Under the pieces are notes generated by a model. It ran no database searches. It was given only the letters and a program-made list of their open reading frames with translations, and was not told where the DNA came from. From contig JADMKE010000003.1 of the NCBI GenBank assembly GCA_018780035.1, forward strand, positions 210,753 through 274,752: a DNA stretch of 64,000 bases, read 5' to 3'. Origin of the DNA: Candidatus Sericytochromatia bacterium (GTDB taxonomy: Bacteria; Cyanobacteriota; Sericytochromatia; UBA7694). Shown one piece after another: positions 1 through 64,000 of the stretch. The first letter of the stretch is position 1, and the number at the start of each line of letters is the position of its first letter. Made by a program: the position numbers and the translations under genes.

Positions 1-613
1 CCCCTTCCATCACAGCAGCAGCCCCTTCCAGCACCGCGCCAGGGGAACTTAACAGCACCTCGCCGGCAGCGGGCAAAATATCTCCTGCTGCGGGCAAAGC
101 GTCTGCCACTTGCACTCCCGCATGGATCAAATCGGGTCCGTACCAAAGAGCTGTTTGGGCGACATCTGAGGCCACTTCCCAGGCCAGGATTTCACCTGTC
201 GAATACTCTCGGCTTTCAAGTGAAATTCCCGGTTTGAGCACAGGCTTAACTTCGGGCAATTTTTCACCCTGTTTCATTTGTTCAGAAACCAACAGCAATT
301 CGCCAGCATCCAGCCAATAGCCCCCACAGCCAGGACAGACATCCAATTCAACCGGGTATTGCGTGCCCCATTGGAATGTTTTGAGTCCTGTGCCGACACA
401 GCGAGGACAGGCCCTGTGCGCTCCGGCAATGGGGTCTTTGACCTCCCAGCCTGTGCTGTTCATGAGTTGATCGACATCGGGAGATTTGTTTAGGACTTTT
501 TCCAATTCACCGCGATCAAACCAAATGCCTTTACAACCCTGTACACAGACATCCACCATCACAGGTGGAACAGATACTTCTTGCAAAACACCACTACAGC
601 TGGGGCAATACAT
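1..613 (-). CDS. Partial CDS (3' end off window): tandem Zn-ribbon protein with zf-TFIIB-like CxxC...CxxC repeats
   Basis: Not in the ORF track because it is open at the window edge. The reverse-strand translation reads MYCPSCSGVLQEVSVPPVMVDVCVQGCKGIWFDRGELEK...CPRCVGT...CPGCGGYWLDAGEL, which is two CxxC-x(n)-CxxC zinc-ribbon units. A GGAG sits about 9 nt upstream of the ATG at 613, and an alternative ATG lies at 658. Confidence 0.45.
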   Translation of the reverse strand, partial: MYCPSCSGVLQEVSVPPVMVDVCVQGCKGIWFDRGELEKVLNKSPDVDQLMNSTGWEVKDPIAGAHRACPRCVGTGLKTFQWGTQYPVELDVCPGCGGYWLDAGELLLVSEQMKQGEKLPEVKPVLKPGISLESREYSTGEILAWEVASDVAQTALWYGPDLIHAGVQVADALPAAGDILPAAGEVLLSSPGAVLEGAAAVMEG

Positions 614-783
614 GTCTTTAATCTCCACAGAAACGACTGGATTTGAAAACAAGAGCATAGTAACAGGTACAGGATTGAAATCCAATCACCTGAGCAGGCT
701 CAGTCAATTCTCTGATCCAGATCAACGCAGTTGAAAAGAAATCGCTTTAAAATGAATGGAGTGAATCACAAGAAAGTTGAGTT

Positions 784-1455
784 ATGCCCAACAATCCCAT
801 CTTAGAAACCATCCGGGCCCGTCACTGCAAGCGGGCCTATTTGCAAACCCCTGTTCCGCGTGAGCTGCTAGAAGAAATTCTTGCGGCAGCGGGAGAGGCG
901 CCTTCTTCCAAAAATACCCAGCCCTGGGGGGTGGCGGTGGTCAGTGGAAAGTCCCGTGACGCATTGTCTGATTTGATTTGTGCCAAATTTGACCAGGGTG
1001 AAAGTGAAGACCCCGATTATATTTACCACAACGAACCACTTTCTGCAGAATTCATGCAACGTGCCCGCGAATGTGGTTATGGCCTGTTTGAACTCAAAGG
1101 GATTGACCGCCACGACCGGCGCATGCGCTTGGCCCACAACCGCGAAAATTTTACCTTTTTTGGTGCGCCAGTGGCTCTGTTTTTTCATTTGCCCAGTGAT
1201 GCCGAACGTGGCAATTTTCTCGATCTGGGCTTTTTTATGCAAAATCTGATGCTGGGTTTGGTCGGTTGTGGTTTGGCCTCTTGCCCCCAATTCAGCGTGA
1301 CCAGTTACAGTCAGACGATTCGGGCTTTTTTGGGGCTACAAGGCCGAATTTTGGTCAGTGGGCTGACAGTGGGTTATCCCGATCCAGAGGCTTTGGTTAA
1401 TACCTATGTGCCTCCGCGGCTGCCTCTGGGGGATTTTGTCAGTTGGTTTGATTAA
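784..1455 (+). CDS. NAD(P)H nitroreductase family protein
   Basis: The N-terminal motif R..CKRAY.......ELLEEILAAAGEAPSSKNTQPWGVAVV is typical of the nitroreductase fold. Length is 223 aa. Confidence 0.8.
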   Translation: MPNNPILETIRARHCKRAYLQTPVPRELLEEILAAAGEAPSSKNTQPWGVAVVSGKSRDALSDLICAKFDQGESEDPDYIYHNEPLSAEFMQRARECGYGLFELKGIDRHDRRMRLAHNRENFTFFGAPVALFFHLPSDAERGNFLDLGFFMQNLMLGLVGCGLASCPQFSVTSYSQTIRAFLGLQGRILVSGLTVGYPDPEALVNTYVPPRLPLGDFVSWFD

Positions 1456-1458
1456 TTT

Positions 1459-1486
1459 TTGAAAAAAATTTTTTTGGGGCTATAAT
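1459..1486 (+). promoter_or_regulatory. Sigma70-like promoter upstream of the PEP carboxykinase gene (TTGAAA, 16-nt spacer, TATAAT)
   Basis: The -35 TTGAAA at 1459-1464 and -10 TATAAT at 1481-1486 are separated by a 16-nt spacer. The ATG lies about 45 nt downstream with a GAGAGG RBS. Confidence 0.45.
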
Positions 1487-1531
1487 GGCAGAGTTGCCAT
1501 ACCCCAAGCAACAAAAGAGAGGTTAGCGTTT

Positions 1532-3406
1532 ATGAGCATCGATCTTCAAGCTCCCGATTATGTCCGCAATGCCGAGGCTTTGGCCTGGATTCAAGAGGTG
1601 GTCAATCTCTGTCAGCCCGACGCCATTCACTGGTGTGACGGATCTCAAGAGGAATATGACAGTTTATGTCAAGAAATGGTGGAGAAAGGCACATTTAAGC
1701 GTCTAAATCCTGAAAAAAGACCCAATAGTTTTTTGGCCCTTTCTGACCCTGGGGATGTGGCGCGTGTCGAAGACAAAACCTATATCTGTAGCCGCCGCAA
1801 ACAAGATGCCGGTCCCACCAATAATTGGATGGACCCCAAAGAGATGAAAGGGATTCTCAATAAACTCTTTCATGGCTGTATGAAAGGCCGCACGCTTTAT
1901 GTGGTGCCTTTTAGTATGGGGCCACTGGGTTCGAATATTGCCCAAATTGGGATTGAAATCTCCGATTCCGCTTATGTGGCGGTCAATATGCGCATCATGA
2001 CCCGCATGGGTAAAAAAGTCTTTGATATCCTCGGTGAAGATGGCGAATTTGTGCCCTGTTTGCACTCGGTGGGTATGCCGCTCGCTGACGGTCAAGCTGA
2101 CGTGATGTGGCCCTGCAATAACCAAGAAAAATACATCGTCCATTTTCCAGAAGAGCGGGCGATTTGGTCGTATGGCAGTGGCTATGGCGGCAATGCCCTA
2201 CTCGGTAAAAAGTGTTTTGCTCTGCGCATTGCCTCTGCCATGGGCCAAGATGAAGGTTGGCTGGCAGAACATATGTTGATCATGGGGATTGAATCCCCCG
2301 ATCAGAAAAAAACCTATGTGGGCGCCGCTTTTCCGAGTGCCTGCGGTAAAACCAATTTTGCCATGTTGATTCCCCCCCCATCCTTCCTCGAAAAAGGCTG
2401 GAAAGTCACCACCATCGGTGACGATATCGCCTGGCTCAAACGCGGCGAAGATGGCAAACTTTACGCCATTAACCCCGAAGCGGGTTATTTTGGCGTGGCC
2501 CCAGGTACTTCGTACGGCTCCAACCCCAATGCGATGGATTCGATTCGTTCCAATTCAATTTTCACCAATGTGGCCCTCACTCCCGATGGCGATGTCTGGT
2601 GGGAAGGCATGACGGAAGAAGAACCTGCAGAATTGACCGATTGGCAGGGGCAGGCCTGGACCCCAGGTTGTGGCCGCAAAGCCGCTCATCCCAATGCCCG
2701 CTTTACCGCTCCGGCTCACCAATGTCCTTCGGTTGACCCAGAATGGGAAAACCCCCAAGGTGTGCCGATCAGTGCCTTCATCTTTGGCGGGCGCCGCGCC
2801 ACGGCTGTGCCGCTCATCTACCAAGCTTTTAATTGGAATTTTGGAGTCTATTTGGCCGCAACCATTGGTTCTGAGACCACTGCTGCCGCCCAAGGTGCTT
2901 CTATTGGTTTGGTGCGCCGTGACCCGATGGCCATGCTGCCTTTCTGCGGGTATCACATGGGTGATTATTTTAATCACTGGCTCGAAATGGGCCGCAACAC
3001 GCCCAATCCTCCCCGCATTTTCTGTGTCAATTGGTTCCGCAAGGGCCCCAATGGCGAGTTTCTCTGGCCCGGATTTGGCGAAAATATGCGCGTGCTGAAA
3101 TGGGTTGTTGAGCGTGTCCGCGGCAAAGCTTACGGGATCGAAAGTCCCTTGGGTTGGATGCCCAAATACGAAGACCTCGATTGGGAGGGGCTGGACTTCA
3201 GCCGCGAACAATTTAATGAAGTCATGTCGGTCAACCGCGAAATGTGGAAAGAAGAAGTGCTCTCCCATCAGAGCCTCTTCGACAAACTCTACGATCGCTT
3301 GCCCAAAGAGTTTTTGCTGATGCGTGAACTCCTGCTCTCCAGTCTCTGGCGTTCGCCTGAACGCTGGCGTATGGCGGATGAGCGCTATGTTGACATTAGC
3401 CATTAA
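1532..3406 (+). CDS. pckG: Phosphoenolpyruvate carboxykinase (GTP)
   Basis: This is a 624-aa ORF with full-length similarity to GTP-dependent PEPCK, including kinase-1a-like and GTP-binding regions (e.g. [42 protein letters not shown]). Confidence 0.93.
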
Positions 3407-3427
3407 CCCGAATTAGTCCAAACAGAA

Positions 3428-3456
3428 GGCCCCCTCTTTTGAGGGGGCCTTTGTTA
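3428..3456. terminator. Bidirectional rho-independent terminator between convergent genes
   Basis: GGCCCCCTC-TTTT-GAGGGGGCC is a perfect 9-bp GC-rich stem followed by TTTGTTATTT. On the other strand it gives an A-rich/T-rich flank too. Confidence 0.7.
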
Positions 3457-3472
3457 TTTACTCAGACCAATT

Positions 3473-4639
3473 TTAAGCTGCTGGATTGGCCGGAGGAGGA
3501 GATGCGGGTGGTTGATTCCCTGGTTGATTTCCTGGTTGATTCCCTGGTTGATTTCCAGGTTGTGCCATGGGTGGTTGTCCTGGTTGCATCATGGGCCCGC
3601 AGCGGTGCTGACCCATGGCTGAACCAGCAGGCATCATGCCGGGCTGGCCGGGCATCATGCTCGGTGGCTGTGCAGGCTCAGAGGTTTGGGCAATCCGCAT
3701 CCCAGCTGCTGGTACGGGTGGCTGTGGCTCGGTTTGACCGGGTCTGGGTGGTTGGCCGGGTTGCATCATGCCAGGTTGACCGGGTTGGCAACCCACGGGA
3801 ATGCGGGGACAGGCGGGTGGCATAATCACTTTGCCTGTATCGGGTTCACCGGCTTTGATAATTTTAAGTGCGCCTTGTAAGGTGATTTCAAATTCGCCTT
3901 TTATCAGGGTGCGGCTTTCACCATTGGGTTTGGCGAAGTCAAGCGAACCATCGGCTTTGGCCACAACTTTGCCACAGGCCAAACCCATTTTTGCACCCGC
4001 GCGCTGAGGCGGCTGGGGAATAAAAAACTTATCTCCTTGCAAAACTTCTTTGGGTGTCTGCTTAAAATTGGGGCGTTCACCGGGTTTGAATTCGAAGCGT
4101 TGGATGGTCTGTTTGTTCACATCATGAACGCTGACTTCCCCTTCACGGTGTACAAATTGGGGAGCACGTTCATCAAATTGACCATCGCGGTTAAAGTCAA
4201 AACCAGCGACATTTTCCTGAAAAGCCAATTTGCCTTCAGCATCTTTGCTAAAACGGGAGACACCGCGCATCAACATGCGTCCGTTTTGTCTTTGAGCGGG
4301 ATCGATTGGCATAATCACAGGTTCTGGGGCATCTTTGTATTGAACTTCAATTTCTGATGCATCAGCGGGCAAATCACTGAGTGTCATTTCACCATTGGCA
4401 TCAACGCTGTAGGTGAGCGTTTTGCCATTGGCGGAAACCTTCTGAATATCTGCTGCGGTGACGGCAGCGGTAGAACCATCAATTTCACGGTTGAGGTTTA
4501 ATTGCAATGATTGCAAAGCGGCCTGAACAGAGGGGTTGTTGAGCAGGGTGCTGAGATCTCCACAGGCACTTAAACTCAGAGACAAAACGAGGCCCAGGCC
4601 TCCCAACATTTTACGGGTCGCCAACTTTGAGTACTTCAT
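3473..4639 (-). CDS. Lipoprotein with C-terminal Pro/Gln/Gly-rich low-complexity tail ((NQPG)n repeats)
   Basis: Signal peptide with lipobox (LSLSAC). The C-terminal 120 aa is QPG-rich and ends in NQPGNQPGNQPGNQP, encoded by a 12-bp DNA tandem repeat. Confidence 0.7.
   Translation of the reverse strand: MKYSKLATRKMLGGLGLVLSLSLSACGDLSTLLNNPSVQAALQSLQLNLNREIDGSTAAVTAADIQKVSANGKTLTYSVDANGEMTLSDLPADASEIEVQYKDAPEPVIMPIDPAQRQNGRMLMRGVSRFSKDAEGKLAFQENVAGFDFNRDGQFDERAPQFVHREGEVSVHDVNKQTIQRFEFKPGERPNFKQTPKEVLQGDKFFIPQPPQRAGAKMGLACGKVVAKADGSLDFAKPNGESRTLIKGEFEITLQGALKIIKAGEPDTGKVIMPPACPRIPVGCQPGQPGMMQPGQPPRPGQTEPQPPVPAAGMRIAQTSEPAQPPSMMPGQPGMMPAGSAMGQHRCGPMMQPGQPPMAQPGNQPGNQPGNQPGNQPPASPPPANPAA
3510..3563. 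repeat. 12-bp in-frame tandem repeat (ggttgattyccw) x ~4.5 inside the lipoprotein CDS
   Basis: Directly visible as ggttgattccct ggttgatttcct ggttgattccct ggttgatttcca ggttg. It encodes (NQPG)n on the minus strand. Confidence 0.8.
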
Positions 4640-4875
4640 AACTTTCTCCTTGCCAATCTGACATGTTTTTTCTTAACAATATTACTTTAACATCTTTTGG
4701 GGGGGGCAATGTCTCTACCCTATCACAGTTAAAATGTGACTTTAATCAAAAAATTGAATTTCCAGGGCCAGATTGGATCTGTGGTAGAATGATGCAGAAT
4801 ATGAGCGGGATTTGACTTGTTTTCGACAAAAACCAGTACCCATTTGCAGACAGCCGTTCCAAGGAGATTTAACCC

Positions 4876-6051
4876 ATGCAGCAACCGATGCAGCAAAGGA
4901 TGAGCATACGCTCAGCCCGTCCTGTGTCTGCAAGTGACTCCCCTCCCACGGCTCCCAAACCACCTGCAACAACAGCTGTTCGGCCCTTACAAAGACCCGT
5001 TACTCAGGTTTCCAAAAGCCGTCCTCTGCGCATGCAATTGGAACAGCTCAAAGCCAAAGTGATAGGGCTCGAAAACAGGCGTCAACAAACCCTCTCTCCT
5101 GTCTTCAAGCAGGGGATTGAAAATCAAATCAAGGCCCTGCAAAAACAGGTCCAGACAACCACCATCTCTCTTTTACAAGCCCAAAGTCAAGAGCGTTTGT
5201 CCCATTGGCCCCCTTTATTGGGGCTGTTTAAGCTCACACCCAAGAGTCTTGAAAATTGGGAGAGTGTCAGTGATGTGTGGCATGGGCTCTATCCCCCAGA
5301 TTTACAGATATTTTTGGAGTCCGCTCGCAATCAGCGCTTTGCCCATTGGCAAAAACCCCTGTATGATGCTTTTCGCAATTTTGCACAGGGCTTGGCTCCT
5401 GCGCCCACCGATTGGGCTCTGCCCGAAGAACTCACACAAGCCACACCCGTGGTCATGCCTCAAGAGCAAAACTATTGGCAAGAAAGTCTCAGCCTCTTGT
5501 TGCCACTTTTGCCCGCATTAGAAGCGGTTGAACCCATTGTGGTTCCCAGCGAAACCTCAACACAGGTCTCTCCTCCCGTCGCAGACGGTTTTCAGGTCAT
5601 TGCCTTTGAACTTCCACCCAGCCGCAACGACCGCAGTGAAGAAACCGTGGATCAAGTCAGTTCGGCCCAAAAATCTGGGGCAGAATTGGAAGTTCGCTTT
5701 GATATGGGGGCGGGCAAGTCGTTGGTTCGCAACAGTATGGGCATTGTACTCAACCAGGAGAAAAAGACCTATCAGGAATACCTCGATTTGGGCTTTGCCT
5801 GCATCGACAAAGTTGTGGATTCGGGTTTTGTGAATACCAGCCCTCTGCAACAGGCGATTGAGGTCTTTTTAGAGGCCGTGAGCCTCCACAAAGAACGTCA
5901 CGAAGCCTATTTTGGTCTGGGTTATCTCTATAGCTTGGTGCGGGATCTCAACCACTCACTCTATTTTCTCAATTTGGCCTGGAAAATTTCGCGTAACCCC
6001 TCAATTGAGGCCTTTATGAAAAAGGTCAAAGAATCATACGGGTTGACTTGA
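4876..6051 (+). CDS. Hypothetical protein, Pro-rich N-terminus, TPR-like C-terminus
   Basis: 391-aa ORF with no recognisable catalytic motif. The C-terminus (HEAYFGLGYLYSLVRDLNHSLYFLNLAW) is TPR-like. Confidence 0.5.
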   Translation: MQQPMQQRMSIRSARPVSASDSPPTAPKPPATTAVRPLQRPVTQVSKSRPLRMQLEQLKAKVIGLENRRQQTLSPVFKQGIENQIKALQKQVQTTTISLLQAQSQERLSHWPPLLGLFKLTPKSLENWESVSDVWHGLYPPDLQIFLESARNQRFAHWQKPLYDAFRNFAQGLAPAPTDWALPEELTQATPVVMPQEQNYWQESLSLLLPLLPALEAVEPIVVPSETSTQVSPPVADGFQVIAFELPPSRNDRSEETVDQVSSAQKSGAELEVRFDMGAGKSLVRNSMGIVLNQEKKTYQEYLDLGFACIDKVVDSGFVNTSPLQQAIEVFLEAVSLHKERHEAYFGLGYLYSLVRDLNHSLYFLNLAWKISRNPSIEAFMKKVKESYGLT

Positions 6052-7998
6052 GGCCATTTCGGTGGGGTTTGCCTCAGGCGGCGCGCTGACGCGGCGCAAT
6101 TGCAAAAGCCCTTTGCGCGGGATTGCCTGAGAAATTTCCAGCCAAAATTCACTGCCTTCATGTAAATCCAAGGCATCTCCAGCGGGAAAGAGCGTGTCCA
6201 AACAAAAGTCGGGCAGGTGTACAAAGGTCTTTTCGGGTGAAATCGAGACCACCCGCGCTCTAAAAATGCGTGGCGTGGGCAAAGACTGAAAGTATTTATA
6301 CAGCCAATAGCGGTAGTTTTCGCGCTGGATAAAATTCGCGCTAAAAACAGCCTGATCGGAGAGGGCGATCAATTGCTGGATCTGTTCTTCGTTATACAAA
6401 TTGGTTTGGGTATGCAGCCAATGTTTGATCTGGCGGTGTAGGATGAGGTCATTGTAGCGCCGAATCGGTGAGGTAAATTGGGTATAAACGTCTAAACCCA
6501 AACCATAATGGGCTCCGGGACGGACGGTCATTTCAGCCCGTTTGAGCAAAGGACGGCCCTGGGCATTTTCTTCAGTGGGGGCATCTTGGGTTTTGTAAAT
6601 CAAAGGCACACGGGCCTCGGCCAAGAGTTTGGCAACCCAGTGATTGGCCAGAATCATCAGCTCAGAGACCAATAATTGGGCGGGTGAATCGCGTTCGACC
6701 TGTTTGAGTAGGATCTCTTTTTCGGCATTGACCTTGATCCGCAATTCGGGGCGGTTGAATTCGACAGCCCCGCGTGCCAAGCGCTGTTCGCGGTGATGTG
6801 TTGCCAATTGCAATAGGGTCTGCAGCAGTGGCTGAGCATCGAGATTTTGATCCACTTCATCGTAGCTCATGCGCTGTTTCACTTCGATCAGGGTTTCGTG
6901 GATGCTGGCTTTTTGGACTTCAAAGGATGGATTGAGTTCAAAGGCCACCGAAAGGGCCAAACGGGGCTCTCCAGCCACCAACGAGCAAATATTTTGCGAC
7001 AAATGCGGGGGCAGCATTTCAATTTTGCGTTCACACAGGTAGATCGAGGTAAAGCGACGCGAGGCCTCTTGATCCAAAGGGGTATCGGGAATGACGTAAG
7101 TGGATGCATCGGCAATATGCACCCAGAGCCGAAAGCCGGTTTCCGTATTTTCCCAACTCAGGGCATCGTCAATATCTGTGGTCTCAGCATCGTCGATGGT
7201 CAGGGTCTCAAGATAGCGTAGGTCTTTGCGGTTGTTGGGGCAATCTGCGCATACAGAAGCAATTTCTGCCACACTTTCGAGCAAATCCCGTGAAAATTGG
7301 AGTGGGACCTGCATTTCAATCAAACTCAGGTTGATATCTTCGTCCCAAATTCCGGAACGGGTCAACAGGCGCAAACAGCGATCTTCGAGCGAGGCCCCCC
7401 CCACACCCGCTTCGTCAAAAAATTGGCTGACCACCTGAAAATGGCCCGAACGGCGCCCCATTACGGCCACGTCTTGAATCAGCGGCAAAGTGGCTTGCGC
7501 ACCTTCTGGCGGGGGCCCCGGTGCTTTTTCGCACGTTGCGATCCAGCGAATCAAAGCCTGACGGCCCTGGCGCTTTTCTTCTTCGCGGCGCATCATGGCC
7601 TGAATTTGGTTCACATTCTCAGTCGTGCGCGGAATAAAACCCTCGTCACCGCCTTTGCGCTCAAAGTAAATCCGATCTGCTACCAAGGCCCGCAAAAGCG
7701 TTGAGCGGTCGAGATCGCTGGGGTCGGAAAAATACATGCTCGCCAGGGTCTCTAAATCCAGACTCTCGCGTTCATCTGCCAGCACTTCCCAGAGTGTGTG
7801 CAAATCGAGTTTGGGGGCATTTTCAAACTTGCCGGCCCACTCTTTGAGAGCCGCTACACGATCCATGCGGTTCATGCTGGGCGGCAGGGTGCGTTTGAGC
7901 ACGTGTAAAATTTTGCGCTCATGAAGATTGAGTTCTTTGTTGTTTTCTGCCAAAATGCGCACATGTTGGGGGTTGGTCAATATACAGACGCCCACCAT
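6034..7998 (-). CDS. rnr: RNase R / RNase II family 3'-5' exoribonuclease (RNB domain)
   Basis: RNB-domain motifs are present (FTSPIRRYNDLILHRQIKHWL, TIDDAETTDIDDAL). The ORF-track start at 8184 would overlap the upstream fadJ-like gene by 134 nt, so I place the start at the internal Met (MVGVC...). The exact start is uncertain. Confidence 0.8.
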   Translation of the reverse strand: MVGVCILTNPQHVRILAENNKELNLHERKILHVLKRTLPPSMNRMDRVAALKEWAGKFENAPKLDLHTLWEVLADERESLDLETLASMYFSDPSDLDRSTLLRALVADRIYFERKGGDEGFIPRTTENVNQIQAMMRREEEKRQGRQALIRWIATCEKAPGPPPEGAQATLPLIQDVAVMGRRSGHFQVVSQFFDEAGVGGASLEDRCLRLLTRSGIWDEDINLSLIEMQVPLQFSRDLLESVAEIASVCADCPNNRKDLRYLETLTIDDAETTDIDDALSWENTETGFRLWVHIADASTYVIPDTPLDQEASRRFTSIYLCERKIEMLPPHLSQNICSLVAGEPRLALSVAFELNPSFEVQKASIHETLIEVKQRMSYDEVDQNLDAQPLLQTLLQLATHHREQRLARGAVEFNRPELRIKVNAEKEILLKQVERDSPAQLLVSELMILANHWVAKLLAEARVPLIYKTQDAPTEENAQGRPLLKRAEMTVRPGAHYGLGLDVYTQFTSPIRRYNDLILHRQIKHWLHTQTNLYNEEQIQQLIALSDQAVFSANFIQRENYRYWLYKYFQSLPTPRIFRARVVSISPEKTFVHLPDFCLDTLFPAGDALDLHEGSEFWLEISQAIPRKGLLQLRRVSAPPEANPTEMASSQPV

Positions 7999-8050
7999 CA
8001 GGTCGCTTTTTTGTAAAAACTCGACTAGGGTTCCAGACTGCACGGCGAAA

Positions 8051-10480
8051 TCAGAACAAGGGGTAGAACTTCTTGCCAGTCTGCGCCATCTCTTTGAGCA
8101 GGGAGCAGGGGGCAAAACGTTCACCACGGGTTTCAGCGTAATATTCCAGCTGATTGACAATAAATTGAATACCCTGTTGATCAATCAGGCGCAAGGGACC
8201 ACCCCGGAAGGGGGGAAAGCCGGTGCCCATCAACATGGCCATGTCGATTTCTCCTGCCCGTGATACCAGACCTTCTTGCAAACAGAGCGCAGATTCATTC
8301 AGAATGCTGAGCACGAGACGGTCACGGATCTCTTCACCTGTCAATTGGCGGCGTTCGCTTTCGGGTTTGAGTTCGTTGACCAATTGCTGGATGTAGCGGT
8401 GGTCCGGCACGGCCTCTTTGCCTGAATGGATATAAAAGCCTTTGCCATTTTTCTGGCCCAGACGTTGATCGGTGTAGAGACGCTCCATGACTTTGCTCAT
8501 GGTAAAACCAGGGCGGGACTCAAACAGTGGGCGCACGCTCTGGGCGGTATGCCAAGCCACATCGACGCCTGCAAGATCAATCACTTCAAAAATGCCCATC
8601 GGCATACCGAAGTCGGTCATCAGGCGATCGATGGTGGTCATATCGCCTCCTTCTTCGAGCAAGAGACCGGCTTCGTTGCCGTAGATCGCCAAAATGCGGT
8701 TGACGACAAAACCCGGTGTGTCTTTGCGAATCACCACGGGGGTTTTGCCAATGCTGCGCACATATTGCAGAGCGGTGGCCAGGGTCTCGTCGCTGGTCTT
8801 TTCTCCCAAAATCACTTCAACCAGGGGCATCTTTTGCACAGGTCCAAAGAAATGCAGCCCAATAAAGCGGTCGGGACGGGCTGTGGCCGCCGCCATTTCG
8901 TTGATTGAAAGGGCTGAGGTATTGGTTGCCAAAATGGTGTTGGGGCCAATATGCTGTTCCAATTCACTAAAAACTGCTTTTTTGACCTCCATCTTTTCGA
9001 CCACAGCTTCGATGACCAGATCGGTGTGTTTAAAACCAGAATAGTCGATGGTGGGGGTTACCCGGCGCATTTTGTCAGCCACCTGTTTGGCGGTCAGACG
9101 GCGGCGTTTGAGCAGCGAACCATAGCCTTTTTGAATGGCTTTGATGCCAGCCAAGAGCGCGGGGTAATTCATGTCTTTGAGGCGGATATCGATGTCTTTG
9201 GCGTTGGAGACCTGGGCAATGCCCGCCCCCATATAACCGGCCCCCAAGACGCCCATCATTTTGACTTTGCGGGCTTTGATGTCTTTGCCTTCGAGTTCCG
9301 GCACTTTATTGAGGTCCTGATTAACGAAGAAGAGATTCATCAAATTGGCAGTTTCGCTGCGCTCAAGCAGGTATTTAAAGGCCTGGCCTTCCAGTTTAAA
9401 GGCTTCGTAAAGGGGCAGGTTGAGACTATTTTGCACCGTTTCAAGTATCTTGAGCGGTGAGGGATAAAAGCCTTTGCTTTTGTCGAGAACGCCTTTGCGG
9501 GCCTGTTTGAAGACCAAATTTTGTCCTACAGCCAAATTGCTCAGGGCCTTGTCAAGCAAACTGCTTTTGGGTTGTTTGGCGGTTAAATAGTCAATTTCTC
9601 CTGCCAGTACGTCTTTGGCCAATTTGCGGGCCGTCTGGTAGAGCACTTCTTGTGGGGGTGCCAGATGTACCAAGCCCAAGGAACGGGCTTTTTTGGCAGG
9701 CACCTGTTTGCCCGTCAACATCAAATCGAGGGCTGCTGGCAGGGGCAACATCCGCGGCAGGCGAGAAACACCGCCCCAGGCAGGCAAAATGCCGAGTTGC
9801 ACTTCGGGCAGACCCAATTTGGTTTTGGGGTGATTGGAGGCCAAGCGGTAATCGCAGGCCAGGGCCAATTCCAAACCACCACCTAGGCAAGAACCATGTA
9901 TGCAGGCAATGGTTGCCACTTCCAATTCTGCCAAGCGCTGAAAGACTTCGCGGCCGCGATTGCCAAAAGCCACTGCTTTGTCGAGGTCAAAATGGCCCGA
10001 AACCATGCTGGCCAAATCGGCACCCGCAATAAAATTATCCTCTTTACGGCTGGCAAAGATCACGGCTTTGATGGCAGGATTGGCTGAAATTTCATCCATC
10101 ACGGATTCAATGGCATCCAACATGGCCGGGGAGAGTAAATTCACTTTTTTGCCAGGGGTATCGAACCAGACCATGGCGACCCCGTCGCTCTCGAGTTCCA
10201 AGCTCAGGTATTGGCCTTCGGAGGTGCTGGCGGGTGCTTTTTCCTGAAGATCTGTGGTCATGGGCGGAACTTCCTTTGTCGGGGATGATGGGGGAGCTGA
10301 TGCTGATGACGACTCAGCACTAATTTCTGCGTCTTCAGCCACTTTTTTGGGACTTTTGCGCGGCGCAGCTTTGGGCTTTTTGGCAGGGGCTGCCGCCTCT
10401 TGGTCTGTCACGGTCTCTTCCTCAGCCTGTAAATCGACAGGATTTTCAGTCAACTCGGTGGGGGTGTTTTTTTCAGTCAT
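8051..10480 (-). CDS. fadJ: Fatty-acid oxidation complex alpha subunit (enoyl-CoA hydratase / 3-hydroxyacyl-CoA dehydrogenase) with Lys/Ala/Pro-rich N-terminal extension
   Basis: The crotonase fold (IAGADL..., GLPEVQLGILPAWGG) is followed by a 3-hydroxyacyl-CoA dehydrogenase NAD-binding region (GVLGAGYMGAGIA). An AGGAG RBS lies 7 nt upstream of the ATG at 10480. The N-terminal ~110 aa is an AKKPKAAPRKSPKK-type tail. Confidence 0.88.
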   Translation of the reverse strand: MTEKNTPTELTENPVDLQAEEETVTDQEAAAPAKKPKAAPRKSPKKVAEDAEISAESSSASAPPSSPTKEVPPMTTDLQEKAPASTSEGQYLSLELESDGVAMVWFDTPGKKVNLLSPAMLDAIESVMDEISANPAIKAVIFASRKEDNFIAGADLASMVSGHFDLDKAVAFGNRGREVFQRLAELEVATIACIHGSCLGGGLELALACDYRLASNHPKTKLGLPEVQLGILPAWGGVSRLPRMLPLPAALDLMLTGKQVPAKKARSLGLVHLAPPQEVLYQTARKLAKDVLAGEIDYLTAKQPKSSLLDKALSNLAVGQNLVFKQARKGVLDKSKGFYPSPLKILETVQNSLNLPLYEAFKLEGQAFKYLLERSETANLMNLFFVNQDLNKVPELEGKDIKARKVKMMGVLGAGYMGAGIAQVSNAKDIDIRLKDMNYPALLAGIKAIQKGYGSLLKRRRLTAKQVADKMRRVTPTIDYSGFKHTDLVIEAVVEKMEVKKAVFSELEQHIGPNTILATNTSALSINEMAAATARPDRFIGLHFFGPVQKMPLVEVILGEKTSDETLATALQYVRSIGKTPVVIRKDTPGFVVNRILAIYGNEAGLLLEEGGDMTTIDRLMTDFGMPMGIFEVIDLAGVDVAWHTAQSVRPLFESRPGFTMSKVMERLYTDQRLGQKNGKGFYIHSGKEAVPDHRYIQQLVNELKPESERRQLTGEEIRDRLVLSILNESALCLQEGLVSRAGEIDMAMLMGTGFPPFRGGPLRLIDQQGIQFIVNQLEYYAETRGERFAPCSLLKEMAQTGKKFYPLF

Positions 10481-10490
10481 GGGCTTGCTC

Positions 10491-11766
10491 CTATTTCCGC
10501 TCCAAAATAAAGGCTGCGCCTTGGCCGCCACCAATACAGAGCGACGCCAGGCCCATTGAAAGATCGCGCCGTCCCATTTCTTTGAGCAGGGTCAGCACCA
10601 ATCGAGCGCCAGAGGCCCCGAGGGGATGCCCCAGGGCAATGGCACCGCCATTGACATTCAAACGCTCGCGATCAATTTCACCGATTGGGGCTTTGAGCCC
10701 GAGCTTGCTTGCAAAGTCTTTTGAGGCGAAGGCCCGTTCGTTGGCGATTACTTGGGCGGCAAAAGCCTCGTTAAACTCATAGAGTTCGAGATCTGAGAAT
10801 TTTGCTTTGCCCAATTCCAAAGCCTTGGGTGTGGCATACGAAGGGCCCAGGCCCATGCGCTGGGCTTCGAGGCCGGCATAAGCAAAACTGCGGATATAAC
10901 CCAGCGGCTCCAGACCCATGGATTTGGCCAATTCAGCTTCCATCACCAGCACCACGGCAGCACCATCGGTGATCGGTGAGGCATTGCCTGCTGTGACCGA
11001 ACCAAACTCTTTGTCGAATGCCGGTTTGAGTTTGAGCAAACTTTCCAATTTGGCGTCTTCACGGGGGCCAATGTCTTCGGTCACGGCTGTGCCTTTGCCA
11101 TTGTCGGCGATCAAAATGGGCAGAATCTCTTCGGCCAATTTGGCTTTGGCTCCCACCGCGCGCAGGTGGCTGCGCAGGGCAAATTCGTCTTGTTCTTGAC
11201 GGGTGATGCCAAAGTCGCGCACCAGGATTTCAGCGGTTTGGCCCATGGTCATGTCAATCAAGGGATCGTTTTGGTTGATCACGTTGGGTTTGAGGAATTG
11301 GGGCCGCATTTGTGAGAGCAATTGCAGGCGTTGGGCCGGGGTTTTGGCTTTGGCGGCACCCACCAGGATATCTGTGAGTTCTGAGCTATAGCTGAAAACG
11401 GGAATGCTGCTCATGGACTCAGCGCCACCGGCCAGAATCACTTTGGCATGGCCATGGCGAATTTTGTCGAAAGCCTGGCTGATGGCCTCCATGCCAGAAG
11501 CGCAATTGCGGTTGACAGTATAAGCGGGCACGTGATTGGGCAGACCGCCCAAGATGGTCGAAATGCGCGCCATATTGGCGGTTTCTACGCCTTGGATGAC
11601 ATTGCCAATGATCACTTCTTCGATGGTATCAGTGGGAAAATCCAATCTGAGCATCATTTCGCGAATCAGCCGGGCGGTTAAATCATAGGCCGCCAAATCT
11701 TTAAATGCCCCACCTGCTTTGACAAAGGGAGTGCGCAGGCCGGCAACAATAACAACCTCTTTCATC
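10491..11766 (-). CDS. fadI: 3-ketoacyl-CoA thiolase / acetyl-CoA acetyltransferase
   Basis: Thiolase motifs are present, with the active-site Cys in NRNCASGMEAI and the C-terminal GGGQG. It lies immediately upstream of the fadJ-like gene, which is the fadIJ gene order. Confidence 0.9.
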
Positions 11767-11909
11767 TTTGAGCCTCTTTTAAAATCCATTTTCAGGTGAA
11801 TCATTCTACCATGAACCCCCTCGGGCAAGCAGAAATCAGACAAAGTAGCAAGCCATTAAAAATGGAAAAAAGCGTGTGAATAGATAGCTTCAGCCATTTA
11901 TGCAGTGCT

Positions 11910-12521
11910 TCAAAAACCTTGGCTGAATTCACGGGCAGCCAAGCGGTCTTTTAAGAGGGTTTCGAGTTTGACCCGCAGTGGACTGCCGACGGGCAGCAGA
12001 TCATCGTAATAGCCTGCTTGAAAATCTGTGAGCAAGAGATTGACATCCAATTTGGGGGTATTGCGAATCTGGATTTCAAAGGCCTGGGTCAAAGCGGGCT
12101 GTTGCTCTGGCGTTGCATAGGCCAAAGCAAAGAGCTCAAATACACGCGAGATCAGGTTTTCTCCCATGAGCCAATTGTAGCGCCAGGATGCCAATCGCAC
12201 CAATTTGGCGACGGGATGTTTGCGCGGATCGGGATCGGCAATTGGATGGTGAACCATGCTTTCTGCGGCTTGGGCCAAGATCTTTTTGAGGGATGGACGG
12301 GTTGAGCGGCTGATCTCAACTTGGAATGCCGCTTCGATCCGCGCATATTCTGGGGGCTGTGCATGAGCCATCTCTTCGATCAAAGCCAATGCGCCTGCGG
12401 TACTTTTCACAGAAACGGCAGATTGGGCCTGCAAACTTGACTGGGATGCGAGATTCAGCGGCAATTGGCTGGCACAGGCTGTCAGGAGCAGACATGAAAG
12501 GGGAGCAAGACGGCGAAGCAT
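11910..12521 (-). CDS. Hypothetical lipoprotein
   Basis: Signal peptide with lipobox (LLLTAC). There is no recognisable catalytic motif. It is co-directional with and upstream of fadI. Confidence 0.55.
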   Translation of the reverse strand: MLRRLAPLSCLLLTACASQLPLNLASQSSLQAQSAVSVKSTAGALALIEEMAHAQPPEYARIEAAFQVEISRSTRPSLKKILAQAAESMVHHPIADPDPRKHPVAKLVRLASWRYNWLMGENLISRVFELFALAYATPEQQPALTQAFEIQIRNTPKLDVNLLLTDFQAGYYDDLLPVGSPLRVKLETLLKDRLAAREFSQGF

Positions 12522-12696
12522 GGAACATGACCTCAGAAGATGATTTTAATATATCCTTAATCTTTGAAAGCTTGCCCTTTTCAGACTATTTTTTTAAGCC
12601 CCCACATCAGCTCTTTTTATCTGGCAGGCAAAAATGTATACTGGCGTATTGATTGGCAATCTGATTCAGAGAAGATTCACTTAAGGAGTTACAGCC

Positions 12697-13119
12697 ATGG
12701 CAGAACTCAAAACCCAAGCCACACAAAACTCAGTTGACGATTTTTTGGCTGCATTGCCAGATCCACAACAGCATGCAGACACATTGCAGCTCAAGCAAAT
12801 CATGTCCGAATTGTCGGGGCAGCCTGCCGTACTCTGGGGAAAAATGGTCGGATTTGGCGTGTATCATTACCGCTATGCAAGTGGTCACTCAGGCAATGCC
12901 TTTCGGGTGGGCTTTGCCCCCCAAAAGCAAAAATTGACCCTGTACATCATGCCCGGTTTTGAGCGCTTTGAACCCCTGATGCAAAAATTGGGCAAATACA
13001 AAACGGGCAAGTCTTGCCTCTATTTGCGCCGCCTTGCAGATGTCGATCTGGATGTTTTAACTGAGCTGATCCGGGAATCCTTGGCCTATATGGCCCAACA
13101 TTATCCAGAACAAGGGTAA
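12697..13119 (+). CDS. DUF1801/YdhG-like small protein
   Basis: 140-aa ORF with an AAGGAG RBS 8 nt upstream. The pattern resembles the DUF1801 family, on weak recognition. Confidence 0.5.
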   Translation: MAELKTQATQNSVDDFLAALPDPQQHADTLQLKQIMSELSGQPAVLWGKMVGFGVYHYRYASGHSGNAFRVGFAPQKQKLTLYIMPGFERFEPLMQKLGKYKTGKSCLYLRRLADVDLDVLTELIRESLAYMAQHYPEQG

Positions 13120-13124
13120 AGCAA

Positions 13125-14138
13125 ATGCAAAAAAAAGTCTTAATTTTAGGTGGCACCCAATTTGTCGGACGGCATCTCTGTGAACAGTTGGAACACCGCG
13201 AAGATCTCAATGTGACTCTCTTTCACAGGGGCAAAACCAACCCTGGCCTCTTTCCTGGATTTCGGCATGTGCATGGGGACCGCGAAGCGGAGGGGCTCTT
13301 GCCACTGGCCCAAGAAAATTGGGATGCCATTGTCGATTTTTCGGGCTATTATCCCCGTTCGCTGCGGGCTTTTTTAAATGCGCTGCGGGAAAATCACAAA
13401 CTCAATCAGGGAGAACTGAAATACCTCTTCGTCTCAACGATCTCTGTCTATGACTTGGACAACTTTGGCGCAAACGAAACAATCACGTCCCAAAGCCCGA
13501 TTTTGAGCTGGACCGAAGCGGATGAGACGGACACAAGTATGCTGACTTATGGCCAACGCAAAGCTGCCTGTGAAGCTGCAGTTCAGGCCTTTCCTGAATT
13601 TAACCCCGTGATCTTTCGTCCCGGCCTGATCTATGGCCCTTATGACCCCACTGATCGTGCCTATTATTGGCTGTGGCGCCAGAATCAGCGTAAGAAACTG
13701 CTTGTTCCCGAGACTCTCGACCTGCGTTCACAAATGACCTTTGCCTTGGACTTTGCCCGTATTCTCGAACACGCCCTCTTTCAGCCCAATTTGTCTGACG
13801 CGGTCTATTTGGCGCTGACCCATCCTGCTTTGAGCTTGGCTGAGATCTTTGAAGCCATGCGCGCCTCGGATGTTCCTGCTCCGCAGCTCTGCCCCGTTAG
13901 CGGCGACTGGCTGGAAAAGCAGGATATCCACTATTGGATGGATTTGCCCCTGACACTTCCTTTTGAGCGCCTGTTTGAAAGCACGCCATTAGAGCGGGAT
14001 TTTGCAGGCCTTTTTACCCCCTTTGCTGAGAGCATGTCCCTTTGCCGCGACTATTATGCGGCACTGGGGTGGCCGATTCCACAAACCGGCCTCTCTCCCG
14101 AGCGAGAAGATGCGTTTTTGGCAGCGTTAATGTCCTAA
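13125..14138 (+). CDS. NAD-dependent epimerase/dehydratase family protein
   Basis: N-terminal Rossmann motif VLILGGTQFVGRHL. Length is 337 aa. Confidence 0.75.
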   Translation: MQKKVLILGGTQFVGRHLCEQLEHREDLNVTLFHRGKTNPGLFPGFRHVHGDREAEGLLPLAQENWDAIVDFSGYYPRSLRAFLNALRENHKLNQGELKYLFVSTISVYDLDNFGANETITSQSPILSWTEADETDTSMLTYGQRKAACEAAVQAFPEFNPVIFRPGLIYGPYDPTDRAYYWLWRQNQRKKLLVPETLDLRSQMTFALDFARILEHALFQPNLSDAVYLALTHPALSLAEIFEAMRASDVPAPQLCPVSGDWLEKQDIHYWMDLPLTLPFERLFESTPLERDFAGLFTPFAESMSLCRDYYAALGWPIPQTGLSPEREDAFLAALMS

Positions 14139-14255
14139 ATGCTGCTTCAATGCGGCTGATTCTGCTTAAATAATCTATTTTTGCGCATATGGACAAGCCC
14201 CCTGCCCCCCGGTAAGATGAATAGGTGTAAATACATTAAAACGAGGGATTTCGAG

Positions 14256-15749
14256 ATGAATACCGAGCTAAAAAATGATCTGAAAACTGTACCGATGTAT
14301 ATTGGCGGCGAATTTACCACAGGCGCGGGCTCTGTGTTGATGGATATTATCAACCCCGCCAATGGAGAGGTGCTGGCCCAGGTTCCCCAAGCGACCCGCC
14401 AAGACATGCAATCTGCCATCAGGGCCGCCCGCACAGCGTTTGACTCAGGTGAGTGGCGGCAGGCCACAGGGATTCAACGTGCAACAGTGCTGTTTAAAAT
14501 CGCCGCCGCCCTGCGCGCAAAAGCTTCAGAACTGGCCGAACTCGAAACCCTGAATATGGGCAAACCCCTGTTTGAATCTGAATACGATCTCGGAGATGCA
14601 GCCACCTGTTTTGAGTATTTTGGCGGTTGGGCCACCAAAATCTACGGCGAAGTCAATCCGGTACCCGACAATGCTGTGAGCATGTCAATGAAAGAGCCCG
14701 TGGGTGTCTGCGGCTTGATTGTGCCCTGGAATTATCCGCTTTTGATGGCTGCCTGGAAATTGGCCCCGGCCCTGGCAGCGGGTTGTACCATGGTGCTTAA
14801 ACCCGCTGAAACCACCCCCTTGAGTGTGCTTGAACTGGCCAAAATCCTCGATGGCATTGAAGAATTGCCCAAAGGGGTGGTCAATATTGTCACAGGCCTC
14901 GGCGAAGAAGTCGGTGCAGAATTGGCTGAAAATCATCAGGTCGACAAAGTGGCGTTTACAGGCTCAACCGAGGTGGGCCGCTTGATCATGAAAGCGGCCG
15001 CAGACAGCAATTTAAAAAAGGTCAGCCTTGAACTTGGGGGCAAATCGCCCAATATCTTCTTTGAAGATTGTGACTTCGAAGCCGGTGTCGAAAACGCCCT
15101 CTTTGCCTGTTTTGTCAATCAGGGAGAGGTCTGTTCGGCGGGCTCACGGATTTTGGTGCAAAAATCCATTTACGAAAAATTTGTCACTGCCATGGTCGAA
15201 AAATGCAAGACCATCCAGGTTGGGCCAGGCATGAACCCCGAAAACAAACTCGGCGCACTGGTCAGCGAAGAACACCTCAACCGGGTCATGGAATATATCG
15301 CCAAAGGCAAAGCCGAAGGCGCTCAACTGGTCTTTGGCGGCGAACGCCTCGGTGGCGATTTGGCCAAGGGCTTTTTTGTCAGCCCCGCCATTTTTGCCCA
15401 GGTTAACAACCAGATGACCATTGCCCGTGAAGAGATCTTTGGGCCTGTGGCTGCCGTGATCCCCTTTGAAGACGAAGCAGAGGCCATTGCGATTGCCAAT
15501 GACACCCCTTATGGCTTGGCGGGGGCTGTCTGGACCCGCGATATCTTCAAAGCGATGCGTGTCTCCAAAGCCGTACGGGCTGGGATTTTCTGGGTCAACC
15601 ACATGCAGCCCACCTATTGCGAAGCACCTTGGGGCGGTTATAAACAGAGTGGCACGGGCCGTGAATTGGGCAAATATGGCGTCGAGAATTTTCTCGAAAC
15701 CAAACAGCTGCATATTAACCTGAACGAAGGGCCCATGGGCTGGTATTAG
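14256..15749 (+). CDS. NAD(P)+-dependent aldehyde dehydrogenase
   Basis: ALDH motifs are present: FTGSTEVG, ELGGKSP, and the catalytic Cys in NQGEVCSAGSR. I prefer the start at the internal ATG (MNTELKN) preceded by AGGGA. Confidence 0.88.
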   Translation: MNTELKNDLKTVPMYIGGEFTTGAGSVLMDIINPANGEVLAQVPQATRQDMQSAIRAARTAFDSGEWRQATGIQRATVLFKIAAALRAKASELAELETLNMGKPLFESEYDLGDAATCFEYFGGWATKIYGEVNPVPDNAVSMSMKEPVGVCGLIVPWNYPLLMAAWKLAPALAAGCTMVLKPAETTPLSVLELAKILDGIEELPKGVVNIVTGLGEEVGAELAENHQVDKVAFTGSTEVGRLIMKAAADSNLKKVSLELGGKSPNIFFEDCDFEAGVENALFACFVNQGEVCSAGSRILVQKSIYEKFVTAMVEKCKTIQVGPGMNPENKLGALVSEEHLNRVMEYIAKGKAEGAQLVFGGERLGGDLAKGFFVSPAIFAQVNNQMTIAREEIFGPVAAVIPFEDEAEAIAIANDTPYGLAGAVWTRDIFKAMRVSKAVRAGIFWVNHMQPTYCEAPWGGYKQSGTGRELGKYGVENFLETKQLHINLNEGPMGWY

Positions 15750-15756
15750 ACCCGCT

Positions 15757-16761
15757 ATGACAAATTCAATCTGGATGATCCCGGCGTTTATTACGCTCTT
15801 TCTCTATGGCTTTGGCCAGGGTTTGGTCAAAAAATGGAGCGAAGACGTTCCCCCTGCCAAATTCTGCCTCTTTCTCATTTTGGCCCGCACCGTGGTCAAT
15901 CTGGGCTATTTTATCTTCATGCCCCACCCACCATTGTTTACCGCAGAAGGCATGAGCTTTATGCTGGTGGGCATCTTGGCATATATTCTCGACGGGTTGG
16001 GCTGGATCCTCTATTTTGAGTCGATTGTACTTGGGCCGATCACGATTGTGGGCACACTCTCAGCGGCTTACCCGGCGTTGACACTGCTCTTTGCTCAGAT
16101 CTTTCTCAAAGAATCCTTGATTGGGCAGCAGTATATGGGGGTCGCGATGGTGATCTTTGGCTGTCTGGGCCTGTCTTATTCACCTCCCGATCCCGATGGC
16201 AAAGTCACCAATCGGCGCTGGATTCCGCTGGCTTTAACGGCTTTAACTTGTTGGGGCGCAGCTCAGACCCTGTTGCGCTATTCTTACTCCTTGCCCGGCG
16301 CAAGTGAGTCGAATATGGCCATATACGCCACCATGGGCGGTCTGATGACCCTGGGTCTGTATGGCATGCTCAAAGGTCACAGCAAAAAGTCAGCTGATGG
16401 CCAGGTGCAATTGGTGGCCAAGACGCCTTTTTTGCATTCGTTTTTGCCAATGGCCATGATGGCCGGGGGAGATTTGGGCGTGATTATTGCCTCCAGCACG
16501 GGTCCAGCCTCGCTTGTGGCTCCGATTACCGGCGCTTACCCGTTGGTGACTTTGGGCTTTGCTGCCATGATCTTAAAAGAGCATATCTCCAAATTACAGT
16601 GGACCTGTCTGGTGATTCTGCTGGTGGGAATCGGCTTTAGCACGATTATACCCGAGACTGCCAAAGAGGCCCCGGCTGCCCCGAATGCGAGCACGAGTAC
16701 CAGCTCTTCGGCCAAACCCACTGTCAAGCCGGATATGATTCCCCAACCCAGTCCCAGCTAA
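15757..16761 (+). CDS. Polytopic membrane protein (possible DMT/EamA-like transporter) with Ser/Thr/Pro-rich C-terminal tail
   Basis: About 10 hydrophobic segments. It starts 8 nt after the ALDH stop. The family assignment is tentative. Confidence 0.55.
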   Translation: MTNSIWMIPAFITLFLYGFGQGLVKKWSEDVPPAKFCLFLILARTVVNLGYFIFMPHPPLFTAEGMSFMLVGILAYILDGLGWILYFESIVLGPITIVGTLSAAYPALTLLFAQIFLKESLIGQQYMGVAMVIFGCLGLSYSPPDPDGKVTNRRWIPLALTALTCWGAAQTLLRYSYSLPGASESNMAIYATMGGLMTLGLYGMLKGHSKKSADGQVQLVAKTPFLHSFLPMAMMAGGDLGVIIASSTGPASLVAPITGAYPLVTLGFAAMILKEHISKLQWTCLVILLVGIGFSTIIPETAKEAPAAPNASTSTSSSAKPTVKPDMIPQPSPS

Positions 16762-16782
16762 ACAGGGATTAAATTGTCTTCG

Positions 16783-16815
16783 AGGCCCGTGAATTATTTC
16801 ACGGGCCTTGTCTTT
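16783..16815 (+). terminator. Rho-independent terminator
   Basis: The hairpin AGGCCCGTGAA-TTA-TTCACGGGCCT is followed by TGTCTTTT. Confidence 0.65.
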
Positions 16816-16892
16816 TAAACATAGATTTTGCCCTGGCAAAGTGCTAATATAATTATCAGTTGAATTAAATACAAAAAAGGGCACATACACAG

Positions 16893-17921
16893 ATGAGTCT
16901 CGTTTCTGGTACCCCCACTCCAGTTCCCCAGGCCCTCAACGTTTCAGCACCCCCTGCAATCAAACCGCCTTCTGGACCAGAAAAAACCGCTGCCCCTCTG
17001 GCCAATGCCAGCGAGCCCCCAGTGGCAAAAGCGAATCCCAAGGCCTTTTCAACGCCTGCTGTGGACCAGGACTCAGTGCCTGCAAACGCAGAAATTCACC
17101 ACAAAATCGAAAAAGCCTCTCCCAATAAAATACTTGAAAATGCCTCAACAATTCCCATTCCCAAAGGTTTGGCCCAAGTCATGGCAATCATCAGTGGGCG
17201 AGGCCCAACAGGGGGAGTGGCCCTCTCCAGTTTGAGTGACAAAGACCTGGTACATTCCCTGATGCGCAGTGAAGATGTACACGGCAACCGTTTTATAAAG
17301 ATCAACAGAAACGCGGCAGAAATTGAAAGAAGTGGTATTCTCTCGGATTTTAAGGCCCTGGCCGCACGCAATATTGCCGTTCCAGAATCGGAATTTGACC
17401 GCAGCCTGGCAGATGACGCCGTGTTGGTTATGACGGATTTTGCCAAAATGACGCCCCAAGAAATCCACACCTTAAAAGAAAACGCGTATAAACATCCAGA
17501 GGCTGTGCGCGATCTGCCCTTGGCCATCGAAAGGGGCTATTATGGCTGTAACCAGCACAAACAATATGGGGCGATTGTCGAAGCGCTGACGGGTGGCGTG
17601 ATTTCGGCCGAAGAGGCCATGGCCATGAATCCCACCGGGGGTATTCCCGGTCCCGGCGCAGACGAAGTGCCGCTCGTGGCCCGTTTTGATTCGGGGCTGC
17701 GCCATGCCATGCGCCATGATGCCACTGGGTTTTTGATCACCCGCTTTAATGTCGGACCGGGCTATGGCAGTGAAGAAGGGCTGGTTTCGCTGGGCAAACA
17801 CAACCCCCTTTCTGGCCAGGTCTTCGGGCTCTTGCGTGAAGCGATTGGGGAACCGAGTACCCTGCCCAATTTTGATTATGTGGCCCAATCTGGCAGATAC
17901 CAGCAAAGCGGTTTGGCCTAG
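16893..17921 (+). CDS. Hypothetical protein with Pro/Ala-rich disordered N-terminus and ~230-aa globular C-terminal domain
   Basis: 342-aa ORF with no signal peptide and no recognised motifs. Confidence 0.5.
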   Translation: MSLVSGTPTPVPQALNVSAPPAIKPPSGPEKTAAPLANASEPPVAKANPKAFSTPAVDQDSVPANAEIHHKIEKASPNKILENASTIPIPKGLAQVMAIISGRGPTGGVALSSLSDKDLVHSLMRSEDVHGNRFIKINRNAAEIERSGILSDFKALAARNIAVPESEFDRSLADDAVLVMTDFAKMTPQEIHTLKENAYKHPEAVRDLPLAIERGYYGCNQHKQYGAIVEALTGGVISAEEAMAMNPTGGIPGPGADEVPLVARFDSGLRHAMRHDATGFLITRFNVGPGYGSEEGLVSLGKHNPLSGQVFGLLREAIGEPSTLPNFDYVAQSGRYQQSGLA

Positions 17922-18024
17922 CAAAGATGGCATGTCGTTGGCAATTGGCTTCCCTTTTAGCTGAAGCAAGTGTTAGAACTCAAGCAGAGACCCAGATGCT
18001 CTAATACTGACCGAGGTCCCAATC

Positions 18025-18582
18025 ATGAAAAGAACCTTACAGACATTTGCCTGCCTATGCCTGACGCTTGGCTTACACTTTGGGCAGGCCGCCTCACCTG
18101 CGTTTGCCCAAAGTGTAGAATTGCAAACCGTTGAAAACGTAGATCTCTCCCTCTACCTCGGCCTCTGGTTCGAAATTGCCAGTATCTCTGCTCCTTTTCA
18201 GAGCCCCGATTGTGTGGGCACTACCGCCACCTACACCCTGAACACCGACCATTCGGTCAAGGTTTGGAACCAATGTTTTTTGCCAAAAGAAAATCGCCTC
18301 GACCGGATTGAAGGCCGGGCCACCGTTGTCGAGGCATCGAACCAAGCCAAACTCAAGGTTTCTTTCTTTGGGCCTTTTGCTGGGGATTATTGGGTGATCG
18401 ATCTCGACAGCAATTATAGCTATGCCGTGGTGGGGCACCCCAGCCGCAATTATCTCTGGATTCTCAGCCGCACGCCAGAGATGGACCCCGAGCAGTATTC
18501 AGCCATTCTCAGCCGAATTCAGGCCAAAGGGTATGATTTAACGCGAATAAAACGCACCGCCCAATGGTCTCAAAGCCTGTAA
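18025..18582 (+). CDS. blc: Bacterial lipocalin (Blc-like), secreted
   Basis: A signal peptide is followed by the lipocalin signature around LYLGLWFEIASI....F. Confidence 0.78.
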   Translation: MKRTLQTFACLCLTLGLHFGQAASPAFAQSVELQTVENVDLSLYLGLWFEIASISAPFQSPDCVGTTATYTLNTDHSVKVWNQCFLPKENRLDRIEGRATVVEASNQAKLKVSFFGPFAGDYWVIDLDSNYSYAVVGHPSRNYLWILSRTPEMDPEQYSAILSRIQAKGYDLTRIKRTAQWSQSL

Positions 18583-18702
18583 CCAAACTAAATTTTGACA
18601 AAAAATAATCCATTCTTAATGTCTTCTTAAGTCAGCTTTGGGCACCCAGGCCGTATATCTATACTAAGACTGCAACCAATATTTGACCAAAACACAGAGA
18701 CC

Positions 18703-19614
18703 ATGGGAAACATCACAAACAATTATTCAGAGCTGACCCAACTCCACCGCAGTGGAGCGCTCTTTCAACCTGTCAAAAACCTGCAGGCCCTGCCTGAAGA
18801 CAATCTCAAGGCCCTGAATGAAGCCAAAGCAGCCACCCAAAAAGTGCTGTCGAGTGGTGTGGCAGGTAGCGATGCCCAAGATGCCCTGGGCACTGTGGCC
18901 AAAATTGAACAGATCAGCCGCTTGAGCAAAGGGGATGTCAACGCGGCCAATCTCAAGGCTGCTGTGGATCTGGGCGAACAACTGACCCGTGGCCAAGTAC
19001 AACAGGTTTTGGGCAATGTCAGTGCGCCGCTTGGAGCCGTGGTTTCTGTTCAGTCCTTTGGCAGCAACCTGGATAAAAGCCTCGATAACCCCAATCCCGA
19101 AAACCTCAAAGGTCTGATCAACAGCACCAAGGGTGCCACCACCAGTGTGGGTACCTTGAGCAAATTGCTGGCTGAACATGTGGGCCAAGCTGGAACTGTT
19201 TTGACCCGTGGCAGCCAGGCCCTGAGTCATGTGGGTTCCGTTTTAAATATTGGCGTTGCCGCCATGGATGTTGCCATTGCCGGAAAAGACATTCACAATT
19301 TCTGGGTCGATCCCAATTTAAAGAGCTTTACCAAAATGGGTCTGGGACTCGTGGCTGCCAGTGCCTCCGTGATTGTGGCGGCCAAAGTGCCCGGTCTGGG
19401 CACCCAAGCAGTGGTGGTCGCCGCCTTGGCTGACGCCGGCAAAATGGGCGTGGATGTCAATTGGAAAGCGGTTTACAACGGCGTGAGCACAACGGTCACC
19501 ACCACTGCCCAAAGCCAAATGCAACAATACAAACGCGAAGTGCTGGAGTCCCGCTTGCCCGCTGGGGGCGACCCCACTTACCGCCGCATGGTTGTACTTT
19601 CGCCCTTAAACTAA
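18703..19614 (+). CDS. Hypothetical protein with helical N-terminal region and C-terminal hydrophobic hairpin
   Basis: 303 aa. Two adjacent hydrophobic segments (MGLGLVAASASVIVAAKVPGLGTQAVVVAALADAG) sit near residues 210-245. Confidence 0.5.
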   Translation: MGNITNNYSELTQLHRSGALFQPVKNLQALPEDNLKALNEAKAATQKVLSSGVAGSDAQDALGTVAKIEQISRLSKGDVNAANLKAAVDLGEQLTRGQVQQVLGNVSAPLGAVVSVQSFGSNLDKSLDNPNPENLKGLINSTKGATTSVGTLSKLLAEHVGQAGTVLTRGSQALSHVGSVLNIGVAAMDVAIAGKDIHNFWVDPNLKSFTKMGLGLVAASASVIVAAKVPGLGTQAVVVAALADAGKMGVDVNWKAVYNGVSTTVTTTAQSQMQQYKREVLESRLPAGGDPTYRRMVVLSPLN

Positions 19615-19634
19615 TTCTTTAACTAAAACGCAAA

Positions 19635-20978
19635 CTAAAACGCTTCGATCCGCATCTGCAGGCCGAATTTGGGCCGCAGGGTGATCAGCGGTTCTGGCTC
19701 CACCGGATGGCCCGGCACCAATCGAAAGCGCCATTTCTGAGCCAAAGTGGCAATCAACAGCATTCCTTCCATCCAGGCAAAGGCCTCGCCAATACAATTG
19801 CGCGGCCCTCCCCCAAAAGGGAAATAGGCAAATTTGGGCAATTGCTGGCGCAGATCGTCGTTCCAGCGTTCGGGTAAGAAACGCTCAGGGTCGCTAAACC
19901 AACGCGGGCTGCGGTGCACGATCTGTTGGCTGATCAGCACCACACAATTTGCGGGCAGGGTGTATGCGCCGATGGCATAGTCATTTAAGACGCGGCGGCC
20001 GAGAATCCAGGCCGGCGGATAGAGACGCATGACCTCGGTCATGATCTGGCGGGTATAAACCAAATGGGGCAGGTCATCAACCGTGGGTGGGCGATCGCCC
20101 AACACAGCTTGGAGTTCGCGCTGCAAAAGGGCCTCCACCCTGGGATGCTCCGAGAGCAGGTACCAGGTCCAGGCCAGGGCATTGGCGGTGGTCTCATGCC
20201 CTGCCATAAACAGCGTCAGGGCCTCGTGGCGGATTTGCAGATCCGACATGCCTTGGCCGTCACCCTCGGTGTCGCGGGCTTCAAGCAAAGTTCCGATCAG
20301 ATCATGGCGGGTGCTTTTGCCACTGCGGTGATCGGCAATGATGCCATCGATGGTGCTGTCCAAAAGGGTTTTGGCGGCCAAAAAACGCTGGCGGGTGGGG
20401 TTGGGGATATTGAGCTTGCGGGCCAGCAGAGCCAGGGGATTGCCCATCAGATTGATCATGTCGAGCACGGTGTGCATGGCTGCGCCGACCTCGGTGGCCT
20501 CCCCTTCGACATCGGCATCAAAGAGGGTCTGGCCGACAATTGCCAAGGTCAATTGCATCATGGTCTGCGCCATGTCCAGCACCTGACCCGCTTGCAGGCG
20601 CTCGCGCAGACGGCTCCCTTGCTCGACCATGGTCTCGCCATAGGCCCGAATCATCTGGCGGTGAAAAAGCGGTTGGATTATTCGGCGTTGGCGGGCATGA
20701 AACTCGCCTTCGCTGGTGAGCAGCCCTTCTCCCAACATGTCTTTGGCCAATTCCAGCAGGCGGCCTTTTTTAAATTGGCGGTGATCGACGGTCAAAATCT
20801 GTTTGATCAGGGCCGGGTCTGTCACCAGGCAAATGGGCTGTGTGCCCATATAATAATAGACCAGGTCTCCGTATTCGGCTGCCAGCGAGGAAAACAATTC
20901 AAGTCGGTTCCTGCGAAAGCGCTGCAGCGTCCGGGCCGATTCCCAAGCGGGTGGCCCAGGGGGACGCATGGTTTTCAT
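19635..20978 (-). CDS. Cytochrome P450
   Basis: Heme-binding loop FGGGPRNCIGEAFA, I-helix AGHETT and the ExxR motif are all present. Confidence 0.9.
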   Translation of the reverse strand: MKTMRPPGPPAWESARTLQRFRRNRLELFSSLAAEYGDLVYYYMGTQPICLVTDPALIKQILTVDHRQFKKGRLLELAKDMLGEGLLTSEGEFHARQRRIIQPLFHRQMIRAYGETMVEQGSRLRERLQAGQVLDMAQTMMQLTLAIVGQTLFDADVEGEATEVGAAMHTVLDMINLMGNPLALLARKLNIPNPTRQRFLAAKTLLDSTIDGIIADHRSGKSTRHDLIGTLLEARDTEGDGQGMSDLQIRHEALTLFMAGHETTANALAWTWYLLSEHPRVEALLQRELQAVLGDRPPTVDDLPHLVYTRQIMTEVMRLYPPAWILGRRVLNDYAIGAYTLPANCVVLISQQIVHRSPRWFSDPERFLPERWNDDLRQQLPKFAYFPFGGGPRNCIGEAFAWMEGMLLIATLAQKWRFRLVPGHPVEPEPLITLRPKFGLQMRIEAF

Positions 20979-21001
20979 GGGCGGGTTCTTTCAGGTTCTA
21001 A

Positions 21002-21472
21002 TTATTTAACCACGGGAAAGCCCACGGCCTGCCAAGCGAGAATGCCGCCGCGCACTTCGTAGACATTTTTAAAGCCCAGTGCGCGCATGATTTCCAGGGC
21101 CTGGCCGCTGCGATTGCCACTGCGGCAATACAAAATCGTGGGCTGGTGGCGGTTCATGTCTTCGAGTTTGGTTTTAAAATCCGGATCATAAAAATTCATC
21201 AAGGTGGCATTTTTGAGGTGGCCCTGGGCAAATTCATCGGGGGTACGCACATCCAGCACCAGCCATTGGGATTGGGGATCCATGACCCAATCATGGGCCT
21301 CTTGGGGAGAAATGGTGACCACGGCCTGGGGTTTAAAATTGGTCTGAGAACGTTGGGCCTGCAAAACGGCAGGCATGCGGATGGCTGAAGGCATCGACAT
21401 GGGTTGAGTTGCACAGGCAGTCAGGGCCAGAGTGGCCATTGCTGCAGAAAGGGTTTTGGCTAAAAGTGACAT
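21002..21472 (-). CDS. Periplasmic rhodanese-domain sulfurtransferase
   Basis: Signal peptide. Rhodanese active-site loop CRSGNRS. Confidence 0.82.
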   Translation of the reverse strand: MSLLAKTLSAAMATLALTACATQPMSMPSAIRMPAVLQAQRSQTNFKPQAVVTISPQEAHDWVMDPQSQWLVLDVRTPDEFAQGHLKNATLMNFYDPDFKTKLEDMNRHQPTILYCRSGNRSGQALEIMRALGFKNVYEVRGGILAWQAVGFPVVK

Positions 21473-21548
21473 GGGAACCTCGGATTAACTTGAATTTAAT
21501 ATAATTTTAACATTTAATCCGGTTTCTTGTAAAGGGTCCTCAAACTGT

Positions 21549-22163
21549 TTAGCCGCGCAATTGGGTGATCAGCGCATCCAGCTCAGCCTGGGTCTCTGCC
21601 TGGCAGAGGTGGCGGCGCAGGCCTTTGCTTTCGCTTTCGTCATCGGGGCCTTCGGGACCATTATTGCCGCCAGCGTAGATCAGCAATGTTGCGGATTCTT
21701 TGCGCCGCAGCCGCAGGTATTCTGGCGCTGGGCCAGACCAGCCTCTGCCGACCTCACTCTGGCAGGCCAAATCGGGGGCATTCAGGCGCTTTAGCCAGCT
21801 GTGATAGGTCTTTTCGTCCAGGGTTTTGCGGGCCTGGACATAGGTTGAGGGGTCGATCATCTTCTGGTAATGGTATTCGGCTTGAATCTGGCGCATTTCG
21901 TGGTCAAAGCGCAAAAAGAGTGAAAAAGCGGTCTGGTACTGCGGCGGCAATTCTGCCATCGCGGGGGGCATCAGGCTGTCGAAGATCGGGGGTAAAAAGC
22001 CGTATTTGGCCAAAAAATCTTGGCGATCCATGCGCTGAAAATACTCCAAACTCTCCAGATTTTCATGGGCCTGATCGGGTTTTAAGGCGCAGCCGGGAAG
22101 TGGGAGCAAAAGGCAAAGGAAAACAAAGCCCTTCAAGAGGGGGGAGCTAAGATGTTTTTTCAT
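21549..22163 (-). CDS. Hypothetical lipoprotein
   Basis: Signal peptide with lipobox (LPGC). The 4-nt overlap with the upstream gene (22160/22163) suggests an operon. Confidence 0.5.
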   Translation of the reverse strand: MKKHLSSPLLKGFVFLCLLLPLPGCALKPDQAHENLESLEYFQRMDRQDFLAKYGFLPPIFDSLMPPAMAELPPQYQTAFSLFLRFDHEMRQIQAEYHYQKMIDPSTYVQARKTLDEKTYHSWLKRLNAPDLACQSEVGRGWSGPAPEYLRLRRKESATLLIYAGGNNGPEGPDDESESKGLRRHLCQAETQAELDALITQLRG

Positions 22164-22906
22164 GGCTGATCTCGCAAAGCTTCAAAGTTGGGGGCCGGAT
22201 TTAAAGTCGGCAAAAAGGTCTCACGTGTGCCCGTGTGGGCCAAGAGCCAGAGCGGCAGGGTTGCGATCATGGCCCCTTCGCCATTGAGGGCGTAGAGTTT
22301 TTCTTGAAAGCGGTTCCAAACGGGCATGGCCAGGGTTTCTGTCCCTTGTGTGCGCAGGGAGTCGAGCAGGGTTTCTGCCGCCATTTGGCAGGCAAAGACC
22401 TGGCTGCCTTGGTCGGGGCCGCGGCGCCAGGTGAAATAGCCATAGGCCCTGCAAATCGCGGGTCTGACCGGATAAATGGTGCACATGCCTGCGACCAAAA
22501 ACGGGCATTGTGAGCAGCCAAAGGGCGGCAGGGGCAAGTCGGTCTTGGGCGCAGCAATCCTTGCCTGCTCTTGTAAAAACAGTTCCAATTGCGGGCGGTG
22601 CAGTGCCTCGTTTTGGGAGATGACCTGGGCGCGCAGACCCTCGGGCATGGTTTTAGCCATATAACCGTGAATATGTCGCCACTCCAAAGCGGTCACACGC
22701 GGCAAACCACTGTCGATACAGCATTGGCTGCAGCCAGCTTTGCAGGGAATGGCCGGGTATTCGTTTTCGACCAAAAAGACCAAAAATTCGATCAGGTAAT
22801 ACAGATCTTTGACATCATCACTTTCGCCGACATTGGTCGCGGCCTGTAAGAGGTTCCAGGTTTGTGAGATATTAATCTGTAGATTGGTGGTTGAATGCGA
22901 TGTCAC
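22160..22906 (-). CDS. YkgJ/UPF0153-family putative Fe-S/zinc-chelating protein (CxxCxxCC)
   Basis: The motif CKAGCSQCC is followed by additional Cys pairs (CSQCPF, CRAYGYF). Confidence 0.55.
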   Translation of the reverse strand: MTSHSTTNLQINISQTWNLLQAATNVGESDDVKDLYYLIEFLVFLVENEYPAIPCKAGCSQCCIDSGLPRVTALEWRHIHGYMAKTMPEGLRAQVISQNEALHRPQLELFLQEQARIAAPKTDLPLPPFGCSQCPFLVAGMCTIYPVRPAICRAYGYFTWRRGPDQGSQVFACQMAAETLLDSLRTQGTETLAMPVWNRFQEKLYALNGEGAMIATLPLWLLAHTGTRETFLPTLNPAPNFEALRDQP

Positions 22907-24290
22907 GGCGGCTTACCAGAGTTATTACGGCTAAAAAGAACCAGAACAAAAGTTGGATCGAGGGGCGGTAGAAGACCGTGTCCACCATGCCGTGGGCCAG
23001 CAGGCCGATCAGGCCAATCAGGCTGGCGGCCAAAAACAACCGAGCGGTATAGTCAATCTCCTGCACAATGCCCCAAACACAGCGGGCAGCGTGGCTGACC
23101 AGCATCCAGAGAAAGATGATAAAGCCGACCAGGCCCATTTCGACCCAGACCTCCAAAAAGACATTGTAGGTCGAGAGGGCTTGAAATCCGGTGACCATGT
23201 AATAGGTGTAGATCTTTTGAAAGACCTTATTGCCCATGCCAATGCCCGTCAGGCCGTATTCTTGAATGATCTTAAAGCTGCTCTGCCAGACATTGATGCG
23301 AAATTGATTGGAGGAATGATTGCCCCCACTGACCAGCGATTTGAGTCGCTCCAACAGGGCAGGGTTGTGAAGCACCATCCAGACCGCACCGGCCAAACCC
23401 AACAGCAGACCACCAATTAGCAGGCCTTTAAACAGAGCACTTTTGGCAAAGAGGTGCCAGAAAATGATCAGACAGGTCAAAAACGCCACGGCACTTCCCA
23501 CGACCAGGGCAATCCAGGCTCCCCGGCAATAGGTGAAATAGAGACAGGCCACTTGCAGGGGAAATGCCAAAAACAGCACCCATTTGCGCCAGCCCAAATT
23601 GCCGAAATAAAAGAAGACTGTCAGGGCCATCGGGGCCAAGAGATAGCCCCCGAGCAAATTGGGATTGCCCAAAAACGAATAGACGCGGGTCAATTTGTAT
23701 TCTGCAGTGGGATCGTCCCAAAGCGCCAGGGGCGGCACTTTGATCTGCCATTGGTAAAGCCCGTAGAGCGAGATCAGAATTGAAGAGAGAATGATCGCCC
23801 AGGCTGCCAAGCGCAAATGGGTCAAGGACTGCAAATTGGCGAGAAAACAGAAATAGGCGATCAGGTAGGTCAGGGTTTTGGCATAGCCGAGCAAAGAGAG
23901 CTTTAAAAACGGGGAGAACCCCGTCGAGACCAGTCCCCAGGCCACAAAGAGCAAGAGCAGGGCGCTGAGACTGCCCAAAGGCAATTCTTCCTCGCAGATC
24001 AAGAGGCGTACCAAAGTGAGCGCCCCCGCCAGAAACACCAATGCCCCGTTTAAACCGCTTTCGAGAAAGGGGGAGGCAAAGAGCAAAAAGAGGGTGGCAT
24101 AGAGGGCCATGCCGGGGATCCAGCGGGCCACCACACTGCCTTGGGCTGCGGGCATGAGTTTGCCGCGCACAAACAAGAGTGGGGCCAGCAAAAACAGCAC
24201 CAAGCGGCTCTGGCGCAGACCGTTCTGCAGCGAAGGTTCAATGGGATTGAGTCCGACCCATCCGGCCAGACGTTCAAGGGCCAAGAGCAT
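22872..24290 (-). CDS. O-antigen ligase-like polytopic membrane protein (Wzy_C-type)
   Basis: 472 aa with more than 10 TM segments and a large periplasmic loop, which is typical O-antigen ligase/polymerase topology. The start is uncertain because the ORF overlaps the neighbouring gene by 35 nt. Confidence 0.55.
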   Translation of the reverse strand: MLLALERLAGWVGLNPIEPSLQNGLRQSRLVLFLLAPLLFVRGKLMPAAQGSVVARWIPGMALYATLFLLFASPFLESGLNGALVFLAGALTLVRLLICEEELPLGSLSALLLLFVAWGLVSTGFSPFLKLSLLGYAKTLTYLIAYFCFLANLQSLTHLRLAAWAIILSSILISLYGLYQWQIKVPPLALWDDPTAEYKLTRVYSFLGNPNLLGGYLLAPMALTVFFYFGNLGWRKWVLFLAFPLQVACLYFTYCRGAWIALVVGSAVAFLTCLIIFWHLFAKSALFKGLLIGGLLLGLAGAVWMVLHNPALLERLKSLVSGGNHSSNQFRINVWQSSFKIIQEYGLTGIGMGNKVFQKIYTYYMVTGFQALSTYNVFLEVWVEMGLVGFIIFLWMLVSHAARCVWGIVQEIDYTARLFLAASLIGLIGLLAHGMVDTVFYRPSIQLLFWFFLAVITLVSRRDIAFNHQSTD

Positions 24291-24805
24291 CAGTTGCCCT
24301 GTTCATTCATTTTGACAAACATAATTGAGCCATTGAGCCGGTAGCCAAAGGCATCCAGTTCAACTGTATTGCCCACTTTGAGGTGATAACCGCCCATGAT
24401 CACGCCTTCGTCGGTGACTTCGGCCTGGTCTTTGAAGACCAGATCGACATCTTTGATCTCTGGCGCAGTGGGATCAGGCAAAGCCACCATTTGGTCTTTG
24501 GAATTGAGCAGGGGGATTTTGCGCTCACGCATCGTGGTTTTGATGACTTCAACCGGGGCATAGCGCTGGTTGCGGATCGTCAAAAAGGCCTTTTCACCCA
24601 CTTTAAAAATACTGGGGTCCAGCACGCGCACGCCGCGAATGGCAATTGTCACCTCGGCAGTGCCCCGGGCTTTGACCACTTTATTTAAAGGTGAGTTGCC
24701 CTTGGCCACCCAGCCGATGCCGGCCAACATGGCGACCAGAATAATCGCAAACGAAAAGTCGATAATATTGACTTTTCCAAAGAGTTTTCCTTGAGAATCA
24801 ATCAT
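24290..24805 (-). CDS. Membrane-anchored DUF4330-like protein
   Basis: N-terminal TM helix then a beta-rich domain. It overlaps the upstream kinase gene by 8 nt. Confidence 0.5.
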   Translation of the reverse strand: MIDSQGKLFGKVNIIDFSFAIILVAMLAGIGWVAKGNSPLNKVVKARGTAEVTIAIRGVRVLDPSIFKVGEKAFLTIRNQRYAPVEVIKTTMRERKIPLLNSKDQMVALPDPTAPEIKDVDLVFKDQAEVTDEGVIMGGYHLKVGNTVELDAFGYRLNGSIMFVKMNEQGN

Positions 24806-25820
24806 GGGGGGCCATTTCCTTCGGGTTAAATTGAAGCAGGGTCTCCCGCATCTCTGCGGGGGTGGTGGTACTTGAGCCCAGGCGGCGGATCACAATGCTG
24901 GCTGCAAGATTGGCCAATTGCATGGCTTCGGGCAGGGGAGATCCCGAGGCCATGGCGGTGGCCAAGGTGGCCACAACCGTATCTCCGGCGCCGGTGACAT
25001 CAAAAACTTCGGTTTTGTTGAGGGCGGGAACGTGGCTGATCGTGCCTGTACGTTCAAACAGGCTCATGCCTTCATCACCACAGGTGATCAAGACGGCTTC
25101 AGCGCCCGTCATTTCCAATAGGGTTTGACCTGCCGTGAGCAATTCTGAAGGGGTTTGAATTAAGGCCCCGAGATTGTTTTCGGCTTCGGGTTTGTTGGGC
25201 GTTAGCAGCGCTGCGCCGCGAAAGAGGCGCAGATCCTCTTGCGAATCGACTACCCAAGGTTTTGCATATTGCTGGCAAAAATGCCGTACCTGTTCAATGA
25301 TCTGGGGCACGACGACGCCATTGCCATAGTCGGAGATCACCACCAAATCTGCCTCGCTCACCACTTTTTCGAGGGTCTGACTCAAAGCCTCCAGGGTACT
25401 TGGGGCCAGGGGGGCTTGGGGCAATTGGTCGAGGCGCAGCACCTGCTGGGTGACCGATTGGCGACTGTGGGCCGAAATGCGGGTTTTGGTGGTGGTCGGT
25501 ACAATGGGGTCTACCAAAACGCCTTCGGTATCTATGCCGAGATGGGCCAATAAATTCACCAATTGGGGGCCCGAATGGTCTTGGCCGACCACGCCAACAG
25601 CCAGGGCTTTTGCGCCCAGGGTGGCCAGATTGGCCAAGGTATTGGCTGCGCCACCCGGTTTAAACGAACGGGCTTTTTGTTCGACAATCGGCACGGGGGC
25701 CTCGCGTGAGATGCGGCGCACCTCACCTTCGATATATTCGTCCAGAATCAGGTCCCCCACCACGGCAACGCGGGGAGATCTCAGACCATCAATTGCTTTG
25801 AGCAGTTCAGGAATTTTCAT
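24798..25820 (-). CDS. hldE: D-glycero-beta-D-manno-heptose-7-phosphate kinase (HldE/RfaE domain I, PfkB family)
   Basis: PfkB carbohydrate-kinase motifs are present (VGDLILDEY..., GGAANTLANL, DVTGAGDT). This is the kinase domain only, at 340 aa. Confidence 0.82.
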   Translation of the reverse strand: MKIPELLKAIDGLRSPRVAVVGDLILDEYIEGEVRRISREAPVPIVEQKARSFKPGGAANTLANLATLGAKALAVGVVGQDHSGPQLVNLLAHLGIDTEGVLVDPIVPTTTKTRISAHSRQSVTQQVLRLDQLPQAPLAPSTLEALSQTLEKVVSEADLVVISDYGNGVVVPQIIEQVRHFCQQYAKPWVVDSQEDLRLFRGAALLTPNKPEAENNLGALIQTPSELLTAGQTLLEMTGAEAVLITCGDEGMSLFERTGTISHVPALNKTEVFDVTGAGDTVVATLATAMASGSPLPEAMQLANLAASIVIRRLGSSTTTPAEMRETLLQFNPKEMAPHD

Positions 25821-25849
25821 AAAATTGATCCAAACATTACGTCCAAATA

Positions 25850-26410
25850 TTAGTCCAAATTTGGGATATGGGCGATTCCCAATTGTTTTTTCAACTCATC
25901 ATTATACTCTGCCACAAATCGTTCTGCCTGTGGCTGTTCCAGGATATGTGAAAATTCGTCGCCAATATTACCAGCCATCATTTCTCCTGTAATCGCCATG
26001 CCCGCGCCCAAGATAATCGCTGCCAATCCCACCCAAAACGAGCCATTAAATTTGATCACATTGCCCATCATCAGGCCCCCGGCCCCAGCCAGCCCCAATC
26101 CACCCAAAGCAACACCATTGCCAATCATTTGGCCGCGGTTAATTTCATCGAGGATCTCTGAATGGTTGACCATTTTGAGCAGGGTTAAGTCGTCGATCTT
26201 TTCATTGATGCCGCGCAGGATCAGCCAATAGCTCTGCATTTGTTTGATCCGCAGGCGCTGCAATTTGTATTTTTGGACCTGCAATTGCTCGTGATTGAGC
26301 TGTTGCACGTCACTGAAGGGAAAAGAGGGCTCAGCGTACATCGGCATGGCTGGGGTGAATACCAGACAACCGAGTAAAAATGTCAGGCTCAAACGTTTGA
26401 CTGTTTGCAT
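25850..26410 (-). CDS. Secreted/membrane protein with glycine-zipper segment
   Basis: Signal peptide. GxxxG-rich hydrophobic stretch GVALGGLGLAGAGGLMMG. Confidence 0.45.
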   Translation of the reverse strand: MQTVKRLSLTFLLGCLVFTPAMPMYAEPSFPFSDVQQLNHEQLQVQKYKLQRLRIKQMQSYWLILRGINEKIDDLTLLKMVNHSEILDEINRGQMIGNGVALGGLGLAGAGGLMMGNVIKFNGSFWVGLAAIILGAGMAITGEMMAGNIGDEFSHILEQPQAERFVAEYNDELKKQLGIAHIPNLD

Positions 26411-26413
26411 AAA

Positions 26414-27524
26414 CTACACCACCGCACCCATATTTTGCCGAAGCCAGGCCTCAATAAAACCATCAATTTCTCCATCCATCACCGCATTTAAATTGGAGGT
26501 TTCAAAATCTGTGCGGTGGTCTTTGACCATTTTATACGGATGAAAGACATAAGAGCGAATCTGGCTACCCATGCTGGCTGAAACCGGCCCACCTTTAATA
26601 TCTGCCAGTTTTTGCTGATGGGCCAGACGTTCGCGCTCATAGAGTTTTGCCTTGAGGATTTTCATGGCTGTGTCTTTGTTCATGAGCTGAGATCGTTCGT
26701 TTTGACAGGCCACAACAATCCCCGATGGCAAATGGGTGACGCGCACAGCCGTTTCTACTTTATTGACGTTCTGGCCACCGGCCCCACCTGAGCGAAACGT
26801 GTCGATTTTGAGATCGACTGGGTTAATTTCGACTTCGATTCGGTCGTCAATCACGGGCGTAATCTCAACTGAAGCAAATGAGGTTTGACGCTTGCCATTG
26901 GCATTAAACGGGGAGATTCTCACCAGACGGTGGGTGCCTTTTTCGGCATTGAGCAAACCATAGGCGTGGTTGCCCGTGGCCACAAAGGTGGCACTTTTGA
27001 TCCCCGCTTCATCGCCTTCGGTCCGGGAGATCAAATCCATTTTAAATTGGCGTTTTTCGCCCCAACGGGTATACATACGCAGGAGAATTTCTGCCCAATC
27101 CTGTGCGTCGGTACCGCCTTCGCCGGAAGTGATGGTGACAATGGCTGGGGATTGGTCGTAATCCCCACTCAACATGCGCTCAACTTCCCATTGACGCAAT
27201 TCATTGCCCAAACTTTCGAGTTGGGCGAAGAGATCTGGCAAAAGGGCGCTGTCATTTTCGGCCCGCGCCATTTCTAACAATTCTTGACTCTCTTGTAGGG
27301 TGCTCTCCCAGCGAACAATGCGGCCATATTCTGTTTGCAAGGCAGTGAGATCTTGGGAGCGGCGGGCGGCCTCTTCAGGATGGTCCCAAAAACCGGGCTG
27401 CTGGGTTTCTATTTCGAGGCTTTCGATTCGGGATTGTAATTCAGCGAGGTCAAAGCGACCTCCGGATGTCTTGATACTGCGCGCTTAACTGGCGCAGGGG
27501 CTCTTCAATCTCGTGAAATTCCAT
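26414..27524 (-). CDS. prfB: Peptide chain release factor 2, with programmed +1 ribosomal frameshift
   Basis: The SPF and GGQ motifs are present. The short frame-0 [27 protein letters not shown] ends in CTT TGA C and continues in the +1 frame into the 308-aa ORF. The +1 join is frame-consistent. Confidence 0.9.
27449..27463 (-). promoter_or_regulatory. prfB: RF2 autoregulatory +1 frameshift site (internal SD-like GGAGG, then CTT TGA C)
   Basis: The minus-strand sequence reads CC GGAGG TCG CTT TGA C. It has the canonical slippery CUU-UGA-C with an SD-like element 3 nt upstream. Confidence 0.85.
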
Positions 27525-27597
27525 GGCTTCCTCGTTCTAACAGACAGATTCTCAGGTCATGCTAACAGATGGGATCCGAGAATACAAGCAGTTGAGA

Positions 27598-28164
27598 TCA
27601 GTGTTTGAGCGGGGTAAGTCCCAAATCCAGGAGGCATTTTTGAAAAAGCGCTTCAGCGGAGATCTCAGGGCTGACCTCTAAGACAAGCTCTGGATTGAGG
27701 GGCCATTCTGGTTCAATATCTATTCCCACCACATTCTGAATTTCACCCGCAAGTCCGCGGCTGTAGAGTTGTTTGGGATTTCGCTGCAAGAGTACCTCAA
27801 ATGGGGGCTTTAAAACGATTTCGGCATACCCAGGCAAATGCTGCCGGTTCCAAGCTTGAACCTCGTGAAAGAGCGAGATCGTGGCGCAGACCACATTGAT
27901 CCCCTGAATGGCGAGCATATGACTAAGATGACTGTACCGCCAAGCCAAATCCAAGCGTTCAGTTCGGGAATAGCCAGTTTTGCCAAAGACTTCGCGTAAG
28001 ACATCCCCATCGAGGTAGACCACGGCTAGTCCTTGAGTGCGAACAAACTGAAAGAGCTGTCGTCCCAGGGTGCTTTTTCCCGAGCCGGCCAACCCAGTAA
28101 TCCAATACACAGTGGGAATTTCTGAGCGCGGTTCGGGACGCTGAAACGCTGATGAAAAGGGCAT
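27598..28164 (-). CDS. cysC: Adenylylsulfate (APS) kinase
   Basis: P-loop GLAGSGKST and overall APS-kinase length and pattern. There is no adjacent ATP sulfurylase. Confidence 0.88.
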   Translation of the reverse strand: MPFSSAFQRPEPRSEIPTVYWITGLAGSGKSTLGRQLFQFVRTQGLAVVYLDGDVLREVFGKTGYSRTERLDLAWRYSHLSHMLAIQGINVVCATISLFHEVQAWNRQHLPGYAEIVLKPPFEVLLQRNPKQLYSRGLAGEIQNVVGIDIEPEWPLNPELVLEVSPEISAEALFQKCLLDLGLTPLKH

Positions 28165-28258
28165 AATGATCTGAAGTATCCCAATTGAATCAATAATACA
28201 TACATGATATGATACCCCGAAATGCGTTTTTTGATAACTTCGATTTACATTAGGTTCA

Positions 28259-30043
28259 ATGAATATTAGTCAAGTTTTTGATCCCCGATTTACGCCTCCA
28301 CTCCATCTCGATACGGATCCACCACTGGCTACAGATGTTTTTTTAATTGTTTTAGATGCCCATTCTTCCATCCAAATTGCTTATCAATGGTGTTTGGCTT
28401 TTTTGCATCAGTTTACCCAATCCGATCAGGTAAGTTTATTGATACTGGCAGACCCTCTGCATATTGGTCATTTACTTGATCATTTAATGAACAAACTTGA
28501 ACAATTGGAATTGCCCAATTCCGCGCCAGATTTAGTGATCTGGTCAGAAGAAATTGCAGAAACAGATGAACCAGCTTTATATGCCCGCTGTTTGGCATAT
28601 TTGGATTGCAATTCAAGAGATGAAATTTCACTTCCATTACTCAAAGCTATTTTTATGAATAAGCAAGTGGTTTGTTTTAAAGGTAAAGCAACAGAAGAGT
28701 GGATAAAACCCGGATATGGGTATTTTTTAAATCACTTAACTGATACGGAAACGGCTTATCGTCAGGCGTTATTTGAGCTTTATCACCGTTTGCTCAAACT
28801 TTATCCGCGCAAACTGGCAAGCAATTATTTAGCAAAAAATCCACATTTTACTTTGCCGTTTGAGATCGAACTCAATATTCAATCATTCAGTCCCACAGAT
28901 TTTAGAACACAAACAATGGGGATCTATGAACAAGGCTATGTAAAAGAAGCTGCCATGCTTCTGGTCTATTGGGCCCAGAACCACCCGCTGGGTATCTCTG
29001 CGGTTATCGATAATAATAACTTCTGGTTGAAAATATTAAAAGATGCCAGATTATATGAACCATTAAAAATTATAAACAAACATATAAATGCAAATAATCC
29101 AGAAAATGAATTTCTTTTATTGGCAGAAATTCTTATTCAAGAAGGAAATATTGAAGAAGCGGTTCAAAATTATCACAAAGTATTAAGCATAAATCCTTAT
29201 GAAATGAATGCCAAAGTAGGATTTGAGAAAGCCAATTTAATCCTTAAGCGAAGATCAGAAATTCCGCCCATATTTCTAAATGGCATCGGTAACCCAGCAA
29301 GTGAGTATATTAGTATCTTACTCTCTCGGGGTCTGGATATCCCGCGAATGAGTATTTCATCGGGAATCGGAATCTTTGAACTGGTCGTTGATGTGTATTC
29401 TCTTGAAAAATTAGCGCAAGGGGGCTGCTTGGCCAAAGACCATTTATCGCCAAGTGATGTAAATCTTTTTGCGCTTACCCGTTATTTAGACAAAATGATT
29501 TTGGGGCTGAGAGATCCCCGTGGCAGTTTGGTTTCTTGTGTTGTCTATGAAAGTTTTTTGAACAGCGAAGACAAAGCGAGTAAAGACGAAAATCTATACA
29601 CTGCTCGCGCCATGTTTTCAGATAAAGCTGAGTGGATAGACCATTTTTTATCACTAAATTTTCATCAAAAATGCGATAAAATGATAGAAGATGGTACGTT
29701 TGAACATTATTTGAATGATGTTGTTAACTGGTTGGATGTTGCTCAATATTATCCTATTTTCATTTACACCTTTGAAGAGTTTAAACAGGATGAAATGGGG
29801 GTAATTCAAAATATTTTAAACTATTATGACCTCTCTTCAGATTATTTTCGATTTCCCTTTACACAGGCAGATCGCCAAGGTTCCGTCTTTAGCAGCACTC
29901 CTGATACGGCCTCTCCAAATTACACTTTGCGCCGGGGAAATCCCTATGAATGGCACAGTGTTTTGACACCTGCTCAATTAGAGAAAACCACTTCTCTCAT
30001 GCCCCATGGCCTCTGTAAGAAGATGGGGTGGTTAGAAATTTAA
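28259..30043 (+). CDS. Large fusion protein: N-terminal Rossmann-like/TPR-like region + C-terminal sulfotransferase-like domain
   Basis: The C-terminal half carries an RDPR (3'-phosphate-binding-like) motif and a terminal RRGNPYEWHSV resembling the sulfotransferase RKG..G.W motif. It is AT-rich and a paralogue of the next gene. Confidence 0.55.
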   Translation: MNISQVFDPRFTPPLHLDTDPPLATDVFLIVLDAHSSIQIAYQWCLAFLHQFTQSDQVSLLILADPLHIGHLLDHLMNKLEQLELPNSAPDLVIWSEEIAETDEPALYARCLAYLDCNSRDEISLPLLKAIFMNKQVVCFKGKATEEWIKPGYGYFLNHLTDTETAYRQALFELYHRLLKLYPRKLASNYLAKNPHFTLPFEIELNIQSFSPTDFRTQTMGIYEQGYVKEAAMLLVYWAQNHPLGISAVIDNNNFWLKILKDARLYEPLKIINKHINANNPENEFLLLAEILIQEGNIEEAVQNYHKVLSINPYEMNAKVGFEKANLILKRRSEIPPIFLNGIGNPASEYISILLSRGLDIPRMSISSGIGIFELVVDVYSLEKLAQGGCLAKDHLSPSDVNLFALTRYLDKMILGLRDPRGSLVSCVVYESFLNSEDKASKDENLYTARAMFSDKAEWIDHFLSLNFHQKCDKMIEDGTFEHYLNDVVNWLDVAQYYPIFIYTFEEFKQDEMGVIQNILNYYDLSSDYFRFPFTQADRQGSVFSSTPDTASPNYTLRRGNPYEWHSVLTPAQLEKTTSLMPHGLCKKMGWLEI

Positions 30044-31851
30044 TGACACAACAGTCACTTATTCAAGAAACTTCTGAATGGATTGAAAAATACCAACCTC
30101 TTTCTGTGCCCCCGATTGCAAAATGGGCAGAACAGTTCCAAAGTGTTTTTTTGGTTATTGACTCCTGTTTTGAATCCCTTGAATTGGCAGAACTGTGTCG
30201 CCAATTTCTTGAAACGCATCTGGAAAATAAGTCCACGGCACTCATCATCGCCCGAAGTGCGCGTGAAACAATGGATTTGACGATACCCATTCACACTTGT
30301 TTAATCCAAATTAATAATAGCCAAAATCCAACTGATTTTTTTAAGCTGCTTGCCAGTGTGCATGCCTTGATTTTGCCCAACTTAAGAGAAGAGATTCAAT
30401 CAGAGGCTCTTGCTGCCTTATTAATGAATCGTCCTGTGCTCTTGTATCAGATCCCCCAGACGCAATATGATTGGGGAGAAGGTCTTTTAATACCCACTCA
30501 GATCGGATTTAAAGGGCTCTTGAACAGCTTTATTTCGCGCAGAGAATTATTAAGACCCCGTCAGCTTTTGCTGGATGTTCCAAATCTTAAAGCCGCTGTC
30601 TTTGCTTCAGGATTATTGGCGTATTTTCCCAATCGACCCGATTTGGAAACCATTGAAGCCTATATGAACGCTGGATATTTTGAACAGGCAGGGGTTTTAG
30701 CCGTAACTTTGTTGCGCAATTTACATTGGTTAAATGAAGAGTGGCAGCCAGAAAAAGGGCTGAAAATTATGAAAGCCTGTCTTTTGGGGAAAAAATATTT
30801 TGAGGCAATTAAAATTGGTCGAAAAATACTTTCATTCATGCCTGAAAATAGTGCTTTGGCACTGTATTTGGCCGTCGCTTTTTGGGGGATAAAAGACTTT
30901 ATTCAGGCCCAACTATTTTTAGAGAGAAGTCTATCTGCTGAAGATAAAACAGAGACAAAGAAAGAATTTGAGAATATTATTTTAGTTGACGAATTAAATA
31001 TTAAAATAAATAAATCTATTTCAAAATGTCTTGAATTACCAATAATTATTTTTAACCCTATTTCCAGGTTGTCAGCGTCTCATTTTATCGCCCAAACCTT
31101 ATCTCAATCTTTATCATTGCCACTTGTTCATCTCTCTACTGGCTTGGAAATAGGAACTTCAAATACGCTTCATTTTGAACGTACAGCAGAGTTGATTTAT
31201 AAAAAGCAAGGTGCTCTGGCCTTTGACCGCTGGCCGGCAACAGAAACCAATCACTATTTTTTACTTAAATTTTTCAAAAGTATGGTTGTACATGTGCGAG
31301 ACCCACGCAGCATTTTGGTCTCTTTGGGTATTTACCTCCATCATCTCTTAGAGCTGGATAAAAAAGCAGAGCTTCCAACTCAGTTTCAGAGATCGCTCAA
31401 ATTGATTCATTGGGATCTGCGTTTGCGCAGTTTTTCAGCCATGGTTCCCGGCCCAAAACAGATAGAATATGGCTTGGAATCGGGTCTTTTCCAAGCTTAT
31501 TTAAATGAAATATTGGCTTGGCTAGAATTAGAAAAAACCTTTCCATCTAGCTTTAAAATCTTGATTACAAGCTATGAGCAATTGATAAAAAATCAGGCAT
31601 CTTACTTTAAACAAATCATTGATTTTTATCAAATTAACCCCGATTTTTTTGACTATCAGGTAGAATCAATTAATAGTTTGAATTCTGTTTTTGGTCCTAC
31701 TCCAAACCCTGATTCCCCCCATTATTTTTTTCGCAGGGGTGATCCAAATGAATGGACCCAATTTGTTTCTGAATCCCAAAAAAAGCAGATGACAAATGCA
31801 ATTCCCAATGCCTTGTTTGAACGCTTTGAATGGGATCCCGCGCCGAGATAA
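30043..31851 (+). CDS. Paralogous fusion protein with C-terminal sulfotransferase-like domain
   Basis: Motifs VHVRDPRSILVS and FFRRGDPNEWTQF match the upstream paralogue, and the N-terminal segments also align (SVFLVIDSCFESLE vs DVFLIVLDAHSSIQ). TAATG stop/start overlap. An alternative GTG start lies at 30028. Confidence 0.55.
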   Translation: MTQQSLIQETSEWIEKYQPLSVPPIAKWAEQFQSVFLVIDSCFESLELAELCRQFLETHLENKSTALIIARSARETMDLTIPIHTCLIQINNSQNPTDFFKLLASVHALILPNLREEIQSEALAALLMNRPVLLYQIPQTQYDWGEGLLIPTQIGFKGLLNSFISRRELLRPRQLLLDVPNLKAAVFASGLLAYFPNRPDLETIEAYMNAGYFEQAGVLAVTLLRNLHWLNEEWQPEKGLKIMKACLLGKKYFEAIKIGRKILSFMPENSALALYLAVAFWGIKDFIQAQLFLERSLSAEDKTETKKEFENIILVDELNIKINKSISKCLELPIIIFNPISRLSASHFIAQTLSQSLSLPLVHLSTGLEIGTSNTLHFERTAELIYKKQGALAFDRWPATETNHYFLLKFFKSMVVHVRDPRSILVSLGIYLHHLLELDKKAELPTQFQRSLKLIHWDLRLRSFSAMVPGPKQIEYGLESGLFQAYLNEILAWLELEKTFPSSFKILITSYEQLIKNQASYFKQIIDFYQINPDFFDYQVESINSLNSVFGPTPNPDSPHYFFRRGDPNEWTQFVSESQKKQMTNAIPNALFERFEWDPAPR

Positions 31852-31882
31852 TTAAAGCCAATTTTAAGCTGAGAAGGAAGAA

Positions 31883-32641
31883 TTGATGATGAAAACCGAA
31901 TGGAATTATACTGAACTCGCAGAATCTTATTTAGAGCGTCCTGATTATTCGGAAGCTGCAGTCCATGAAATGCTCGCCCAGATGCAATTGCCCGAAAAAG
32001 CCAAGGTCTGTGATGTGGGAGCCGGCGTTGCTCATTTGACCAAAGTTCTGGCTCGCAGCGGTTTGGTGGTTGATGCGGTTGAGCCCAACGACCGGATGCG
32101 TGAATTGGGCCAAGTTCAAACCCGCTCCTTTGATCAGGTTACCTGGTTTGAAGGTACGGGAGAGGTGACGGGGCGCCCAGATTCGACGTATCAACTGGTT
32201 ACTTTTGGTTCTTCTTTTAATGTCACAGATCGTTTGAAGGCCCTGGCTGAAACCCGTCGAATTTTGGTGCCCGCAGGTTGGTTTGCCTGTATGTGGAACC
32301 ACCGAAATCTCGAAGACCCCATCCAAAAGTCGATTGAAAATGTGATAATAAAGTCCATTCCCAATTATGCTTACGGAACCCGTCGGGAGGACCAGCGCCA
32401 ATTTCTCGAAGAGAGTGGCTTTTTTGACACAGTCTTCGCTTTAGAAGGCAATGTTATCCACCGTCAAAGCCGAGAAGCGTGTTTGACGGCTTGGCGTTCG
32501 CATGCCACTTTGCAAAGACAAGCGGGGGACCGTTTCTCTCAGGTCATTCAAGACATTGATGCGCATTTAGAAACATTGGGCCTAAAGGAGTTAGAAATTC
32601 CTTACACCACACGCATTTGGTTCGGCTCTGTAAAGGCTTAA
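31883..32641 (+). CDS. Class I SAM-dependent methyltransferase
   Basis: Motif I VCDVGAGVAHLT and motif post-I VVDAVEPN. Length is 252 aa. Confidence 0.78.
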   Translation: MMMKTEWNYTELAESYLERPDYSEAAVHEMLAQMQLPEKAKVCDVGAGVAHLTKVLARSGLVVDAVEPNDRMRELGQVQTRSFDQVTWFEGTGEVTGRPDSTYQLVTFGSSFNVTDRLKALAETRRILVPAGWFACMWNHRNLEDPIQKSIENVIIKSIPNYAYGTRREDQRQFLEESGFFDTVFALEGNVIHRQSREACLTAWRSHATLQRQAGDRFSQVIQDIDAHLETLGLKELEIPYTTRIWFGSVKA

Positions 32642-32649
32642 CTTCTTTC

Positions 32650-34953
32650 ATGCGTAGCAAAGCAGAAACGCTTCAATTTTTACACGGTCAACTCAGTTCA
32701 GCAACCGTTTTGCCGCTTTACTGTTTTAACCTAAATCAATGGCAAAACCAACGAGAACAGATTTGGCTTGACTTGGCCGAGTTAACTTGGACCAAGTTGC
32801 CTGTGATCGTTCGCAGCAGTGCTCTTAACGAAGACAGTGAGCTCACGTCTATGGCGGGACATTATTGTTCAGTTTTAAATGTCTCTGGAAAATATGCCTT
32901 GGAACAGGCGATTGAGCAGGTTGCAGCTGGCTTTCAAGGTCGCACGGATGCCGACCAAATTTTTATTCAACCCATGTTGAGTCAAATCGCTTTAAGTGGG
33001 GTGGCTTTTAGTCAGGAGCCCAGTACGGGCATTCCCTGTTTGGTCTTTAATTACCAGGAATGTAGCCAAGATACGACGGCGGTTACAGGGGGGCATTCAA
33101 ATGAACTCAATACCTGGCATTATTACCTTCACAACAATCCCACTCCTCCCCAATCCAGGTTCAGGCCTCTGCTGGATTTGGTCAGCGAATTACAGCTAAA
33201 ACTGGGAATTTCTGCCCTGGATTTGGAAGTGGCTTTGCTGCAAAATGGCCAATGGGTACTTTTGCAAGTCCGACCCTTGGTGCTAGAAAACAGCTTGGAT
33301 GGCAGTCAGCACCTCAACCACATGCTTGAATTACAGGGTTTTCTCAAACCGATGCAGTCCCCCCATCCTTTTTTATATGGCCAGCACACAGTTTATGGTG
33401 TGATGCCTGATTGGAATCCTGCTGAGATCATCGGGATTCGGCCACGACCTTTGGCCCGCAGTTTATACCAAGAGTTGATTACCGATAGTATTTGGGCCTA
33501 TCAACGTCACAATTATGGCTACCGCAATTTGCGCAGTTTCCCCTTGATGGTTGATTTGGGGGGCTGTCCTTATATTGATGTGAGGGTCAGCTTTAACTCA
33601 TTTATTCCAGCCACTTTGCCACCAGCATTGGCTGAAAAATTGGCCGATTATTATCTCAAGCGTTTGGTCGAAACACCCAGTTACCACGACAAAGTTGAGT
33701 TTGAAATTATTTATTCTTGTTATACCCTGGATTTGCCCCAACGCCTAAAAGCCCTTCAGGATCATGGATTTAGCCAGGAGGAATCTGATTTATTGGCAGA
33801 AAGTTTGCGACTTTTAACCAATAAAATTTTGCATCAAGAAACCGGACTTTGGCAAAAAGATATCGCCAAACTCGAGATCTTGACCCAACGGCGAGAAACT
33901 ATCTGCTCTGCAGATCTTGGGCCGATTGATCGCATTTATTGGTTGCTCGAAGATGGCAAACGTTATGGCACTTTGCCTTTTGCCGGCCTCGCACGGGCAG
34001 GATTTATTGCTGTTCAAATGCTCAATTCGTTGGTGCAAATTGGTGCCTTGGACCCTTCCGAACGCTCGCTATTTATGCAAAGTTTGGATACCGTCAGCAG
34101 CCGGATTCAACGCGATTTTCAAGCAATGAACCGCAGCGATTTTTTAAAGATCTATGGCCATCTTCGGCCAGGCACCTATGATATTCTCTCAGAGCGCTAT
34201 GATCAGGCGCCAGATCGCTATTTTGGCGAAGCCATACAACCCACCGTTCACCCCCCATTTAGCCTGCGGCTCGAACAGCTCAAGCTGATCCGTTCTCATC
34301 TCCAAGAACATGGTTTAAATTTAGATGTTTTGGAGCTCTTCGACTTTATGAAAGCGGCAATTGAAGGCCGTGAATACGCCAAATTTTTATTTACCCGCAA
34401 TCTCAGCGATGTTTTGGAAGAAATTGCAGGGCTCGGCAGACAAGCTGGGATGAGCAGAGAAGATTGTTCTTTTTTGGATATTCAATCCCTGCTGCGTTTG
34501 TTAAATACCAGTGGCGATCTCAACCAAGCGATTAAACACAGTGTGGAAGCAGGCAAAGCCCAGTACAGCTTAACCCAATCCCTGTTATTGCCCCCTCTGA
34601 TTACCCAACCTGAAGATATCTGGCAATTTGAACTTCAGCCAGGTGAGCCCAATTTTATTACGCTCAAACGGGCCAAAGGCCCTGTCTGCTTTGTGGGCGC
34701 TGCGCCTGAAAGCCTGAAGGGAACGATCTTGCTCATACCCAGTGCCGATCCTGGTTACGATTGGATTTTTGGCTATGGGATTGCGGGTTTGATCACGCTT
34801 TATGGCGGAGTCAATTCACATATGGCGATACGGGCAGGTGAAATGGGCATTCCCGCCGTGATCGGCGCAGGCGAAGTGCTCTATTCCCAATGGCAAAAAG
34901 CCCGTGAATTGGAGCTGGATTGTGCCACGCGGCAGGTCAGGGTTTTAGCATGA
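32650..34953 (+). CDS. PEP-synthase/pyruvate-phosphate-dikinase-like His-phosphotransferase lacking the C-terminal PEP/pyruvate TIM-barrel domain
   Basis: The N-terminal PPDK_N-type ATP-grasp region (LPVIVRSSALNEDSELTSMAGHYCSVLNV) is paired with a C-terminal PEP-utilisers mobile His domain (GGVNSHMAIRAGEMGIPAVIGAG). There is no PEP-utilizers_C TIM barrel. Confidence 0.78.
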   Translation: MRSKAETLQFLHGQLSSATVLPLYCFNLNQWQNQREQIWLDLAELTWTKLPVIVRSSALNEDSELTSMAGHYCSVLNVSGKYALEQAIEQVAAGFQGRTDADQIFIQPMLSQIALSGVAFSQEPSTGIPCLVFNYQECSQDTTAVTGGHSNELNTWHYYLHNNPTPPQSRFRPLLDLVSELQLKLGISALDLEVALLQNGQWVLLQVRPLVLENSLDGSQHLNHMLELQGFLKPMQSPHPFLYGQHTVYGVMPDWNPAEIIGIRPRPLARSLYQELITDSIWAYQRHNYGYRNLRSFPLMVDLGGCPYIDVRVSFNSFIPATLPPALAEKLADYYLKRLVETPSYHDKVEFEIIYSCYTLDLPQRLKALQDHGFSQEESDLLAESLRLLTNKILHQETGLWQKDIAKLEILTQRRETICSADLGPIDRIYWLLEDGKRYGTLPFAGLARAGFIAVQMLNSLVQIGALDPSERSLFMQSLDTVSSRIQRDFQAMNRSDFLKIYGHLRPGTYDILSERYDQAPDRYFGEAIQPTVHPPFSLRLEQLKLIRSHLQEHGLNLDVLELFDFMKAAIEGREYAKFLFTRNLSDVLEEIAGLGRQAGMSREDCSFLDIQSLLRLLNTSGDLNQAIKHSVEAGKAQYSLTQSLLLPPLITQPEDIWQFELQPGEPNFITLKRAKGPVCFVGAAPESLKGTILLIPSADPGYDWIFGYGIAGLITLYGGVNSHMAIRAGEMGIPAVIGAGEVLYSQWQKARELELDCATRQVRVLA

Positions 34954-35570
34954 CTTCCAGTTTAAACCAACACCCTTGGCTGGCAATCACCCAACGCGTT
35001 GAGATCGATGCCAAAACGGGTGAACGGCGAGATGCGCTTGATCAGCGCTGGGTTGATTTTATTTTGCTTGCAGGATTTTTGCCTTTGCTTTTACCCAACT
35101 CGCTTGCTGCTGCTCAAGCCCTTTTAGCGGCGTGTCGGGTTCAAGGTATTGTGTTAACTGGCGGCAATAGTCTGCAGAGCTGTGGTGGCAATGCACCTGA
35201 GCGAGATGAATTGGAGTTTTGGCTTCTGAATCAGGCTCCAAAACAGCATTGGCCACTGCTGGGCGTCTGCCGAGGAATGCAAGTCATTCAGAGCCATTTG
35301 GGCGTTGCCTTGGAGCCTGTCAGTGACCAGATTTTAGCCCTGCAAACGATTCAGATCTCAGGAAAAAACCAAGTCGTGAATAGTTATCACAGTTGGGGGA
35401 CGCGTGTAGAACACCCCGAACTCAAGACCTGGGCTCAAACGGAGGATGGGATGATTAAAGCGATTAAACATATCGAGCGACCCTGGTGGGGGATTATGTG
35501 GCATCCCGAACGCCTGACCCCCTTTCGCAGCGAAGATTTGACCTTGTTTCGTGAAATCTTTAAGCCATGA
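34950..35570 (+). CDS. Class I glutamine amidotransferase-like / peptidase C26 gamma-glutamyl hydrolase family protein
   Basis: Nucleophile elbow GVCRGMQ and the His in WHPE are present. The ATGA start/stop overlap with the upstream gene suggests translational coupling. Confidence 0.75.
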   Translation: MTSSLNQHPWLAITQRVEIDAKTGERRDALDQRWVDFILLAGFLPLLLPNSLAAAQALLAACRVQGIVLTGGNSLQSCGGNAPERDELEFWLLNQAPKQHWPLLGVCRGMQVIQSHLGVALEPVSDQILALQTIQISGKNQVVNSYHSWGTRVEHPELKTWAQTEDGMIKAIKHIERPWWGIMWHPERLTPFRSEDLTLFREIFKP

Positions 35571-36343
35571 GCCCCGTTCAACATGGCATCATTCTGGCTG
35601 CTGGCAGGGGCAGCCGCTTGGGAGCGATGACAGAAGCCCTGCCGAAGGGGCTGGTTGAATTGGGGGGGCGCCCACTTTTAAACTGGCAAATCGACGCTCT
35701 GCGCCACTCGGGATTGAAAGATTTGGGGATTGTGCGGGGATACCGGGCCGAGGCCTTGTCCTTCCTCGGTTTGCAAACATTTGAGAACCCCCGCTGGCAA
35801 CAGACCCAGATGGTCAGGTCTTTGGCCTGTGCAGGTGATTGGTTGCAGCAATACCCGTGTTTGCTGAGCTATTCTGATATTTTGACTTCAGCAGCCTGTT
35901 TGCGGGCTTTGGCTGATTGTCCCGGTGAATTGGTGATCAGTTCAAATCAGGGCTGGCGCGCCCTTTGGCAGGCCCGTTTTGCCGATCCTCTGGCAGATGC
36001 TGAGAGCTTTAAAACCAATGGACAAGGACAATTGCGTGAAATCGGTGCCCGTGCCAAGACCTTGGATGAGATCGAAGGACAGTATATGGGCCTGCTCAAA
36101 ATCACCCCCCAGGCCTGGAAATGGATTTCAAATTTATTGGCAGAAATGGAGCCGGAGCAGGCCGACCGCTTGGATATGACCAGTTTATTACAAACTTTGC
36201 TTCAGCGGGGATATCCCATTCAGGTTTTGCCCGTAAATGCACCTTGGCTGGAAATAGATACCTGCGAAGATCTGGCGTATTACCAACATTGTTTAAAAAT
36301 TGGCAAGCTGACACTGCCCATGCAAGACCCGGTGCTGTGGTAA
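35567..36343 (+). CDS. LicC-like nucleotidyltransferase (cytidylyltransferase for a phospho-headgroup)
   Basis: N-terminal GIILAAGRGSRLG and C-terminal W.EIDT.EDL are characteristic of phosphocholine/aminoethylphosphonate cytidylyltransferase-type NTP transferases. ATGA overlap with the upstream gene. Confidence 0.72.
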   Translation: MSPVQHGIILAAGRGSRLGAMTEALPKGLVELGGRPLLNWQIDALRHSGLKDLGIVRGYRAEALSFLGLQTFENPRWQQTQMVRSLACAGDWLQQYPCLLSYSDILTSAACLRALADCPGELVISSNQGWRALWQARFADPLADAESFKTNGQGQLREIGARAKTLDEIEGQYMGLLKITPQAWKWISNLLAEMEPEQADRLDMTSLLQTLLQRGYPIQVLPVNAPWLEIDTCEDLAYYQHCLKIGKLTLPMQDPVLW

Positions 36344-36379
36344 GATGGATTCCTTAAATCCCGTCTTTCGGAGGCACCC

Positions 36380-36997
36380 ATGAAAATCCTGGCCGTTTGT
36401 GGTACTACCCACCACGAAAGCAATTCAGGCCAAATCACTGAAATCATTGCCGCCGCGGCACGCTCGGCTGGGGCTGAAGTGGATGTGTTGGATTTATTGG
36501 CTTCGCCCTTGCCGCTTTTTCGCACAGATCAGAGTTATGAAAATGACCAGATTGTGACCGAGGTTCGCCAAGCCTGCCAAGCAGCAGATGCCTTTATCTT
36601 GGTCTCTCCGGAGTACCACGGTTGTATGACTGGTTGGATGAAAAATTTTCTCGATTTTCACTACCATGAATTTGCGGGCAAACTCTTTGTCCTGGCCGCT
36701 ACCACAGGCGGTAGCTTGGGAGTGAGCTGTATTACTCAAATGCGTGTGGCAGTTCAGCATTGCCATGGTTGGTCCTTGCCTTATCAAGCGGCCGCCCGCG
36801 AAGCGGATTTTGACAGCAAAGGGCAATTGGCCAATGATTCAGTGCGTGAGCGTTTGGAGCGCATGGGCCGCGATTTGGTGATCTATGGAAAACTCTTGCG
36901 CGACCAATTCACAATTGACCGCCAGGGGGCCCTTGAAACCCATGACACCCCCCATGAGTGGGGCTTTGCTGGCTGGTATTCCCGCGGTTCAGATTAA
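36380..36997 (+). CDS. NAD(P)H-dependent FMN reductase (flavodoxin-like fold)
   Basis: Pattern MKIL.V.GT....S......I.......G.E....L. and LVSPEYHG. GGAGG RBS. Confidence 0.75.
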   Translation: MKILAVCGTTHHESNSGQITEIIAAAARSAGAEVDVLDLLASPLPLFRTDQSYENDQIVTEVRQACQAADAFILVSPEYHGCMTGWMKNFLDFHYHEFAGKLFVLAATTGGSLGVSCITQMRVAVQHCHGWSLPYQAAAREADFDSKGQLANDSVRERLERMGRDLVIYGKLLRDQFTIDRQGALETHDTPHEWGFAGWYSRGSD

Positions 36998-37015
36998 ACA
37001 GCGGTCATCCAGCGC

Positions 37016-38644
37016 GTGTGGGAATTCGGCTGGTTAAAAAAACACCCTTGGACGCTGGTATTAGCGATTCTGGGGCTTTGCATACATTTGGGGCTGACCC
37101 TACAATTAATCCCGCTCGCAAGGCAATTGGAGCCTTTGCTTCGCGAATTTCAACTTTCAGCTTTTGTCTCTTTTATTGCGCTTTTGTTGGGGATTTATGC
37201 CGCCAAAGGGCTTTTTGATTGGCTCCAACGGGTTGCCTGGAGCCAGTTGGTCTTGCAGCGCAGCATGGAGCGCCGCTTGGACCTTTACAGCTATTTATTG
37301 CAAATGCCACTGAGCCGTTGGCAAAATGAGCAAAGTGGCGATCTTCAAGCCCGACTGACTGTGGATCTGCAAGAGCTTGAAAATGCCAGTTTAAACCAAC
37401 TCAGCCGATTTTTTCCCAATTTGCTGCAGGTAATTGTGCTCATATTCTATCTGATCTGGCTCAATCCGATTCTGACTTTGGTGACAGCCTTGCTATTGCC
37501 TTTGGGATCCCTCAGTTTGAATTTAACCAGCTTGCGATTGCGGCACTGGTCCGAAACTTTGCAAACGGAGCGGGGACAACTCTTTGCTGAAATCGCTGAC
37601 AGTTTACAGGCCTTGCCCAGTCTTTGGCCCTTGCAGGTCAGCTCATGGCTCGAAAACAGGCTGAATCAGATCCAAAAAAAATTAATGCTCGCCCAACGCA
37701 AACAAGTCGCTTGGCGGGCCCTGCAAGGACCCCTGCTGGGTTGGGTTCAAGCTTTGGCTCTGGGTTTGGTGCTGCTAAGTGGGGCTTGGCAGGTGCAAAG
37801 TGGCAGGGCGAGCGTCGCCGATTTGCTGGCCTTTGGCACAGCTTTGGCGCTGAGCATTGATCCTGTCTTGGCCTGTGTCGAAGCCTGGGGTCTGGTTCAA
37901 AGTGCTCTGCCTGCTCAAAAGAGACTGGCGGAGCTCTTGCCAACACAGCGACAGCCCTCTGCCTCCGTCTTCACTCTGATGCCCCAAGAAAGTCCCCATT
38001 TACTTGAAATCAGATCGGTTGATTATCGCTATCCTGGCCAGCCTGCCCTGTTTCAAAACCTCAATCTGGTCTTGCCTGCCCATAAATGGAGCGCATTACT
38101 TGGAGCTTCGGGGGGGGGCAAATCCACCCTTTTGCATCTTTTGGCTGATGTTTTGCCGATGCAAACAGGCCAGCGATTGATACGAGAGGATCTTCACAAG
38201 GCCGTCTTGGTGCCCCAAAAATCGGCCTTCCTCAATTTAAGTGTGGGGGAAAATCTCTGTTTGGGTCGAGACATTAACGCCGATGACTTGGATGAAGTCT
38301 TGGAAATCTGTCAAATCAACACCTTTCTCAATAATTTGCAGTTGGGGTTGGCCAGCCCGATGGGCAATCAGGGCAGCCTCTTTTCTGGGGGTGAGCGACA
38401 GCGCATCGCTCTGGCAAGGGCTTTATTGGCCAAGCCCCAGCTTTTGCTATTAGACGAAGCCACCTCTGAATTGGACCCACTGACAGAGGGCAATTTGCTG
38501 AAAGCCCTTAAACGAATGCGGCCGGATTTGACCTGCCTGTGGGTGAGCCACCGCCCTGAGAGTTTGCAAGAAGTCGAATACTTTCTCTCGCTCACACATG
38601 GTACAATCAGCGTAATCGACAGCAGAGACGGATCACATGTTTGA
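37016..38644 (+). CDS. ABC exporter, fused permease-ATPase
   Basis: An N-terminal 6-TM exporter domain is followed by an NBD with Walker A GASGGGKST, signature FSGGERQRIALARAL and Walker B LLLLDEATS. It has a GTG start. Confidence 0.82.
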   Translation: MWEFGWLKKHPWTLVLAILGLCIHLGLTLQLIPLARQLEPLLREFQLSAFVSFIALLLGIYAAKGLFDWLQRVAWSQLVLQRSMERRLDLYSYLLQMPLSRWQNEQSGDLQARLTVDLQELENASLNQLSRFFPNLLQVIVLIFYLIWLNPILTLVTALLLPLGSLSLNLTSLRLRHWSETLQTERGQLFAEIADSLQALPSLWPLQVSSWLENRLNQIQKKLMLAQRKQVAWRALQGPLLGWVQALALGLVLLSGAWQVQSGRASVADLLAFGTALALSIDPVLACVEAWGLVQSALPAQKRLAELLPTQRQPSASVFTLMPQESPHLLEIRSVDYRYPGQPALFQNLNLVLPAHKWSALLGASGGGKSTLLHLLADVLPMQTGQRLIREDLHKAVLVPQKSAFLNLSVGENLCLGRDINADDLDEVLEICQINTFLNNLQLGLASPMGNQGSLFSGGERQRIALARALLAKPQLLLLDEATSELDPLTEGNLLKALKRMRPDLTCLWVSHRPESLQEVEYFLSLTHGTISVIDSRDGSHV

Positions 38645-38930
38645 ATCGGATTTTTCGCAATTGCCTGTACAGGGGTTCATACCCAGGCCAAAAGCATGGC
38701 CCCAAAACTTTCCCCAAGAACTCGTAAGCCCTGAAAAAAGCTTGCGAACTCGGGCATTGGGAGAATTGGCCGAAAGCAAGTCAACGCATAAAATCGCTGT
38801 GCTGGTAGAATTGCTCAAACACGAACAAGATCCAGACTTATACCTTCAGGCCAAAGCACTTTTATTGCAATTGTCAGACTCTGCCAAGACCCATTCCCGT
38901 TGGGACCCCTATGGCCAATTTCGGATCTGA
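38637..38930 (+). CDS. Small HEAT-repeat-like protein
   Basis: 97 aa. An ATGTTTGA overlap with the ABC gene stop suggests coupling. The HEAT-like motif is LRTRALGELAESKSTHKIAVLVELLKHEQDPDLYLQA. Confidence 0.4.
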   Translation: MFESDFSQLPVQGFIPRPKAWPQNFPQELVSPEKSLRTRALGELAESKSTHKIAVLVELLKHEQDPDLYLQAKALLLQLSDSAKTHSRWDPYGQFRI

Positions 38931-38947
38931 GAAACAGGCCCAGAGAA

Positions 38948-41002
38948 ATGCCTAAAAATACCTCTTTGATGGCACGCAGGCACCTGCGCGAGGCAGATGC
39001 CTTGAAACATTTGGGCCAATTTGATGCCGCAGAACGCCTTTACCGGCGGATTTTGCGCCTGGATCCCCAGTCTTTTGAAGCTGCTTACCAATTGGGTTTG
39101 GTCGCAGAAAAAAAAGGATTCCCAGATCGGGCAGCCCACTTTCACCGCCGTGCCATTGTTCACAATCGTCGCTATGCCCCACCTTATCTCCGACTGGGCC
39201 AGATTTACGAGCTTAACAATGATTTTTACAAGGCCTTGATGGCGTATGGTGAATATTTATTGCGAATTCCCAAAAGTGTAAGTGGTGATGCCTATCTGCG
39301 GTTTGCCCGAATGTTGACACTTTTGGAACAAGACGAAATGGCATTGCCCTTTTATCTGCAATCGCTGGAATTTATGCCTGCAGATGCCACCACCTATTTT
39401 TTGTTGGCAGAGACCTTGCAAAACCGGGGGGATTTGGATGGGGCACTTGAATGTTTTATGGCCTTGGGTAAAATCAACCCGATTGCATTGCCGCTGATTT
39501 CTTTTTTTATGGGCTATTTGCTCGAAAAAAATGGCGAATATACCGCCGCCCTTAAATGTTATGATCAGGCCCTGGAACATCCTGGGCAATTACAGATCTG
39601 GAAACTCAAACGGGATTTGGCCTACCCGCTGATTATGCAAAGCCGCGAAGAAATTGAAGCCTTTGAGAAAAAACTCAAAAAAGTCCTTTTCGATTTCCGC
39701 TTTGCCCTCTTAAAAAACCCTTTGAGCCCCAACAACCAAAATCACTATTATTTCAGCATGTTGCAGTTGAATATTGTACATATTGCCTACCATCACTACA
39801 ATCCTTTGCCTTTGCGGCGTGAATTTGCCGAGTTATTGCCTCAGTTTTTGCCACCTGTCAATTTGCCTGCTTGGCAACCGCGCAGCCATGCTGGTCATTT
39901 GATTCATCTCGGCCTGATCTGTGCTCCGAAAAGCCTAAATATGGCCTTTGCCTATGCGGGTGCGCTCTTTAATGAATTGGACCCTTCCCGCTACCGGATC
40001 ACCGTCTTTTGTCATTCGCCCAAAGTCAGCCAGATTTTTAACCCCCAGAACCGCTATTGCTTTAACCATCCCAATGCCAGTTATCGGGTGATCTCGCGGG
40101 ATTATGCTGAAGCAGCCAAACAGATTCGGGCAGAAGAATTGGATTTGCTGATGTTTACCGAACCCAGCTGGGACTCGTTTCAATATTCGCTCTCCTCTCT
40201 GCGCTTGGCCCGCGCCCAGGGCACGTCTTGGATGAATCCCGGCACCACCGGCATGCCCGAGATGGACTATTTTTTCTCTAGCGAATTAATGGAGCGCCCA
40301 GGCGCTGAAAGTGATTATTCAGAAACCCTGGTCAAATTTAAAACCCTGCCCTCTCATTTGCCGCTCTATCCCTTTCCAGAGGATCCTGTTTCCCGTTCGG
40401 ATTATGGCTTGGAAGGGGTTAAACGCCTCTATAGCTGTCCTCAGACTTTGCTCAAATTCCACCCGGATTTTGATCCGATTGTGGCTGAAATCTTGCGCCG
40501 TGACCCCGAGGGCCATCTCGCGCTGTTGGCGACCAAACAGCAGGGACAGCTCTGCGATATTTTGCTCAAACGCTTTCAAACAACCATTCCAGACGTGATG
40601 GATCGCATTTGGGTTTTACCCGAAATGCCCGTGCCAGACTTTTTGGGACTCTTGCGCGTCAGTGATGTGGTCCTTGATCCGCTTTATTATGGTGGGGGCA
40701 CCACCACTTACCAGGCCATGGCTTATGGTATTCCGATCATCACCCTGCCCACCGAACGGATGGTCGGACGAATCACGTCTGCCCTTTACAAAAAGATGGG
40801 GCTCACCGACACCGTCGCCACAGATCCCGAAAACTATATCCAATTGGCCAATCGCTATGCCATGAACCCCGAATTGCGGGCCGGCATTGTCGAAGGGACT
40901 TTGGCTCAGAGCATTTTATTTGAAGACCGGGCGATCATTGCTGAATTTTCAGAATTTATGGAAGATGTTGTCGCGGGGCGGCGCACCCCCAGATCCAATT
41001 AA
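38948..41002 (+). CDS. TPR-repeat glycosyltransferase, GT41 (O-GlcNAc-transferase/SPINDLY-like) C-terminal domain
   Basis: N-terminal TPRs. The C-terminal LDPLYYGGGTTTYQAMAYGIPIITLP matches the OGT-family catalytic region. The start could also be 38900. Confidence 0.68.
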   Translation: MPKNTSLMARRHLREADALKHLGQFDAAERLYRRILRLDPQSFEAAYQLGLVAEKKGFPDRAAHFHRRAIVHNRRYAPPYLRLGQIYELNNDFYKALMAYGEYLLRIPKSVSGDAYLRFARMLTLLEQDEMALPFYLQSLEFMPADATTYFLLAETLQNRGDLDGALECFMALGKINPIALPLISFFMGYLLEKNGEYTAALKCYDQALEHPGQLQIWKLKRDLAYPLIMQSREEIEAFEKKLKKVLFDFRFALLKNPLSPNNQNHYYFSMLQLNIVHIAYHHYNPLPLRREFAELLPQFLPPVNLPAWQPRSHAGHLIHLGLICAPKSLNMAFAYAGALFNELDPSRYRITVFCHSPKVSQIFNPQNRYCFNHPNASYRVISRDYAEAAKQIRAEELDLLMFTEPSWDSFQYSLSSLRLARAQGTSWMNPGTTGMPEMDYFFSSELMERPGAESDYSETLVKFKTLPSHLPLYPFPEDPVSRSDYGLEGVKRLYSCPQTLLKFHPDFDPIVAEILRRDPEGHLALLATKQQGQLCDILLKRFQTTIPDVMDRIWVLPEMPVPDFLGLLRVSDVVLDPLYYGGGTTTYQAMAYGIPIITLPTERMVGRITSALYKKMGLTDTVATDPENYIQLANRYAMNPELRAGIVEGTLAQSILFEDRAIIAEFSEFMEDVVAGRRTPRSN

Positions 41003-41041
41003 AACGGAACACCCCGTTTGAGCTTTGGGTTGGGCCTTACA

Positions 41042-43948
41042 CTATTTTGGCAAAGTTAGAAAAACGGCTTCCAATTGCCCTGTTTCGAGTGCGATCAGGG
41101 CCTCAGGCGCTGCCTGACTTAGGTGTTTAAAGGGGGTTAAAACCTGTATCCCCCGTTCTGGATCTGGCCAGTCGGCCATAAAACCCTGGGTCAAAAGAGG
41201 CACTCCCGAGGCCATTATTCTTGCCAGAAGCGCCTCTTGGCCCCAAAGCCGTCTGAGGGGGAAAACAATCAGACTGGCGGAGGCAAACAGGGCTTGCTCT
41301 TCGGTCTCTGAGAGACCTCCCCCCACCACAGCCAATTCGGGGATTTGTTCGGGATCGTGGCCCAAATCTTCTATTTGTTCCAGCAATTCCTGCTCAATTG
41401 GGTCCATATTTTCATTTTCATCAGGCAAATAAAGACTCAGCCGCGCGGAGCTGCCCGCCCCAAACACCTTTAAAAAAGCAGCAATGATCTCAGTATGACC
41501 ATACAGACCTTGAGGGTGGTAGAGACAGAGCAGATGTACCTCTTGCAAAGTTTCAGACCTCAGTAGCTGCTTTGAGGGGGATTCGGTTGCACTCAATAGC
41601 GGCAAGACCTTTATCCGCTGAAACCCTCTCGCTTGCAGGTGGGCCTGAGCCAAATCGCTGTAGACTTCAAAAGACTGCTGCCGAAAGGCTTCTAGCTGCT
41701 CAATCTTCAAATCCCAGATCGGACTGAGATCTGTCAGCCGGTAAAGCCTGTCTAAACCGGGCTTGGGATTGGGTGATTCCAAAACCGTTTCAAGTTCCCA
41801 CATGCGTCCTGCTTGCCAAACGAGTTGAACCCCCTTTTGGCGTGGGGACATCTGCCTCACTGCGGCAAAGACCTGTTTGAGGTCTGCCGCCATCTGCTCC
41901 CAGGTACAGGAGCCTTTTACCAAGGCCCTGGCCGATTCAATTCTTTGGCTGTTATCGGCATGCCAGGCTGTTTCAATCACATTTTTAAGCGCTTTGGGGT
42001 CGAGTGGATCGACGCTGTAAAAGAGATCTTGAAAGAATTCTCCCTGCACTGAATTTTGGCTCAACACCACTGGACAACCTGCCCAGGCCGCTTCCAAGGT
42101 GCTCAGCGGAAAACTTTCACTTGCACTGGGCAATACAAAGAGCCGAGCCGCCGCATAAGCCGAAGCCAACATTGCGTCAGAGAGATCCCTTAAAACATGA
42201 ATCCGGCCATTGCCGAGATATGTGCAAAGATCCAGATAGTCCTGAAACAGGTCTGAACTCTCTTTGCCCACCAAGACAATCGGAATATCCGTTTCACGCA
42301 GGGCGTAACAGAGCAGCAATTGGTTTTTATTCGGTTCAATCCTGCCGACACAGAGCAAAAAATCTCTGAGATCATGGGTTTGTTCGAACAGGGTGGGGTC
42401 TGCCTGGGTGTAAAGTTCGGGGTCACAGCCATTGGGCAAGAGGCGGAAATGGGGCAAACGTTCAGTGCAATGGCGCTTTAAATAATCCATTTCAGACATA
42501 GCCTGAGGGAGCAAAAAATCACAAACACCTGCAAACTGCCCGGAAATCTTGTCGATTTTGGTTTTCATGCCTGTTTTCTGCCAGTCGCCCTGAATTTTTC
42601 TCCACAGTGGATCCAGACGCCAATTTTCCAGCCATTGCAAAAGATGCGCTGAAACGGCAGAGGCTTGCTTTAAATGGCTTCCGACTTGCAGATGGATTTG
42701 GCTGTAAATTTCTTCGGCCAGGGCTGATTCGAGATAAAAGAGGGTGGAAATAGGCATGCCCACCACAGGTTTGGCTGTAGATTTAAGCAGGCGAAACTGG
42801 TATTGCTCGTGTAAATAACCCACTGCGTAAATCAGATCATAGTCTTCAAAATCGAGGCGGCAGGCCAGAGAAATATCTGTTTGCACTCCCAATTTGCGCA
42901 ACCGGGCCCGCGAGCGAAACATTTGCAGATCAGCCCCTCCAAAACTCAGGGCTGAGTCTGGTCGCATCAGAATTAAGACCCGCATTTCAATAGGCACTTG
43001 GGCTTTTTTCCAGATCACCACCACCAGCCGATCGCAAAAGCTCTCGCGGTCAATCAAATCAACACTGGCGCCGGTGAGCTCAGCCAAAGCGCTGCGCAAT
43101 TCTGAAGGTTCAACCTGTGAGCGGGAAAAAGCGGCAAGCAGCAGGCCCTCCGCATTTAAACCTTGCCAGGCCTTTTTGATCTGGTTTTGGGCTGCGTCAT
43201 CAAAACAGGTCAAATGCCAGAGCGTGACAAGATTTGATGCAAGTTCTGATGCGGGGTCTGTTTGGCCAGTTTGCCCACTTTTTTCTGACGCCATCAGCAT
43301 TTGAATCAGGCCTGTGCGCCAGCTCATTTGATCAGTCAGTTGTGGGTTATCTCCCAATAAGAGGCTGATTCGTGCTGCAAATGCCTGGGCGTTTTGTGCC
43401 GCAGTAAGCGGTTGTTTCAGGAGCTCAAACAAAGGAAACGCTGGCAATGGGAGCTCAAAGCCAAAACGATCACGCAAGGGGGGATCCTGTTTTAAAGCCA
43501 TAATGATTGGCTGATACAAGCCCACTGAAAGGCTTTGGGCTCTTTGCAAAAACGCTTTTGGTCGGCTGGGGTCTGTGGGAAAAGCGGGTATCTGTGCCAT
43601 TTTTTGCAAAGCTGATTGTTGGGTTTCTGGTTGTGGGGCTAAAAGCCACTTCACGAGCCAAGAACTGTATTGAGCCGCAGAATGGTTGGGCTCGATGGAC
43701 AAAGCCTGTTCCAAGGCCGCTTGAGCCTGGATTAAAAATTGAATTTCAGGGTTGGCTTGCCTCGGTACGAGACAATCCGAATACTCATGGATTTCACCCA
43801 AGCGGTAAAAATAACACCGGCCTTCAAAACAGTGCATCCAGGCCGCCAGCAGGCATTGACGGGCCAAATCCAACCAGGCTTCCAAACACATTCGCTTGGA
43901 AGCCTCGGGCATCGTCAATTCTGGGTAGAGTTCGGCAATTTGAATCAC
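41042..43948 (-). CDS. 968-aa multidomain glycosyltransferase (central GT4 domain plus second GT-B-like C-terminal domain)
   Basis: GT4 motif SESFPLSTLEAAWAGCPVV. The C-terminal region has a GT-B-like pattern (GGGLSETEE...ASGVPLL). It has a GTG start. Confidence 0.65.
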   Translation of the reverse strand: MIQIAELYPELTMPEASKRMCLEAWLDLARQCLLAAWMHCFEGRCYFYRLGEIHEYSDCLVPRQANPEIQFLIQAQAALEQALSIEPNHSAAQYSSWLVKWLLAPQPETQQSALQKMAQIPAFPTDPSRPKAFLQRAQSLSVGLYQPIIMALKQDPPLRDRFGFELPLPAFPLFELLKQPLTAAQNAQAFAARISLLLGDNPQLTDQMSWRTGLIQMLMASEKSGQTGQTDPASELASNLVTLWHLTCFDDAAQNQIKKAWQGLNAEGLLLAAFSRSQVEPSELRSALAELTGASVDLIDRESFCDRLVVVIWKKAQVPIEMRVLILMRPDSALSFGGADLQMFRSRARLRKLGVQTDISLACRLDFEDYDLIYAVGYLHEQYQFRLLKSTAKPVVGMPISTLFYLESALAEEIYSQIHLQVGSHLKQASAVSAHLLQWLENWRLDPLWRKIQGDWQKTGMKTKIDKISGQFAGVCDFLLPQAMSEMDYLKRHCTERLPHFRLLPNGCDPELYTQADPTLFEQTHDLRDFLLCVGRIEPNKNQLLLCYALRETDIPIVLVGKESSDLFQDYLDLCTYLGNGRIHVLRDLSDAMLASAYAAARLFVLPSASESFPLSTLEAAWAGCPVVLSQNSVQGEFFQDLFYSVDPLDPKALKNVIETAWHADNSQRIESARALVKGSCTWEQMAADLKQVFAAVRQMSPRQKGVQLVWQAGRMWELETVLESPNPKPGLDRLYRLTDLSPIWDLKIEQLEAFRQQSFEVYSDLAQAHLQARGFQRIKVLPLLSATESPSKQLLRSETLQEVHLLCLYHPQGLYGHTEIIAAFLKVFGAGSSARLSLYLPDENENMDPIEQELLEQIEDLGHDPEQIPELAVVGGGLSETEEQALFASASLIVFPLRRLWGQEALLARIMASGVPLLTQGFMADWPDPERGIQVLTPFKHLSQAAPEALIALETGQLEAVFLTLPK

Positions 43949-43969
43949 GCTAGGAGCTCTTTGGATTGC

Positions 43970-44506
43970 TCAATTTTGTTTTGAACCACACCATTGAGAT
44001 TCGCAGGGAATACCATCATTGTCTCCATCTGTTTTGGGATTGGGACAATTTTTTAGGTAGAAAAGGGCTTCTTGACAGGAGGTCATCTGAGAACAATATT
44101 CTTTGCCTTCACAGCGGTAAGGGCTCTCCCCAAGAGGTGTGGGTGTGGCGATTGGAAGCGTTGAGGTGGGGCTTGGTTTTGCACTTGGCGTGGGAGAAGG
44201 GGTGGATAAGGGAATTGTCGGAGAGGGCTGTGACGGAGAGGGTGTGGACAATTGAGAGGGTACAGCCGAGGCAGAAGGTTGCAAGCTGGGCGAAAATGAA
44301 GGGGTTGGCTGTGTGCTTGCAATTACTTGAGGAGAAGGTGTGTGGTCTGTTTGGGGGGGGGTAAAAGCACCAAGCGATGAGAGTGATGTGGATTCTGACG
44401 GGCCAGAACAGGCGCTCAAACTCAGATTTAGGCAAAATAGACCAGGCAGAACAAGCAACGTTAAATTGCGAAGCAAGGGCAAAAATTGGATGAGCATGGG
44501 CTTCAT
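43970..44506 (-). CDS. Secreted Pro/Ser/Thr-rich protein with C-terminal Excalibur calcium-binding domain
   Basis: Signal peptide with lipobox (LSLSAC), a PS(T)-rich linker, and the C-terminal DGDNDGIPCESQWC (Excalibur DxDxDGxxCE). It sits 21 nt upstream of the large GT on the same strand. Confidence 0.62.
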   Translation of the reverse strand: MKPMLIQFLPLLRNLTLLVLPGLFCLNLSLSACSGPSESTSLSSLGAFTPPQTDHTPSPQVIASTQPTPSFSPSLQPSASAVPSQLSTPSPSQPSPTIPLSTPSPTPSAKPSPTSTLPIATPTPLGESPYRCEGKEYCSQMTSCQEALFYLKNCPNPKTDGDNDGIPCESQWCGSKQN

Positions 44507-44756
44507 TTTAAACATATCGCCAGATCTTGCATAGTCTTTTTTGAACAAAAATGATTCAGCGATCTCCAATTTTGGGGTGAAAAATTGCATAAGAAATGGT
44601 TAAGATTAGATTAAATTTAAAAAAGATGGGAACTTAATTTTGCCCCTTGCGTCGCCCCCGTGTATGGCAGCAATAGTCTAAAAAAATGCTGATTGATTCG
44701 GTGGTATAAGCGCTGAGGCTTTATCCTGATAGCAGGTTCAAGACTGAGTCAAGGGG

Positions 44757-44784
44757 GTGACACTTCGCACACCCGTGATATAAT
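44757..44784 (+). promoter_or_regulatory. Sigma70-like promoter with extended -10 (GTGACA, 16-nt spacer, TG-n-TATAAT)
   Basis: It lies in the 300-bp divergent intergenic region, about 110 nt upstream of the M23 peptidase ORF. Confidence 0.4.
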
Positions 44785-44894
44785 GCCTGAGTTAATGTGA
44801 TTTGAATCACGCTGTTTTTCGTTTTCGTTTTAACTGAAACACAAACCAAGAACACACCACAACTTTCAACCTGGAAAGGATCGTTGCAAAGTCT

Positions 44895-46163
44895 ATGCAG
44901 ACTAACTTTCCCCAACAAACACCCCTTTTTCCCGAACTCGACCAACTTTTTGATGAGATTCATTCCCAATGGGAATCTGAAATTCAAGATCTCAACCACC
45001 GCATTCCTGTAGCCCCGATGGTCACTGCGCCCGCAGTCACACCGCTGGCGACATCCCGTTCAGCCCGGTCTTCGCGCAAACCCCTGTTCAACCCTGCTCA
45101 GAGCAAGAGCATTCGCTCAAAGAGACAGCTCCAAGGCTTTGGCTTGCCGCAGCTTCTTCAACTGGCTTTAAAACTCCCCCGTGGGCTCTCGTTGCCCAAA
45201 CCTGCCGTATTGGTAAAAACCGCAGCTGTTTGCGCCACGCTCGCGGGTACCGTCTCTGGTTATCACCTGATTCAAACGGCCACTGCTTCAGCACCTACAC
45301 CCAAAATTCGCAAAGTTATGGCTCAAAATACCCAGACCAAGGTCGCTGCCTTCCGCAAAGAAGTGGCTGAAGGCAATCACTTTGTCGTCGACAGTGATAA
45401 ACCGATTCAATACGTGGTCCAAGACGGTGATACTGTCTCCAAATTGGCAAATAAGTTCCACGTCAGCCCCAATACGATTATCAAGAACAACGATCGCAAA
45501 AAGCTCAAAGCGGATCGCATGAGACCTGGGACCCGGTTGACGATTCTGCCCATGGATGGCATCTCTCACCCGGTAGAAAAAGGTGAAACCATTGCTGAAT
45601 TGGCCAAACGCTACAAAAAACCTGTAGACGAAATTATTGAAGTCAACGATCTCGACAATCCCCATATGATTGTTGAAAACCAGAAATTGATCATTCCCAA
45701 TGCGGCTGATTTGCGTCGCCGTCCCGTGAACAAGCCCCGCGTGGCCAGTCACAAACCCGCCAATAAAAATGGTTCAACCTCTGCCCATGCCCCCTCAGGC
45801 AACCGCCTGTCTTGGCCTTCAGCTGGAATTGTGACCTCCAATTATGGTTGGCGCTGGTTCCGCATGCATGCCGGCATGGACGTCGCTGCCCCCATTGGCA
45901 CCCCGATTCGCTCGGCCAAAGAGGGCCGTGTGGTCTACAGCGGCTGGATGGGTGGCTATGGTTATGCGGTCGATGTCGAACATCCCAATGGGGTTGTCAC
46001 CCGCTATGCCCATTGCTCTGAACTGCATGTCCGTGTTGGCCAAACCGTTCAAAGGGGTCAAGTATTGGCTGCCATGGGTTCCACAGGCCATTCGACTGGA
46101 CCTCACTTGCATTTTGAAGTGCATGTCAACGGCGAAGCTGTGAACCCCCGCAACCATTTTTAA
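44895..46163 (+). CDS. LysM-domain M23 family metallo-endopeptidase
   Basis: TM anchor, two LysM repeats (DGDTVSKLA..., GETIAELAK...), and the M23 motifs HAGMD and GSTGHSTGPHLHFE. Confidence 0.85.
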   Translation: MQTNFPQQTPLFPELDQLFDEIHSQWESEIQDLNHRIPVAPMVTAPAVTPLATSRSARSSRKPLFNPAQSKSIRSKRQLQGFGLPQLLQLALKLPRGLSLPKPAVLVKTAAVCATLAGTVSGYHLIQTATASAPTPKIRKVMAQNTQTKVAAFRKEVAEGNHFVVDSDKPIQYVVQDGDTVSKLANKFHVSPNTIIKNNDRKKLKADRMRPGTRLTILPMDGISHPVEKGETIAELAKRYKKPVDEIIEVNDLDNPHMIVENQKLIIPNAADLRRRPVNKPRVASHKPANKNGSTSAHAPSGNRLSWPSAGIVTSNYGWRWFRMHAGMDVAAPIGTPIRSAKEGRVVYSGWMGGYGYAVDVEHPNGVVTRYAHCSELHVRVGQTVQRGQVLAAMGSTGHSTGPHLHFEVHVNGEAVNPRNHF

Positions 46164-46243
46164 ACACACTGCCTGCTTGCCGGTTTTGCGTATATAATGC
46201 CTGTAGATTAATAGAGAGTTACGCACCATTGCAGGGAGTTTCC

Positions 46244-47635
46244 ATGAAAGCAAATCCATCCCGCGAAACACTGCTGCAGATTGCCGCTTCGGTCTGTCTG
46301 CTGCTCTGTGCCGCCGTTCTTCAACTGCTGTCGATCCCTTTCGGAGCCTTGGTACTGGGGGTGATTGGTATCGCTTTGCTGGCCACTCAAGCCAAGTTTT
46401 TGTTGCGGCAAACCCGCACGGGAGCCGCGCAATTGGAGATGGTTTTACAGCAGGTTCTCAGCAATCAAGACCCCGATTTTGAAAGCCTGCCCGAACAGTG
46501 GCAATTGGTCGGAAAAAAACTTAAATCGATCACGACCTATCTTTCTGTCATGAAACAAAGCATGGAAGATCGCATTGCTTTGCTCGAAGAAAAAAACCAA
46601 GAACTCAAAGAGCAAAAGAGCAAAATCCAAGAGTCTTTTTTGGCTCTTCAGCATTATCACACCATTCAAGACAAGTTCCGTGGAATTTTGGATATCGACG
46701 AAATCCTGAGCGAAGCGATGGAATTGCTGGTACAAGAAGTCTCCCCCAACAAAGCTTTTTTTCTGCAATTTGATCTCGACACCGAACATGTGCGGGTTCA
46801 CAGCCCCGTCGGTGTTCCTTTGCAAGCCAATCAAATGTTGACCCGTGGCGAAATCTCAGGCTATTTAAGGCGCTTTGAAGATGACCAACAGAGCGTCTTA
46901 GAAATGAGTGAAGAAGAGGGCAAAGGGGCCTTATACGGCATTCCCTTTAGCTCCTGTCTGCTGGCCCGTGTGGTGATCGATGGCGAGGTCTGGGGTGTGA
47001 TTTGCGTTCTCGACAAAGAGAGTCGCCAAGGAACCGAGATATTTGGTGAAAAAGACCGGATTATCCTTGGTAATATGGCCTCTATTTTGCAAAAAGATCT
47101 TAAAAGTGCCCATCTTTTTGAATTGGCAACGACTGATAGCCTTTCTAAACTCTGTGTCCGCCGCTATTTTGAACGGCGCATGGAAGAAGAAATCCGCCGC
47201 TCTCAGCGCCATCAATTTGAATTCTGTCTACTCATGATAGATATCGATTTTTTCAAGCGCTTCAACGATACCTATGGGCATCTTGTCGGCGACGAAGTGA
47301 TCCGTGAAGTCTCCCAGCAGGTCAAAAACCAGGTCCGCAACGGTGTGGATATTGTCTCGCGCTATGGTGGTGAGGAAATTGTCGTGCTTTTGCCGCAAAC
47401 CCCCCAAGAACCTGGAGAGATGGTTGCCGAGCGCATCCGTCAGGCGATTGAAAGCCTGGACGTGCCCTCTTTGAGCAATACCAAAAACAGCCCGCATGTG
47501 ACGATCAGTGTTGGTATGGCGGCTTTCCCACAGCATGGCCGCGATATGAAAGAATTGTTGGAGCACGCCGATTCCAGCATGTACAAGGCCAAAGAGTCCG
47601 GTCGCAACCGGGTGATGGTGTATCAAGAATCGTAA
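46244..47635 (+). CDS. GAF-domain diguanylate cyclase (GGDEF, GGEEI variant)
   Basis: N-terminal TM helices, a GAF-like region, and the motifs RYGGEEIVVLL and DSSMYKAKESGRN. AGGGAG RBS 7 nt upstream of the ATG at 46244. Confidence 0.83.
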   Translation: MKANPSRETLLQIAASVCLLLCAAVLQLLSIPFGALVLGVIGIALLATQAKFLLRQTRTGAAQLEMVLQQVLSNQDPDFESLPEQWQLVGKKLKSITTYLSVMKQSMEDRIALLEEKNQELKEQKSKIQESFLALQHYHTIQDKFRGILDIDEILSEAMELLVQEVSPNKAFFLQFDLDTEHVRVHSPVGVPLQANQMLTRGEISGYLRRFEDDQQSVLEMSEEEGKGALYGIPFSSCLLARVVIDGEVWGVICVLDKESRQGTEIFGEKDRIILGNMASILQKDLKSAHLFELATTDSLSKLCVRRYFERRMEEEIRRSQRHQFEFCLLMIDIDFFKRFNDTYGHLVGDEVIREVSQQVKNQVRNGVDIVSRYGGEEIVVLLPQTPQEPGEMVAERIRQAIESLDVPSLSNTKNSPHVTISVGMAAFPQHGRDMKELLEHADSSMYKAKESGRNRVMVYQES

Positions 47636-47649
47636 GTCTGGTATAAATC

Positions 47650-49740
47650 ATGTCCCGTCCCCCCAAACGTCCACCGCTCAGACCCTTGGCTCAACCTGGC
47701 CCGAAAGAACCCTCGCAGCTGCGTAAACTGTTTTTGCGTGGCTTGGTGATCTTGCTCATTATTGGCATGGCTTTGGGGGTCGGGGGCGGTATTGCTTTGG
47801 CGGTGCTCTACAATCGCCTGCCTGATGTGCGCCAACTTGAAAAATTCACCTTGCCCCAGGCCAACGAAATTTATACCCGTTCTGGCCGCCTGCTGACGCG
47901 GATTTCTTCTCAGGGACGCTATGATCCGATTCCTCTGGAGCAAATCCCCAAACATATGCAAGATGCGATCACCTCTGCTGAAGATCGGCGTTTTTGGGAG
48001 CATACCGGCGTGGATTTACTCGGCTTGGCCCGTGCTGCATTTGTAAATATTCGCAAAGGTGGCACTGTGGGTGGGGCCAGTACCCTGACTCAGCAATTGA
48101 TTAAAAATCTGTTTTTGACCTCCGAACGCACAGCCAAACGCAAAATTGCCGAGGCCCTGCTGGCGATTCAGCTCGAAAGTAAATACTCCAAACCCCAGAT
48201 TTTGGAAATGTATCTCAATTTGGTCTTTCTTGGCCACAATGTCTATGGGGTTGAAGCCGCCTCTCAGGTCTATTTCGGCAAATCCGTGCGTCAGGTGACG
48301 ATTGCGGAGGCTGCTATGCTGGCGGGCATTATTCGCAGCCCTGAATACCTCTCGCCCTATCACCGCATGGAAGGGGCCAAAAAAGTTCAGGCGATTGTGC
48401 TCAATCAAATGGCCAAAGATCAACGCATTACCGAAAAACAAAAAGAAGAGGCACTCAAACAGCCGATCCATTTGGCGGGTCTGCGTACAAGTTATCCCCA
48501 CCCCTATTTTCTGGATTATGTGCTCTATTCACTCAGGGAAAAAGTGGGAGAAGGCCTGTTTCGCAGGGGTGGCTGGAAGGTCTATACCACGATTGATCCC
48601 GAGGCCCAGGCTTATGCTGAGCGTGTCTTGCGTGAGCAAGCGCCCCGGATAATGCGCTATGGTGCCAAACAGGCGGCTTTGGTCTCGTTGGACCCCCGTA
48701 CCGGTTTTATTCACGCCATGGTGGGTGGGGTCGATTATTCCAAAAGTCAGTTTAATCGCGCTTTTCAGGCCCAACGCCAGGTGGGCTCAACCTTTAAACC
48801 CTTTGTCTATTTAAGTGCCTTTGAACAGGGCAAAGATCTTAAATCGACCCTTCAAGATGGCCCTGTCAGCTTTGGCGGCTACCGCCCCCGCAATTGGGAT
48901 CGCCGCTACCACGGCCAAGTGAACCTTTTGCAGGCCCTGACGATGTCGATGAATATTCCCACCGTCAAATTGGCCAATGAATTGGGGATGGATCGGGTGA
49001 TTGATGTTGCCCGCCGGGCAGGGGTGAGCAGTGAGATCGCCAACGATCTGACCTCAGCTTTGGGATCTTCAGAAATGAACTTGCTTGAATTGACTGCGGC
49101 TTATGGCAGCTTTGCCAACGGCGGAATGCGTGTGCAGCCCACTGCTATTGCCAAGGTTGTAGACGTCGAAGGCAACGTGCTGTTTGATTATTACCCACCC
49201 CAACAACGCGTCTTTCCTTTGGCTGCGGTTAGCCAACTCAATATTGCACTGCAAAACGTGGTCAATAAAGGCACGGGCACGGGCGCCAATCTTGGCCGTC
49301 CGGCCGCGGGCAAAACAGGTACCACAGATCAGAGTTATGATACTTGGTTTGTGGGATATGTGCCCCAATTGGTGACAGGGGTCTGGGCCGGTAACGATAC
49401 CCCCAGCGCAACCCGAGGTGGCGGAGGCTCTGTCTGTGCGCCTGTTTGGCGCCAATACATGCGTTTTGCAACCCGTGGCTTACCTGCCGAGGGCTTTGAA
49501 GTGGTCCAACCCGAAAGCTCAGCCTCTCCCAGCAGCAGCGATGCCTCGGCTTCGCCCAGCCCGACTCCGACGGGACCTGCCATTGAAATTTCGGAAATTC
49601 CCCCGCAAACGCCCCCCCCAGTGGAGAGCACTCCCAGCCCTGCACCCACCCCTGAGGTCACTGAACCGCCTGCCGAAGAGACGCCCACCCCCATTGAAGA
49701 GACACCTGTGGAGCAACCCAGCGAAGAGCCCATGCTCTAA
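47650..49740 (+). CDS. mrcA: Class A penicillin-binding protein 1A (glycosyltransferase + transpeptidase) with Pro/Glu/Thr-rich C-terminal tail
   Basis: GT51 motif EDRRFWEH. Transpeptidase motifs STFKP, SMN and KTGTT. Confidence 0.9.
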   Translation: MSRPPKRPPLRPLAQPGPKEPSQLRKLFLRGLVILLIIGMALGVGGGIALAVLYNRLPDVRQLEKFTLPQANEIYTRSGRLLTRISSQGRYDPIPLEQIPKHMQDAITSAEDRRFWEHTGVDLLGLARAAFVNIRKGGTVGGASTLTQQLIKNLFLTSERTAKRKIAEALLAIQLESKYSKPQILEMYLNLVFLGHNVYGVEAASQVYFGKSVRQVTIAEAAMLAGIIRSPEYLSPYHRMEGAKKVQAIVLNQMAKDQRITEKQKEEALKQPIHLAGLRTSYPHPYFLDYVLYSLREKVGEGLFRRGGWKVYTTIDPEAQAYAERVLREQAPRIMRYGAKQAALVSLDPRTGFIHAMVGGVDYSKSQFNRAFQAQRQVGSTFKPFVYLSAFEQGKDLKSTLQDGPVSFGGYRPRNWDRRYHGQVNLLQALTMSMNIPTVKLANELGMDRVIDVARRAGVSSEIANDLTSALGSSEMNLLELTAAYGSFANGGMRVQPTAIAKVVDVEGNVLFDYYPPQQRVFPLAAVSQLNIALQNVVNKGTGTGANLGRPAAGKTGTTDQSYDTWFVGYVPQLVTGVWAGNDTPSATRGGGGSVCAPVWRQYMRFATRGLPAEGFEVVQPESSASPSSSDASASPSPTPTGPAIEISEIPPQTPPPVESTPSPAPTPEVTEPPAEETPTPIEETPVEQPSEEPML

Positions 49741-49795
49741 AACTGAACGATTTTCAGATCTTGTTCGCTGCACATAAAAAGGACTAAATAGCACA

Positions 49796-49824
49796 AAAGC
49801 ACCCTTTTCAATGGGTGCTTTTAT
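49796..49824 (+). terminator. Rho-independent terminator after mrcA
   Basis: AAGCACCC-ttttcaat-GGGTGCTT is a perfect 8-bp stem followed by TTAT. Confidence 0.6.
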
Positions 49825-49937
49825 ACTTAGAAACGGAACAATAGAAATCGAAACGAGTCGGAGGTAAAAACTTGGAAGCTAAAACATTTGGAAACTAAAA
49901 CATTTGGAAACGAATTCGAAACTAAATTTTTTAGAAT

Positions 49938-50105
49938 TAAACGCCTGGAGCTTGCAGAGTCTTCCTTTCTAAAGGGGTTTCAAAGACCTTGGGAACAAAA
50001 CGCTTGGAACTTACAGTGTCTTCCTTTCTAAAAGGATTTCAAAGACCTTGGGAACAAAACGCTTGGAGCTTACAGAGTCTTCCTTTCTGAAAAGGGTTCA
50101 ATGAG
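49938..50105. repeat. Tandem direct repeat, 59-60 bp unit x ~2.8, in convergent intergenic region
   Basis: The unit aaacgcYtggaRcttRcagWgtcttcctttctaaaRggRtttcaaagaccttgggaaca occurs twice fully and a third time partially. Short 16-bp repeats (ctaaaacatttggaaa x2) lie just upstream at 49877-49910. Confidence 0.85.
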
Positions 50106-50293
50106 AACAAAAACTATCTTGCCAAAATCATTCAATAACCTACCTGAGTACGAAGATTGTTAGATATTTTTCTGCTTGGATTTTTGTGCTTTTTGCACAA
50201 TGCATCAGGCACTCAAGTACAATAACCAATCCGTTTTACAGGAATATATCAGTCAGGTTAAGCTCGGGATAATCTTGGCACAAAAGCTCGAAA

Positions 50294-51172
50294 TTAAGCC
50301 CCAAAATTGCATTTGCCCATTTCTTGGAGGCAATTGAACTCCATATTTTTCCCGGCCTGCAGAGACTCTGCGCGATTTTTAAGGGATTGAATTTCAAGCG
50401 GGCTCAAGCCTTTTGCCTTTAAAAACAGGTTTAATTCGCTCAATACTTGGCTTTGGGGCCGACAAAATGAGCGGGTTACCAAAATATCTTCAAGCAGTTC
50501 GCTGCGCAAGGACTTCAGTTCAGATGCAAAGAGTGGGGCCCATTGTTGCAGGCGCAATTGCTCTTGCCAAAGTTGCAGATGTAAACCACTGCCCAAATGG
50601 GTGCAACCGCCATAATCCCAGGTTTGGGCTGACCACTGTGGCCAATTGGTCGAATACTCACCCCAGGCCTTTTGTAGCAGGGCCATCAGCTGATCGTCGC
50701 TTGTTTCGGGGGTGAGTTTTGCCAATTTGGCAAATGTCGGGTAATGCAATGCCAGGATTAATTCGGTGCCTTCGGCCACCAATCGCGGCTTTAAACCGGG
50801 TGTAAGGGGCTCCAACCAGCTAAAATCGAGCTGTTTGCTCAACGGCCTGTTCCAAGCTGCTTGATGCAATTGACTCAAAGGCGGGGAGAGCTTGGGGCTC
50901 AGGTTGCGGGCAGATTGCAGGGATTTGTACCAATCGTCTTGGGTTTTGACTGCTTGAAACTGCTTGCGATAGCTTAGTAGCTCTGAATAAGCGATTGAAC
51001 CGACTATCTTTTTGAGTTTGTCGTCAGCCTCTAAAGGGGGATTGTTGCCCCAGGCCCAAGCAGAAAAAGTGGCGCCGAGACCCATCAGTCCCCAACAGCT
51101 CAAACCGAGTGTCAAACCTACCAAACCCACTGCGGGTCGAGCATGAGCCCGCAGCTTGATTCGGAATTCCAT
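50294..51172 (-). CDS. Hypothetical membrane-anchored periplasmic protein
   Basis: N-terminal TM/signal anchor. It lies 3 nt downstream of the transporter gene stop. Confidence 0.5.
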   Translation of the reverse strand: MEFRIKLRAHARPAVGLVGLTLGLSCWGLMGLGATFSAWAWGNNPPLEADDKLKKIVGSIAYSELLSYRKQFQAVKTQDDWYKSLQSARNLSPKLSPPLSQLHQAAWNRPLSKQLDFSWLEPLTPGLKPRLVAEGTELILALHYPTFAKLAKLTPETSDDQLMALLQKAWGEYSTNWPQWSAQTWDYGGCTHLGSGLHLQLWQEQLRLQQWAPLFASELKSLRSELLEDILVTRSFCRPQSQVLSELNLFLKAKGLSPLEIQSLKNRAESLQAGKNMEFNCLQEMGKCNFGA

Positions 51173-51175
51173 CCT

Positions 51176-52489
51176 TTAGGCTCCTCCTGCGGTTTTCTGT
51201 TCAGGCAAACGCCCTTCCAAACGACTGACCACCACCACAGCGGTAATATCACCAGTGACGTTCAGAACTGTGCGACACATATCCAAGAGGCGATCGACGC
51301 CATAGATAATGGCAATGCTCTCACCGGGCACGCCGAGCGAGATCAGAATGCTGACAATTAAAGGCAGCGAGCCTCCGGGCACGCCCGCTGTGCCCACTCC
51401 TGCCAAAATGGAGAGGAAGACCACCAATATCTGTTGCATCAAGTTGAGTTCCACCCCAAAACACTGGGCCAAGAAGAGCAAGGTAATGCCTTCAAACAGG
51501 GCTGTGCCATTCTGATTGGCGGTGCTGCCAACGGTCAAAACAAAGCGCGAAATATCTGAGGGCATGTGCAGCTCGTCTTGGGTCACACGCAGGGCAGTGG
51601 GCAAAGTGGCATTGCTGGAACTGGTTGAAAAGGCTGTCAGCATTACTTCGCGGATCGCCTTAAAAAAGACCTTGGGCGAAAAGCCTGCCAATTTGAGAAT
51701 GGCTGAATAGACAATAAATTGCTGGATCGCTAAAGCTGCCAGCACCACCAGCACGTAATTAAGCACCAGGTGTAAAATCGCAAAACCCGTATTGGCAACC
51801 AAAATAAACAAAAGCGCAGCCACCCCAAAAGGCGCCAGGGACATGCCAAAGCCAATCCCTTTCATCACAATTTCATAGACCCCTTCGAGAAAGGCTTTGA
51901 CTGGAGCCACTTTTTCGGGATCGGAGGCTGAGAGTGCCAGGCCCAGCACCACCGCAAAGAACATTACCGCCAGCAGGCCACCACCGGTATAGGTGGGATC
52001 GAAGGCCCTTGCCATGTCTTCGACCGGGTTTTTGGGAATCAGCGAAACCAGCAATTCACTCACGGTGCGGTCGGGAATATCTGCTGCTTTGGCCTGTAAA
52101 CCTGCTGCAGAGTCAGAAAATTTCTCAATTAAATATTGACGATCAGCGGCTTTGATTCCTTTGGCTGGTTGAACCAGATTAAACAAAGTCAAGCCTACAA
52201 TCACCGATATGCCCGAAGCCACCAGGGTATAGACCAATGTTTTGAGTCCAATCCTGCCAATTTTTTTCAAATCGCCAAGTTCAGCCACCCCCAGAATCAA
52301 GGCCGAAAGCAAGAGAGGAATAACCAACATAAAGATCATGCGCAAAAACAGATCGCCGATCGGCTTGATCCATTTAATGAGTTCAGCTACCGTTTCGGGG
52401 GAAAGGCCAAGCAGGTGTACCAGCGCACCGCCGAGTATCCCCACAATCATGCCAATAAAAATCCGGGTATGCAGGGGAATTGATTTCAT
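51176..52489 (-). CDS. Dicarboxylate/amino acid:cation symporter (DAACS, GltP/DctA-like)
   Basis: 437 aa with 8-10 TM segments and hairpin-loop regions, typical of the sodium:dicarboxylate symporter family. Confidence 0.8.
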   Translation of the reverse strand: MKSIPLHTRIFIGMIVGILGGALVHLLGLSPETVAELIKWIKPIGDLFLRMIFMLVIPLLLSALILGVAELGDLKKIGRIGLKTLVYTLVASGISVIVGLTLFNLVQPAKGIKAADRQYLIEKFSDSAAGLQAKAADIPDRTVSELLVSLIPKNPVEDMARAFDPTYTGGGLLAVMFFAVVLGLALSASDPEKVAPVKAFLEGVYEIVMKGIGFGMSLAPFGVAALLFILVANTGFAILHLVLNYVLVVLAALAIQQFIVYSAILKLAGFSPKVFFKAIREVMLTAFSTSSSNATLPTALRVTQDELHMPSDISRFVLTVGSTANQNGTALFEGITLLFLAQCFGVELNLMQQILVVFLSILAGVGTAGVPGGSLPLIVSILISLGVPGESIAIIYGVDRLLDMCRTVLNVTGDITAVVVVSRLEGRLPEQKTAGGA

Positions 52490-52642
52490 CGGGGTTTGTC
52501 CTGTCTGGTGATCATGCGCAAGTACTAATTGCTCTATTGTATGCGGATTTTGGCCCAGACAAAAGGGACTAGACCCGAATCAGCGTGACGACGATCCTGT
52601 CACTACTGCGAAAATAGGGGTCAGAATGGGGTTTGTTATGAG

Positions 52643-53485
52643 TTAATAAACGGGTTTAAAAAATTGCTGGGCCCGGATTGCCAGCTTTTGTGAACAGAGC
52701 AGGGCAAAAGGTTCGCTTTTGAGATAGATCTGAAAGTCCAGCTCTTGAAAAGACTGAGCCAATTGACTCAGGCCCGCCATCAAAATGGCTTGTTCTTCCA
52801 TGCCGTATTTGTCGCGGGGCAATAGTTTGCGTGCGGCACTGTGCACTTCGTCGGCGATCTGGGCTTTGACTTCGGCCATACGTGATTGTAAAAGGGCCTG
52901 TTGTTCTTGGCTCGCTTTTAACTCTTCGGCTGCAGAGGCATAGGCCTCCAGCATCCAGTAAAAAGGCACATCTTTGAGTTTGTTGAGCATGGCTTCACTC
53001 AGTTCCAATTGCCAGAGTCCAAGAAACTCTTCGAGTTCCAGGCAGTCTTCCCAGGCTTCTGGGCGTCCTTGAAAGAGAATGCCGCCTGTGAGGTCATCCC
53101 AGCGTTCTTGCAGCGCATCTTCCCAACTCAGGGCGTACATACCCGTACCCGATTCAAAGGTTGGACGCGTATCTCCTGAGGGTTCAGTCAAAAAATCGCC
53201 AAGTAATTGGTAGTCTTCGGGTTGAAAGTGCTCGCTGCTTGGCTCGGAGAATATGGAATAGTCATAACCTGTATCACGGTGAACATATTCATATTTTTGT
53301 CCATATTTAACTGTATGGGTTAATTCTGTTAGAACCTGATGGAAAAACAAGGTCTGGACAATTTCCAGCTCTTCGGTGCATTTGAGCCAAAAATGCTGGA
53401 GTTCACTTTGGTAAAGGAGTAGAAATTGATCACTCAGACCCGCAGTCATGTCCTGAAAGCGCATTTTTACCTCGCCTTTGTCCAA
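52643..53485 (-). CDS. Hypothetical acidic cytoplasmic protein
   Basis: 280 aa, Asp/Glu-rich, with no recognisable motifs. Confidence 0.45.
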   Translation of the reverse strand: MDKGEVKMRFQDMTAGLSDQFLLLYQSELQHFWLKCTEELEIVQTLFFHQVLTELTHTVKYGQKYEYVHRDTGYDYSIFSEPSSEHFQPEDYQLLGDFLTEPSGDTRPTFESGTGMYALSWEDALQERWDDLTGGILFQGRPEAWEDCLELEEFLGLWQLELSEAMLNKLKDVPFYWMLEAYASAAEELKASQEQQALLQSRMAEVKAQIADEVHSAARKLLPRDKYGMEEQAILMAGLSQLAQSFQELDFQIYLKSEPFALLCSQKLAIRAQQFFKPVY

Positions 53486-53554
53486 ATTTTTGGCCCAATT
53501 ATGTGTAATAAAACATCAGAATACAATTAGTATACATAATTGAAACAAAAATCT

Positions 53555-54736
53555 CTAGCGAACGTGCCAAAGAACCTTTAAAAATTCATCCCAATGGGTG
53601 CGTTGAGCAAAGACACTCTGCAGATAGTCAACGCGATCGGGATTGTCGGGTGCCAAAACTGAAATGGAGATTCCATTGGCCTCGGGATAATCAAACCGGT
53701 GCCAAGCGTGTAACAGGCTGGCCTGAGCAGTGGCTTCAACCTGGGCAGAGGTTTCTCGAATCTTGGCATCGGGCAGATTGAGTTTGAAGAGTTGGGCCAG
53801 ATGAATCAGATCTTTTTCGTCTTCAGCTTCTTCAAAATGCTGGGCTTGTTTCAAAGCCCATAAGATTTCAGTCTTATACTTCGGCAAGCCAGACATCAGA
53901 GCGATACTCCACTGGTCGACAGCCTTCATCAGCGCTTCAAAACGCTCATCCAGCACCACTGCTGAGCCTGTCCGCTCTTGGTTATAGCTGGCACTTAAGG
54001 CACTGAGAATTGCCATTTCTTCAGCTTGGATTTGGGGTTTGGCATTCAGAACTTTTAAAATTCGGTCGTATTCCAGGCCATCCCAATCGACAAATTCTTG
54101 GGAGTGAACCAAGGTTTTGGCAAAGCCCTGCCAAAGCGCTTCCACTTCAATTGAGGCCATATTGCAGCCATCATAGCCCACCACATCCCACATGCCCAAT
54201 TGGGGCAGAATCGCTTGCAATTCGTGGGGGTCGAGGGCATCTTGGCTGCTGCTGTCTTCCATAATATACCCCGGATGCCAATTCCAGCCATGGCCCCAAA
54301 AATAAAGGGCATAATGTTCAGCCGGATGGTTTTTACGCGCCCAAGTGACAAATTCAAGCAGGGTACGCGGATCGCCGAGGTTGCGCTCCCCCCAATTGGC
54401 CAAAGCCTGGATGGGAGTGGCCTTTAAACCAGGTAAGACCTCAAACAAGAGGGTCTCGCTCCACGTTGGGTTGGGGGCCCGATCCGCCAAGGCCACGACT
54501 TTGACCCGGCCATTGGAACCAGGGACTGCAAGCTCGTTCTCGAGATCTTTGACGATGTATTCATCCAGATCATTGTCGCCAGACATATACAGCAATACAG
54601 TCCAGGCAGCTTTGGGGGACCCGGTATTTTCTGAGGAAGGTGGCTGAGCCAAAGCTGGGCAGATACTTAAACACATGCAGTAGAGAAAAAGGACTGCGCT
54701 CCCAAATAACGGTAATTTTATGCTGTTGCGGGTCAT
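53555..54736 (-). CDS. Secreted clostripain-like cysteine peptidase (family C11)
   Basis: Signal peptide. His in YFWGHGWNWHPGY and Cys in VGYDGCNMASIE. The ATG overlaps the NRPS-PKS stop (TGATG). Confidence 0.65.
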   Translation of the reverse strand: MTRNSIKLPLFGSAVLFLYCMCLSICPALAQPPSSENTGSPKAAWTVLLYMSGDNDLDEYIVKDLENELAVPGSNGRVKVVALADRAPNPTWSETLLFEVLPGLKATPIQALANWGERNLGDPRTLLEFVTWARKNHPAEHYALYFWGHGWNWHPGYIMEDSSSQDALDPHELQAILPQLGMWDVVGYDGCNMASIEVEALWQGFAKTLVHSQEFVDWDGLEYDRILKVLNAKPQIQAEEMAILSALSASYNQERTGSAVVLDERFEALMKAVDQWSIALMSGLPKYKTEILWALKQAQHFEEAEDEKDLIHLAQLFKLNLPDAKIRETSAQVEATAQASLLHAWHRFDYPEANGISISVLAPDNPDRVDYLQSVFAQRTHWDEFLKVLWHVR

Positions 54737-57700
54737 CAATCAAGCCCAGATCCCTTCACGGGATTTTGCAGACTTCCACACAAACGGGCCAAGTCCATTG
54801 CTCCCTGACCTTCGAGCATAGAGTAGTGGTCGCCGGGCACCGTCAGCAATGTCAGCGGAGCCAAATAATCCCCCCAGCCCTTGCCTGGTCGGGAATCTGT
54901 CTGTGCCAAACCGGCTTCGGCCACGACCAAAGTGGCTGGCAAGTGAAGTGCTGTCGGTTTAAAGGTTCTAGCGGCGTGTAAATTGGCCTCAAAGACAGCA
55001 TAAAGTAATTCGCGCGTCTGTTTCCTGCTTGCTTGCCTGTTTTCCTGCCTGCTTTCAGGTCTATTTATTTGAGTGCTAGCAGATATGCTAGCATCGGCGC
55101 TAGCATGAATGATTTCTTCAGATAATCCCAACTTTTGCATCTCCAGATCAAAACGCATGCGCACCAGGGATTCTGCATGCACCCGACCCGGTGGGGGCAG
55201 GGGCAGGTCTATCAAGACCAAATGAGAGACAGCGCGGCCGCGTGCCAAGGCCTGACGTGCCATTTCGAATGCCACCAAGGCCCCAAACGACCAACCAGCG
55301 AGCAATAAAGGCCCCTCGGGTTGGACGTGCATGACTAAGTCCAAATAGGCGGCGGCCATGGCTTCCAAGCTCAAATGGGGACTCTGGCCCGTCAGACCTT
55401 GGGATTGCAGGGCAAAAAATGGACCCGATAAGTGGCGGGCCAGAGTTTGGAAGGGAAAAACAGTTCCCGAAATGGCATGAACACAGAAGAGGGTTTGTCC
55501 TGTGCCCTCACGACGCAGAGGCACCAGCAGTGACGGCACCCGTTCATTTTGCAAGGTTTCTGCCAATGAGGCCACCGTCGAACCCTGAAAGAGCAAAGCG
55601 GGAGAAACAGGCCTCTTTAGCGACTCCGCCAGACGTTCTCGCACCTGCAATGCGAGCAAGGAGTCGCCGCCGAGTTGCTGCCAACTCTCTTCTCTGCCTA
55701 TATTTGCGACGCCCAGGGCCTCACCCCAGATTTTTGCGATCTCTGACTCCAGGGGGCTTTGAGGCAAGTCTTCCGAAGGGATTTCACGGGCTTGAAGCAG
55801 GGGATGCGTGCCAGCAAGCGAAGTTTGCAAGTGGGATTTCGCTGTACTCAAGTATTGGCGGCTGAGACGAAGTAAATCAGTGGGTTTGAGGGGGCTAACG
55901 GCCAGATTTGGGTGTTTGAGGTTGTAAATCCAACTCAAACTGGCTTTGCCACTTTCCCGGTCGATGCCCTGTGCCAATAGCGCTGTCTGCAACTGTCTCA
56001 TGTGGTGAGGCAAAGTTGCCACTGCTTGCTTGGCCATGCCTCCCTCTTTCCAGGCTCCCCAGGCGATACTTTGGACAGGCAAACCCGCTTGCCAATTCGC
56101 CCCTGCCAAGGCGTTTAAAGCTGCGTTGGCAGCTGTATAGGCCCATTGACCAGGCTGACCGCTGAAACTGCTCAGGGCTGAACAGAAGAGAATCAAGCGG
56201 GGAGTCAGTTTTGATGTTTGCAAAGCCTGCAGCAGGTGTTTGGCCCCCAGCCATTTGGCAAAGACGGGCCAATCTTGGAGCCAATTTTGCAGCCCATCAG
56301 GGGACGTTTCTATCTCAGCCAAACTCTCCAATAGCCAATGCTGATCAGGGCTGCCTCCAGCGTGGAGCACCCCTGTCAGTTCTCCGGTTTGCGCTTGAAT
56401 TGCTGCCAGGGCCCGATCCCAACTCTGCCTGTCGGCCATATCCCCAGCAATCCAATTCACACTTGCCGCTCTTTCAAAAAGGGTTGCCAGATCCACTGGC
56501 GCCTCTCGACCCAAGAAAAACAGCTTTGATCCAGCTGGCAGGGCCTGCGCCAATTGGCCTCCAATTTCGCCACTCCCACCCGTGATCAAATACGTGCCCA
56601 TAGGCAAAGGCTCTGTTCTAACAGGCCCGTGTACAGGCTTGGGCAAAACTTGTGGCAAAATTTGCGGCAAAAGCTGGGGTTCCCAGAGCCAGCGGTTACG
56701 CAAAGCCAGTTCGGCATGAGCTTCATCTAACAGGGTTTTGAGTAATTCCTCAGACAGGGGCAATGAACCATCGGACTCCAGCCAGAGGCAATGCACAGCA
56801 GGCCTTTCACTCGGTAAAACTCTGGCAAGACCTAACAATAACGCCAAATCTGGGGCCAGATTCTGCTCTGCACCCGTTACAACCTGTACCGCTGGCATCA
56901 AAAAACAAAGCTGTGTCAAGCCGAGTTTTAACAGCTCAGCCAAACTTGCCAGGGCCCATTTGAGCAATGCGTCAGGGGGAGCGTCTGTTTGCCAGTTGCG
57001 GCAGTCAAACACAACTTTGATATGTTTCTCCTCGCCGAGTTTGAACGCTTGACCGGCAATCAGCCAAATCAAATTTTCGGTCTCGCGGGCGGCACTGTGG
57101 GGTATATCTGGAGCGGCTAAAGGTACTTTCCGCCGTTGCCATTCCAGAGAATAGAACCAGTTTTCCAAGTTCTGGCGCACAGGCAGTGCCCCAGCACCCT
57201 CTGACTCCGTGGGGCTGAACCAATAATTTTCTCTTTCAAAGGGTGTGCCGGGCAGGACCCGTTTTGCATAGCGCTGCTCAAACAGGACCTTGCGCTCCAG
57301 ACGAAAGCCCCTTTGCCACAGCTGTCCCAGGCAATTTAAAAAAGTGGTTCGGCTCTCAGAGGCTTCTGTGCCCAAGCCCCAAAGAGGTGTATATTCGCCC
57401 TTTCCACGCAATAAAGCACTCAGAGCCCGGCCAGGTCCCGTTTCGAGGGGCAAAAAAGTTTCCTGCTGATCAGTGAAAAGCAATTGATTTAAACTGCGCT
57501 TAAAGGGCACAGGTTCGAGGGTTTGGGCCCGCCAATAGTCTGGGTCGCTCAATTCTTTGACACTCAAAACTTGGCTACGCAGTGCAGAATACACCTGCCA
57601 TGTCCCTTTTTGCCAGGGTTGGCTGGAACAAAGTTGGCTGAGTTCGTCCAGAATCGGCTCCAGCAGCGGGTGATGCACAGCATGGGGAATGGGTAATTCA

Positions 57701-60700
57701 ATCCAACGCAATCCGGCCAAATGCAAAGCATCCCGCAGGGGATCGCGGGCAGCCAGTGGGCCAGCGACCGTGACCTGTTCTTCTGCATTGTCAGCGGCAA
57801 TACAAACCCCATCAGGCAAAATTGCCTTAACCCGTTCACAGGCGCCCTGTACGGCCCATGTAAAACCTGGCACGCTAGCAAAAAGCTCTCCCCGGCGGCA
57901 AACCAGTTCCAACATTTCAGGCAGGGCCAAATGGCCGCCCAGACACAATGCTGCATATTCACCAAAACTGTGACCGAGTAGCAGTGCAGGCTGTAACCCC
58001 AATGCCAACCAGGTCTGTCCCAGGGCATATGAAAGCAAGAAGATCAGTGGTTGCATCAAACGCGGATCTGCCAATTCGGCAGCGGAAAGCCCGCCCGAAG
58101 TTGATCCATACAGGGCGATTTTCAATCGCTCCGCCAATTCAAATCGGTGGGTCTGAATCAGTGCCAGGCAGGTTTCGATGCTTTGGGCGAAAACTGACAG
58201 CGATGCCATTTTCTCTGCCAATCCAGACACCTGACTGCCCAGACCAGGCAAAAGCCAAAGTAAAGGGGGGGGGAACTCCGAAGATTGGCCTTTTACCAAA
58301 CCCTGAACGGGCGCATTCGCCAGACTTTGAAGCAATTTCTGACCGAGATCTTCGCTGTCGTGTGCAGTGAAAGCCAGGCGCCAGGGAAAAGACTGCCTCC
58401 CGAGAGCAAGGTTTAAAGCCATTTCAGATATATTGATTGGCATTTGTTGAGACGCTAACCAGTCGATCCATCTATTTTGCAATTGCTGCAAAGCCCGCTC
58501 TGAGCGGGCAGAAAATAGAAAGAGCTCCGGTTGAGGTATGTAAGTCGTTTTTTCAGATTCAGACATGTGCTCCGCCCCTTGGGCCTCAGGTGCACCCGCT
58601 AAAATGGCATGGGCGTTGGTTCCACCTATCCCAAAGCTGCTGACTGCAGCGCAAAGCGGGCCTGATGTTTGAGATAAATCCTCAGCTAACCTAGCGGGAT
58701 AGACAGGTGCGTGCTGCCAGCTGATGCGCGGACTGGGCTGGGTAAATCCGGGTTGGGGTGGAATTTTTTTGTGCAAAAGCACCAGCAGCGCCTTGATCAG
58801 GCCCGCCACCCCTGCAGCGGCATCAAGATGGCCCAGGTTCGCTTTAAGCGAGCCGATGGCGGCATGGGGCGTGGCTTGCCCCTGCCTTTCTGTCCAGGCC
58901 TCGGTCAAGGCCTGAATTTCAACACTGTCCCCCAAAGCGGTGCCCGTGCCGTGGGCTTCGAGATAGCGAATCTGTGTGGGCCGGATGCCCGAACGGGCCA
59001 AGGCTTTGCGCAGCACCGCGACTTGACCTGCAATTCCAGGCGCAGTGAAACCCAGTTTTTGTTTGCCATCGTTGTTGATGGCCGAACTGAGGATTTGTCC
59101 CAAAATGAGATCACCGTCAGCCTGGGCTTGGGCCAAGGGTTTGAGCACCACCAGCGCCACGCCACTGCCACCGACGATTCCTGTGGCATCGGCTTCAAAG
59201 GGGCGACAGGCCCCATCAGCAGAATAAATCCCACCAGGCAAGTGAAGATAGCCTTGGGGATCGGGATCGAGGCTCACACCGCCTGCCAGGGCCAGTTCAC
59301 ACTCGCCCCTGCGCAGGCTTTCACAGGCCAAATGAACAGCCACCAAGGAGGTCGAACAGGCAGTCTGTACTGCCAGAGCAGGGCCGGTCAAATTGAGGTG
59401 GTAAGCCACCCGTGTGGCGAGATAATCTTTGTCATTGGCCAGCAGGGCCTGCATGGGATTAACGGCCTCTGTCAGATTGGCGCCCTGAATATTATGCCCC
59501 AGATGCATTAACAAATAGCGGCTGATCCCTGACCCCGCGAAGACCCCAAATGGCCGGGACTCTGAACAATCGCCATAACCGGCCTGTTCCAAGGCCTGCC
59601 AAGCAGTTTCCAGCATCAGGCGCTGCTGGGGATCCAATAGTCGGGCTTCGGCAGCAGAAAGCTGAAAGAGTTCGCGGTCAAAAGCTGCGATATCTGGGAG
59701 TACCCCAGTGATGGGCACATAGTGGGGATGATCGAGCTGCAGTTCAGACACCCCTTGGGACAATAGTTCTTCTCGGCTGAAGTGTTTTAAGCCGGTCTCT
59801 CCTTTGCAGAGCAATTCCCACAAGGCTTCCACTGAATCTGCCCCTGGAAAGCGACCAACCATCCCGATCACAGCAATTGGGGCATCTGATGCTAATGTGC
59901 TGGGCTTGGCCAGGGGCTGCGATGCTGCAGCGGTTTCTGTCGCCATATCCGGTTCTTGCAATTTCTGGGCCAATTGGCGCAGGGTTGGAGCTGCAAAGAG
60001 ATCCATCAATGTGAGAGGCATGCCAAATTCAGCCTCAATGCGGTATTGAGCTTCGACCAAAAGCAGTGAATGCAAGCCCTGGTCCATAAAATTTTGCTCG
60101 GGGTCGAGAGGCAAACCGCCGTTGAGATCTTGCAAGAGCTGATGCAGGCGCTTTTCGATTTGATTCAAACTGGCTGAACGTGTTTCAGCCTGGGGCAGCG
60201 GCAGTGCTTTGAGATCAAGTTTGCCATTTAAGGTCAGGGGCAGCGCAGGAACCCAGACAAAATGGTCTGGAATCCAAGCTGGGGGCAAAATAGCCTGCAG
60301 GGCCTGTCGCAAATCTGCCACTGTGGGCTTGGGGACTTCGTTCTCACCGATCAGATAGGCGATCAAAACATGCTGGCCCGGTCTCAGCTCGCGCAAGGCC
60401 ACGCGGGCATCTATGACCGCAGGCAGTTGTAATAGGGCGGCTTCAATTTCTGCCGCTTCCAAACGATAACCGCGAATTTTAAGCTGGGCATCGCGCCGGG
60501 CCAGGTAATGAATTCGGCCATCAAGATCTTGACGGGCATAATCCCCGCTAAAATAAACCCGCCCCAAGAACGGGTGCATTGAAAAGCGCTGCTTGGTCAA
60601 TTTGGGGTTATTAAAATAGCCCCGGGCCAGCCCTGCTCCAGTGACTGTGATTTCACCTGCAACACCTACAGGCACAGGACATAGATCTTTGCCGAGTAGG

Positions 60701-63285
60701 GCCAATCCCAGATCTTGCAAGGGGTGGCCAAGGGGGCTTTGTTTTCCAGCCGCCTGAACCATTTCTGGCAAGATCCGTTCAAAGGTCACAAAGACCGTGG
60801 TCTCGGTAATCCCATAGCTGTTATACACAGCGACCTGCTCACCAAAACAGGCAAACCAAGGCTTTAAACTCCCCAACTCCAATTTTTCACCGCTTAAGAT
60901 CAGCCAGCGCAAGGGTGGCAAAGGGGGAGCTGTTTGCAATGTGCTCTGCAAAACACCCTGCAAGGCGCGCAAAGCCGAAGGAGTCAGATTGAGGACTGTC
61001 ACAGGGGTTTCGATCAGGGTTTGCCAAAATTGTCTGCTGTCGCGGGCCAAAAGGCGGGGGATCAGCAAAAGTTGGGCCCCCGCATAAAAGGCCCCCCAAA
61101 TCTCCCAAACGGAATAATCAAAGGCCAGTGAGTGAAAGAGCACCCAGGTATCTTCGGGGCTGAGATCCAATTCGCGGGCCGCAGCGGGGAAGAGGCGCGC
61201 CACTTGAGCATGGGTAATTTCAACCCCGTTGGGCTCGCCGGTGCTGCCAGAGGTGAAGATCATGTATGCCAAGTCATCGGGGGAGATCGGCAAGTCCAGG
61301 TTGATTTCGTCGCCCATTTCGACTGGCGCTTGAAACAGGGCATGGGGATCGAGGCAATTCCAGGCCTGTTTCTGCGGGCTATCTGGCAATGTCTGTTGCA
61401 AAGTTGCTGCTGCCAATAAAAAATGGGGCTGGGCAAAGTTTAAGATTTTCGCTGCGCGCAGGGGGGGCTGGTCTTGGTCGATAGGCAGATAAAGTGCCCC
61501 TGCTTTGAGTATCGCCAAGAGACAAATCAGGGCCTCTGGGCCCACTTCAAGCCACACCGCAGCCCGCATACCCGGCTCCAGTCCCTGGCGGCGCAAGACT
61601 CTCGCCAACAGATTTGACCGCCGATTCAACTCACCATAGCTCATGGCTTGCCCTTGCCAGAGCAAGGCTGGGCGCTCAGGGGCCTGCGCTGCCTGGCGCT
61701 CCACAAATTGGTGAATCAACCCTTCAATGGGAATCTCAGCCAAGGGCGTGCCTGCTTTTAAGTTTAAGCTCTGTGCCTCGGGGAGCAAAAGTCGAATTTC
61801 GCTCAGGGGCTGCTCGGGCTGGGCCAATAATCGGGACAAGAGGCTGAGATAATCCCTCAAGATCTGTCTGAGCATGTCAGGCCCGAGTTGGGCCAAAGCA
61901 CTCGACAATCGCACCCGCAGTCGGCCAGGCTCCAAAGTCAGGGTCAAGGGAAAAGGGGGCGGTTGCTGGGGCAGATCTTTCCACTGCACCTCAAAATCCA
62001 GCGGGGGTATATTGAGTGGGCTGTTCTGAAAGACAAAATAGATTTCAGGCAGCGGGTGCTCACTTTTAGGCAAAGCTGCCACTGCTTTTTCGAAAGGCAA
62101 ATCCTGCCAGAGCAAATGCACTTGAAATTGCCTCGCATGTAGACCACAGTTTTGGGCAAAGTTCAATTCAGGCATCACTTCCAGGGGCAGCAGAAGGGTG
62201 TTGATCAGACAGCCGATTAGGTTTTCCAAACGCAGATCCGACCGCCCCGAAACCGGTGTGCCGATGATCATCCGCTCTTGAATGCCATAGCGCGAGAGCA
62301 AGACCGTCCAGGCTGTTAAACAAATCTGAAAAGGCGTCAGGGCTGTGGCTTTGCCAAAAGCCACAATCTGATCCCAGAGTGTTTCTGGCAGGTCTAATTC
62401 CACTTCCGCTGGGCCAGATTCACGCGGACAGGTTTCTCCTGGCAAGTCCAACCCCGTTGGAAACCCAGCCAAAGCTTGGCGATAAAAGGCCAGAGCCTGC
62501 TCAGACCAGGGAGTTTCATTGAATGCCTGCTGCGCCAAATCCAAGCCCGTAATCACCGGCAATGGCAGCTCAATTCCGTGATAAGCGGCCAGCAGTTCCC
62601 GCAACAGCACCCCTGTGGACCAGCCATCGGAAATCAGGTGGTGCAGTGACCAGGCCAAGATTCCCCTCTGCTCACCGAGAGGCCACCAACCCATACGCAT
62701 GAGCGGACCCTGTGACAGGTCAAAGGGCTGAGCACACCAGCTTTTGATTTCAGTGAGCGCTTGTGTCTCTGCGCTTTGGGCGTTATTTTGGGGCATAACC
62801 TCCAGTTGCAGCGCGGATTTGGGCAGGATCTCTTGGTAAGCTTTGCCTGCTATTTCGGGAAAAACCGTACGCAGCGCACTTTGGCGTTGGCCCAAAGTCT
62901 GTAAAGCCACTTGCAAGCGTTGTAAATCTAAAGGGCCAGTTATTTGACAGGCCCCGCTTAAATTGAGCAGATCGCTGTTGGGGTGCAATTTTTGCAGAAA
63001 CCACATGCGGCTTTGCGGGGGCGTCAGTGGGCCCGTTGTTTGGGAAATATTGGCTTGGCTGTTGTTGGTCTGTAAGGGGGGGCGTTGTTCCAATTGCAAC
63101 AGGGCCAATAGCTGTGTTTTTAAGCCACTTAAGGCTTCTCGCAGCGATTCGGAAATGGCTCCTTTGGGTGCGCTTAAACTGAGCTGCCCGTCTTTGATTC
63201 CCAGCAAAGCCCCGCTTTGGCGCAATTCAAGCAGCAGAGCGCTGGCCTCTAACCAGGCTGAATAATGACGTGGAAGCTCAGGCAT
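54736..63285 (-). CDS. Hybrid NRPS-PKS megasynthase, one NRPS module + one PKS module: C-A-T-KS-AT-KR-ACP-TE
   Basis: C domain HHLISDGWS. A domain FTSGSTGEPNG, NSYGITETT, YFSGDYARQDLDGRIHYLARRDAQLKIRGYRLE. T domain FMDQGLHSL. KS domain TACSTS, EAHGTGT, KANLGHL. AT domain GHSFGEYAA with a HAVH (HAFH-like) specificity region. KR domain TGGSGEIG...YTAANAALNAL. ACP LGGDSL. TE domain GWSFG...GDHYSML. Confidence 0.93.
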   Translation of the reverse strand: MPELPRHYSAWLEASALLLELRQSGALLGIKDGQLSLSAPKGAISESLREALSGLKTQLLALLQLEQRPPLQTNNSQANISQTTGPLTPPQSRMWFLQKLHPNSDLLNLSGACQITGPLDLQRLQVALQTLGQRQSALRTVFPEIAGKAYQEILPKSALQLEVMPQNNAQSAETQALTEIKSWCAQPFDLSQGPLMRMGWWPLGEQRGILAWSLHHLISDGWSTGVLLRELLAAYHGIELPLPVITGLDLAQQAFNETPWSEQALAFYRQALAGFPTGLDLPGETCPRESGPAEVELDLPETLWDQIVAFGKATALTPFQICLTAWTVLLSRYGIQERMIIGTPVSGRSDLRLENLIGCLINTLLLPLEVMPELNFAQNCGLHARQFQVHLLWQDLPFEKAVAALPKSEHPLPEIYFVFQNSPLNIPPLDFEVQWKDLPQQPPPFPLTLTLEPGRLRVRLSSALAQLGPDMLRQILRDYLSLLSRLLAQPEQPLSEIRLLLPEAQSLNLKAGTPLAEIPIEGLIHQFVERQAAQAPERPALLWQGQAMSYGELNRRSNLLARVLRRQGLEPGMRAAVWLEVGPEALICLLAILKAGALYLPIDQDQPPLRAAKILNFAQPHFLLAAATLQQTLPDSPQKQAWNCLDPHALFQAPVEMGDEINLDLPISPDDLAYMIFTSGSTGEPNGVEITHAQVARLFPAAARELDLSPEDTWVLFHSLAFDYSVWEIWGAFYAGAQLLLIPRLLARDSRQFWQTLIETPVTVLNLTPSALRALQGVLQSTLQTAPPLPPLRWLILSGEKLELGSLKPWFACFGEQVAVYNSYGITETTVFVTFERILPEMVQAAGKQSPLGHPLQDLGLALLGKDLCPVPVGVAGEITVTGAGLARGYFNNPKLTKQRFSMHPFLGRVYFSGDYARQDLDGRIHYLARRDAQLKIRGYRLEAAEIEAALLQLPAVIDARVALRELRPGQHVLIAYLIGENEVPKPTVADLRQALQAILPPAWIPDHFVWVPALPLTLNGKLDLKALPLPQAETRSASLNQIEKRLHQLLQDLNGGLPLDPEQNFMDQGLHSLLLVEAQYRIEAEFGMPLTLMDLFAAPTLRQLAQKLQEPDMATETAAASQPLAKPSTLASDAPIAVIGMVGRFPGADSVEALWELLCKGETGLKHFSREELLSQGVSELQLDHPHYVPITGVLPDIAAFDRELFQLSAAEARLLDPQQRLMLETAWQALEQAGYGDCSESRPFGVFAGSGISRYLLMHLGHNIQGANLTEAVNPMQALLANDKDYLATRVAYHLNLTGPALAVQTACSTSLVAVHLACESLRRGECELALAGGVSLDPDPQGYLHLPGGIYSADGACRPFEADATGIVGGSGVALVVLKPLAQAQADGDLILGQILSSAINNDGKQKLGFTAPGIAGQVAVLRKALARSGIRPTQIRYLEAHGTGTALGDSVEIQALTEAWTERQGQATPHAAIGSLKANLGHLDAAAGVAGLIKALLVLLHKKIPPQPGFTQPSPRISWQHAPVYPARLAEDLSQTSGPLCAAVSSFGIGGTNAHAILAGAPEAQGAEHMSESEKTTYIPQPELFLFSARSERALQQLQNRWIDWLASQQMPINISEMALNLALGRQSFPWRLAFTAHDSEDLGQKLLQSLANAPVQGLVKGQSSEFPPPLLWLLPGLGSQVSGLAEKMASLSVFAQSIETCLALIQTHRFELAERLKIALYGSTSGGLSAAELADPRLMQPLIFLLSYALGQTWLALGLQPALLLGHSFGEYAALCLGGHLALPEMLELVCRRGELFASVPGFTWAVQGACERVKAILPDGVCIAADNAEEQVTVAGPLAARDPLRDALHLAGLRWIELPIPHAVHHPLLEPILDELSQLCSSQPWQKGTWQVYSALRSQVLSVKELSDPDYWRAQTLEPVPFKRSLNQLLFTDQQETFLPLETGPGRALSALLRGKGEYTPLWGLGTEASESRTTFLNCLGQLWQRGFRLERKVLFEQRYAKRVLPGTPFERENYWFSPTESEGAGALPVRQNLENWFYSLEWQRRKVPLAAPDIPHSAARETENLIWLIAGQAFKLGEEKHIKVVFDCRNWQTDAPPDALLKWALASLAELLKLGLTQLCFLMPAVQVVTGAEQNLAPDLALLLGLARVLPSERPAVHCLWLESDGSLPLSEELLKTLLDEAHAELALRNRWLWEPQLLPQILPQVLPKPVHGPVRTEPLPMGTYLITGGSGEIGGQLAQALPAGSKLFFLGREAPVDLATLFERAASVNWIAGDMADRQSWDRALAAIQAQTGELTGVLHAGGSPDQHWLLESLAEIETSPDGLQNWLQDWPVFAKWLGAKHLLQALQTSKLTPRLILFCSALSSFSGQPGQWAYTAANAALNALAGANWQAGLPVQSIAWGAWKEGGMAKQAVATLPHHMRQLQTALLAQGIDRESGKASLSWIYNLKHPNLAVSPLKPTDLLRLSRQYLSTAKSHLQTSLAGTHPLLQAREIPSEDLPQSPLESEIAKIWGEALGVANIGREESWQQLGGDSLLALQVRERLAESLKRPVSPALLFQGSTVASLAETLQNERVPSLLVPLRREGTGQTLFCVHAISGTVFPFQTLARHLSGPFFALQSQGLTGQSPHLSLEAMAAAYLDLVMHVQPEGPLLLAGWSFGALVAFEMARQALARGRAVSHLVLIDLPLPPPGRVHAESLVRMRFDLEMQKLGLSEEIIHASADASISASTQINRPESRQENRQASRKQTRELLYAVFEANLHAARTFKPTALHLPATLVVAEAGLAQTDSRPGKGWGDYLAPLTLLTVPGDHYSMLEGQGAMDLARLCGSLQNPVKGSGLD

Positions 63286-63312
63286 GAAAAAACGACTTTC
63301 CCCAGTTAAAAT

Positions 63313-63801
63313 TTAACGCAGGACTGCAATTAGAATATGCACAGCCAGGGCCAAATTAACCAGCAGTCCCCCCGCGAATGCCAATGAGCGCCAGGGTTGT
63401 AAGCCTTTGAGATAAAAGAAGGTATGGCCCAAACGGGCGGCTGTAAACACCCCAAAATAGACGGGGGCCAAGCCATCTGCCGCATGCAGAAACAATGCAG
63501 CCCAGGCCAAGCCCAAAAAGATTGGAATATTTTCCAAGTCGTTGCGGTAGGCATTGCTGGCACGGATATAGTCAGGATGCTCGGCTTCGGCTTGGGCCGT
63601 TTTACCAATCAGAGCCGCATCTTCGGGATTGGTATAGACCTTGTTTTTGTTGCGAACCAACCCTTGGGTGAGGCCAATGGCAAACATTTTGAAAAAGAGC
63701 ACAGCTGTGCTGACGCCCAGTACTTTGAGAGCCAGGGGATGGAGTCCCATTGTCTGTGTGAGCGTTTGAGAGAGCGTTTGGGCCAGTTCAGGGGTGGGCA
63801 T
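63313..63801 (-). CDS. MAPEG-family membrane protein (microsomal GST / membrane-associated eicosanoid-glutathione metabolism superfamily)
   Basis: Four TM helices and the MAPEG signature R..NAYRNDLENIPIFL. An AAGGA RBS lies 8 nt upstream of the ATG at 63801. Confidence 0.6.
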   Translation of the reverse strand: MPTPELAQTLSQTLTQTMGLHPLALKVLGVSTAVLFFKMFAIGLTQGLVRNKNKVYTNPEDAALIGKTAQAEAEHPDYIRASNAYRNDLENIPIFLGLAWAALFLHAADGLAPVYFGVFTAARLGHTFFYLKGLQPWRSLAFAGGLLVNLALAVHILIAVLR

Positions 63802-63921
63802 GGTCATTATCCTTGTATGGGGCTGAATGGCTTCATTATAGCGGGCTGAAGGAGCAAAGCCCAAATAGGAGAGACTTTCACCCGTTGATTTTGTCAGGGG
63901 CCCTGAAAGATAATTAAATCT

Positions 63922-64000
63922 ATGGGAAAAATACCAAGCTGGAAAAAAAGCGCACGGATTGGACTGTTGTTTTGGGCTATGGTAGTTGTTTTTGAGTTTT
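63922..64000 (+). CDS. Possible 5' end of a membrane protein ORF running off the window
   Basis: ATG followed by MGKIPSWKKSARIGLLFWAMVVVFEF. It is very short and speculative. Confidence 0.2.
   Translation, partial: MGKIPSWKKSARIGLLFWAMVVVFEF

Follow-up and report, generated by a model that had tools for sequence, protein, structure and literature searches.

A probable MeOPN-type phosphoramidate module for glycan modification in Candidatus Sericytochromatia

Genes that resemble those for sulfate activation and sulfate transfer lie together in a genome of Candidatus Sericytochromatia, uncultured, non-photosynthetic relatives of cyanobacteria. Does this locus sulfate its product, or does it attach some other group? 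A sequence-only reading of the DNA had proposed sulfation, in a gene combination that it did not recognise from known pathways. Our analysis of the window, a 64-kb stretch of a metagenome-assembled genome (MAG) of ~50% GC, leads us to a different reading. [quoted passage not shown] To our knowledge, phosphoramidate has never been reported chemically from this lineage.

Gene layout and context

All seven open reading frames of 27598-36343 are present (Table 1), and Pfam supports every domain call made earlier, sulfotransferase domains included. The layout is operon-like, as had been proposed. Start/stop overlaps had been claimed between successive genes, and three junctions bear this out: the T1 stop and the T2 ATG have 1 nt in common (TAATG at 30043), and ATGA overlaps join the glutamine-kinase-like gene to the C26 gene (34950-34953) and the latter to the cytidylyltransferase gene (35567-35570). 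In contrast, T2 is followed by a 34-nt gap with a GGAAG motif before the methyltransferase gene, and 8 nt separate that gene from the kinase-like gene if ATG starts are assumed. P0001, a protein labelled Candidatus Sericytochromatia and 100% identical to the window's 767-aa glutamine-kinase-like protein, starts at the ATG at 32650. The divergent intergenic region carries TTGAAT-17-TATGAT with an extended TG (28185-28213, + strand) and TTATCA-17-TATCAT (28237-28209, - strand), both of which are consensus matches only. As the earlier reading had remarked for the adjacent genes, no ATP sulfurylase domain was found among the large ORFs of the 64-kb window.

The context genes at 36380-43948 may supply or export the acceptor, and are counted with the system only tentatively. 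The sister contigs L002 and L004 share them, and modules of other phyla lack them; the linkage may therefore be mere inherited gene order.

Table 1. Features of the locus and its downstream context (window coordinates)
Feature	Position	Strand	Assignment
APS-kinase-fold kinase	27598-28164	-	Proposed cytidine diphosphoramidate 3'-kinase, Cj1415 counterpart; divergent from operon
Divergent intergenic region, 94 nt	28165-28258		Promoter-like hexamers, both strands
T1, 594 aa	28259-30043	+	Sulfotransfer_1 + weak TPR; proposed phosphoramidyl transferase
T2, 602 aa (ATG 30043) or 607 aa (GTG 30028)	30043 or 30028 to 31851	+	Sulfotransfer_1 + weak TPR; T1 paralogue
Class I SAM methyltransferase, 251 aa	31883/31886-32641	+	Proposed phosphoramidate O-methylation, Cj1419/Cj1420 counterpart
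L-glutamine kinase homologue, 767 aa	32617/32650-34953	+	PPDK_N + PEP-utilizers; Cj1418 counterpart
Class I amidotransferase/C26 hydrolase, 206 aa	34920/34950-35570	+	Peptidase_C26/GATase; proposed gamma-glutamyl-CDP-amidate hydrolase, Cj1417 counterpart
Nucleotidyltransferase, 258 aa	35567-36343	+	NTP_transf_3; proposed CTP:phosphoglutamine cytidylyltransferase, Cj1416 counterpart
FMN reductase	36380-36997	+	Context gene (Pfam/NCBIfam)
MsbA/PglK-like ABC exporter	37016-38644	+	Context gene (Pfam/NCBIfam)
97-aa ORF	38637-38930	+	Context gene
TPR-GT41 glycosyltransferase	38900-41002	+	Context gene (Pfam/NCBIfam)
GT4 protein, 968 aa	41042-43948	-	Context gene (Pfam/NCBIfam)

Proposed enzymes for donor synthesis and methylation

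Co-occurrence was surveyed at 80 metagenomic glutamine-kinase loci, where the kinase/hydrolase/cytidylyltransferase/methyltransferase set proved near-constant. Within a well-flanked subset from diverse phyla (n=23, at least 3 kb of flank), an APS-kinase-fold kinase, separate or fused, was present at all 23 loci, the cytidylyltransferase at 22, a related methyltransferase at 21 and the C26 gene at 20. The co-occurrence check suggested by the earlier reading thus found the core genes together in 20-23 of 23 loci.

By its sequence, the 767-aa protein belongs to the family that includes the glutamine kinase Cj1418. It scores 924 bits against NF004508 (cut-off 501), but falls far below the cut-off of every PEP synthase and PPDK model; scores against PEP synthase and Rph models were 30-50 bits, with cut-offs of 600-1000. 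Several of its more than 7500 homologues carry the JGI name 'glutamine kinase', and the GGVNSHMAIR motif with its His is unvarying across 28 sequences. An ATP-grasp/PPDK_N domain and a swivelling phosphohistidine domain are shared with the PEP synthase/PPDK/rifampin phosphotransferase family; however, PDB similarity is confined to the ~50-residue His domain, and the PEP/pyruvate-binding TIM-barrel domain is missing.

The C26 protein had been called gamma-glutamyl-hydrolase-like. Its Peptidase_C26 domain (83 bits) is confirmed, but among NCBIfam models it scores highest with NF045546 (gamma-glutamyl-CDP-amidate hydrolase; 108 bits, short of the equivalog cut-off of 250), and the next family follows at 55 bits. 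Similarity is greatest to this hydrolase and not to a folate or GABA gamma-glutamyl hydrolase. C26 neighbours in modules of other phyla give the same NCBIfam pattern. The earlier LicC-type label for the nucleotidyltransferase fits only the first ~60 residues (PDB 1jyk) and not the remainder; the protein matches NTP_transf_3 (63.7 bits), has the N-terminal GIILAAGRGSRLG signature and corresponds in position to Cj1416. Its gene directly follows the C26 gene in 22 of the 23 well-flanked loci. The methyltransferase matches Methyltransf_11/25 and Ubie_methyltran and has a VCDVGAG motif; for this call and that of the cytidylyltransferase, no specific family model exists. All catalytic residues expected of the module enzymes are present, among them Cys107 (GVCRGMQ) and His185/Glu187 (WHPE) of the C26 protein.

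The small kinase had been read as CysC, a PAPS producer. Homology to CysC is clear, with a common P-loop kinase fold (GLAGSGKST) and LDGD motif, a Pfam APS_kinase score of 94 bits and an E value of 3e-24 against solved APS kinases in the PDB. However, NF004041 (185 bits, cut-off 127) is the sole subfamily model that it passes; it is below the cut-off for all canonical CysC models (TIGR00455, NF002059 and NF003013) and lacks a partner ATP sulfurylase. The same score pattern was seen in the glutamine-kinase-fused domain of P0081 and in neighbouring kinases of L002, L004 and L005. Many homologues of the 767-aa protein carry such a fused APS_kinase domain, as do ~25 of the 80 metagenome loci. Since kinase domains fused to glutamine kinase share its score pattern, the window kinase is, on sequence grounds, most likely a CDP-amidate 3'-kinase rather than a PAPS producer. 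The published MeOPN pathway needs exactly such a kinase for its end product (PMC11800397).

These results bear on the original proposal that the cysC product makes PAPS for sulfation while the PPDK-like kinase, C26 hydrolase and LicC-like enzyme build an unrelated CDP-X head group. The APS-kinase matches, the sulfotransferase domains of T1 and T2 and the LicC-like N-terminus speak for it, but every well-flanked locus has its NF004041 member either fused to glutamine kinase or beside it, the C26 protein is closest to a CDP-amidate hydrolase, no sulfate-activation gene lies nearby and a published pathway accounts for the whole gene set, kinase included (PMC11800397). We therefore consider this proposal very improbable. 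Its idea that a kinase acts first and that a small polar group is then activated as CDP-X holds, and a methylated product is probable.

For the phosphoramidate module, we propose that an activated donor would be made from glutamine and that the phosphoramidate would be placed, methylated, on a surface sugar. The NTP_transf_3 enzyme would convert phosphoglutamine and CTP to CDP-L-glutamine, which the C26 hydrolase, through its Cys-His-Glu residues, would split into glutamate and cytidine diphosphoramidate. Phosphorylation of the latter's 3'-OH by the APS-kinase-fold enzyme would yield 3'-phospho-cytidine-5'-diphosphoramidate, a P-N analogue of PAPS. T1 and T2 would act on a glycan or glycoconjugate precursor in the cytoplasm, moving the phosphoramidyl group onto two different hydroxyls and setting 3',5'-CDP free, and the SAM methyltransferase would O-methylate the phosphoramidate. 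We infer the donor-making steps through 3'-phosphorylation from family membership and the established biochemistry of Cj1418, Cj1416, Cj1417 and Cj1415, and the transfer step, methylation step and acceptor identity from gene context alone.

The sulfotransferase-fold proteins T1 and T2

With this donor in mind, the sulfated product predicted earlier is probably wrong. 3'-phospho-CDP-amidate would have the geometry of PAPS, which would explain why sulfotransferase-fold proteins accompany the module; the fold need not mean sulfate transfer. T1 and T2 are full-length paralogues, as had been recognised (25% identity over 620 columns, E 3e-36). T1 consists of a half-GT-B-glycosyltransferase-like part (~1-200), a TPR part (~210-330) and a sulfotransferase fold (~335-594), and T2 has the same three-part architecture. 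Sulfotransfer_1 matches are restricted to the C-terminal halves (T1 34.6 and T2 29.5 bits, gathering cut-off 22). The AF2 model of T1 has pLDDT >90 across residues 210-594, and Foldseek matched it to PAP-bound SULT structures (target-normalised TM-score 0.5-0.56) and to SPY/OGT TPRs. The RDPR and RRGxPxEW motifs noted earlier are real and map to near-invariant columns in a family of ~1000 members.

T1 and T2 resemble PAPS-dependent sulfotransferases (cytosolic SULTs, e.g. 1ls6 and 5x2b) in the fold, seen in T1 over residues ~335-594, in the 3'-phosphate-binding RDPR..S and in the C-terminal R-[RK]-G..EW, but differ from them in the extra N-terminal half-GT-B-like domain and TPR. T1 keeps the catalytic His, whereas the Lys of its PSB loop, which binds the donor's 5'-phosphosulfate, is replaced by Asn; in T2 the family His is Arg, as is the PSB-loop Lys. 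Given the loss of that Lys in T1 and of the conserved His in T2, the activity of either is not assured. The intact 3'-phosphate-binding motif in the sulfotransferase fold of T1 fits a 3'-phosphorylated nucleotide donor, and both genes sit in an operon for a cytidine-based, PAPS-like one. We propose that T1 and T2 are phosphoramidyl transferases, T2 for a different acceptor position. We liken them by size and gene order to Cj1421 and Cj1422, the genetically defined MeOPN transferases.

Sulfation is a less likely reading than the phosphoramidate module, yet still a live rival. In its mixed form, the core enzymes would make the phosphoramidate donor, T1 and T2 would be true PAPS sulfotransferases acting on the same glycan, and the phosphoramidyl transferase would be encoded elsewhere. 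The Pfam scores and the superposition on PAP-bound SULTs agree with this, as does the family consensus, which retains the classical PKSGS, His, RDPR..S and RKGxxxEW motifs. Furthermore, none of the closest contig-placed relatives of the sulfotransferase domains (L008, L010 and L092) has a glutamine-kinase module in the surrounding 5-10 kb, and that of L010 adjoins an FGE-sulfatase gene, suggesting that the wider family may be genuine PAPS sulfotransferases. Nevertheless, we judge the mixed form unlikely. It leaves the module without a transferase for its own product. The 64 kb have no ATP sulfurylase, the sole APS-kinase-fold gene fails the canonical models, and T1 and T2 each lack one canonical catalytic residue. 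In many phyla, sulfotransferase-fold genes also lie right beside glutamine-kinase modules, and the sampled flanks have none elsewhere: 23 of 23 matches were inside the module or at most 1.7 kb away (21 at most 60 nt), and the 310 kb of flank further out gave none. Such a gene was recognised in 29 of the 80 loci and in 13 of the 23 well-flanked ones (18 counting candidate family c1).

The T1 and T2 genes form a compositional island (GC 0.377 and 0.383, together 0.38; GC3 0.33, against 0.47-0.53 in the neighbours), a feature absent from the earlier reading. In L002, whose RF2 and PfkB are 98% and 97% identical to the window's, T1 and T2 are missing, a 612-aa Sulfotransfer_3 gene lies between the C26 and cytidylyltransferase genes, and the methyltransferase is only 38% identical. 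L004 has the 612-aa gene in one operon with the kinase. Both placements, inside the module or with its kinase, again speak against the mixed form. In the window, L002 and L004 alike, the transferase genes are below their neighbours in GC. T1 and T2, with the methyltransferase in one sister genome, make up a cassette of low GC and fast evolution whose content varies among near-identical genomes, behaviour typical of variable surface-antigen decoration.

It might instead be argued that the cassette is decaying, with T1 and/or T2 as inactive scaffolds or pseudo-enzymes and a soluble phosphoramidate nucleotide serving another role. The lost residues, the atypical composition and the divergence of T2 orthologues (89% identity in L093 but 39.5% in L001, where glutamine kinase is 78% identical) point that way. 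However, three independent contigs (window, L093 and L001) carry the two ORFs undisrupted at ~600 aa, the RRG..EW motif is conserved along with the one that binds the 3'-phosphate, T1 and T2 are translationally coupled, and enzymes that decorate surface antigens are expected to evolve fast. We regard decay as the least probable of these readings.

Comparison with the MeOPN genes of Campylobacter jejuni

The C. jejuni genes cj1415c-cj1422c are responsible for MeOPN capsule modification and are transcribed from cj1422 to cj1415, encoding two transferases, methyltransferases, glutamine kinase, hydrolase, cytidylyltransferase and kinase (PMC3907429, PMC11800397). Even there, the methyltransferases Cj1419/Cj1420 have no assigned role (PMC11800397). 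Differences from the window are evident. The host there is an epsilonproteobacterium rather than a Sericytochromatia MAG, the kinase gene comes last in the operon rather than divergent and upstream, and there are two methyltransferases rather than one. Poly-G phase-variation tracts are absent here, runs of G or C in T1/T2 reaching 6 nt at most. A kps-type capsule locus is missing too; genes for a Wzy_C protein, an MsbA/PglK-like exporter and glycosyltransferases of the GT41 and GT4 families lie nearby. In contrast, the enzyme types are common to both: an APS-kinase-fold kinase, a nucleotidyltransferase, a C26 hydrolase, a ~770-aa glutamine kinase, methyltransferase(s) and two tandem ~600-aa transferases (592 and 603 aa in C. 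jejuni (PMC13317227), 594 and 602 aa here). The transferases are strain-variable in both organisms. The order of transferase, transferase, methyltransferase, glutamine kinase, hydrolase and cytidylyltransferase is likewise the same (PMC11800397, PMC3907429). Although the earlier reading did not recognise it, the combination is very probably a recognisable, known pathway, the counterpart of the C. jejuni MeOPN module.

Gene layout and the probable donor pathway

Our analysis recovered all of the open reading frames that a sequence-only reading had listed at this locus, and each of its domain calls was backed by Pfam (see table). That reading described the two large proteins, T1 (594 aa) and T2 (602 aa from ATG, 607 aa from GTG), as paralogs with sulfotransferase-like C-terminal halves. 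They indeed align over their full length (25% identity, E 3e-36), and on Sulfotransfer_1, whose gathering score is 22, they reach 34.6 (594-aa protein) and 29.5 bits (607-aa protein). The start/stop overlaps that it noted are present at three junctions: T1 and T2 overlap by 1 nt in TAATG (ATG starts), and the glutamine-kinase-like/C26 and C26/nucleotidyltransferase junctions are each an ATGA overlap. The methyltransferase gene, however, is flanked by gaps of 34 nt after T2 and 8 nt before the kinase-like gene (ATG starts). For the latter gene, the ATG at 32650 matches the start of a 100%-identical database protein. Promoter-like hexamers, which are consensus matches only, lie on both strands of the 94-nt region separating T1 from the divergent small kinase gene. 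Nearby, prfB (release factor 2) carries a classical programmed +1 frameshift, in which an internal GGAGG precedes CTT TGA C and the frame resumes in an ORF with PCRF and RF-1 domains.

Positions of the genes and features discussed (window coordinates unless another contig is named)
Sequence	Coordinates	Strand	Feature	Basis
Window	19635-24805	-	Cytochrome P450, rhodanese, CxxCxxCC protein, Wzy_C (O-antigen ligase/polymerase-like) membrane protein, DUF4330	
Window	26414-27524	-	prfB (release factor 2)	
Window	27524-27522	-	prfB ATG	
Window	27449-27455	-	prfB frameshift site	
Window	26414-27340	-	prfB ORF after the frameshift	
Window	27598-28164	-	Small kinase, APS_kinase	Pfam
Window	28259-30043	+	T1, Sulfotransfer_1 in C-terminal half, weak TPR upstream of it	Pfam
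Window	30043-31851	+	T2, Sulfotransfer_1 in C-terminal half, weak TPR upstream of it	Pfam
Window	31886-32641		Class I methyltransferase	Pfam
Window	32650-34953		Glutamine-kinase-like protein, PPDK_N + PEP-utilizers	Pfam
Window	34950-35570		C26 protein, Peptidase_C26/GATase	Pfam
Window	35567-36343		Nucleotidyltransferase, NTP_transf_3	Pfam
Window	53555-54739		Clostripain-family C11 peptidase	
Window	54736-63285	-	Hybrid NRPS-PKS megasynthase	
Window	63313-63864		MAPEG protein	
L002	9231-9995		Methyltransferase	
L008	6848-9440		TPR-sulfotransferase relative of T1 with its neighbor	
L092	4696-6593		TPR-sulfotransferase relative of T1 with its neighbor	
L014	8165-9136		Family c1	
L020	8119-9186		Family c1	
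L024	14596-15540		Family c1	
L060	16012-17010		Family c1	
7 other loci			Family c1	

The core enzymes very probably form a phosphoramidate donor pathway, as judged from family models. The kinase-like protein (767/778 aa) scores 924 bits on the NCBIfam equivalog NF004508 against a cut-off of 501; we take NF004508/PRK05849 to have been built on Cj1418. A Candidatus Sericytochromatia MAG encodes a protein 100% identical to the 767-aa one. Homologs number more than 7500 in many phyla; many have a fused APS_kinase domain, and several, at 52-69% identity, carry the JGI name 'glutamine kinase'. The phosphohistidine of the swivelling domain is His724 of 767 aa in GGVNSHMAIR, a motif whose G-G-x-N-S-H-M-A-I-R columns do not vary among 28 homologs. 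A PEP synthase or PPDK role was rejected, as scores lay 10-20x under the cut-offs of those models; it obtained only 30-50 bits on the models for PEP synthase, PPDK and rifampin phosphotransferase.

The C26 protein, a candidate counterpart of Cj1417 in which the catalytic residues Cys107 and His185/Glu187 are present, has the gamma-glutamyl-CDP-amidate hydrolase NF045546 as its top NCBIfam match (108 bits, with the next family at 55 and the equivalog cut-off at 250), and C26 module neighbors in other phyla score 112-124 bits on the same model. The nucleotidyltransferase, a putative CTP:phosphoglutamine cytidylyltransferase like Cj1416, is matched at family level only, by its NTP_transf_3 domain and GxGxR signature. 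It had been proposed as a LicC-type cytidylyltransferase, but only residues 7-67 align to LicC (PDB 1jyk, E 7e-10), and these are the generic nucleotide-binding N-terminus. SAM motif I is present in the methyltransferase. No Cj1415-Cj1418 structure was found in sequence searches of the PDB with the module proteins.

The sequence-only reading proposed a PAPS-dependent sulfation island with the small kinase as a PAPS-producing APS kinase (cysC). The kinase, in which the P-loop and LDGD motif are present, falls below the cut-off of all three CysC models (TIGR00455, 101.5 vs 138.7; NF002059, 103 vs 244; NF003013, 84 vs 163) and passes only NF004041 (185 bits, cut-off 127). The same NCBIfam score pattern is found for the glutamine-kinase-fused domain, for kinases adjoining glutamine kinase in three other loci and for the window kinase; therefore, NF004041 represents a glutamine-kinase-linked subfamily. 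The window kinase is most likely a cytidine diphosphoramidate 3'-kinase of the Cj1415 type. Sulfation through PAPS alone is thus unlikely, given the NF004041 membership of the kinase and the universal linkage of this subfamily to glutamine kinase. The lack of an ATP sulfurylase near the kinase, already remarked upon in that reading, also argues against it and extends to the whole 64-kb window, where no large ORF carries ATP sulfurylase, CysD or CysN domains.

The T1 and T2 transferases

Based on our analysis, we predict with a probability of about 0.65-0.7 that T1 and T2 are phosphoramidyl transferases. Their donor would be 3'-phospho-CDP-amidate, with 3',5'-CDP as the leaving group. By chemical reasoning, such a donor would resemble PAPS except that its base is cytosine and its terminal group P(O)(NH2) rather than SO3. 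A phosphoramidyl transferase would be expected to have a sulfotransferase fold whose 3'-phosphate site is intact.

A word-indexed search with T1 recovered, besides T1, a single relative (59%), and an exhaustive profile search was needed to recover the family. This gave 1024 relatives of T1/T2. Full-length members make up only about six clusters, and the others align to the C-terminal ~260 residues alone. Classical sulfotransferase motifs are kept in the family consensus, namely PKSGS, a His, RDPR..S and RKGxxxEW; the PSB-loop Lys occurs in 85% of members and the His in 96%. T1 reads GNPAS (Lys to Asn) and keeps the His, and T2 reads SRSAS (Lys to Arg) with the His replaced by Arg. The 3'-phosphate-binding residues R418, D419, P420, R421 and S426 are conserved. 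A predicted T1 model based on a 100-sequence alignment has pLDDT >90 for residues 210-594 and supersedes an earlier model from a three-sequence alignment (pLDDT 42). Foldseek matched it to PAP-bound cytosolic SULTs (probability 1.0, target-normalized TM-score 0.5-0.56) and also to TPR arrays. The N-terminal ~190 residues of T1/T2 are common to 612-aa Sulfotransfer_3 proteins in sister genomes. This domain has no Pfam match, and a profile search of the PDB gave weak matches (E 0.05-1.2), all three of them C-terminal Rossmann halves of GT-B/GT4 glycosyltransferases; the resemblance to half of such an enzyme is suggestive only.

The closest sulfotransferase-domain relatives of T1/T2 that could be placed on contigs (loci L008, L010 and L092) have no glutamine-kinase module nearby, and one of them adjoins an FGE-sulfatase gene. 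This counts toward a mixed arrangement in which the module synthesizes the phosphoramidate donor and T1/T2 carry out genuine sulfation, a reading that we regard as improbable. The wider family, based on its members' gene contexts, probably includes true sulfotransferases, and the donor is therefore not readable from the fold. The closest TPR-sulfotransferase relatives of T1 away from glutamine kinase (L008 and L092) each lie beside a 2OG-Fe(II)/PhyH-type oxygenase.

Glutamine-kinase loci and cassette exchange

A scan of metagenome contigs yielded at least 582 loci with a relative of the glutamine-kinase-like protein. Eighty were taken for analysis, and the window together with six reference loci supplied the profiles used to search them; 23 of the 80 had at least 3 kb on both sides (well-flanked). 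The module genes recur together in 20-23 of the 23 well-flanked loci: C26 in 20, the nucleotidyltransferase in 22 (in 22/23 loci directly after the hydrolase gene), the methyltransferase in 21 and an APS-kinase-fold kinase in all 23, fused in 8. The same six-gene set occurs in other phyla, as in an alphaproteobacterial MAG (L005) and, with a fused kinase, in locus L006. Sulfotransferase-fold profile matches lay inside or abutting a module in 23/23 cases, in 21 of which the nearest module gene was within 60 nt, and the profile search found none in 310 kb of more distant flank. Two more neighbor families are sulfotransferase-like, one by Pfam and one by hhalign (97% probability). When both are counted, a recognized sulfotransferase-fold gene is present in 29 of the 80 loci; for the well-flanked subset, the count is 13 of 23. 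A 10-kb contig from a sample labeled viral metagenome (L083, ENA OOMY01000050) carries a glutamine-kinase module with kinase, methyltransferase and a sulfotransferase-like gene.

Fusions of an APS-kinase fold to the glutamine-kinase N-terminus (~930-1000 aa) are common, both among database relatives of the 767-aa protein (P0033, P0076, P0078, P0081 and others) and in about 25 of loci L011-L090. Most are publicly annotated as PEP synthase or as phosphohistidine swivelling-domain protein. Where proteins of such clusters are annotated as "adenylyl-sulfate kinase", "PEP synthase" or "sulfotransferase", the label is probably incorrect, and conclusions on the sulfur cycle based on it would then be mistaken. 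Another family, c1 (~290 aa, no Pfam match), adjoins modules in 11 loci, mostly those with fused kinases, and has a GTGR P-loop-like motif and HPLDS. It was left out of the sulfotransferase counts, as hhalign gave it only a weak similarity (11-20% probability) to sulfotransferase profiles. It may be another transferase class or a further partner of this kind.

The T1-T2-methyltransferase-kinase layout is common to three contigs, namely the window, L093 and L001. T1 and T2 form a compositional island (GC 0.38, GC3 0.33 vs 0.47-0.53 in the surroundings), and the GC of both T1/T2 and the 612-aa transferase genes is below that of their neighbors. Contig L002 comes from an organism near-identical to that of the window (RF2 98%, PfkB 97% and FMN reductase 93%), and its core pathway enzymes are 82-87% identical to the window's. 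Its module has no T1/T2; instead, the hydrolase gene is separated from the nucleotidyltransferase gene by a 612-aa Sulfotransfer_3 gene of opposite orientation. Although housekeeping neighbors are 97-98% identical, the L002 methyltransferase shares only 38% identity with that of the window and seems to have been exchanged together with the transferase type. In contig L004 the 612-aa gene is in an operon with the kinase, and L001 has both transferase types. T2 orthologs are 39.5% identical vs 78% for glutamine kinase. By these comparisons, the pattern is that of a diversifying surface-decoration locus. Around the cassette we found no meaningful direct or inverted repeats as signs of a mobile element, no Rfam family was present in the window, and terminator-like sites were not more frequent than chance.

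Acceptor, significance and comparison with Campylobacter

No membrane or secretion domains were detected in T1/T2. Neighboring genes conserved within the lineage encode an FMN reductase, an MsbA/PglK-like half-transporter, a TPR-GT41 glycosyltransferase, a 968-aa GT4 protein and, upstream, a Wzy_C protein. This setting is suggestive of a glycan or glycoconjugate that would be modified in the cytoplasm, where the donor is expected, and then exported. The TPR and the neighboring GT41 genes make a glycoprotein a possible acceptor, rather than a polysaccharide. This neighborhood is not conserved in modules of other phyla and so may reflect inherited gene order only. The gene order of the upstream block from cytochrome P450 to DUF4330 is kept in L002 and L004. 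Elsewhere in the window, a 2849-aa NRPS-PKS with a TubC_N docking domain and the order C-A-T-KS-AT-KR-T-TE is flanked by a C11 peptidase and a MAPEG protein.

According to reviews (PMC6429109, PMC9561416), the MeOPN group and its P-N-bond-making glutamine kinase are essentially confined to Campylobacter. Phosphoramidate without the methyl group has been reported from Xanthomonas and Shewanella LPS (PMC3907429), and a Borg element has been noted with the pathway (bioRxiv 10.1101/2024.11.05.622173). The phosphoramidate transfer step has had no in vitro reconstitution (PMC12409886), and our literature search found no paper tying MeOPN transferases to the sulfotransferase fold. In our analysis, uncultured bacteria of many phyla commonly carry the whole donor pathway, a sulfotransferase-fold gene is its recurrent extra partner, and near-identical genomes of one lineage have exchanged this transferase; the three observations combined offer a concrete candidate, open to testing, for the transferase chemistry that is still missing. 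The features of note are the systematic sulfotransferase-fold association, the three-part T1/T2 architecture and the strain-level cassette swap. We tentatively propose that the sulfotransferase-fold proteins may be biochemically uncharacterized phosphoramidyl transferases using 3'-phospho-CDP-amidate as PAPS is used, that MeOPN-type P-N decoration may be a widespread surface modification in environmental bacteria, and that the transferases of the Sericytochromatia lineage may have gained TPR and half-glycosyltransferase domains and be exchanged between strains as a low-GC cassette. If so, P-N decoration would be no Campylobacter peculiarity and would span hundreds of metagenomic loci and thousands of glutamine-kinase homologs, reaching into a basal non-photosynthetic cyanobacterial lineage.

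In C. jejuni NCTC 11168, Cj1418 (L-glutamine kinase), Cj1416, Cj1417 and Cj1415 turn glutamine, ATP and CTP into CDP-phosphoramidate 3'-phosphate, and Cj1419/Cj1420 are methyltransferases with no phenotype assigned (PMC11800397). Cj1421 and Cj1422 are transferases defined genetically, for two different sugar positions (PMC3907429). In Campylobacter the O-methyl group gives a characteristic 1H-31P HSQC cross-peak near 3.7 ppm 1H (PMC3907429). Transcription runs from cj1422 to cj1415 (PMC3907429, Figure S1 legend), in the order transferase, transferase, methyltransferases, glutamine kinase, hydrolase, cytidylyltransferase and kinase (PMC3907429). The gene combination, which the sequence-only reading did not recognize, has this same order, but the window kinase is divergent and upstream and there is one methyltransferase. 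On its gene content, the locus is very probably a MeOPN-type phosphoramidate modification system, a known kind of system in a new lineage. The likeness of T1/T2 (594/602 aa) to Cj1421/Cj1422 is one of size, tandem arrangement and operon position only, the transferases of C. jejuni 81-176 having 592/603 aa (PMC13317227). No C. jejuni cj1415-cj1422 sequence was found in the genome contigs searched with primer CS-1246 (exact) or a degenerate back-translation of MYNPNSAIERE (primer ak265), nor in the protein database with an approximate 45-aa query stitched from primer-derived peptides. Phase variation of the C. jejuni kind was rejected, as the window locus has no long homopolymer tracts. C. jejuni transferases likewise vary between strains, in parallel with the exchange of the transferase cassette between Sericytochromatia sister genomes.

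Follow-up and report, generated by a model that had tools for sequence, protein, structure and literature searches.

The AT-rich segment at positions 28259-31851 of the window (the whole 64-kb stretch of DNA that we analyzed) consists of exactly two translationally coupled paralogues, A and B (STa and STb), whose products end in a sulfotransferase (ST) fold. Taking origin and function jointly, we read this segment with moderate confidence as a long-resident, lineage-specific and fast-evolving pair of ST-fold genes, and not as a fresh foreign insert, that heads an operon for an O-methyl-phosphoramidate donor and encodes putative phosphoramidate transferases. Methyl phosphoramidate is, to our knowledge, a rare phosphorus-nitrogen sugar decoration studied so far only in Campylobacter. 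The functional part of this reading draws on three points: the neighboring genes resemble the pathway that makes the O-methyl-phosphoramidate donor in Campylobacter; this donor, 3'-phospho-CDP-amidate, has a structure analogous to that of PAPS; and the paralogues have kept the elements that bind a 3'-phosphate while losing canonical catalytic residues. The features discussed below are collected in Table 1.

Table 1. Features of the segment and its surroundings, in window coordinates.
Feature	Coordinates	Strand	Remarks
APS-kinase-like gene	27598..28164	-	divergent from the pair; assigned to the Cj1415 type (cytidine diphosphoramidate 3'-kinase)
Variable cassette	28110..32953	.	without nucleotide match in L007 (blastn)
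Divergent intergenic region	28165..28258	.	AT-rich, 94 bp; promoter-like sites in both directions
Promoter-like site	28185-28213	+	TTGAAT-17-TATGAT, TG upstream; consensus match only
Promoter-like site	28237-28209	-	TTATCA-17-TATCAT; consensus match only
Paralogue A (STa)	28259..30043	+	594 aa; GC 0.377, GC3 ~0.33; dN/dS 0.07-0.16
STa N-terminal alpha/beta region	28259-28843	+	
STa TPR-like helical domain	28844-29257	+	
STa sulfotransferase-fold domain	29258-30040	+	
Paralogue B (STb)	30043..31851	+	602 aa from ATG 30043; GC ~0.384, GC3 ~0.345; dN/dS 0.21-0.26
STb sulfotransferase-fold domain	about 31024-31848	+	three-domain layout as in STa
SAM-dependent methyltransferase	31883..32641	+	likely start ATG 31886/31889; Pfam Methyltransf_11, Methyltransf_25
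Glutamine kinase homologue, Cj1418 type (the PPDK-like gene)	32617..34953	+	NCBI model of 767 aa implies start 32650
Class-I amidotransferase-like hydrolase	34920..35570	+	Pfam Peptidase_C26; candidate gamma-glutamyl-CDP-amidate hydrolase (Cj1417 type)
Nucleotidyltransferase	35567..36343	+	Pfam NTP_transf_3 (general); candidate CTP:phosphoglutamine cytidylyltransferase (Cj1416 type)
FMN reductase	36380-36997	+	
MsbA/HepA-like ABC exporter	37016-38644	+	
TPR-GT41 glycosyltransferase	38900-41002	+	

The GC content of the segment was 38.1% (0.381), compared to a background of 51.8 ± 1.9% (z = -7.3) calculated from 89 windows of 3.6 kb in the rest of the 64 kb (mean 0.518, sd 0.019, minimum 0.481), and its composition-corrected tetranucleotide usage correlated with the rest of the window at 0.81, compared to 0.92 ± 0.016 for background windows (z = -7.0). 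GC values at codon positions 1/2/3 were 0.48/0.33/0.33 for STa (0.377 overall), 0.46/0.34/0.34 for STb (~0.383 overall) and ~0.58/0.42/0.55 for the remaining genes in the window. The Karlin codon bias B was 0.414 and 0.370 for the pair, whereas the background was 0.276 ± 0.061 and genes of similar length gave 0.18-0.26. These values bear out the first-pass annotation in describing an AT-rich segment of ~3.6 kb, under 40% GC and with AT-rich codons (GC3 0.33-0.34 vs ~0.55), but its figure of 55% GC for the flanking genes was too high (49-53%). The gradual recovery of GC that it described is instead a jump to ~0.52 within roughly 300 bp at 31.9 kb, although a mild depression (0.44-0.49) does extend across the methyltransferase and PPDK-like genes to about 34.6 kb, and the supposed long A/T runs amount to six stretches, each only 7 nt in length, with 1.4 expected from shuffles. 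No poly-G/C tracts were found in the segment. Within this gene family, low GC is stable; its genes are near compositional equilibrium, weakly codon-adapted and enriched in FYMINK residues (Phe, Tyr, Met, Ile, Asn, Lys). The wider family shares the low GC: at 22 of 23 unrelated loci, its members had lower GC than their flanks (p = 2e-6).

The two proteins are paralogous over their full length, as proposed earlier, with 25% identity across residues 21-591 (BLASTP, E = 3e-36). Both run from an N-terminal alpha/beta region through a TPR-like helical domain to the C-terminal ST fold. Their scores on Pfam PF00685 (Sulfotransfer_1), 34.6 and 29.5 bits, both exceed the cut-off of 22, the AF2 model has a pLDDT of 76 overall and >90 in the TPR and ST domains, and Foldseek matched it to SULTs with a probability of 1.0. 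The earlier domain layout therefore stands for the TPR-like and C-terminal parts, whereas its Rossmann-like N-terminus is a prediction of moderate to low confidence based only on a predicted beta-alpha-beta pattern. No NCBIfam model matched A, B, a related ST-like gene from a second lineage (P0015) or the other ST-fold families described below. STb most likely starts at ATG 30043 rather than at GTG 30028, the mechanical ORF start, because this ATG overlaps the STa stop codon (TAATG) and agrees with the gene calls of orthologues. Conservation is highest in the nucleotide-binding half of the ST domain (34% between paralogues, 66-77% between distant orthologues) and lowest in the TPR-like domain and an ST insert (18-20% and 27-47%), a pattern that makes the earlier suggestion of two acceptor specificities plausible.

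In Campylobacter jejuni, Cj1415-1418 produce CDP-phosphoramidate 3'-phosphate, and Cj1421 and Cj1422 are adjacent transferases acting on two different acceptor sugars (PMC11800397, PMC3907429). The kinase gene upstream of the pair scored 184.8 bits on NCBIfam NF004041 (PRK05541; cut-off 127) and 101.5 bits on TIGR00455 (apsK), below the cut-off of 138.7. Four kinase domains fused to glutamine kinase behaved in the same way (170-191 bits on PRK05541, above 127, with apsK below cut-off), whereas a true CysNC gave the opposite profile; we infer that the PRK05541-type subfamily corresponds to Cj1415. Its sub-cut-off apsK score and the profile that it shares with the glutamine-kinase-fused subfamily argue against a true APS kinase. 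Downstream of the pair, the glutamine kinase homologue scored 924 bits on NCBIfam NF004508 (cut-off 501), and JGI uses the name 'glutamine kinase' for several of its homologues, which are 50-69% identical to it. The best NCBIfam match of the hydrolase, NF045546 (GCDPHdlase; 6e-31, 108 bits), falls under the cut-off of 250 but leads the next family by sixteen orders of magnitude, and the nearest solved structure to the nucleotidyltransferase is a CTP:phosphocholine cytidylyltransferase. The methyltransferase is a candidate for the enzyme that O-methylates the phosphoramidate, as the counterpart of Cj1419/Cj1420. The genes at 36380..41002 are co-directional and syntenic in two related contigs (L002/L003), and we infer that they probably serve the same surface-glycan function. 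No sulfate-activation genes, including ATP sulfurylase, were found anywhere in the 64-kb window.

All nine family members share, without variation, the residues that bind the 3'-phosphate (R418, S426, R558 and G560), which are also conserved in 86-90 of 90 family representatives. The Lys of the phosphosulfate-binding (PSB) loop, present in 82 of the 90, is replaced by Asn345 in STa, by Asn also in a third paralogue type (type C, P0007), and by Arg in STb (Tyr in P0006); neither STa nor STb keeps the canonical PKSGS catalytic loop with its Lys (PKSGT/S). The catalytic base His, found in 89 of 90 representatives, is kept in STa as His395 but is Arg in all five B orthologues. P0015 has the canonical Lys and His, and the substitutions in A and B are thus not a signature of a new donor. 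The label 'sulfotransferase' given to the pair on first reading is accordingly sound for the fold and doubtful for the function, considering both the neighboring genes and the altered catalytic residues. Judged from sequence and by analogy with Cj1421/Cj1422, there is in our estimate an even chance that both paralogues are phosphoramidate transferases with two acceptor specificities. The neighboring pathway would then make 3'-phospho-CDP-amidate; each paralogue would bind it by means of the 3'-phosphate-binding elements conserved in the sulfotransferase fold and would move the phosphoramidate onto a surface-glycan hydroxyl, each at an acceptor site of its own; the choice of acceptor would lie with the divergent TPR-like domain and ST insert; and the methyltransferase would add the O-methyl group. 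Against this reading, the close relative L007 retains the donor pathway with no ST-like gene at the locus, and the nearest ST relatives outside the clade, like 38 metagenome loci of the wider family, lie away from glutamine-kinase modules.

Glutamine kinase homologues number >7549, and many of them carry a fused APS-kinase-type domain. The module of five genes was found again at 60-67 of 80 glutamine-kinase loci, from at least 596 GTDB species; homologues of the methyltransferase and the cytidylyltransferase occur in 60 and 65 of these 80 loci, respectively, and the hydrolase and cytidylyltransferase co-occur with glutamine kinase in 62-65. In the second lineage (L005), the operon reads kinase, methyltransferase, glutamine kinase, hydrolase, cytidylyltransferase and then P0015, which also adjoins genuine cysNC/cysD genes. 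Two further ST-fold families adjoin glutamine kinase in 49 of 79 loci, at a median gap of ~2 kb and with tandem copies at nine loci, and their ORFs are 7 times denser at <5 kb from glutamine kinase than at 5-10 kb (p = 2e-9). In one of these families, 9 of the 10 members tested exceed the cut-off of Pfam Sulfotransfer_3, and by hhalign the A/B ST domain was not significantly related to either family. The wider family of the A/B ST domain comprises 553 representatives at E<1e-10 with canonical PKSGS and RDPRQ..S motifs. None of 38 metagenome loci from this wider family is beside a glutamine-kinase module, nor are the nearest ST-domain relatives outside the clade (P0008, P0010, P0012) or P0007, which occurs singly.

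In four related contigs (L001-L004), both genes sit in the same place between the same housekeeping flanks, and the GC dip recurs as well; it is still present in L001, the most divergent relative, where flank dS is saturated (1.1-1.7). The first-pass annotation had itself named synteny of this kind in relatives as an observation that would speak against its proposal. Across five related Sericytochromatia contigs, the pair is intact, translationally coupled and under purifying selection (dN/dS 0.07-0.26), with dS similar to that of neighboring genes. At the protein level, STb and its L001 orthologue share 40% identity, compared to 83-96% for the flanks. Because both paralogues are present in every one of L001-L004, the duplication is older than the split of these genomes, contrary to the earlier proposal of duplication after acquisition. 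In L007, by contrast, both genes are missing and the cassette is replaced by 1.2 kb that contains the 5' ends of the kinase and glutamine-kinase genes and a methyltransferase of 37% identity, but no ST-like genes. Aligned by blastn, window positions 26001-28110 match L007 6981-9090 (88.7%) and 32953-35652 match L007 10301-13000 (80.6%), and dS is ~1.0 in the genes adjoining the cassette vs 0.23-0.50 in the flanks. As the pair is missing in a close relative, the locus behaves as a variable cassette, and its low GC suits an accessory cassette for surface decoration that relatives gain, lose or exchange through recombination. We do not read the low GC as the trace of a recent transfer that has yet to ameliorate.

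The claim of horizontal acquisition thus survives as cassette behavior but not as a recent event. It is very improbable that the segment is the core of a recent island from an AT-rich donor, duplicated after its arrival, and the recent event is already largely refuted. The strong GC and tetranucleotide anomalies and the absence of the pair from the same site in L007 would fit such an island, and the family is AT-richer than its flanks wherever found, as expected of horizontally circulating genes. Among polarized third-position substitutions, STb shows a mild excess of AT>GC (33 vs 19 GC>AT), but STa is at equilibrium (36 vs 37), and the pair combined (69 vs 56, p = 0.28) gives no clear amelioration signal under parsimony polarization, which has modest power and a known bias. 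Synteny of both paralogues and the dip in L001-L004, including the genome with saturated flank dS, and the match between the dS of the pair and that of its neighbors argue against a recent arrival. We found no tRNA, integrase/transposase or mobility domains in the neighboring genes, no Rfam matches and no flanking direct repeats, only short chance repeats, and an exhaustive search of 1.84 billion representatives returned no donor lineage and the three-domain architecture only in Sericytochromatia-type sequences.

The main rival holds that the pair encodes genuine PAPS-dependent sulfotransferases, which would sulfate the same glycan that the pathway decorates with phosphoramidate, using PAPS supplied by genes elsewhere in the genome. 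We regard it as rather unlikely, even though the Sulfotransfer_1 scores and SULT fold, the canonical motifs of a wider family generally unlinked to glutamine-kinase genes, and the cysNC/cysD genes beside P0015 speak for it. A lacks the catalytic Lys and all B orthologues lack the catalytic His, the sole nearby 'APS kinase' fails the apsK model and belongs to the glutamine-kinase-fused subfamily, and ATP sulfurylase is absent within 64 kb; moreover, the phosphoramidate operon would be left without any transferase, and other ST-fold families are strongly enriched beside glutamine kinase. It is improbable that one or both paralogues are catalytically dead or active only as a pair, serving as adaptor or regulatory subunits that carry TPRs and have kept the ability to bind a 3'-phosphonucleotide. 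In favor of it, the paralogues have lost complementary canonical catalytic residues but strictly conserve those that bind the nucleotide, their genes are translationally coupled, and TPR-like domains are typical of protein-protein interaction; one possibility would be an A/B heteromer in which A gives the His and B the basic loop residue. However, purifying selection acts over the whole length of the proteins and type C occurs singly, and we know of no sulfotransferase active site shared between subunits.

The locus shares several traits with low-GC hypervariable surface-polysaccharide loci (O-antigen, capsule): GC below that of the genome, protein divergence that peaks in the specificity genes, a cassette that some close relatives have and others lack, and deeper coalescence within the cluster than outside it in the flanks. 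Here, however, the strong dip is confined to the two candidate transferase genes, and no wzx/wzy-type cassette exchange or donor was identified. Like PAPS sulfotransferases (PF00685; SULT1B1, SULT7A1, SULT1A1), the pair conserves the RDPR...S and RRG...EW 3'-phosphate-binding motifs, and the spacing from loop to His to 3'-phosphate-binding motif (50/23/8 residues) matches that of SULT1A1 (about 60/22/8). Unlike those enzymes, the pair has Asn (A) or Arg (B) for the PSB Lys, Arg for the catalytic His in B, an extra N-terminal 330 aa, and a phosphoramidate pathway rather than sulfate activation as its context. The closest relatives of the TPR-like and ST part (E 1e-33 to 1e-20) are TPR-sulfotransferase proteins of cyanobacteria and other bacteria, such as Microcoleus WP_333410603.1 ('tetratricopeptide repeat protein'), which share the order of helical repeats followed by an ST domain but retain the canonical PKSGS and His, have no N-terminal alpha/beta domain and are not beside glutamine-kinase modules.

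Compared to the C. jejuni MeOPN genes (Cj1415-Cj1422), the locus has candidates for the same donor-pathway functions (glutamine kinase, gamma-glutamyl-CDP-amidate hydrolase-like, cytidylyltransferase, APS-kinase-like 3'-kinase and methyltransferase), and its two adjacent paralogous transferase candidates of ~600 aa recall Cj1421/Cj1422 in arrangement. It differs in its host, a non-photosynthetic relative of cyanobacteria (Candidatus Sericytochromatia MAG), in its gene order, in the absence of poly-G phase-variation tracts, and in the recognizable Sulfotransfer_1 fold, TPR-like and N-terminal domains of the candidate transferases. Variability of the MeOPN locus drives phage escape in C. jejuni (PMC3417653), and the modification locus is variable here too, as the comparison with L007 shows.

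In a 1-kb profile, the GC content of the window is 0.36-0.41 at 28-32 kb and 0.46-0.59 everywhere else; at 300-bp resolution this trough starts at ~28.15 kb and ends at ~31.9 kb. The segment has a GC content of 0.381 compared to 0.518 ± 0.019 in 89 background windows of equal length (z = -7.3), and its tetranucleotide usage, corrected for composition, has a correlation of 0.81 with the remainder of the window compared to 0.92 ± 0.016 for background (z = -7.0). It consists of exactly two open reading frames, STa and STb, the ATG of the latter overlapping the TAA of the former. Together these genes are low in GC at every codon position (GC1/2/3 of ~0.47/0.33/0.33 versus ~0.58/0.42/0.55 for other genes), their codon bias by Karlin's measure reaches 0.41 (STa) and 0.37 (STb) versus 0.18-0.26 for genes of similar length, and their proteins are enriched in Phe, Tyr, Met, Ile, Asn, and Lys (FYMINK fraction of 0.298 versus 0.205). 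Thus, the sharply AT-rich ~3.6-kb segment reported in the first-pass annotation was borne out by GC content, codon usage, and tetranucleotide usage alike. Its 'long A/T runs' amount to just six runs of 7 nt, and flanking genes put there at ~55% GC measure 49-53%. Phase variation through simple repeats in the segment was rejected. The highest GC in the neighborhood belongs to a cytochrome P450 gene (GC 0.584, GC3 0.70), and a small Excalibur calcium-binding-domain protein gene has an unusual codon-position composition, with GC2 (0.546) above GC1 (0.459) and GC3 of 0.42.

Features of the window and related loci, with profile matches and, for donor-pathway genes, the number of loci holding a homologue among 80 fetched from the glutamine-kinase scan (L007-L086)
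Feature	Sequence	Position	Strand	Profile match	Loci with homologue
AT-rich segment	window	28259-31851
STa	window	28259-30043	+
STb	window	30043-31851	+
Kinase ('APS kinase')	window			only PRK05541 subfamily model passed; apsK failed	at least 67/80; 39 fused to glutamine kinase, Cj1415-type domain
Methyltransferase, adjoining the pair	window				60/80
PPDK-like gene	window			NF004508, 924 bits, cut-off 501
Amidotransferase-like gene (hydrolase)	window			best match gamma-glutamyl-CDP-amidate hydrolase, 108 bits, under cut-off	62/80
Nucleotidyltransferase (cytidylyltransferase)	window			NTP_transf_3	65/80
Left block matching L007	window	26001-28110
Right block matching L007	window	32953-35652
RF2 (prfB)	window	26414-27340	-
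prfB upstream extension	window	27341-27560
prfB frameshift site	window	27449-27455
Cytochrome P450	window	19635-20978	-
Excalibur-domain protein	window	43970-44590	-
Clostripain-like C11 peptidase	window	53555-54739
Hybrid NRPS-PKS	window	54736-63285	-
Donor-pathway genes retained	L007	8261-10300
cysNC and cysD	L005	15151-17976	-
Further ST-fold family genes	L015	14375-17390
Further ST-fold family genes	L052	12604-15337
Further ST-fold family genes	L035	5327-7685
P0007 region	L125	6848-9440
P0010 region	L127	4696-6593

STa and STb are both present in four related contigs (L001, L002/L003, and L004), enclosed by the same neighbors. One flank comprises DUF4330, PfkB, a hypothetical gene, RF2, and the kinase; the other begins with the methyltransferase, PPDK-like gene, and amidotransferase and includes additional genes. 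The GC dip recurs in each contig (GC3 of 0.30-0.37 for the pair and 0.50-0.65 for the flanks). Flanking proteins share 83-99% identity with their window counterparts; in L004, L002, and L001, respectively, the identities are 93, 91, and 59% for STa and 89, 76, and 40% for STb. By the Nei-Gojobori method, the pair and the genes next to it have similar dS (0.41 and 0.26 for the pair against L004, with neighbors at 0.26-0.48). Against L001, dS is saturated throughout (1.1 to >2.6), and against L002 the entire cluster has a dS ~2-fold higher than the upstream flank. The dN/dS values are 0.07-0.16 in STa and 0.21-0.26 in STb. Both genes are therefore functional and co-inherited with their neighbors, and their protein-level evolution is fast. 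The prfB reading frame in the conserved neighborhood extends upstream in a different frame, which contains a classic +1 programmed frameshift site (+ strand GTCAAAG, coding-strand CTTTGAC, 3 nt downstream of a GGAGG).

The GTDB representative L007 lacks both genes, and its flanks are 95-99% identical to the window (dS 0.23-0.50). Blocks on the two sides of the segment match L007 at 88.7% (left) and 80.6% (right), and the intervening 4.8 kb is replaced by 1.2 kb that contains the beginnings of the kinase and glutamine-kinase genes and a methyltransferase 37% identical to that of the window. This close relative retains the kinase, glutamine kinase, hydrolase, and cytidylyltransferase but has no ST-like gene at the locus, and dS climbs in the adjoining genes, to 1.04 for the glutamine kinase and 0.91 for the hydrolase. 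The pair is present in L001, the most divergent genome. Parsimony favors a pair that was ancestral to these genomes and that L007 lost or swapped by recombination.

Each protein is 100% identical to a Candidatus Sericytochromatia MAG protein labeled 'sulfotransferase domain-containing protein', and a word-indexed search of 5.8 billion proteins found just 2 and 4 matches for the two. Among 1112 matches in an exhaustive HMM search of 1.84 billion representatives, the N-terminal 200 residues were covered only by the STa/STb family and one cluster, P0007 ('type C', also from Sericytochromatia), the remainder aligning to the TPR-like and sulfotransferase (ST) parts or to the ST part alone. A GTDB scan with the STa/STb alignment returned zero relatives, and the 38 loci returned by a metagenome scan with the A2 alignment all belong to the wider ST family, with identities of 22-37%. 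The type C gene, at an unrelated locus, has a GC content 8.6 points under its flanks, the ST-like P0015 gene is 4.1 points under its surroundings, and for the wider family, in unrelated metagenomes, the ST gene has a lower GC content than the sequence around it at 22 of 23 loci (mean -6.1 points; Wilcoxon p = 2e-6). Low GC is a trait of the gene family. The P0007 gene lies immediately after a 2OG-Fe(II) oxygenase gene and near TauE, and the gene of a related ST-like protein, P0010, adjoins a PhyH dioxygenase gene, which hints at another, oxygenase-linked role for those members. A special link of the pair to a TPR-GT41 gene was rejected; the GT41s near the pair and near type C are just 23% identical over 168 aa.

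The first-pass annotation had read the AT-rich pair as the likely core of a horizontally acquired island. Its anomalous composition accords with that origin, but the syntenic pair and recurrent GC dip in L001-L004 largely refute recent acquisition, and the searches of 5.8 billion proteins and 1.84 billion representatives named no donor lineage. Nor was a tRNA, Rfam element, integrase, or flanking repeat found marking the segment. When third-position differences between the window and L004 were polarized by parsimony with L002 as outgroup, changes from AT to GC and from GC to AT numbered 36 and 37 in STa and 33 and 19 in STb; the combined counts (69 versus 56, p = 0.28) give no clear signal of amelioration, at modest power and with parsimony inflating AT-to-GC changes in AT-rich sequence. 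A recent foreign island is highly improbable, and the inference of recent transfer is replaced by that of an old, recombination-variable, intrinsically AT-rich cassette. For genome scanning, a sharp, well-bounded GC trough can mark such a stably AT-rich accessory cassette rather than a recent transfer.

STa and STb are 25% identical over their full length (E = 3e-36), in line with the full-length paralogy noted in the first-pass annotation. Among paralogues and orthologues alike, conservation peaks in the nucleotide-binding half of the ST domain and is lowest in the TPR-like domain and one ST insert. The 3'-phosphate-binding residues R418, S426, R558, and G560 are invariant. A loop Lys kept in 82 of 90 relatives is Asn in STa and type C and Arg in STb, and the catalytic His, kept in 89 of 90, is Arg in all STb orthologues. 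AF2 gave a pLDDT of 49 from a 6-sequence alignment; with 99 sequences, the TPR and ST domains became usable, whereas residues 97-201 did not. Our impression is that the N-terminal domain may resemble half of a GT-B glycosyltransferase.

The neighboring genes resemble a donor pathway. In Campylobacter jejuni, Cj1415-Cj1418 convert glutamine, ATP, and CTP to CDP-phosphoramidate 3'-phosphate, and the adjacent Cj1421 and Cj1422 transfer O-methyl phosphoramidate (MeOPN) to two different sugars (PMC11800397, PMC3907429). The PPDK-like protein has >7549 homologues, several named glutamine kinase by JGI and many with a fused APS-kinase domain. The NCBIfam profile of the window kinase equals that of four fused kinase domains and of the standalone kinases of L001 and L005 (a second lineage's locus) and is opposite to that of the true CysNC of L005. 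We found no sulfate-activation genes in the 64-kb window, and PDB sequence searches with the neighboring genes returned generic relatives only, with no Cj14xx entries.

Scanning GTDB with a glutamine-kinase alignment found homologues in no fewer than 596 species spanning many phyla. The STa/STb type adjoins the module only in Sericytochromatia and L005, where the operon runs kinase-methyltransferase-glutamine kinase-hydrolase-cytidylyltransferase and then P0015. In this 'Cyanobacteria JACYMC01' MAG, genuine cysNC and cysD directly adjoin the ST-like gene. Two further families with sulfotransferase motifs adjoin glutamine kinase, often as tandem paralogue pairs. The first (~450 aa, with a hydrophobic tail) matched Pfam Sulfotransfer_3 in 10 of 10 proteins tested, nine over the cut-off; the second ('comp2', StaL/Teg-like) has a ~300-aa core with motifs GLFGTGRxY and YRHPLDSLLTNW, and all five matches in a PDB profile search were the sulfotransferases StaL, Teg12, and Teg14, at a weak E of ~1. 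Comparison of the STa/STb ST domain with both families by hhalign was not significant. Including weak matches to the wider STa/STb family, ST-fold reading frames occur in 49 of 79 loci (at least two copies in nine), at a median gap of ~2 kb from the glutamine kinase, and their density within 5 kb of it is 7 times that at 5-10 kb (p = 2e-9). Kinase and ST-fold presence showed no significant association across loci in a Fisher test, the number of kinase-free loci being too small.

The most economical model, which we consider evenly poised between right and wrong, is that STa and STb are phosphoramidate transferases. They would use a PAPS-like 3'-phospho-CDP-amidate supplied by their operon partners, and the phosphoramidate would pass to two acceptor sites. 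Several observations weigh against this model: the nearest outgroup relatives and type C do not lie beside the module, donor-pathway genes are absent from all 38 metagenome loci of the wider family, L007 has the pathway without the pair, and cysNC and cysD next door in L005 confound functional inference. That both proteins are genuine sulfotransferases is possible but unlikely; their fold and the L005 neighbors accord with it, and the window kinase profile and gene content do not. A non-catalytic role, or one as an obligate pair, is compatible with the Arg at the catalytic position of STb and seems improbable, given purifying dN/dS in both genes.

Beyond the phosphoramidate-transferase model for this pair, we tentatively propose, at somewhat less than an even chance, that phosphoramidate decoration of surface glycans is widespread and that its transfer is made by ST-fold enzymes using 3'-phospho-CDP-amidate rather than PAPS, recruited at least three times independently (STa/STb type, Sulfotransfer_3-like, and StaL/Teg-like), the Sericytochromatia pair being a diverged two-specificity version and possibly a heteromer with complementary catalytic residues. 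Reviews describe glutamine kinase and MeOPN as Campylobacter-specific (PMC9561416, PMC6429109), and as of 2025 the chemistry of the transfer step had yet to be settled (PMC12409886). The present locus and those with ST-fold genes beside the donor pathway provide concrete, testable candidates for that step. The functional label 'sulfotransferase' needs re-reading for the pair, and our results suggest that many genes called 'sulfotransferase' or 'APS kinase' beside glutamine kinases are misnamed. The window also encodes a 2849-aa hybrid NRPS-PKS (in order, TubC_N docking, C, A, PCP, KS, AT, KR, ACP, and TE domains) and, immediately downstream, a clostripain-like C11 peptidase.

What the first reader, a model, noticed from the sequence alone, without database searches (positions are those of the whole stretch)
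32650..34953. PEP-synthase/PPDK-like enzyme without the TIM-barrel PEP-binding domain, the same architecture as rifampicin phosphotransferase-type small-molecule kinases
The protein combines the N-terminal ATP-grasp (PPDK_N) region and the C-terminal swivelling His domain (GGVNSHMAIRAGEMGIPAVIGAG). The ~400-aa middle region is of unknown specificity and the PEP/pyruvate-binding barrel is absent. From established knowledge, this truncated architecture transfers the ATP beta-phosphate through phospho-His to a non-PEP acceptor, as rifampicin phosphotransferase does. Its position directly upstream of a C26 hydrolase and a cytidylyltransferase, with ATGA-coupled starts, suggests it phosphorylates the substrate that is then CMP-activated. 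That would be an unconventional kinase for a CDP-headgroup pathway, which normally uses LicA-type kinases.
Basis: partly seen in the sequence, partly recalled or inferred. Interest (0 to 1): 0.7.

Follow-up and report, generated by a model that had tools for sequence, protein, structure and literature searches.

The report
Glutamine kinase of a phosphoramidate pathway
This gene is an orthologue of the Campylobacter L-glutamine kinase, the first enzyme of a known pathway that builds a phosphorus-nitrogen (phosphoramidate) donor for decorating surface sugars; here it sits in a non-photosynthetic relative of cyanobacteria, where NCBI labels it a PEP synthase.

Summary
ORF 32650-34953 (767 aa) has a PPDK-type ATP-grasp N-terminus, a ~440-aa helical centre and a C-terminal swivelling His domain (His724), with no PEP/pyruvate barrel. 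It overlaps a C26/GATase gene by ATGA, and that gene overlaps a nucleotidyltransferase gene the same way.

The enzyme is not an unknown head-group kinase. It is an orthologue of Campylobacter jejuni Cj1418, L-glutamine kinase (EC 2.7.3.13). It is 43% identical over its full length to a Campylobacter orthologue and matches the same NCBIfam model (NF004508, 922 bits). It keeps 124 of 138 family-invariant residues.

Window 31880-36274 is collinear with Campylobacter Cj1419-Cj1418-Cj1417-Cj1416, and a Cj1415-like APS-kinase-type gene lies divergently upstream. In 80 genomes from many phyla, 68 have the four enzymes together. Elsewhere the kinase is fused to each of the three partners.

The likely chemistry is:
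- Gln amide-N phosphorylation
- CMP transfer to give CDP-Gln
- release of glutamate to give CDP-amidate
- 3'-phosphorylation to give a PAPS-like donor

The known MeOPN transferases (Cj1421/22 family) are absent. Two low-GC sulfotransferase-like paralogues occupy their position and are untested candidates.

Verdict: a new member of a known kind.

The parts
32650..34953 (+). L-glutamine kinase orthologue (Cj1418-like), 767 aa: ATP-grasp domain (~aa 1-215 plus the conserved VMPDWNPAEIIG segment at 251-262), helical central domain (~216-655) and swivelling His domain (~656-767).
   Evidence: Pfam PPDK_N and PEP-utilizers, with no barrel. NCBIfam NF004508 scores 922 bits against a cut-off of 501. 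It is 43% identical over its full length to a Campylobacter Cj1418 orthologue, which hits the same model at 1113 bits. 124 of 138 invariant residues are conserved. AF2 model. JGI names a 69%-identical homologue 'glutamine kinase'.
34804..34872 (+). Phospho-carrier motif GGVNSHMAIRAGEMGIPAVIGAG, with the presumed catalytic His724 (codon 34819-34821).
   Evidence: His724 and its neighbours G719, G720, N722, S723, M725, A726, R728 and E731 are invariant in 59 homologues. His724 aligns with His739 of the Campylobacter orthologue.
34950..35570 (+). Class-I glutamine-amidotransferase/C26-type hydrolase, 206 aa. Inferred gamma-glutamyl-CDP-amidate hydrolase (Cj1417-like). Cys107 lies in GVCRGMQ, and His185/Glu187 lie in MWHPER.
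   Evidence: Its best NCBIfam hit is NF045546 GCDPHdlase (108 bits over the full length, below the cut-off of 250). It is 31% identical to the Campylobacter protein that scores 316 bits on that model. The start codon overlaps the kinase stop in an ATGA. A homologue is present next to the kinase in 72 of 80 genomes. It is fused to the kinase in P0228.
35567..36343 (+). Nucleotidyltransferase, 258 aa. Inferred CTP:phosphoglutamine cytidylyltransferase (Cj1416-like). LAAGRGSRL motif at aa 10-18.
   Evidence: Pfam NTP_transf_3. It is 32% identical over its full length to the Campylobacter Cj1416-like protein (E 2e-44). ATGA overlap. A homologue is present in 75 of 80 genomes. It is fused to the kinase in P0218 and P0226.
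27598..28164 (-). APS-kinase-fold protein, 188 aa, with P-loop GLAGSGKST. Inferred cytidine diphosphoramidate 3'-kinase (Cj1415-like), transcribed divergently from the cluster.
   Evidence: Pfam APS_kinase. NCBIfam subfamily NF004041 scores 184.8 bits, whereas canonical apsK TIGR00455 scores 101.5, below its cut-off of 138.7. APS-kinase domains fused to glutamine-kinase homologues hit the same NF004041 model at 182-193 bits. A homologue is present in 76 of 80 genomes and shares an ORF with the kinase in 33. No Campylobacter Cj1415 sequence was available for a direct comparison.
31883..32641 (+). SAM-dependent methyltransferase, 252 aa (Cj1419-like). Presumed O-methylation of the phosphoramidate.
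   Evidence: Pfam Methyltransf_11/25. It is 41% identical to the Campylobacter Cj1419-like protein and 33% to the Cj1420-like protein. A homologue is present in 69 of 80 genomes. The role is not proven even in C. jejuni (PMC11800397).
28259..30043 (+). ST594: a TPR plus C-terminal sulfotransferase-like protein. Candidate phosphoramidate transferase (inferred only).
   Evidence: Pfam Sulfotransfer_1 at aa 412-580. The family profile hits cytosolic sulfotransferases 7d1x and 7eov at E 2e-6. It occupies the position that Cj1422/Cj1421 hold in C. jejuni but shows no detectable homology to them. GC is 0.33-0.42 against ~0.50 in the flanks. The database holds only one other homologue.
30028..31851 (+). 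ST607: a paralogue of ST594 (25% identity over the full length). Second candidate transferase (inferred only).
   Evidence: BLASTP E 3e-36 against ST594. Pfam Sulfotransfer_1 at aa 419-592. The RDPR..LVS and RRG..EW motifs are conserved in all four family members. The same gene pair is present in the related contig L083 and absent from L001.

Best explanation
The gene encodes an orthologue of L-glutamine kinase (Cj1418, EC 2.7.3.13).

Mechanism of the kinase (established for the Campylobacter enzyme, inferred here): the ATP-grasp domain binds ATP. The swivelling domain's His724 picks up phosphate and carries it to the central domain. [quoted passage not shown]

The following steps are encoded around it:
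1. The nucleotidyltransferase (35567-36343) uses CTP to make CDP-L-glutamine.
2. The C26/GATase-type hydrolase (34950-35570) removes glutamate, leaving cytidine diphosphoramidate.
3. The divergently encoded APS-kinase-like protein (27598-28164) phosphorylates its 3'-OH. This gives a PAPS-like activated phosphoramidate donor.

The phosphoramidate is then presumably transferred to a surface glycan and O-methylated by the Cj1419-like methyltransferase (31883-32641).

What is shown here: homology, conserved catalytic residues, collinearity, conserved neighbourhood and gene fusions.
What is inferred: the chemistry, the identity of the transferase and the acceptor.
For: Homology of the kinase:
- 43% identity and 592 bits across all 767 residues to the kinase of a Campylobacter capsule locus (L082). 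That locus was retrieved by an exact match to the published cj1420 primer CS-1246.
- Both proteins match the NCBIfam equivalog model NF004508 far above its cut-off (922 and 1113 bits against 501). Every PEP-synthase, RPH or PigC model scores below 50 bits.
- The Campylobacter neighbour of that kinase passes the curated cut-off for gamma-glutamyl-CDP-amidate hydrolase (316 bits against 250). This anchors L082 as a genuine MeOPN locus.
- 124 of 138 residues that are invariant in 59 homologues are identical in the Campylobacter protein. The central domain is the best-conserved part. The catalytic His is aligned.

Locus and neighbourhood:
- tblastn of the five Campylobacter proteins (Cj1420- to Cj1416-like) hits the window only at 31880-36274, in the same order.
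- In 80 GTDB species from many phyla, an APS-kinase-like gene lies within 10 kb of the kinase in 76, an NTase in 75, a C26 hydrolase in 72 and a methyltransferase in 69. 68 have the kinase and all three partner enzymes, and 61 also have the methyltransferase.
- Kinase homologues occur fused to an APS-kinase domain, to an NTP_transf_3 domain and to a C26/GATase domain.
- JGI names homologues 'glutamine kinase'.

Literature for the pathway: PMC11800397, PMC6429109, PMC10971088 and bioRxiv 10.1101/2024.11.05.622173.
Against: - There is no biochemical evidence for this protein.
- The comparison is with a Campylobacter orthologue from a metagenome, not with the assayed NCTC 11168 protein itself. 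That sequence could not be fetched.
- The hydrolase reaches only 108 bits on NF045546, below the cut-off of 250, so NCBI would not call it an equivalog.
- The known MeOPN transferase family (NF058596/DUF2972) is absent from the window, so the fate of the donor here is unknown.
- The primary Raushel papers were not held. The details of His pyrophosphorylation and of beta-phosphate transfer therefore rest on my recollection and on the EC definition.
Confidence: 0.85

Rival explanations
1. Same enzyme family, but with a different acceptor or end product. The kinase would phosphorylate another amide or amine (for example a glutamine derivative). Alternatively, the phosphoramidate would end up unmethylated or on something other than a capsular sugar, such as LPS, a glycolipid, a protein or a secreted metabolite.
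For: Identity to the Campylobacter enzyme is only 43%. The hydrolase falls below the NCBIfam equivalog cut-off. Cj1421/22-type transferases are absent. Neighbours vary across genomes: AMP-binding enzymes in 25 loci and DegT aminotransferases in 12. Unmethylated phosphoramides are reported in Xanthomonas and Shewanella LPS (PMC3907429).
Against: The central domain keeps 83 of 94 invariant residues. A gamma-glutamyl-type (GATase) hydrolase co-occurs in 72 of 80 genomes and is fused to the kinase in some. That only makes sense if the carrier is glutamine.
Confidence: 0.1
2. One reading: an unconventional kinase that phosphorylates an alcohol head-group (choline, ethanolamine, an amino alcohol or a sugar). 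The product would then be CMP-activated in a LicA/LicC-like CDP-headgroup pathway.
For: The best solved-structure sequence match of the NTase is LicC, the CTP:phosphocholine cytidylyltransferase (1jyk, E 7e-10, N-terminal 60 residues only). The genes are translationally coupled.
Against: The kinase, hydrolase, NTase and methyltransferase are each homologous to, and collinear with, Cj1418, Cj1417, Cj1416 and Cj1419. The model gives no role to the conserved GATase-type hydrolase or to the APS-kinase-like partner, which are present in 72 and 76 of 80 genomes.
Confidence: 0.02
3. A genuine PEP synthase or pyruvate phosphate dikinase, as NCBI annotates it.
For: NCBI names P0001 'phosphoenolpyruvate synthase'. 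It shares the PPDK_N and PEP-utilizers domains.
Against: Sequence search finds no PEP-utilizers_C barrel, and neither does the structural model. PEP-synthase NCBIfam models score 39-49 bits against cut-offs of 600-880. The His domain is C-terminal rather than central.
Confidence: 0.01
4. A rifamycin-type antibiotic phosphotransferase, or another xenobiotic kinase.
For: The best solved-structure match is RPH-Lm, aligned over the full length (Foldseek E 3e-20).
Against: Identity is only 15%. NF041857 RIF_Ptrans_rph scores 33 bits against a cut-off of 999. The sequence match to RPH is confined to the His domain and a short ATP-grasp stretch. The gene sits in a conserved biosynthetic cassette.
Confidence: 0.01

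Closest known systems
Cj1418, L-glutamine kinase of Campylobacter jejuni (EC 2.7.3.13), first step of O-methyl phosphoramidate (MeOPN) biosynthesis
   Same: - Full-length homology: 43% identity to a Campylobacter orthologue.
- The same NCBIfam model, NF004508.
- The same three-domain architecture without a barrel.
- An aligned catalytic His: His724 in the window protein, His739 in the Campylobacter protein.
- The same gene order, methyltransferase-kinase-hydrolase-cytidylyltransferase.
   Different: - The host is a Candidatus Sericytochromatia MAG rather than Campylobacter.
- There is one methyltransferase rather than two.
- The Cj1415-like gene is divergent and upstream rather than downstream.
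- No Cj1421/22-family transferase is present. Two sulfotransferase-like genes sit in that position.
- The protein has not been assayed.
Rifampin phosphotransferase (RPH-Lm; PDB 5hv1, 5fbs)
   Same: It is the best solved-structure match. The layout is the same: an ATP-grasp domain, an acceptor-binding domain and a C-terminal swivelling His domain. It works like this at the level of phospho-His relay.
PEP synthase / pyruvate phosphate dikinase
   Same: It shares the PPDK_N ATP-grasp domain and the PEP-utilizers phospho-His domain.
   Different: It lacks the PEP/pyruvate TIM-barrel domain. The domain order also differs.
Other barrel-less PPDK-like enzymes: TalE (N-P-bond-forming kinase of the phosphoramidon/talopeptin pathway), and PigC/RedH
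   Same: These are PPDK-derived enzymes that act on small molecules. TalE also forms a P-N bond (PMC6482885).
   Different: The paper reports that TalE shares less than 20% identity with Cj1418. PigC and RedH models score 27-33 bits here.
APS kinase / PAPS / sulfotransferase system
   Same: The Cj1415-like protein has the APS-kinase fold. The literature describes the pathway product as CDP-phosphoramidate 3'-phosphate (PMC11800397). Its PAPS-like character is my inference. Sulfotransferase-like proteins flank the cassette here and in 8 of 80 other genomes.
   Different: The group transferred would be phosphoramidate from a cytidine nucleotide, not sulfate from an adenosine nucleotide. No assay exists for the sulfotransferase-like proteins.

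Membership tests
L-glutamine kinase (Cj1418 family, NCBIfam NF004508, EC 2.7.3.13) | Full-length sequence homology to a Campylobacter Cj1418 orthologue, and a match to the family model above its curated cut-off. | tested here: met
   43% identity and 592 bits over aa 1-766. NF004508 scores 922 bits against a cut-off of 501; the Campylobacter protein scores 1113 bits on the same model.
L-glutamine kinase (Cj1418 family, NCBIfam NF004508, EC 2.7.3.13) | ATP-grasp domain, family-specific central domain and C-terminal swivelling His domain, with no PEP/pyruvate barrel. | tested here: met
L-glutamine kinase (Cj1418 family, NCBIfam NF004508, EC 2.7.3.13) | The phospho-carrier histidine in the GG.NSHMAIR motif. 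I recall it as His737 in Cj1418; the paper was not held. | tested here: met
   His724 is invariant in 59 homologues and aligns with His739 of the 781-aa Campylobacter orthologue.
L-glutamine kinase (Cj1418 family, NCBIfam NF004508, EC 2.7.3.13) | Genomic association with the phosphoglutamine cytidylyltransferase, the gamma-glutamyl-CDP-amidate hydrolase and the CDP-amidate kinase. | tested here: met
   The window is collinear with the Campylobacter locus. Neighbours are conserved in 72-76 of 80 genomes. Fusions with all three partners exist. Caveat: the hydrolase is below the NF045546 cut-off.
L-glutamine kinase (Cj1418 family, NCBIfam NF004508, EC 2.7.3.13) | Catalysis: ATP + L-Gln + H2O -> AMP + Pi + N5-phospho-L-Gln. 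| not testable with these tools
   This needs an enzyme assay.
Complete MeOPN system as in C. jejuni NCTC 11168 (Cj1415-Cj1422) | MeOPN transferase of the Cj1421/Cj1422 family (NF058596, DUF2972). | tested here: not met
   The Campylobacter proteins hit NF058596 at 688-714 bits and DUF2972. ST594 and ST607 do not hit it. BLASTP and hhalign show no relation. tblastn of Cj1421/22 finds nothing in the 64-kb window.
Complete MeOPN system as in C. jejuni NCTC 11168 (Cj1415-Cj1422) | An O-methyl phosphoramidate actually present on a glycan. | not testable with these tools
   This needs HR-MAS NMR or mass spectrometry on cells. The organism is known only as a MAG.
PEP synthase / PPDK | A PEP-utilizers_C TIM-barrel domain that binds PEP/pyruvate. 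| tested here: not met
   There is no Pfam hit and no barrel in the model or the fold searches. TIGR01418 scores 39 bits against a cut-off of 740.
Rifamycin phosphotransferase (RPH) | A match to the RPH family model across the rifampin-binding domain. | tested here: not met
   NF041857 scores 33 bits against a cut-off of 999, and the match covers aa 690-740 only. The phmmer match to 5fbs is confined to two short stretches.
Canonical APS kinase (CysC), considered for 27598-28164 | A score above the apsK equivalog cut-off. | tested here: not met
   TIGR00455 scores 101.5 bits against a cut-off of 138.7. The protein instead falls in NF004041 (184.8 bits), the same subfamily as the domains fused to glutamine-kinase homologues.

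The most novel reading that the evidence does not exclude
The two low-GC paralogues ST594 and ST607 (28259-31851) combine TPR repeats with a sulfotransferase-like domain. They are inserted exactly where Cj1422/Cj1421 sit in C. jejuni. They could be a new class of phosphoramidate transferases, unrelated in sequence to the known one. They would use 3'-phospho-cytidine diphosphoramidate the way sulfotransferases use PAPS. More broadly, the glutamine-kinase cassette, which a 2022 review still describes as C. jejuni-specific, would mark a widespread and chemically unexplored P-N surface decoration across many bacterial phyla. In that picture, sulfotransferase-fold proteins would be the usual transferases.
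Probability: 0.3. Interest if true: 0.6.

Novelty: new member of a known kind. Interest (0 to 1): 0.3.

Why it matters
**Annotation.** NCBI names this protein "phosphoenolpyruvate synthase". That places it wrongly in central carbon metabolism. It is the committed step of phosphoramidate (P-N bond) biosynthesis.

**Distribution.** O-methyl phosphoramidate is treated in the literature I could read as a Campylobacter peculiarity, important as a phage receptor and immune modulator. These include Acidobacteriota, Pseudomonas, Paenibacillus, Lachnospiraceae, Planctomycetota, Chlamydiales and this Sericytochromatia MAG. P-N-decorated glycans may therefore be common in environmental bacteria.

**The open step.** Transfer of the phosphoramidate to its acceptor has not been reconstituted even in C. 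jejuni. It might be approached through the sulfotransferase-like neighbours seen here.

Tried and rejected
**Searches that did not deliver**
- The primary Raushel papers (PMC5629633, PMC6643271, PMC5938747, PMC5938751, PMC6643276) are not held. Pathway facts are cited from papers that summarise them.
- The AFDB50 fold library was unavailable. No annotated Cj1418 model could be matched.
- The PDB holds no Cj1418-family structure by sequence.
- The genome-contig scan returned only the 80 best loci, none from Campylobacter. I obtained Campylobacter loci instead by searching metagenome contigs for the published cj1420 primer.

**Tests of the sulfotransferase-like proteins**
- ST594 has only two database relatives, itself included.
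- The AF2 model of ST594 failed (pLDDT 42), so no fold search was run on it.
- ST594 and ST607 show no relation to Cj1421/22 by BLASTP or hhalign.
- The Cj1421/22 profile finds nothing in the PDB.

**The recurrent neighbour family "fam21" (alignment A5)**
- It has no Pfam match.
- Its only PDB hits are non-significant ones to the Teg12/Teg14 sulfotransferases (E 0.3).
- The sulfotransferase-like reading of its motifs is by eye only.

**Readings rejected**
- PEP synthase/PPDK.
- RPH.
- A LicA-replacing head-group kinase. Reasons for all three are given under the rival explanations.

**Low-value result**
- The promoter and terminator scan of 27.4-41.2 kb was not informative. Terminator-like sites were at the shuffle expectation, and promoter-like sites were only moderately above it.
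Full report
**1. What is in the sequence**

An intact ORF runs from ATG 32650 to TGA 34953 on the + strand and encodes 767 aa. An identical 767-aa protein exists at NCBI from a Candidatus Sericytochromatia MAG on a 406-kb contig. It is named "phosphoenolpyruvate synthase" there (taxonomy).

Pfam finds PPDK_N (aa 48-131) and the PEP-utilizers mobile domain (aa 690-760). It finds no PEP-utilizers_C.

An AlphaFold2 model built on 59 homologues (pLDDT 87.7, pTM 0.84) shows three parts: an ATP-grasp region, a ~440-residue all-helical central domain and a C-terminal swivel domain. There is no alpha/beta barrel.

- Foldseek against the PDB puts Listeria rifampin phosphotransferase first (E 3e-20, aligned along the whole chain, 15% identity). 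ATP-grasp ligases and the N-terminal parts of PPDK follow.

Both ATGA start/stop overlaps with the downstream C26/GATase and NTP_transf_3 genes are real.

**2. What it is**

The first lead came from NCBIfam.
- The kinase matches NF004508 (PRK05849, named only "hypothetical protein") over its full length, at 922 bits against a cut-off of 501. All PEP-synthase, RPH, PigC and RedH models score below 50 bits.
- The best family for the next gene is NF045546, gamma-glutamyl-CDP-amidate hydrolase.

That enzyme is Cj1417 of the C. jejuni O-methyl phosphoramidate (MeOPN) pathway. [quoted passage not shown] Cj1416 is the CTP:phosphoglutamine cytidylyltransferase. Cj1415 is the cytidine diphosphoramidate kinase. 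Together they make CDP-phosphoramidate 3'-phosphate from Gln, ATP and CTP (PMC11800397, PMC6429109, PMC10971088 and bioRxiv 10.1101/2024.11.05.622173). JGI already names homologues of the window protein "glutamine kinase", the closest at 69% identity.

I therefore searched metagenome contigs for the published cj1420 RT-PCR primer CS-1246 (PMC3907429). This returned two Campylobacter-type loci of GC 0.28.
- L081 has the NCTC 11168 order hddA-gmhA2-hddC-Cj1422-Cj1421-Cj1420-Cj1419.
- L082 carries Cj1420-Cj1419-Cj1418-Cj1417-Cj1416.
- The L082 hydrolase passes the NF045546 cut-off (316 bits against 250). The L081 transferases pass NF058596, "O-methyl phosphoramidate transferase". These are therefore genuine MeOPN loci.

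Against the Campylobacter proteins:

| Window protein | Campylobacter counterpart | Identity | Support |
|---|---|---|---|
| Kinase | Cj1418-like | 43%, end to end | 592 bits |
| Hydrolase | Cj1417-like | 31% | E 6e-28 |
| Nucleotidyltransferase | Cj1416-like | 32%, full length | E 2e-44 |
| Methyltransferase | Cj1419-like | 41% | E 1e-60 |
| Methyltransferase | Cj1420-like | 33% | E 2e-40 |

- The Campylobacter kinase hits the same NF004508 model at 1113 bits.
- Of 138 residues invariant among 59 diverse homologues, 124 are identical in the Campylobacter protein, and most of the others are conservative changes.
- The central domain is the best-conserved region: 46.6% identity, with 83 of 94 invariant residues kept. 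This is presumably the acceptor site.
- His724 aligns with His739 of the 781-aa Campylobacter protein.
- tblastn of the Campylobacter proteins against the whole window hits only 31880-36274, and the hits are collinear.

**3. Context across genomes**

The family is large. There are more than 7,000 word-sharing hits. At E<=1e-30 there are 1,561 representatives of 50%-identity clusters.

The 80 best loci span Acidobacteriota, Alpha-, Beta- and Gammaproteobacteria, Bacillota, Planctomycetota, Bacteroidota, Chlamydiales, Gemmatimonadota, Verrucomicrobiota and Melainabacteria-group genomes. Within 10 kb of the kinase they contain:

| Neighbour | Loci (of 80) |
|---|---|
| APS-kinase-like gene | 76 (in the same ORF as the kinase in 33) |
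| Nucleotidyltransferase | 75 |
| C26 hydrolase | 72 |
| Methyltransferase | 69 |
| Kinase plus all three partner enzymes | 68 |
| All five genes | 61 |

Kinase homologues also occur fused to an APS_kinase domain, to an NTP_transf_3 domain and to a C26/GATase domain.

The window's 188-aa APS-kinase-fold protein (27598-28164, minus strand) belongs to NCBIfam subfamily NF004041 at 184.8 bits. The fused domains fall in the same subfamily at 182-193 bits. It falls below the canonical apsK cut-off. I take it to be the Cj1415 equivalent. I could not compare it with Cj1415 itself.

**4. How it most likely works**

- Shown here: homology, catalytic residues, collinearity, co-occurrence and fusions.
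- Established for the Campylobacter enzymes and inferred here: ATP bound in the ATP-grasp domain phosphorylates His724. The swivel domain delivers the phosphate to the amide N of L-Gln held by the central domain. The products are phospho-Gln, AMP and Pi.
- Next steps, also inferred: the NTase adds CMP from CTP. The GATase-type hydrolase (Cys107 in GVCRGMQ; His185/Glu187 in MWHPER) releases glutamate. That leaves CDP-amidate, which the APS-kinase-like enzyme 3'-phosphorylates.
- From my own recollection, not from a held paper: the beta-phosphate origin of the transferred group, and a pyrophosphoryl-His intermediate.

**5. What differs from Campylobacter**

The MeOPN transferase family (Cj1421/22, NF058596/DUF2972) is absent from the window.

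In its place, between the Cj1415-like gene and the methyltransferase, lie two paralogous genes, ST594 and ST607.
- They are 25% identical to each other.
- Each has TPR repeats and a C-terminal Sulfotransfer_1-like domain. The RDPR..LVS and RRG..EW motifs are conserved.
- Their GC is 0.33-0.42, against ~0.50 around them.
- The pair is present in a related contig, L083. It is absent from the closest GTDB relative, L001, where the APS-kinase-like gene abuts the methyltransferase.
- Apart from ST594 itself, the 5.8-billion-protein collection holds only one relative, the L083 protein P0122.
- They show no detectable homology to Cj1421/22.

The pathway's product is a 3'-phosphorylated nucleotide donor analogous to PAPS. 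A sulfotransferase-fold phosphoramidate transferase is therefore an attractive hypothesis, but it is untested.

Weak supporting observations:
- Sulfotransfer_1-like ORFs flank the cassette in 8 of the 80 other loci.
- CysQ-type Inositol_P phosphatases flank it in 7.
- An uncharacterised ~320-aa family (A5, found in 21 loci) carries GTGRxY and RHPLDSL motifs. Its only PDB hits, which are non-significant, are sulfotransferases.

The alternative is that ST594 and ST607 are ordinary PAPS-dependent sulfotransferases that happen to be inserted here. I cannot exclude it. The structure prediction for ST594 failed (pLDDT 42).

**6. Comparison with known systems, and novelty**

The protein meets every testable defining feature of the L-glutamine kinase family. 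It fails the defining features of PEP synthase/PPDK (no barrel) and of RPH (no family-model match).

It works like RPH only in the general phospho-His relay.

It is a new member of a known kind, in a lineage (Sericytochromatia) where I found no report of the pathway.

The acceptor, the role of the C26 protein and the pathway were wrong.

The broad distribution of the cassette contrasts with statements in the literature. MeOPN is said to be known only from Campylobacter (PMC6429109). The kinase is called "C. jejuni-specific" (PMC9561416). KEGG/JGI-style annotation already propagates the name, however, and a Borg preprint reports the cassette in archaeal elements.

**Scores.** Interest 0.3. The best explanation has confidence 0.85.

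Noticed in passing
window 28259-31851 (+): Two paralogous genes, each with TPR repeats and a sulfotransferase-like domain, at GC 0.33-0.42 in a ~0.50 GC background. They look like a horizontally acquired insertion between the APS-kinase-like gene and the methyltransferase. They are present in contig L083 and absent from L001. The protein collection holds only one relative besides ST594 itself.
   Followed up: partly
L022:8119-9186, L002:6198-7352, L015:14559-15518 and 18 further loci (alignment A5): An uncharacterised protein family of ~320 aa with no Pfam match lies next to the glutamine-kinase cassette in 21 of 80 genomes, mostly Acidobacteriota. It has conserved GLFGTGRxY and YRHPLDSLL motifs that resemble the PAPS-binding motifs of sulfotransferases. 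Statistical support is lacking (best PDB hits are the Teg12/Teg14 sulfotransferases at E 0.3).
   Followed up: partly
P0218, P0226, P0228, P0094 (homologues): Glutamine-kinase homologues occur as fusions with an NTP_transf_3 domain, with a C26/GATase domain or with an APS_kinase domain at the N-terminus. These are three different Rosetta-stone architectures for one pathway.
   Followed up: yes
window 36380-36997 and 37016-38644 (+): An NADPH-dependent FMN reductase and an MsbA/HepA-like ABC exporter follow the cytidylyltransferase. They are also present downstream in the closest relative, L001, but are rare elsewhere: the reductase is in 1 of 80 loci and the exporter in 5 of 80. Their link to the phosphoramidate pathway is unknown.
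   Followed up: partly
window 54736-63285 (-), with 53555-54739 (-): A 2,849-aa hybrid NRPS-PKS (TubC docking domain, C-A-PCP-KS-AT-KR-ACP-TE), followed by a clostripain-family C11 peptidase gene.
   Followed up: no
window ~27440-27525 (-), upstream of ORF 26414-27340: The release factor 2 gene (prfB) shows the classical programmed +1 frameshift site, CTT TGA C, preceded by GGAGG. The listed ORF therefore starts only at profile position 56.
   Followed up: partly
window 22872-25820 (-) and 38900-43948: The surroundings are a surface-glycan locus. It includes an O-antigen-ligase/IctB-like membrane protein, D-glycero-beta-D-manno-heptose-7-phosphate kinase (RfaE domain I), a TPR-GT41 glycosyltransferase and a 968-aa GT4-containing protein. 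This is consistent with a glycan acceptor for the phosphoramidate.
   Followed up: partly
L082:5729-8256: In this Campylobacter-type locus, the Cj1416-like gene is not followed by Cj1415. Instead there are two ORFs which, judged by eye, look like a cytidylyltransferase-PEP mutase fusion and a phosphonopyruvate decarboxylase. That would place phosphonate genes next to the phosphoramidate genes.
   Followed up: no
window 32650-34953 / protein P0001: The NCBI record names the protein 'phosphoenolpyruvate synthase', and NCBIfam NF004508 still carries the product name 'hypothetical protein'. Meanwhile the Campylobacter member of the same model is the characterised L-glutamine kinase family. This is an annotation gap that affects thousands of proteins.
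   Followed up: yes
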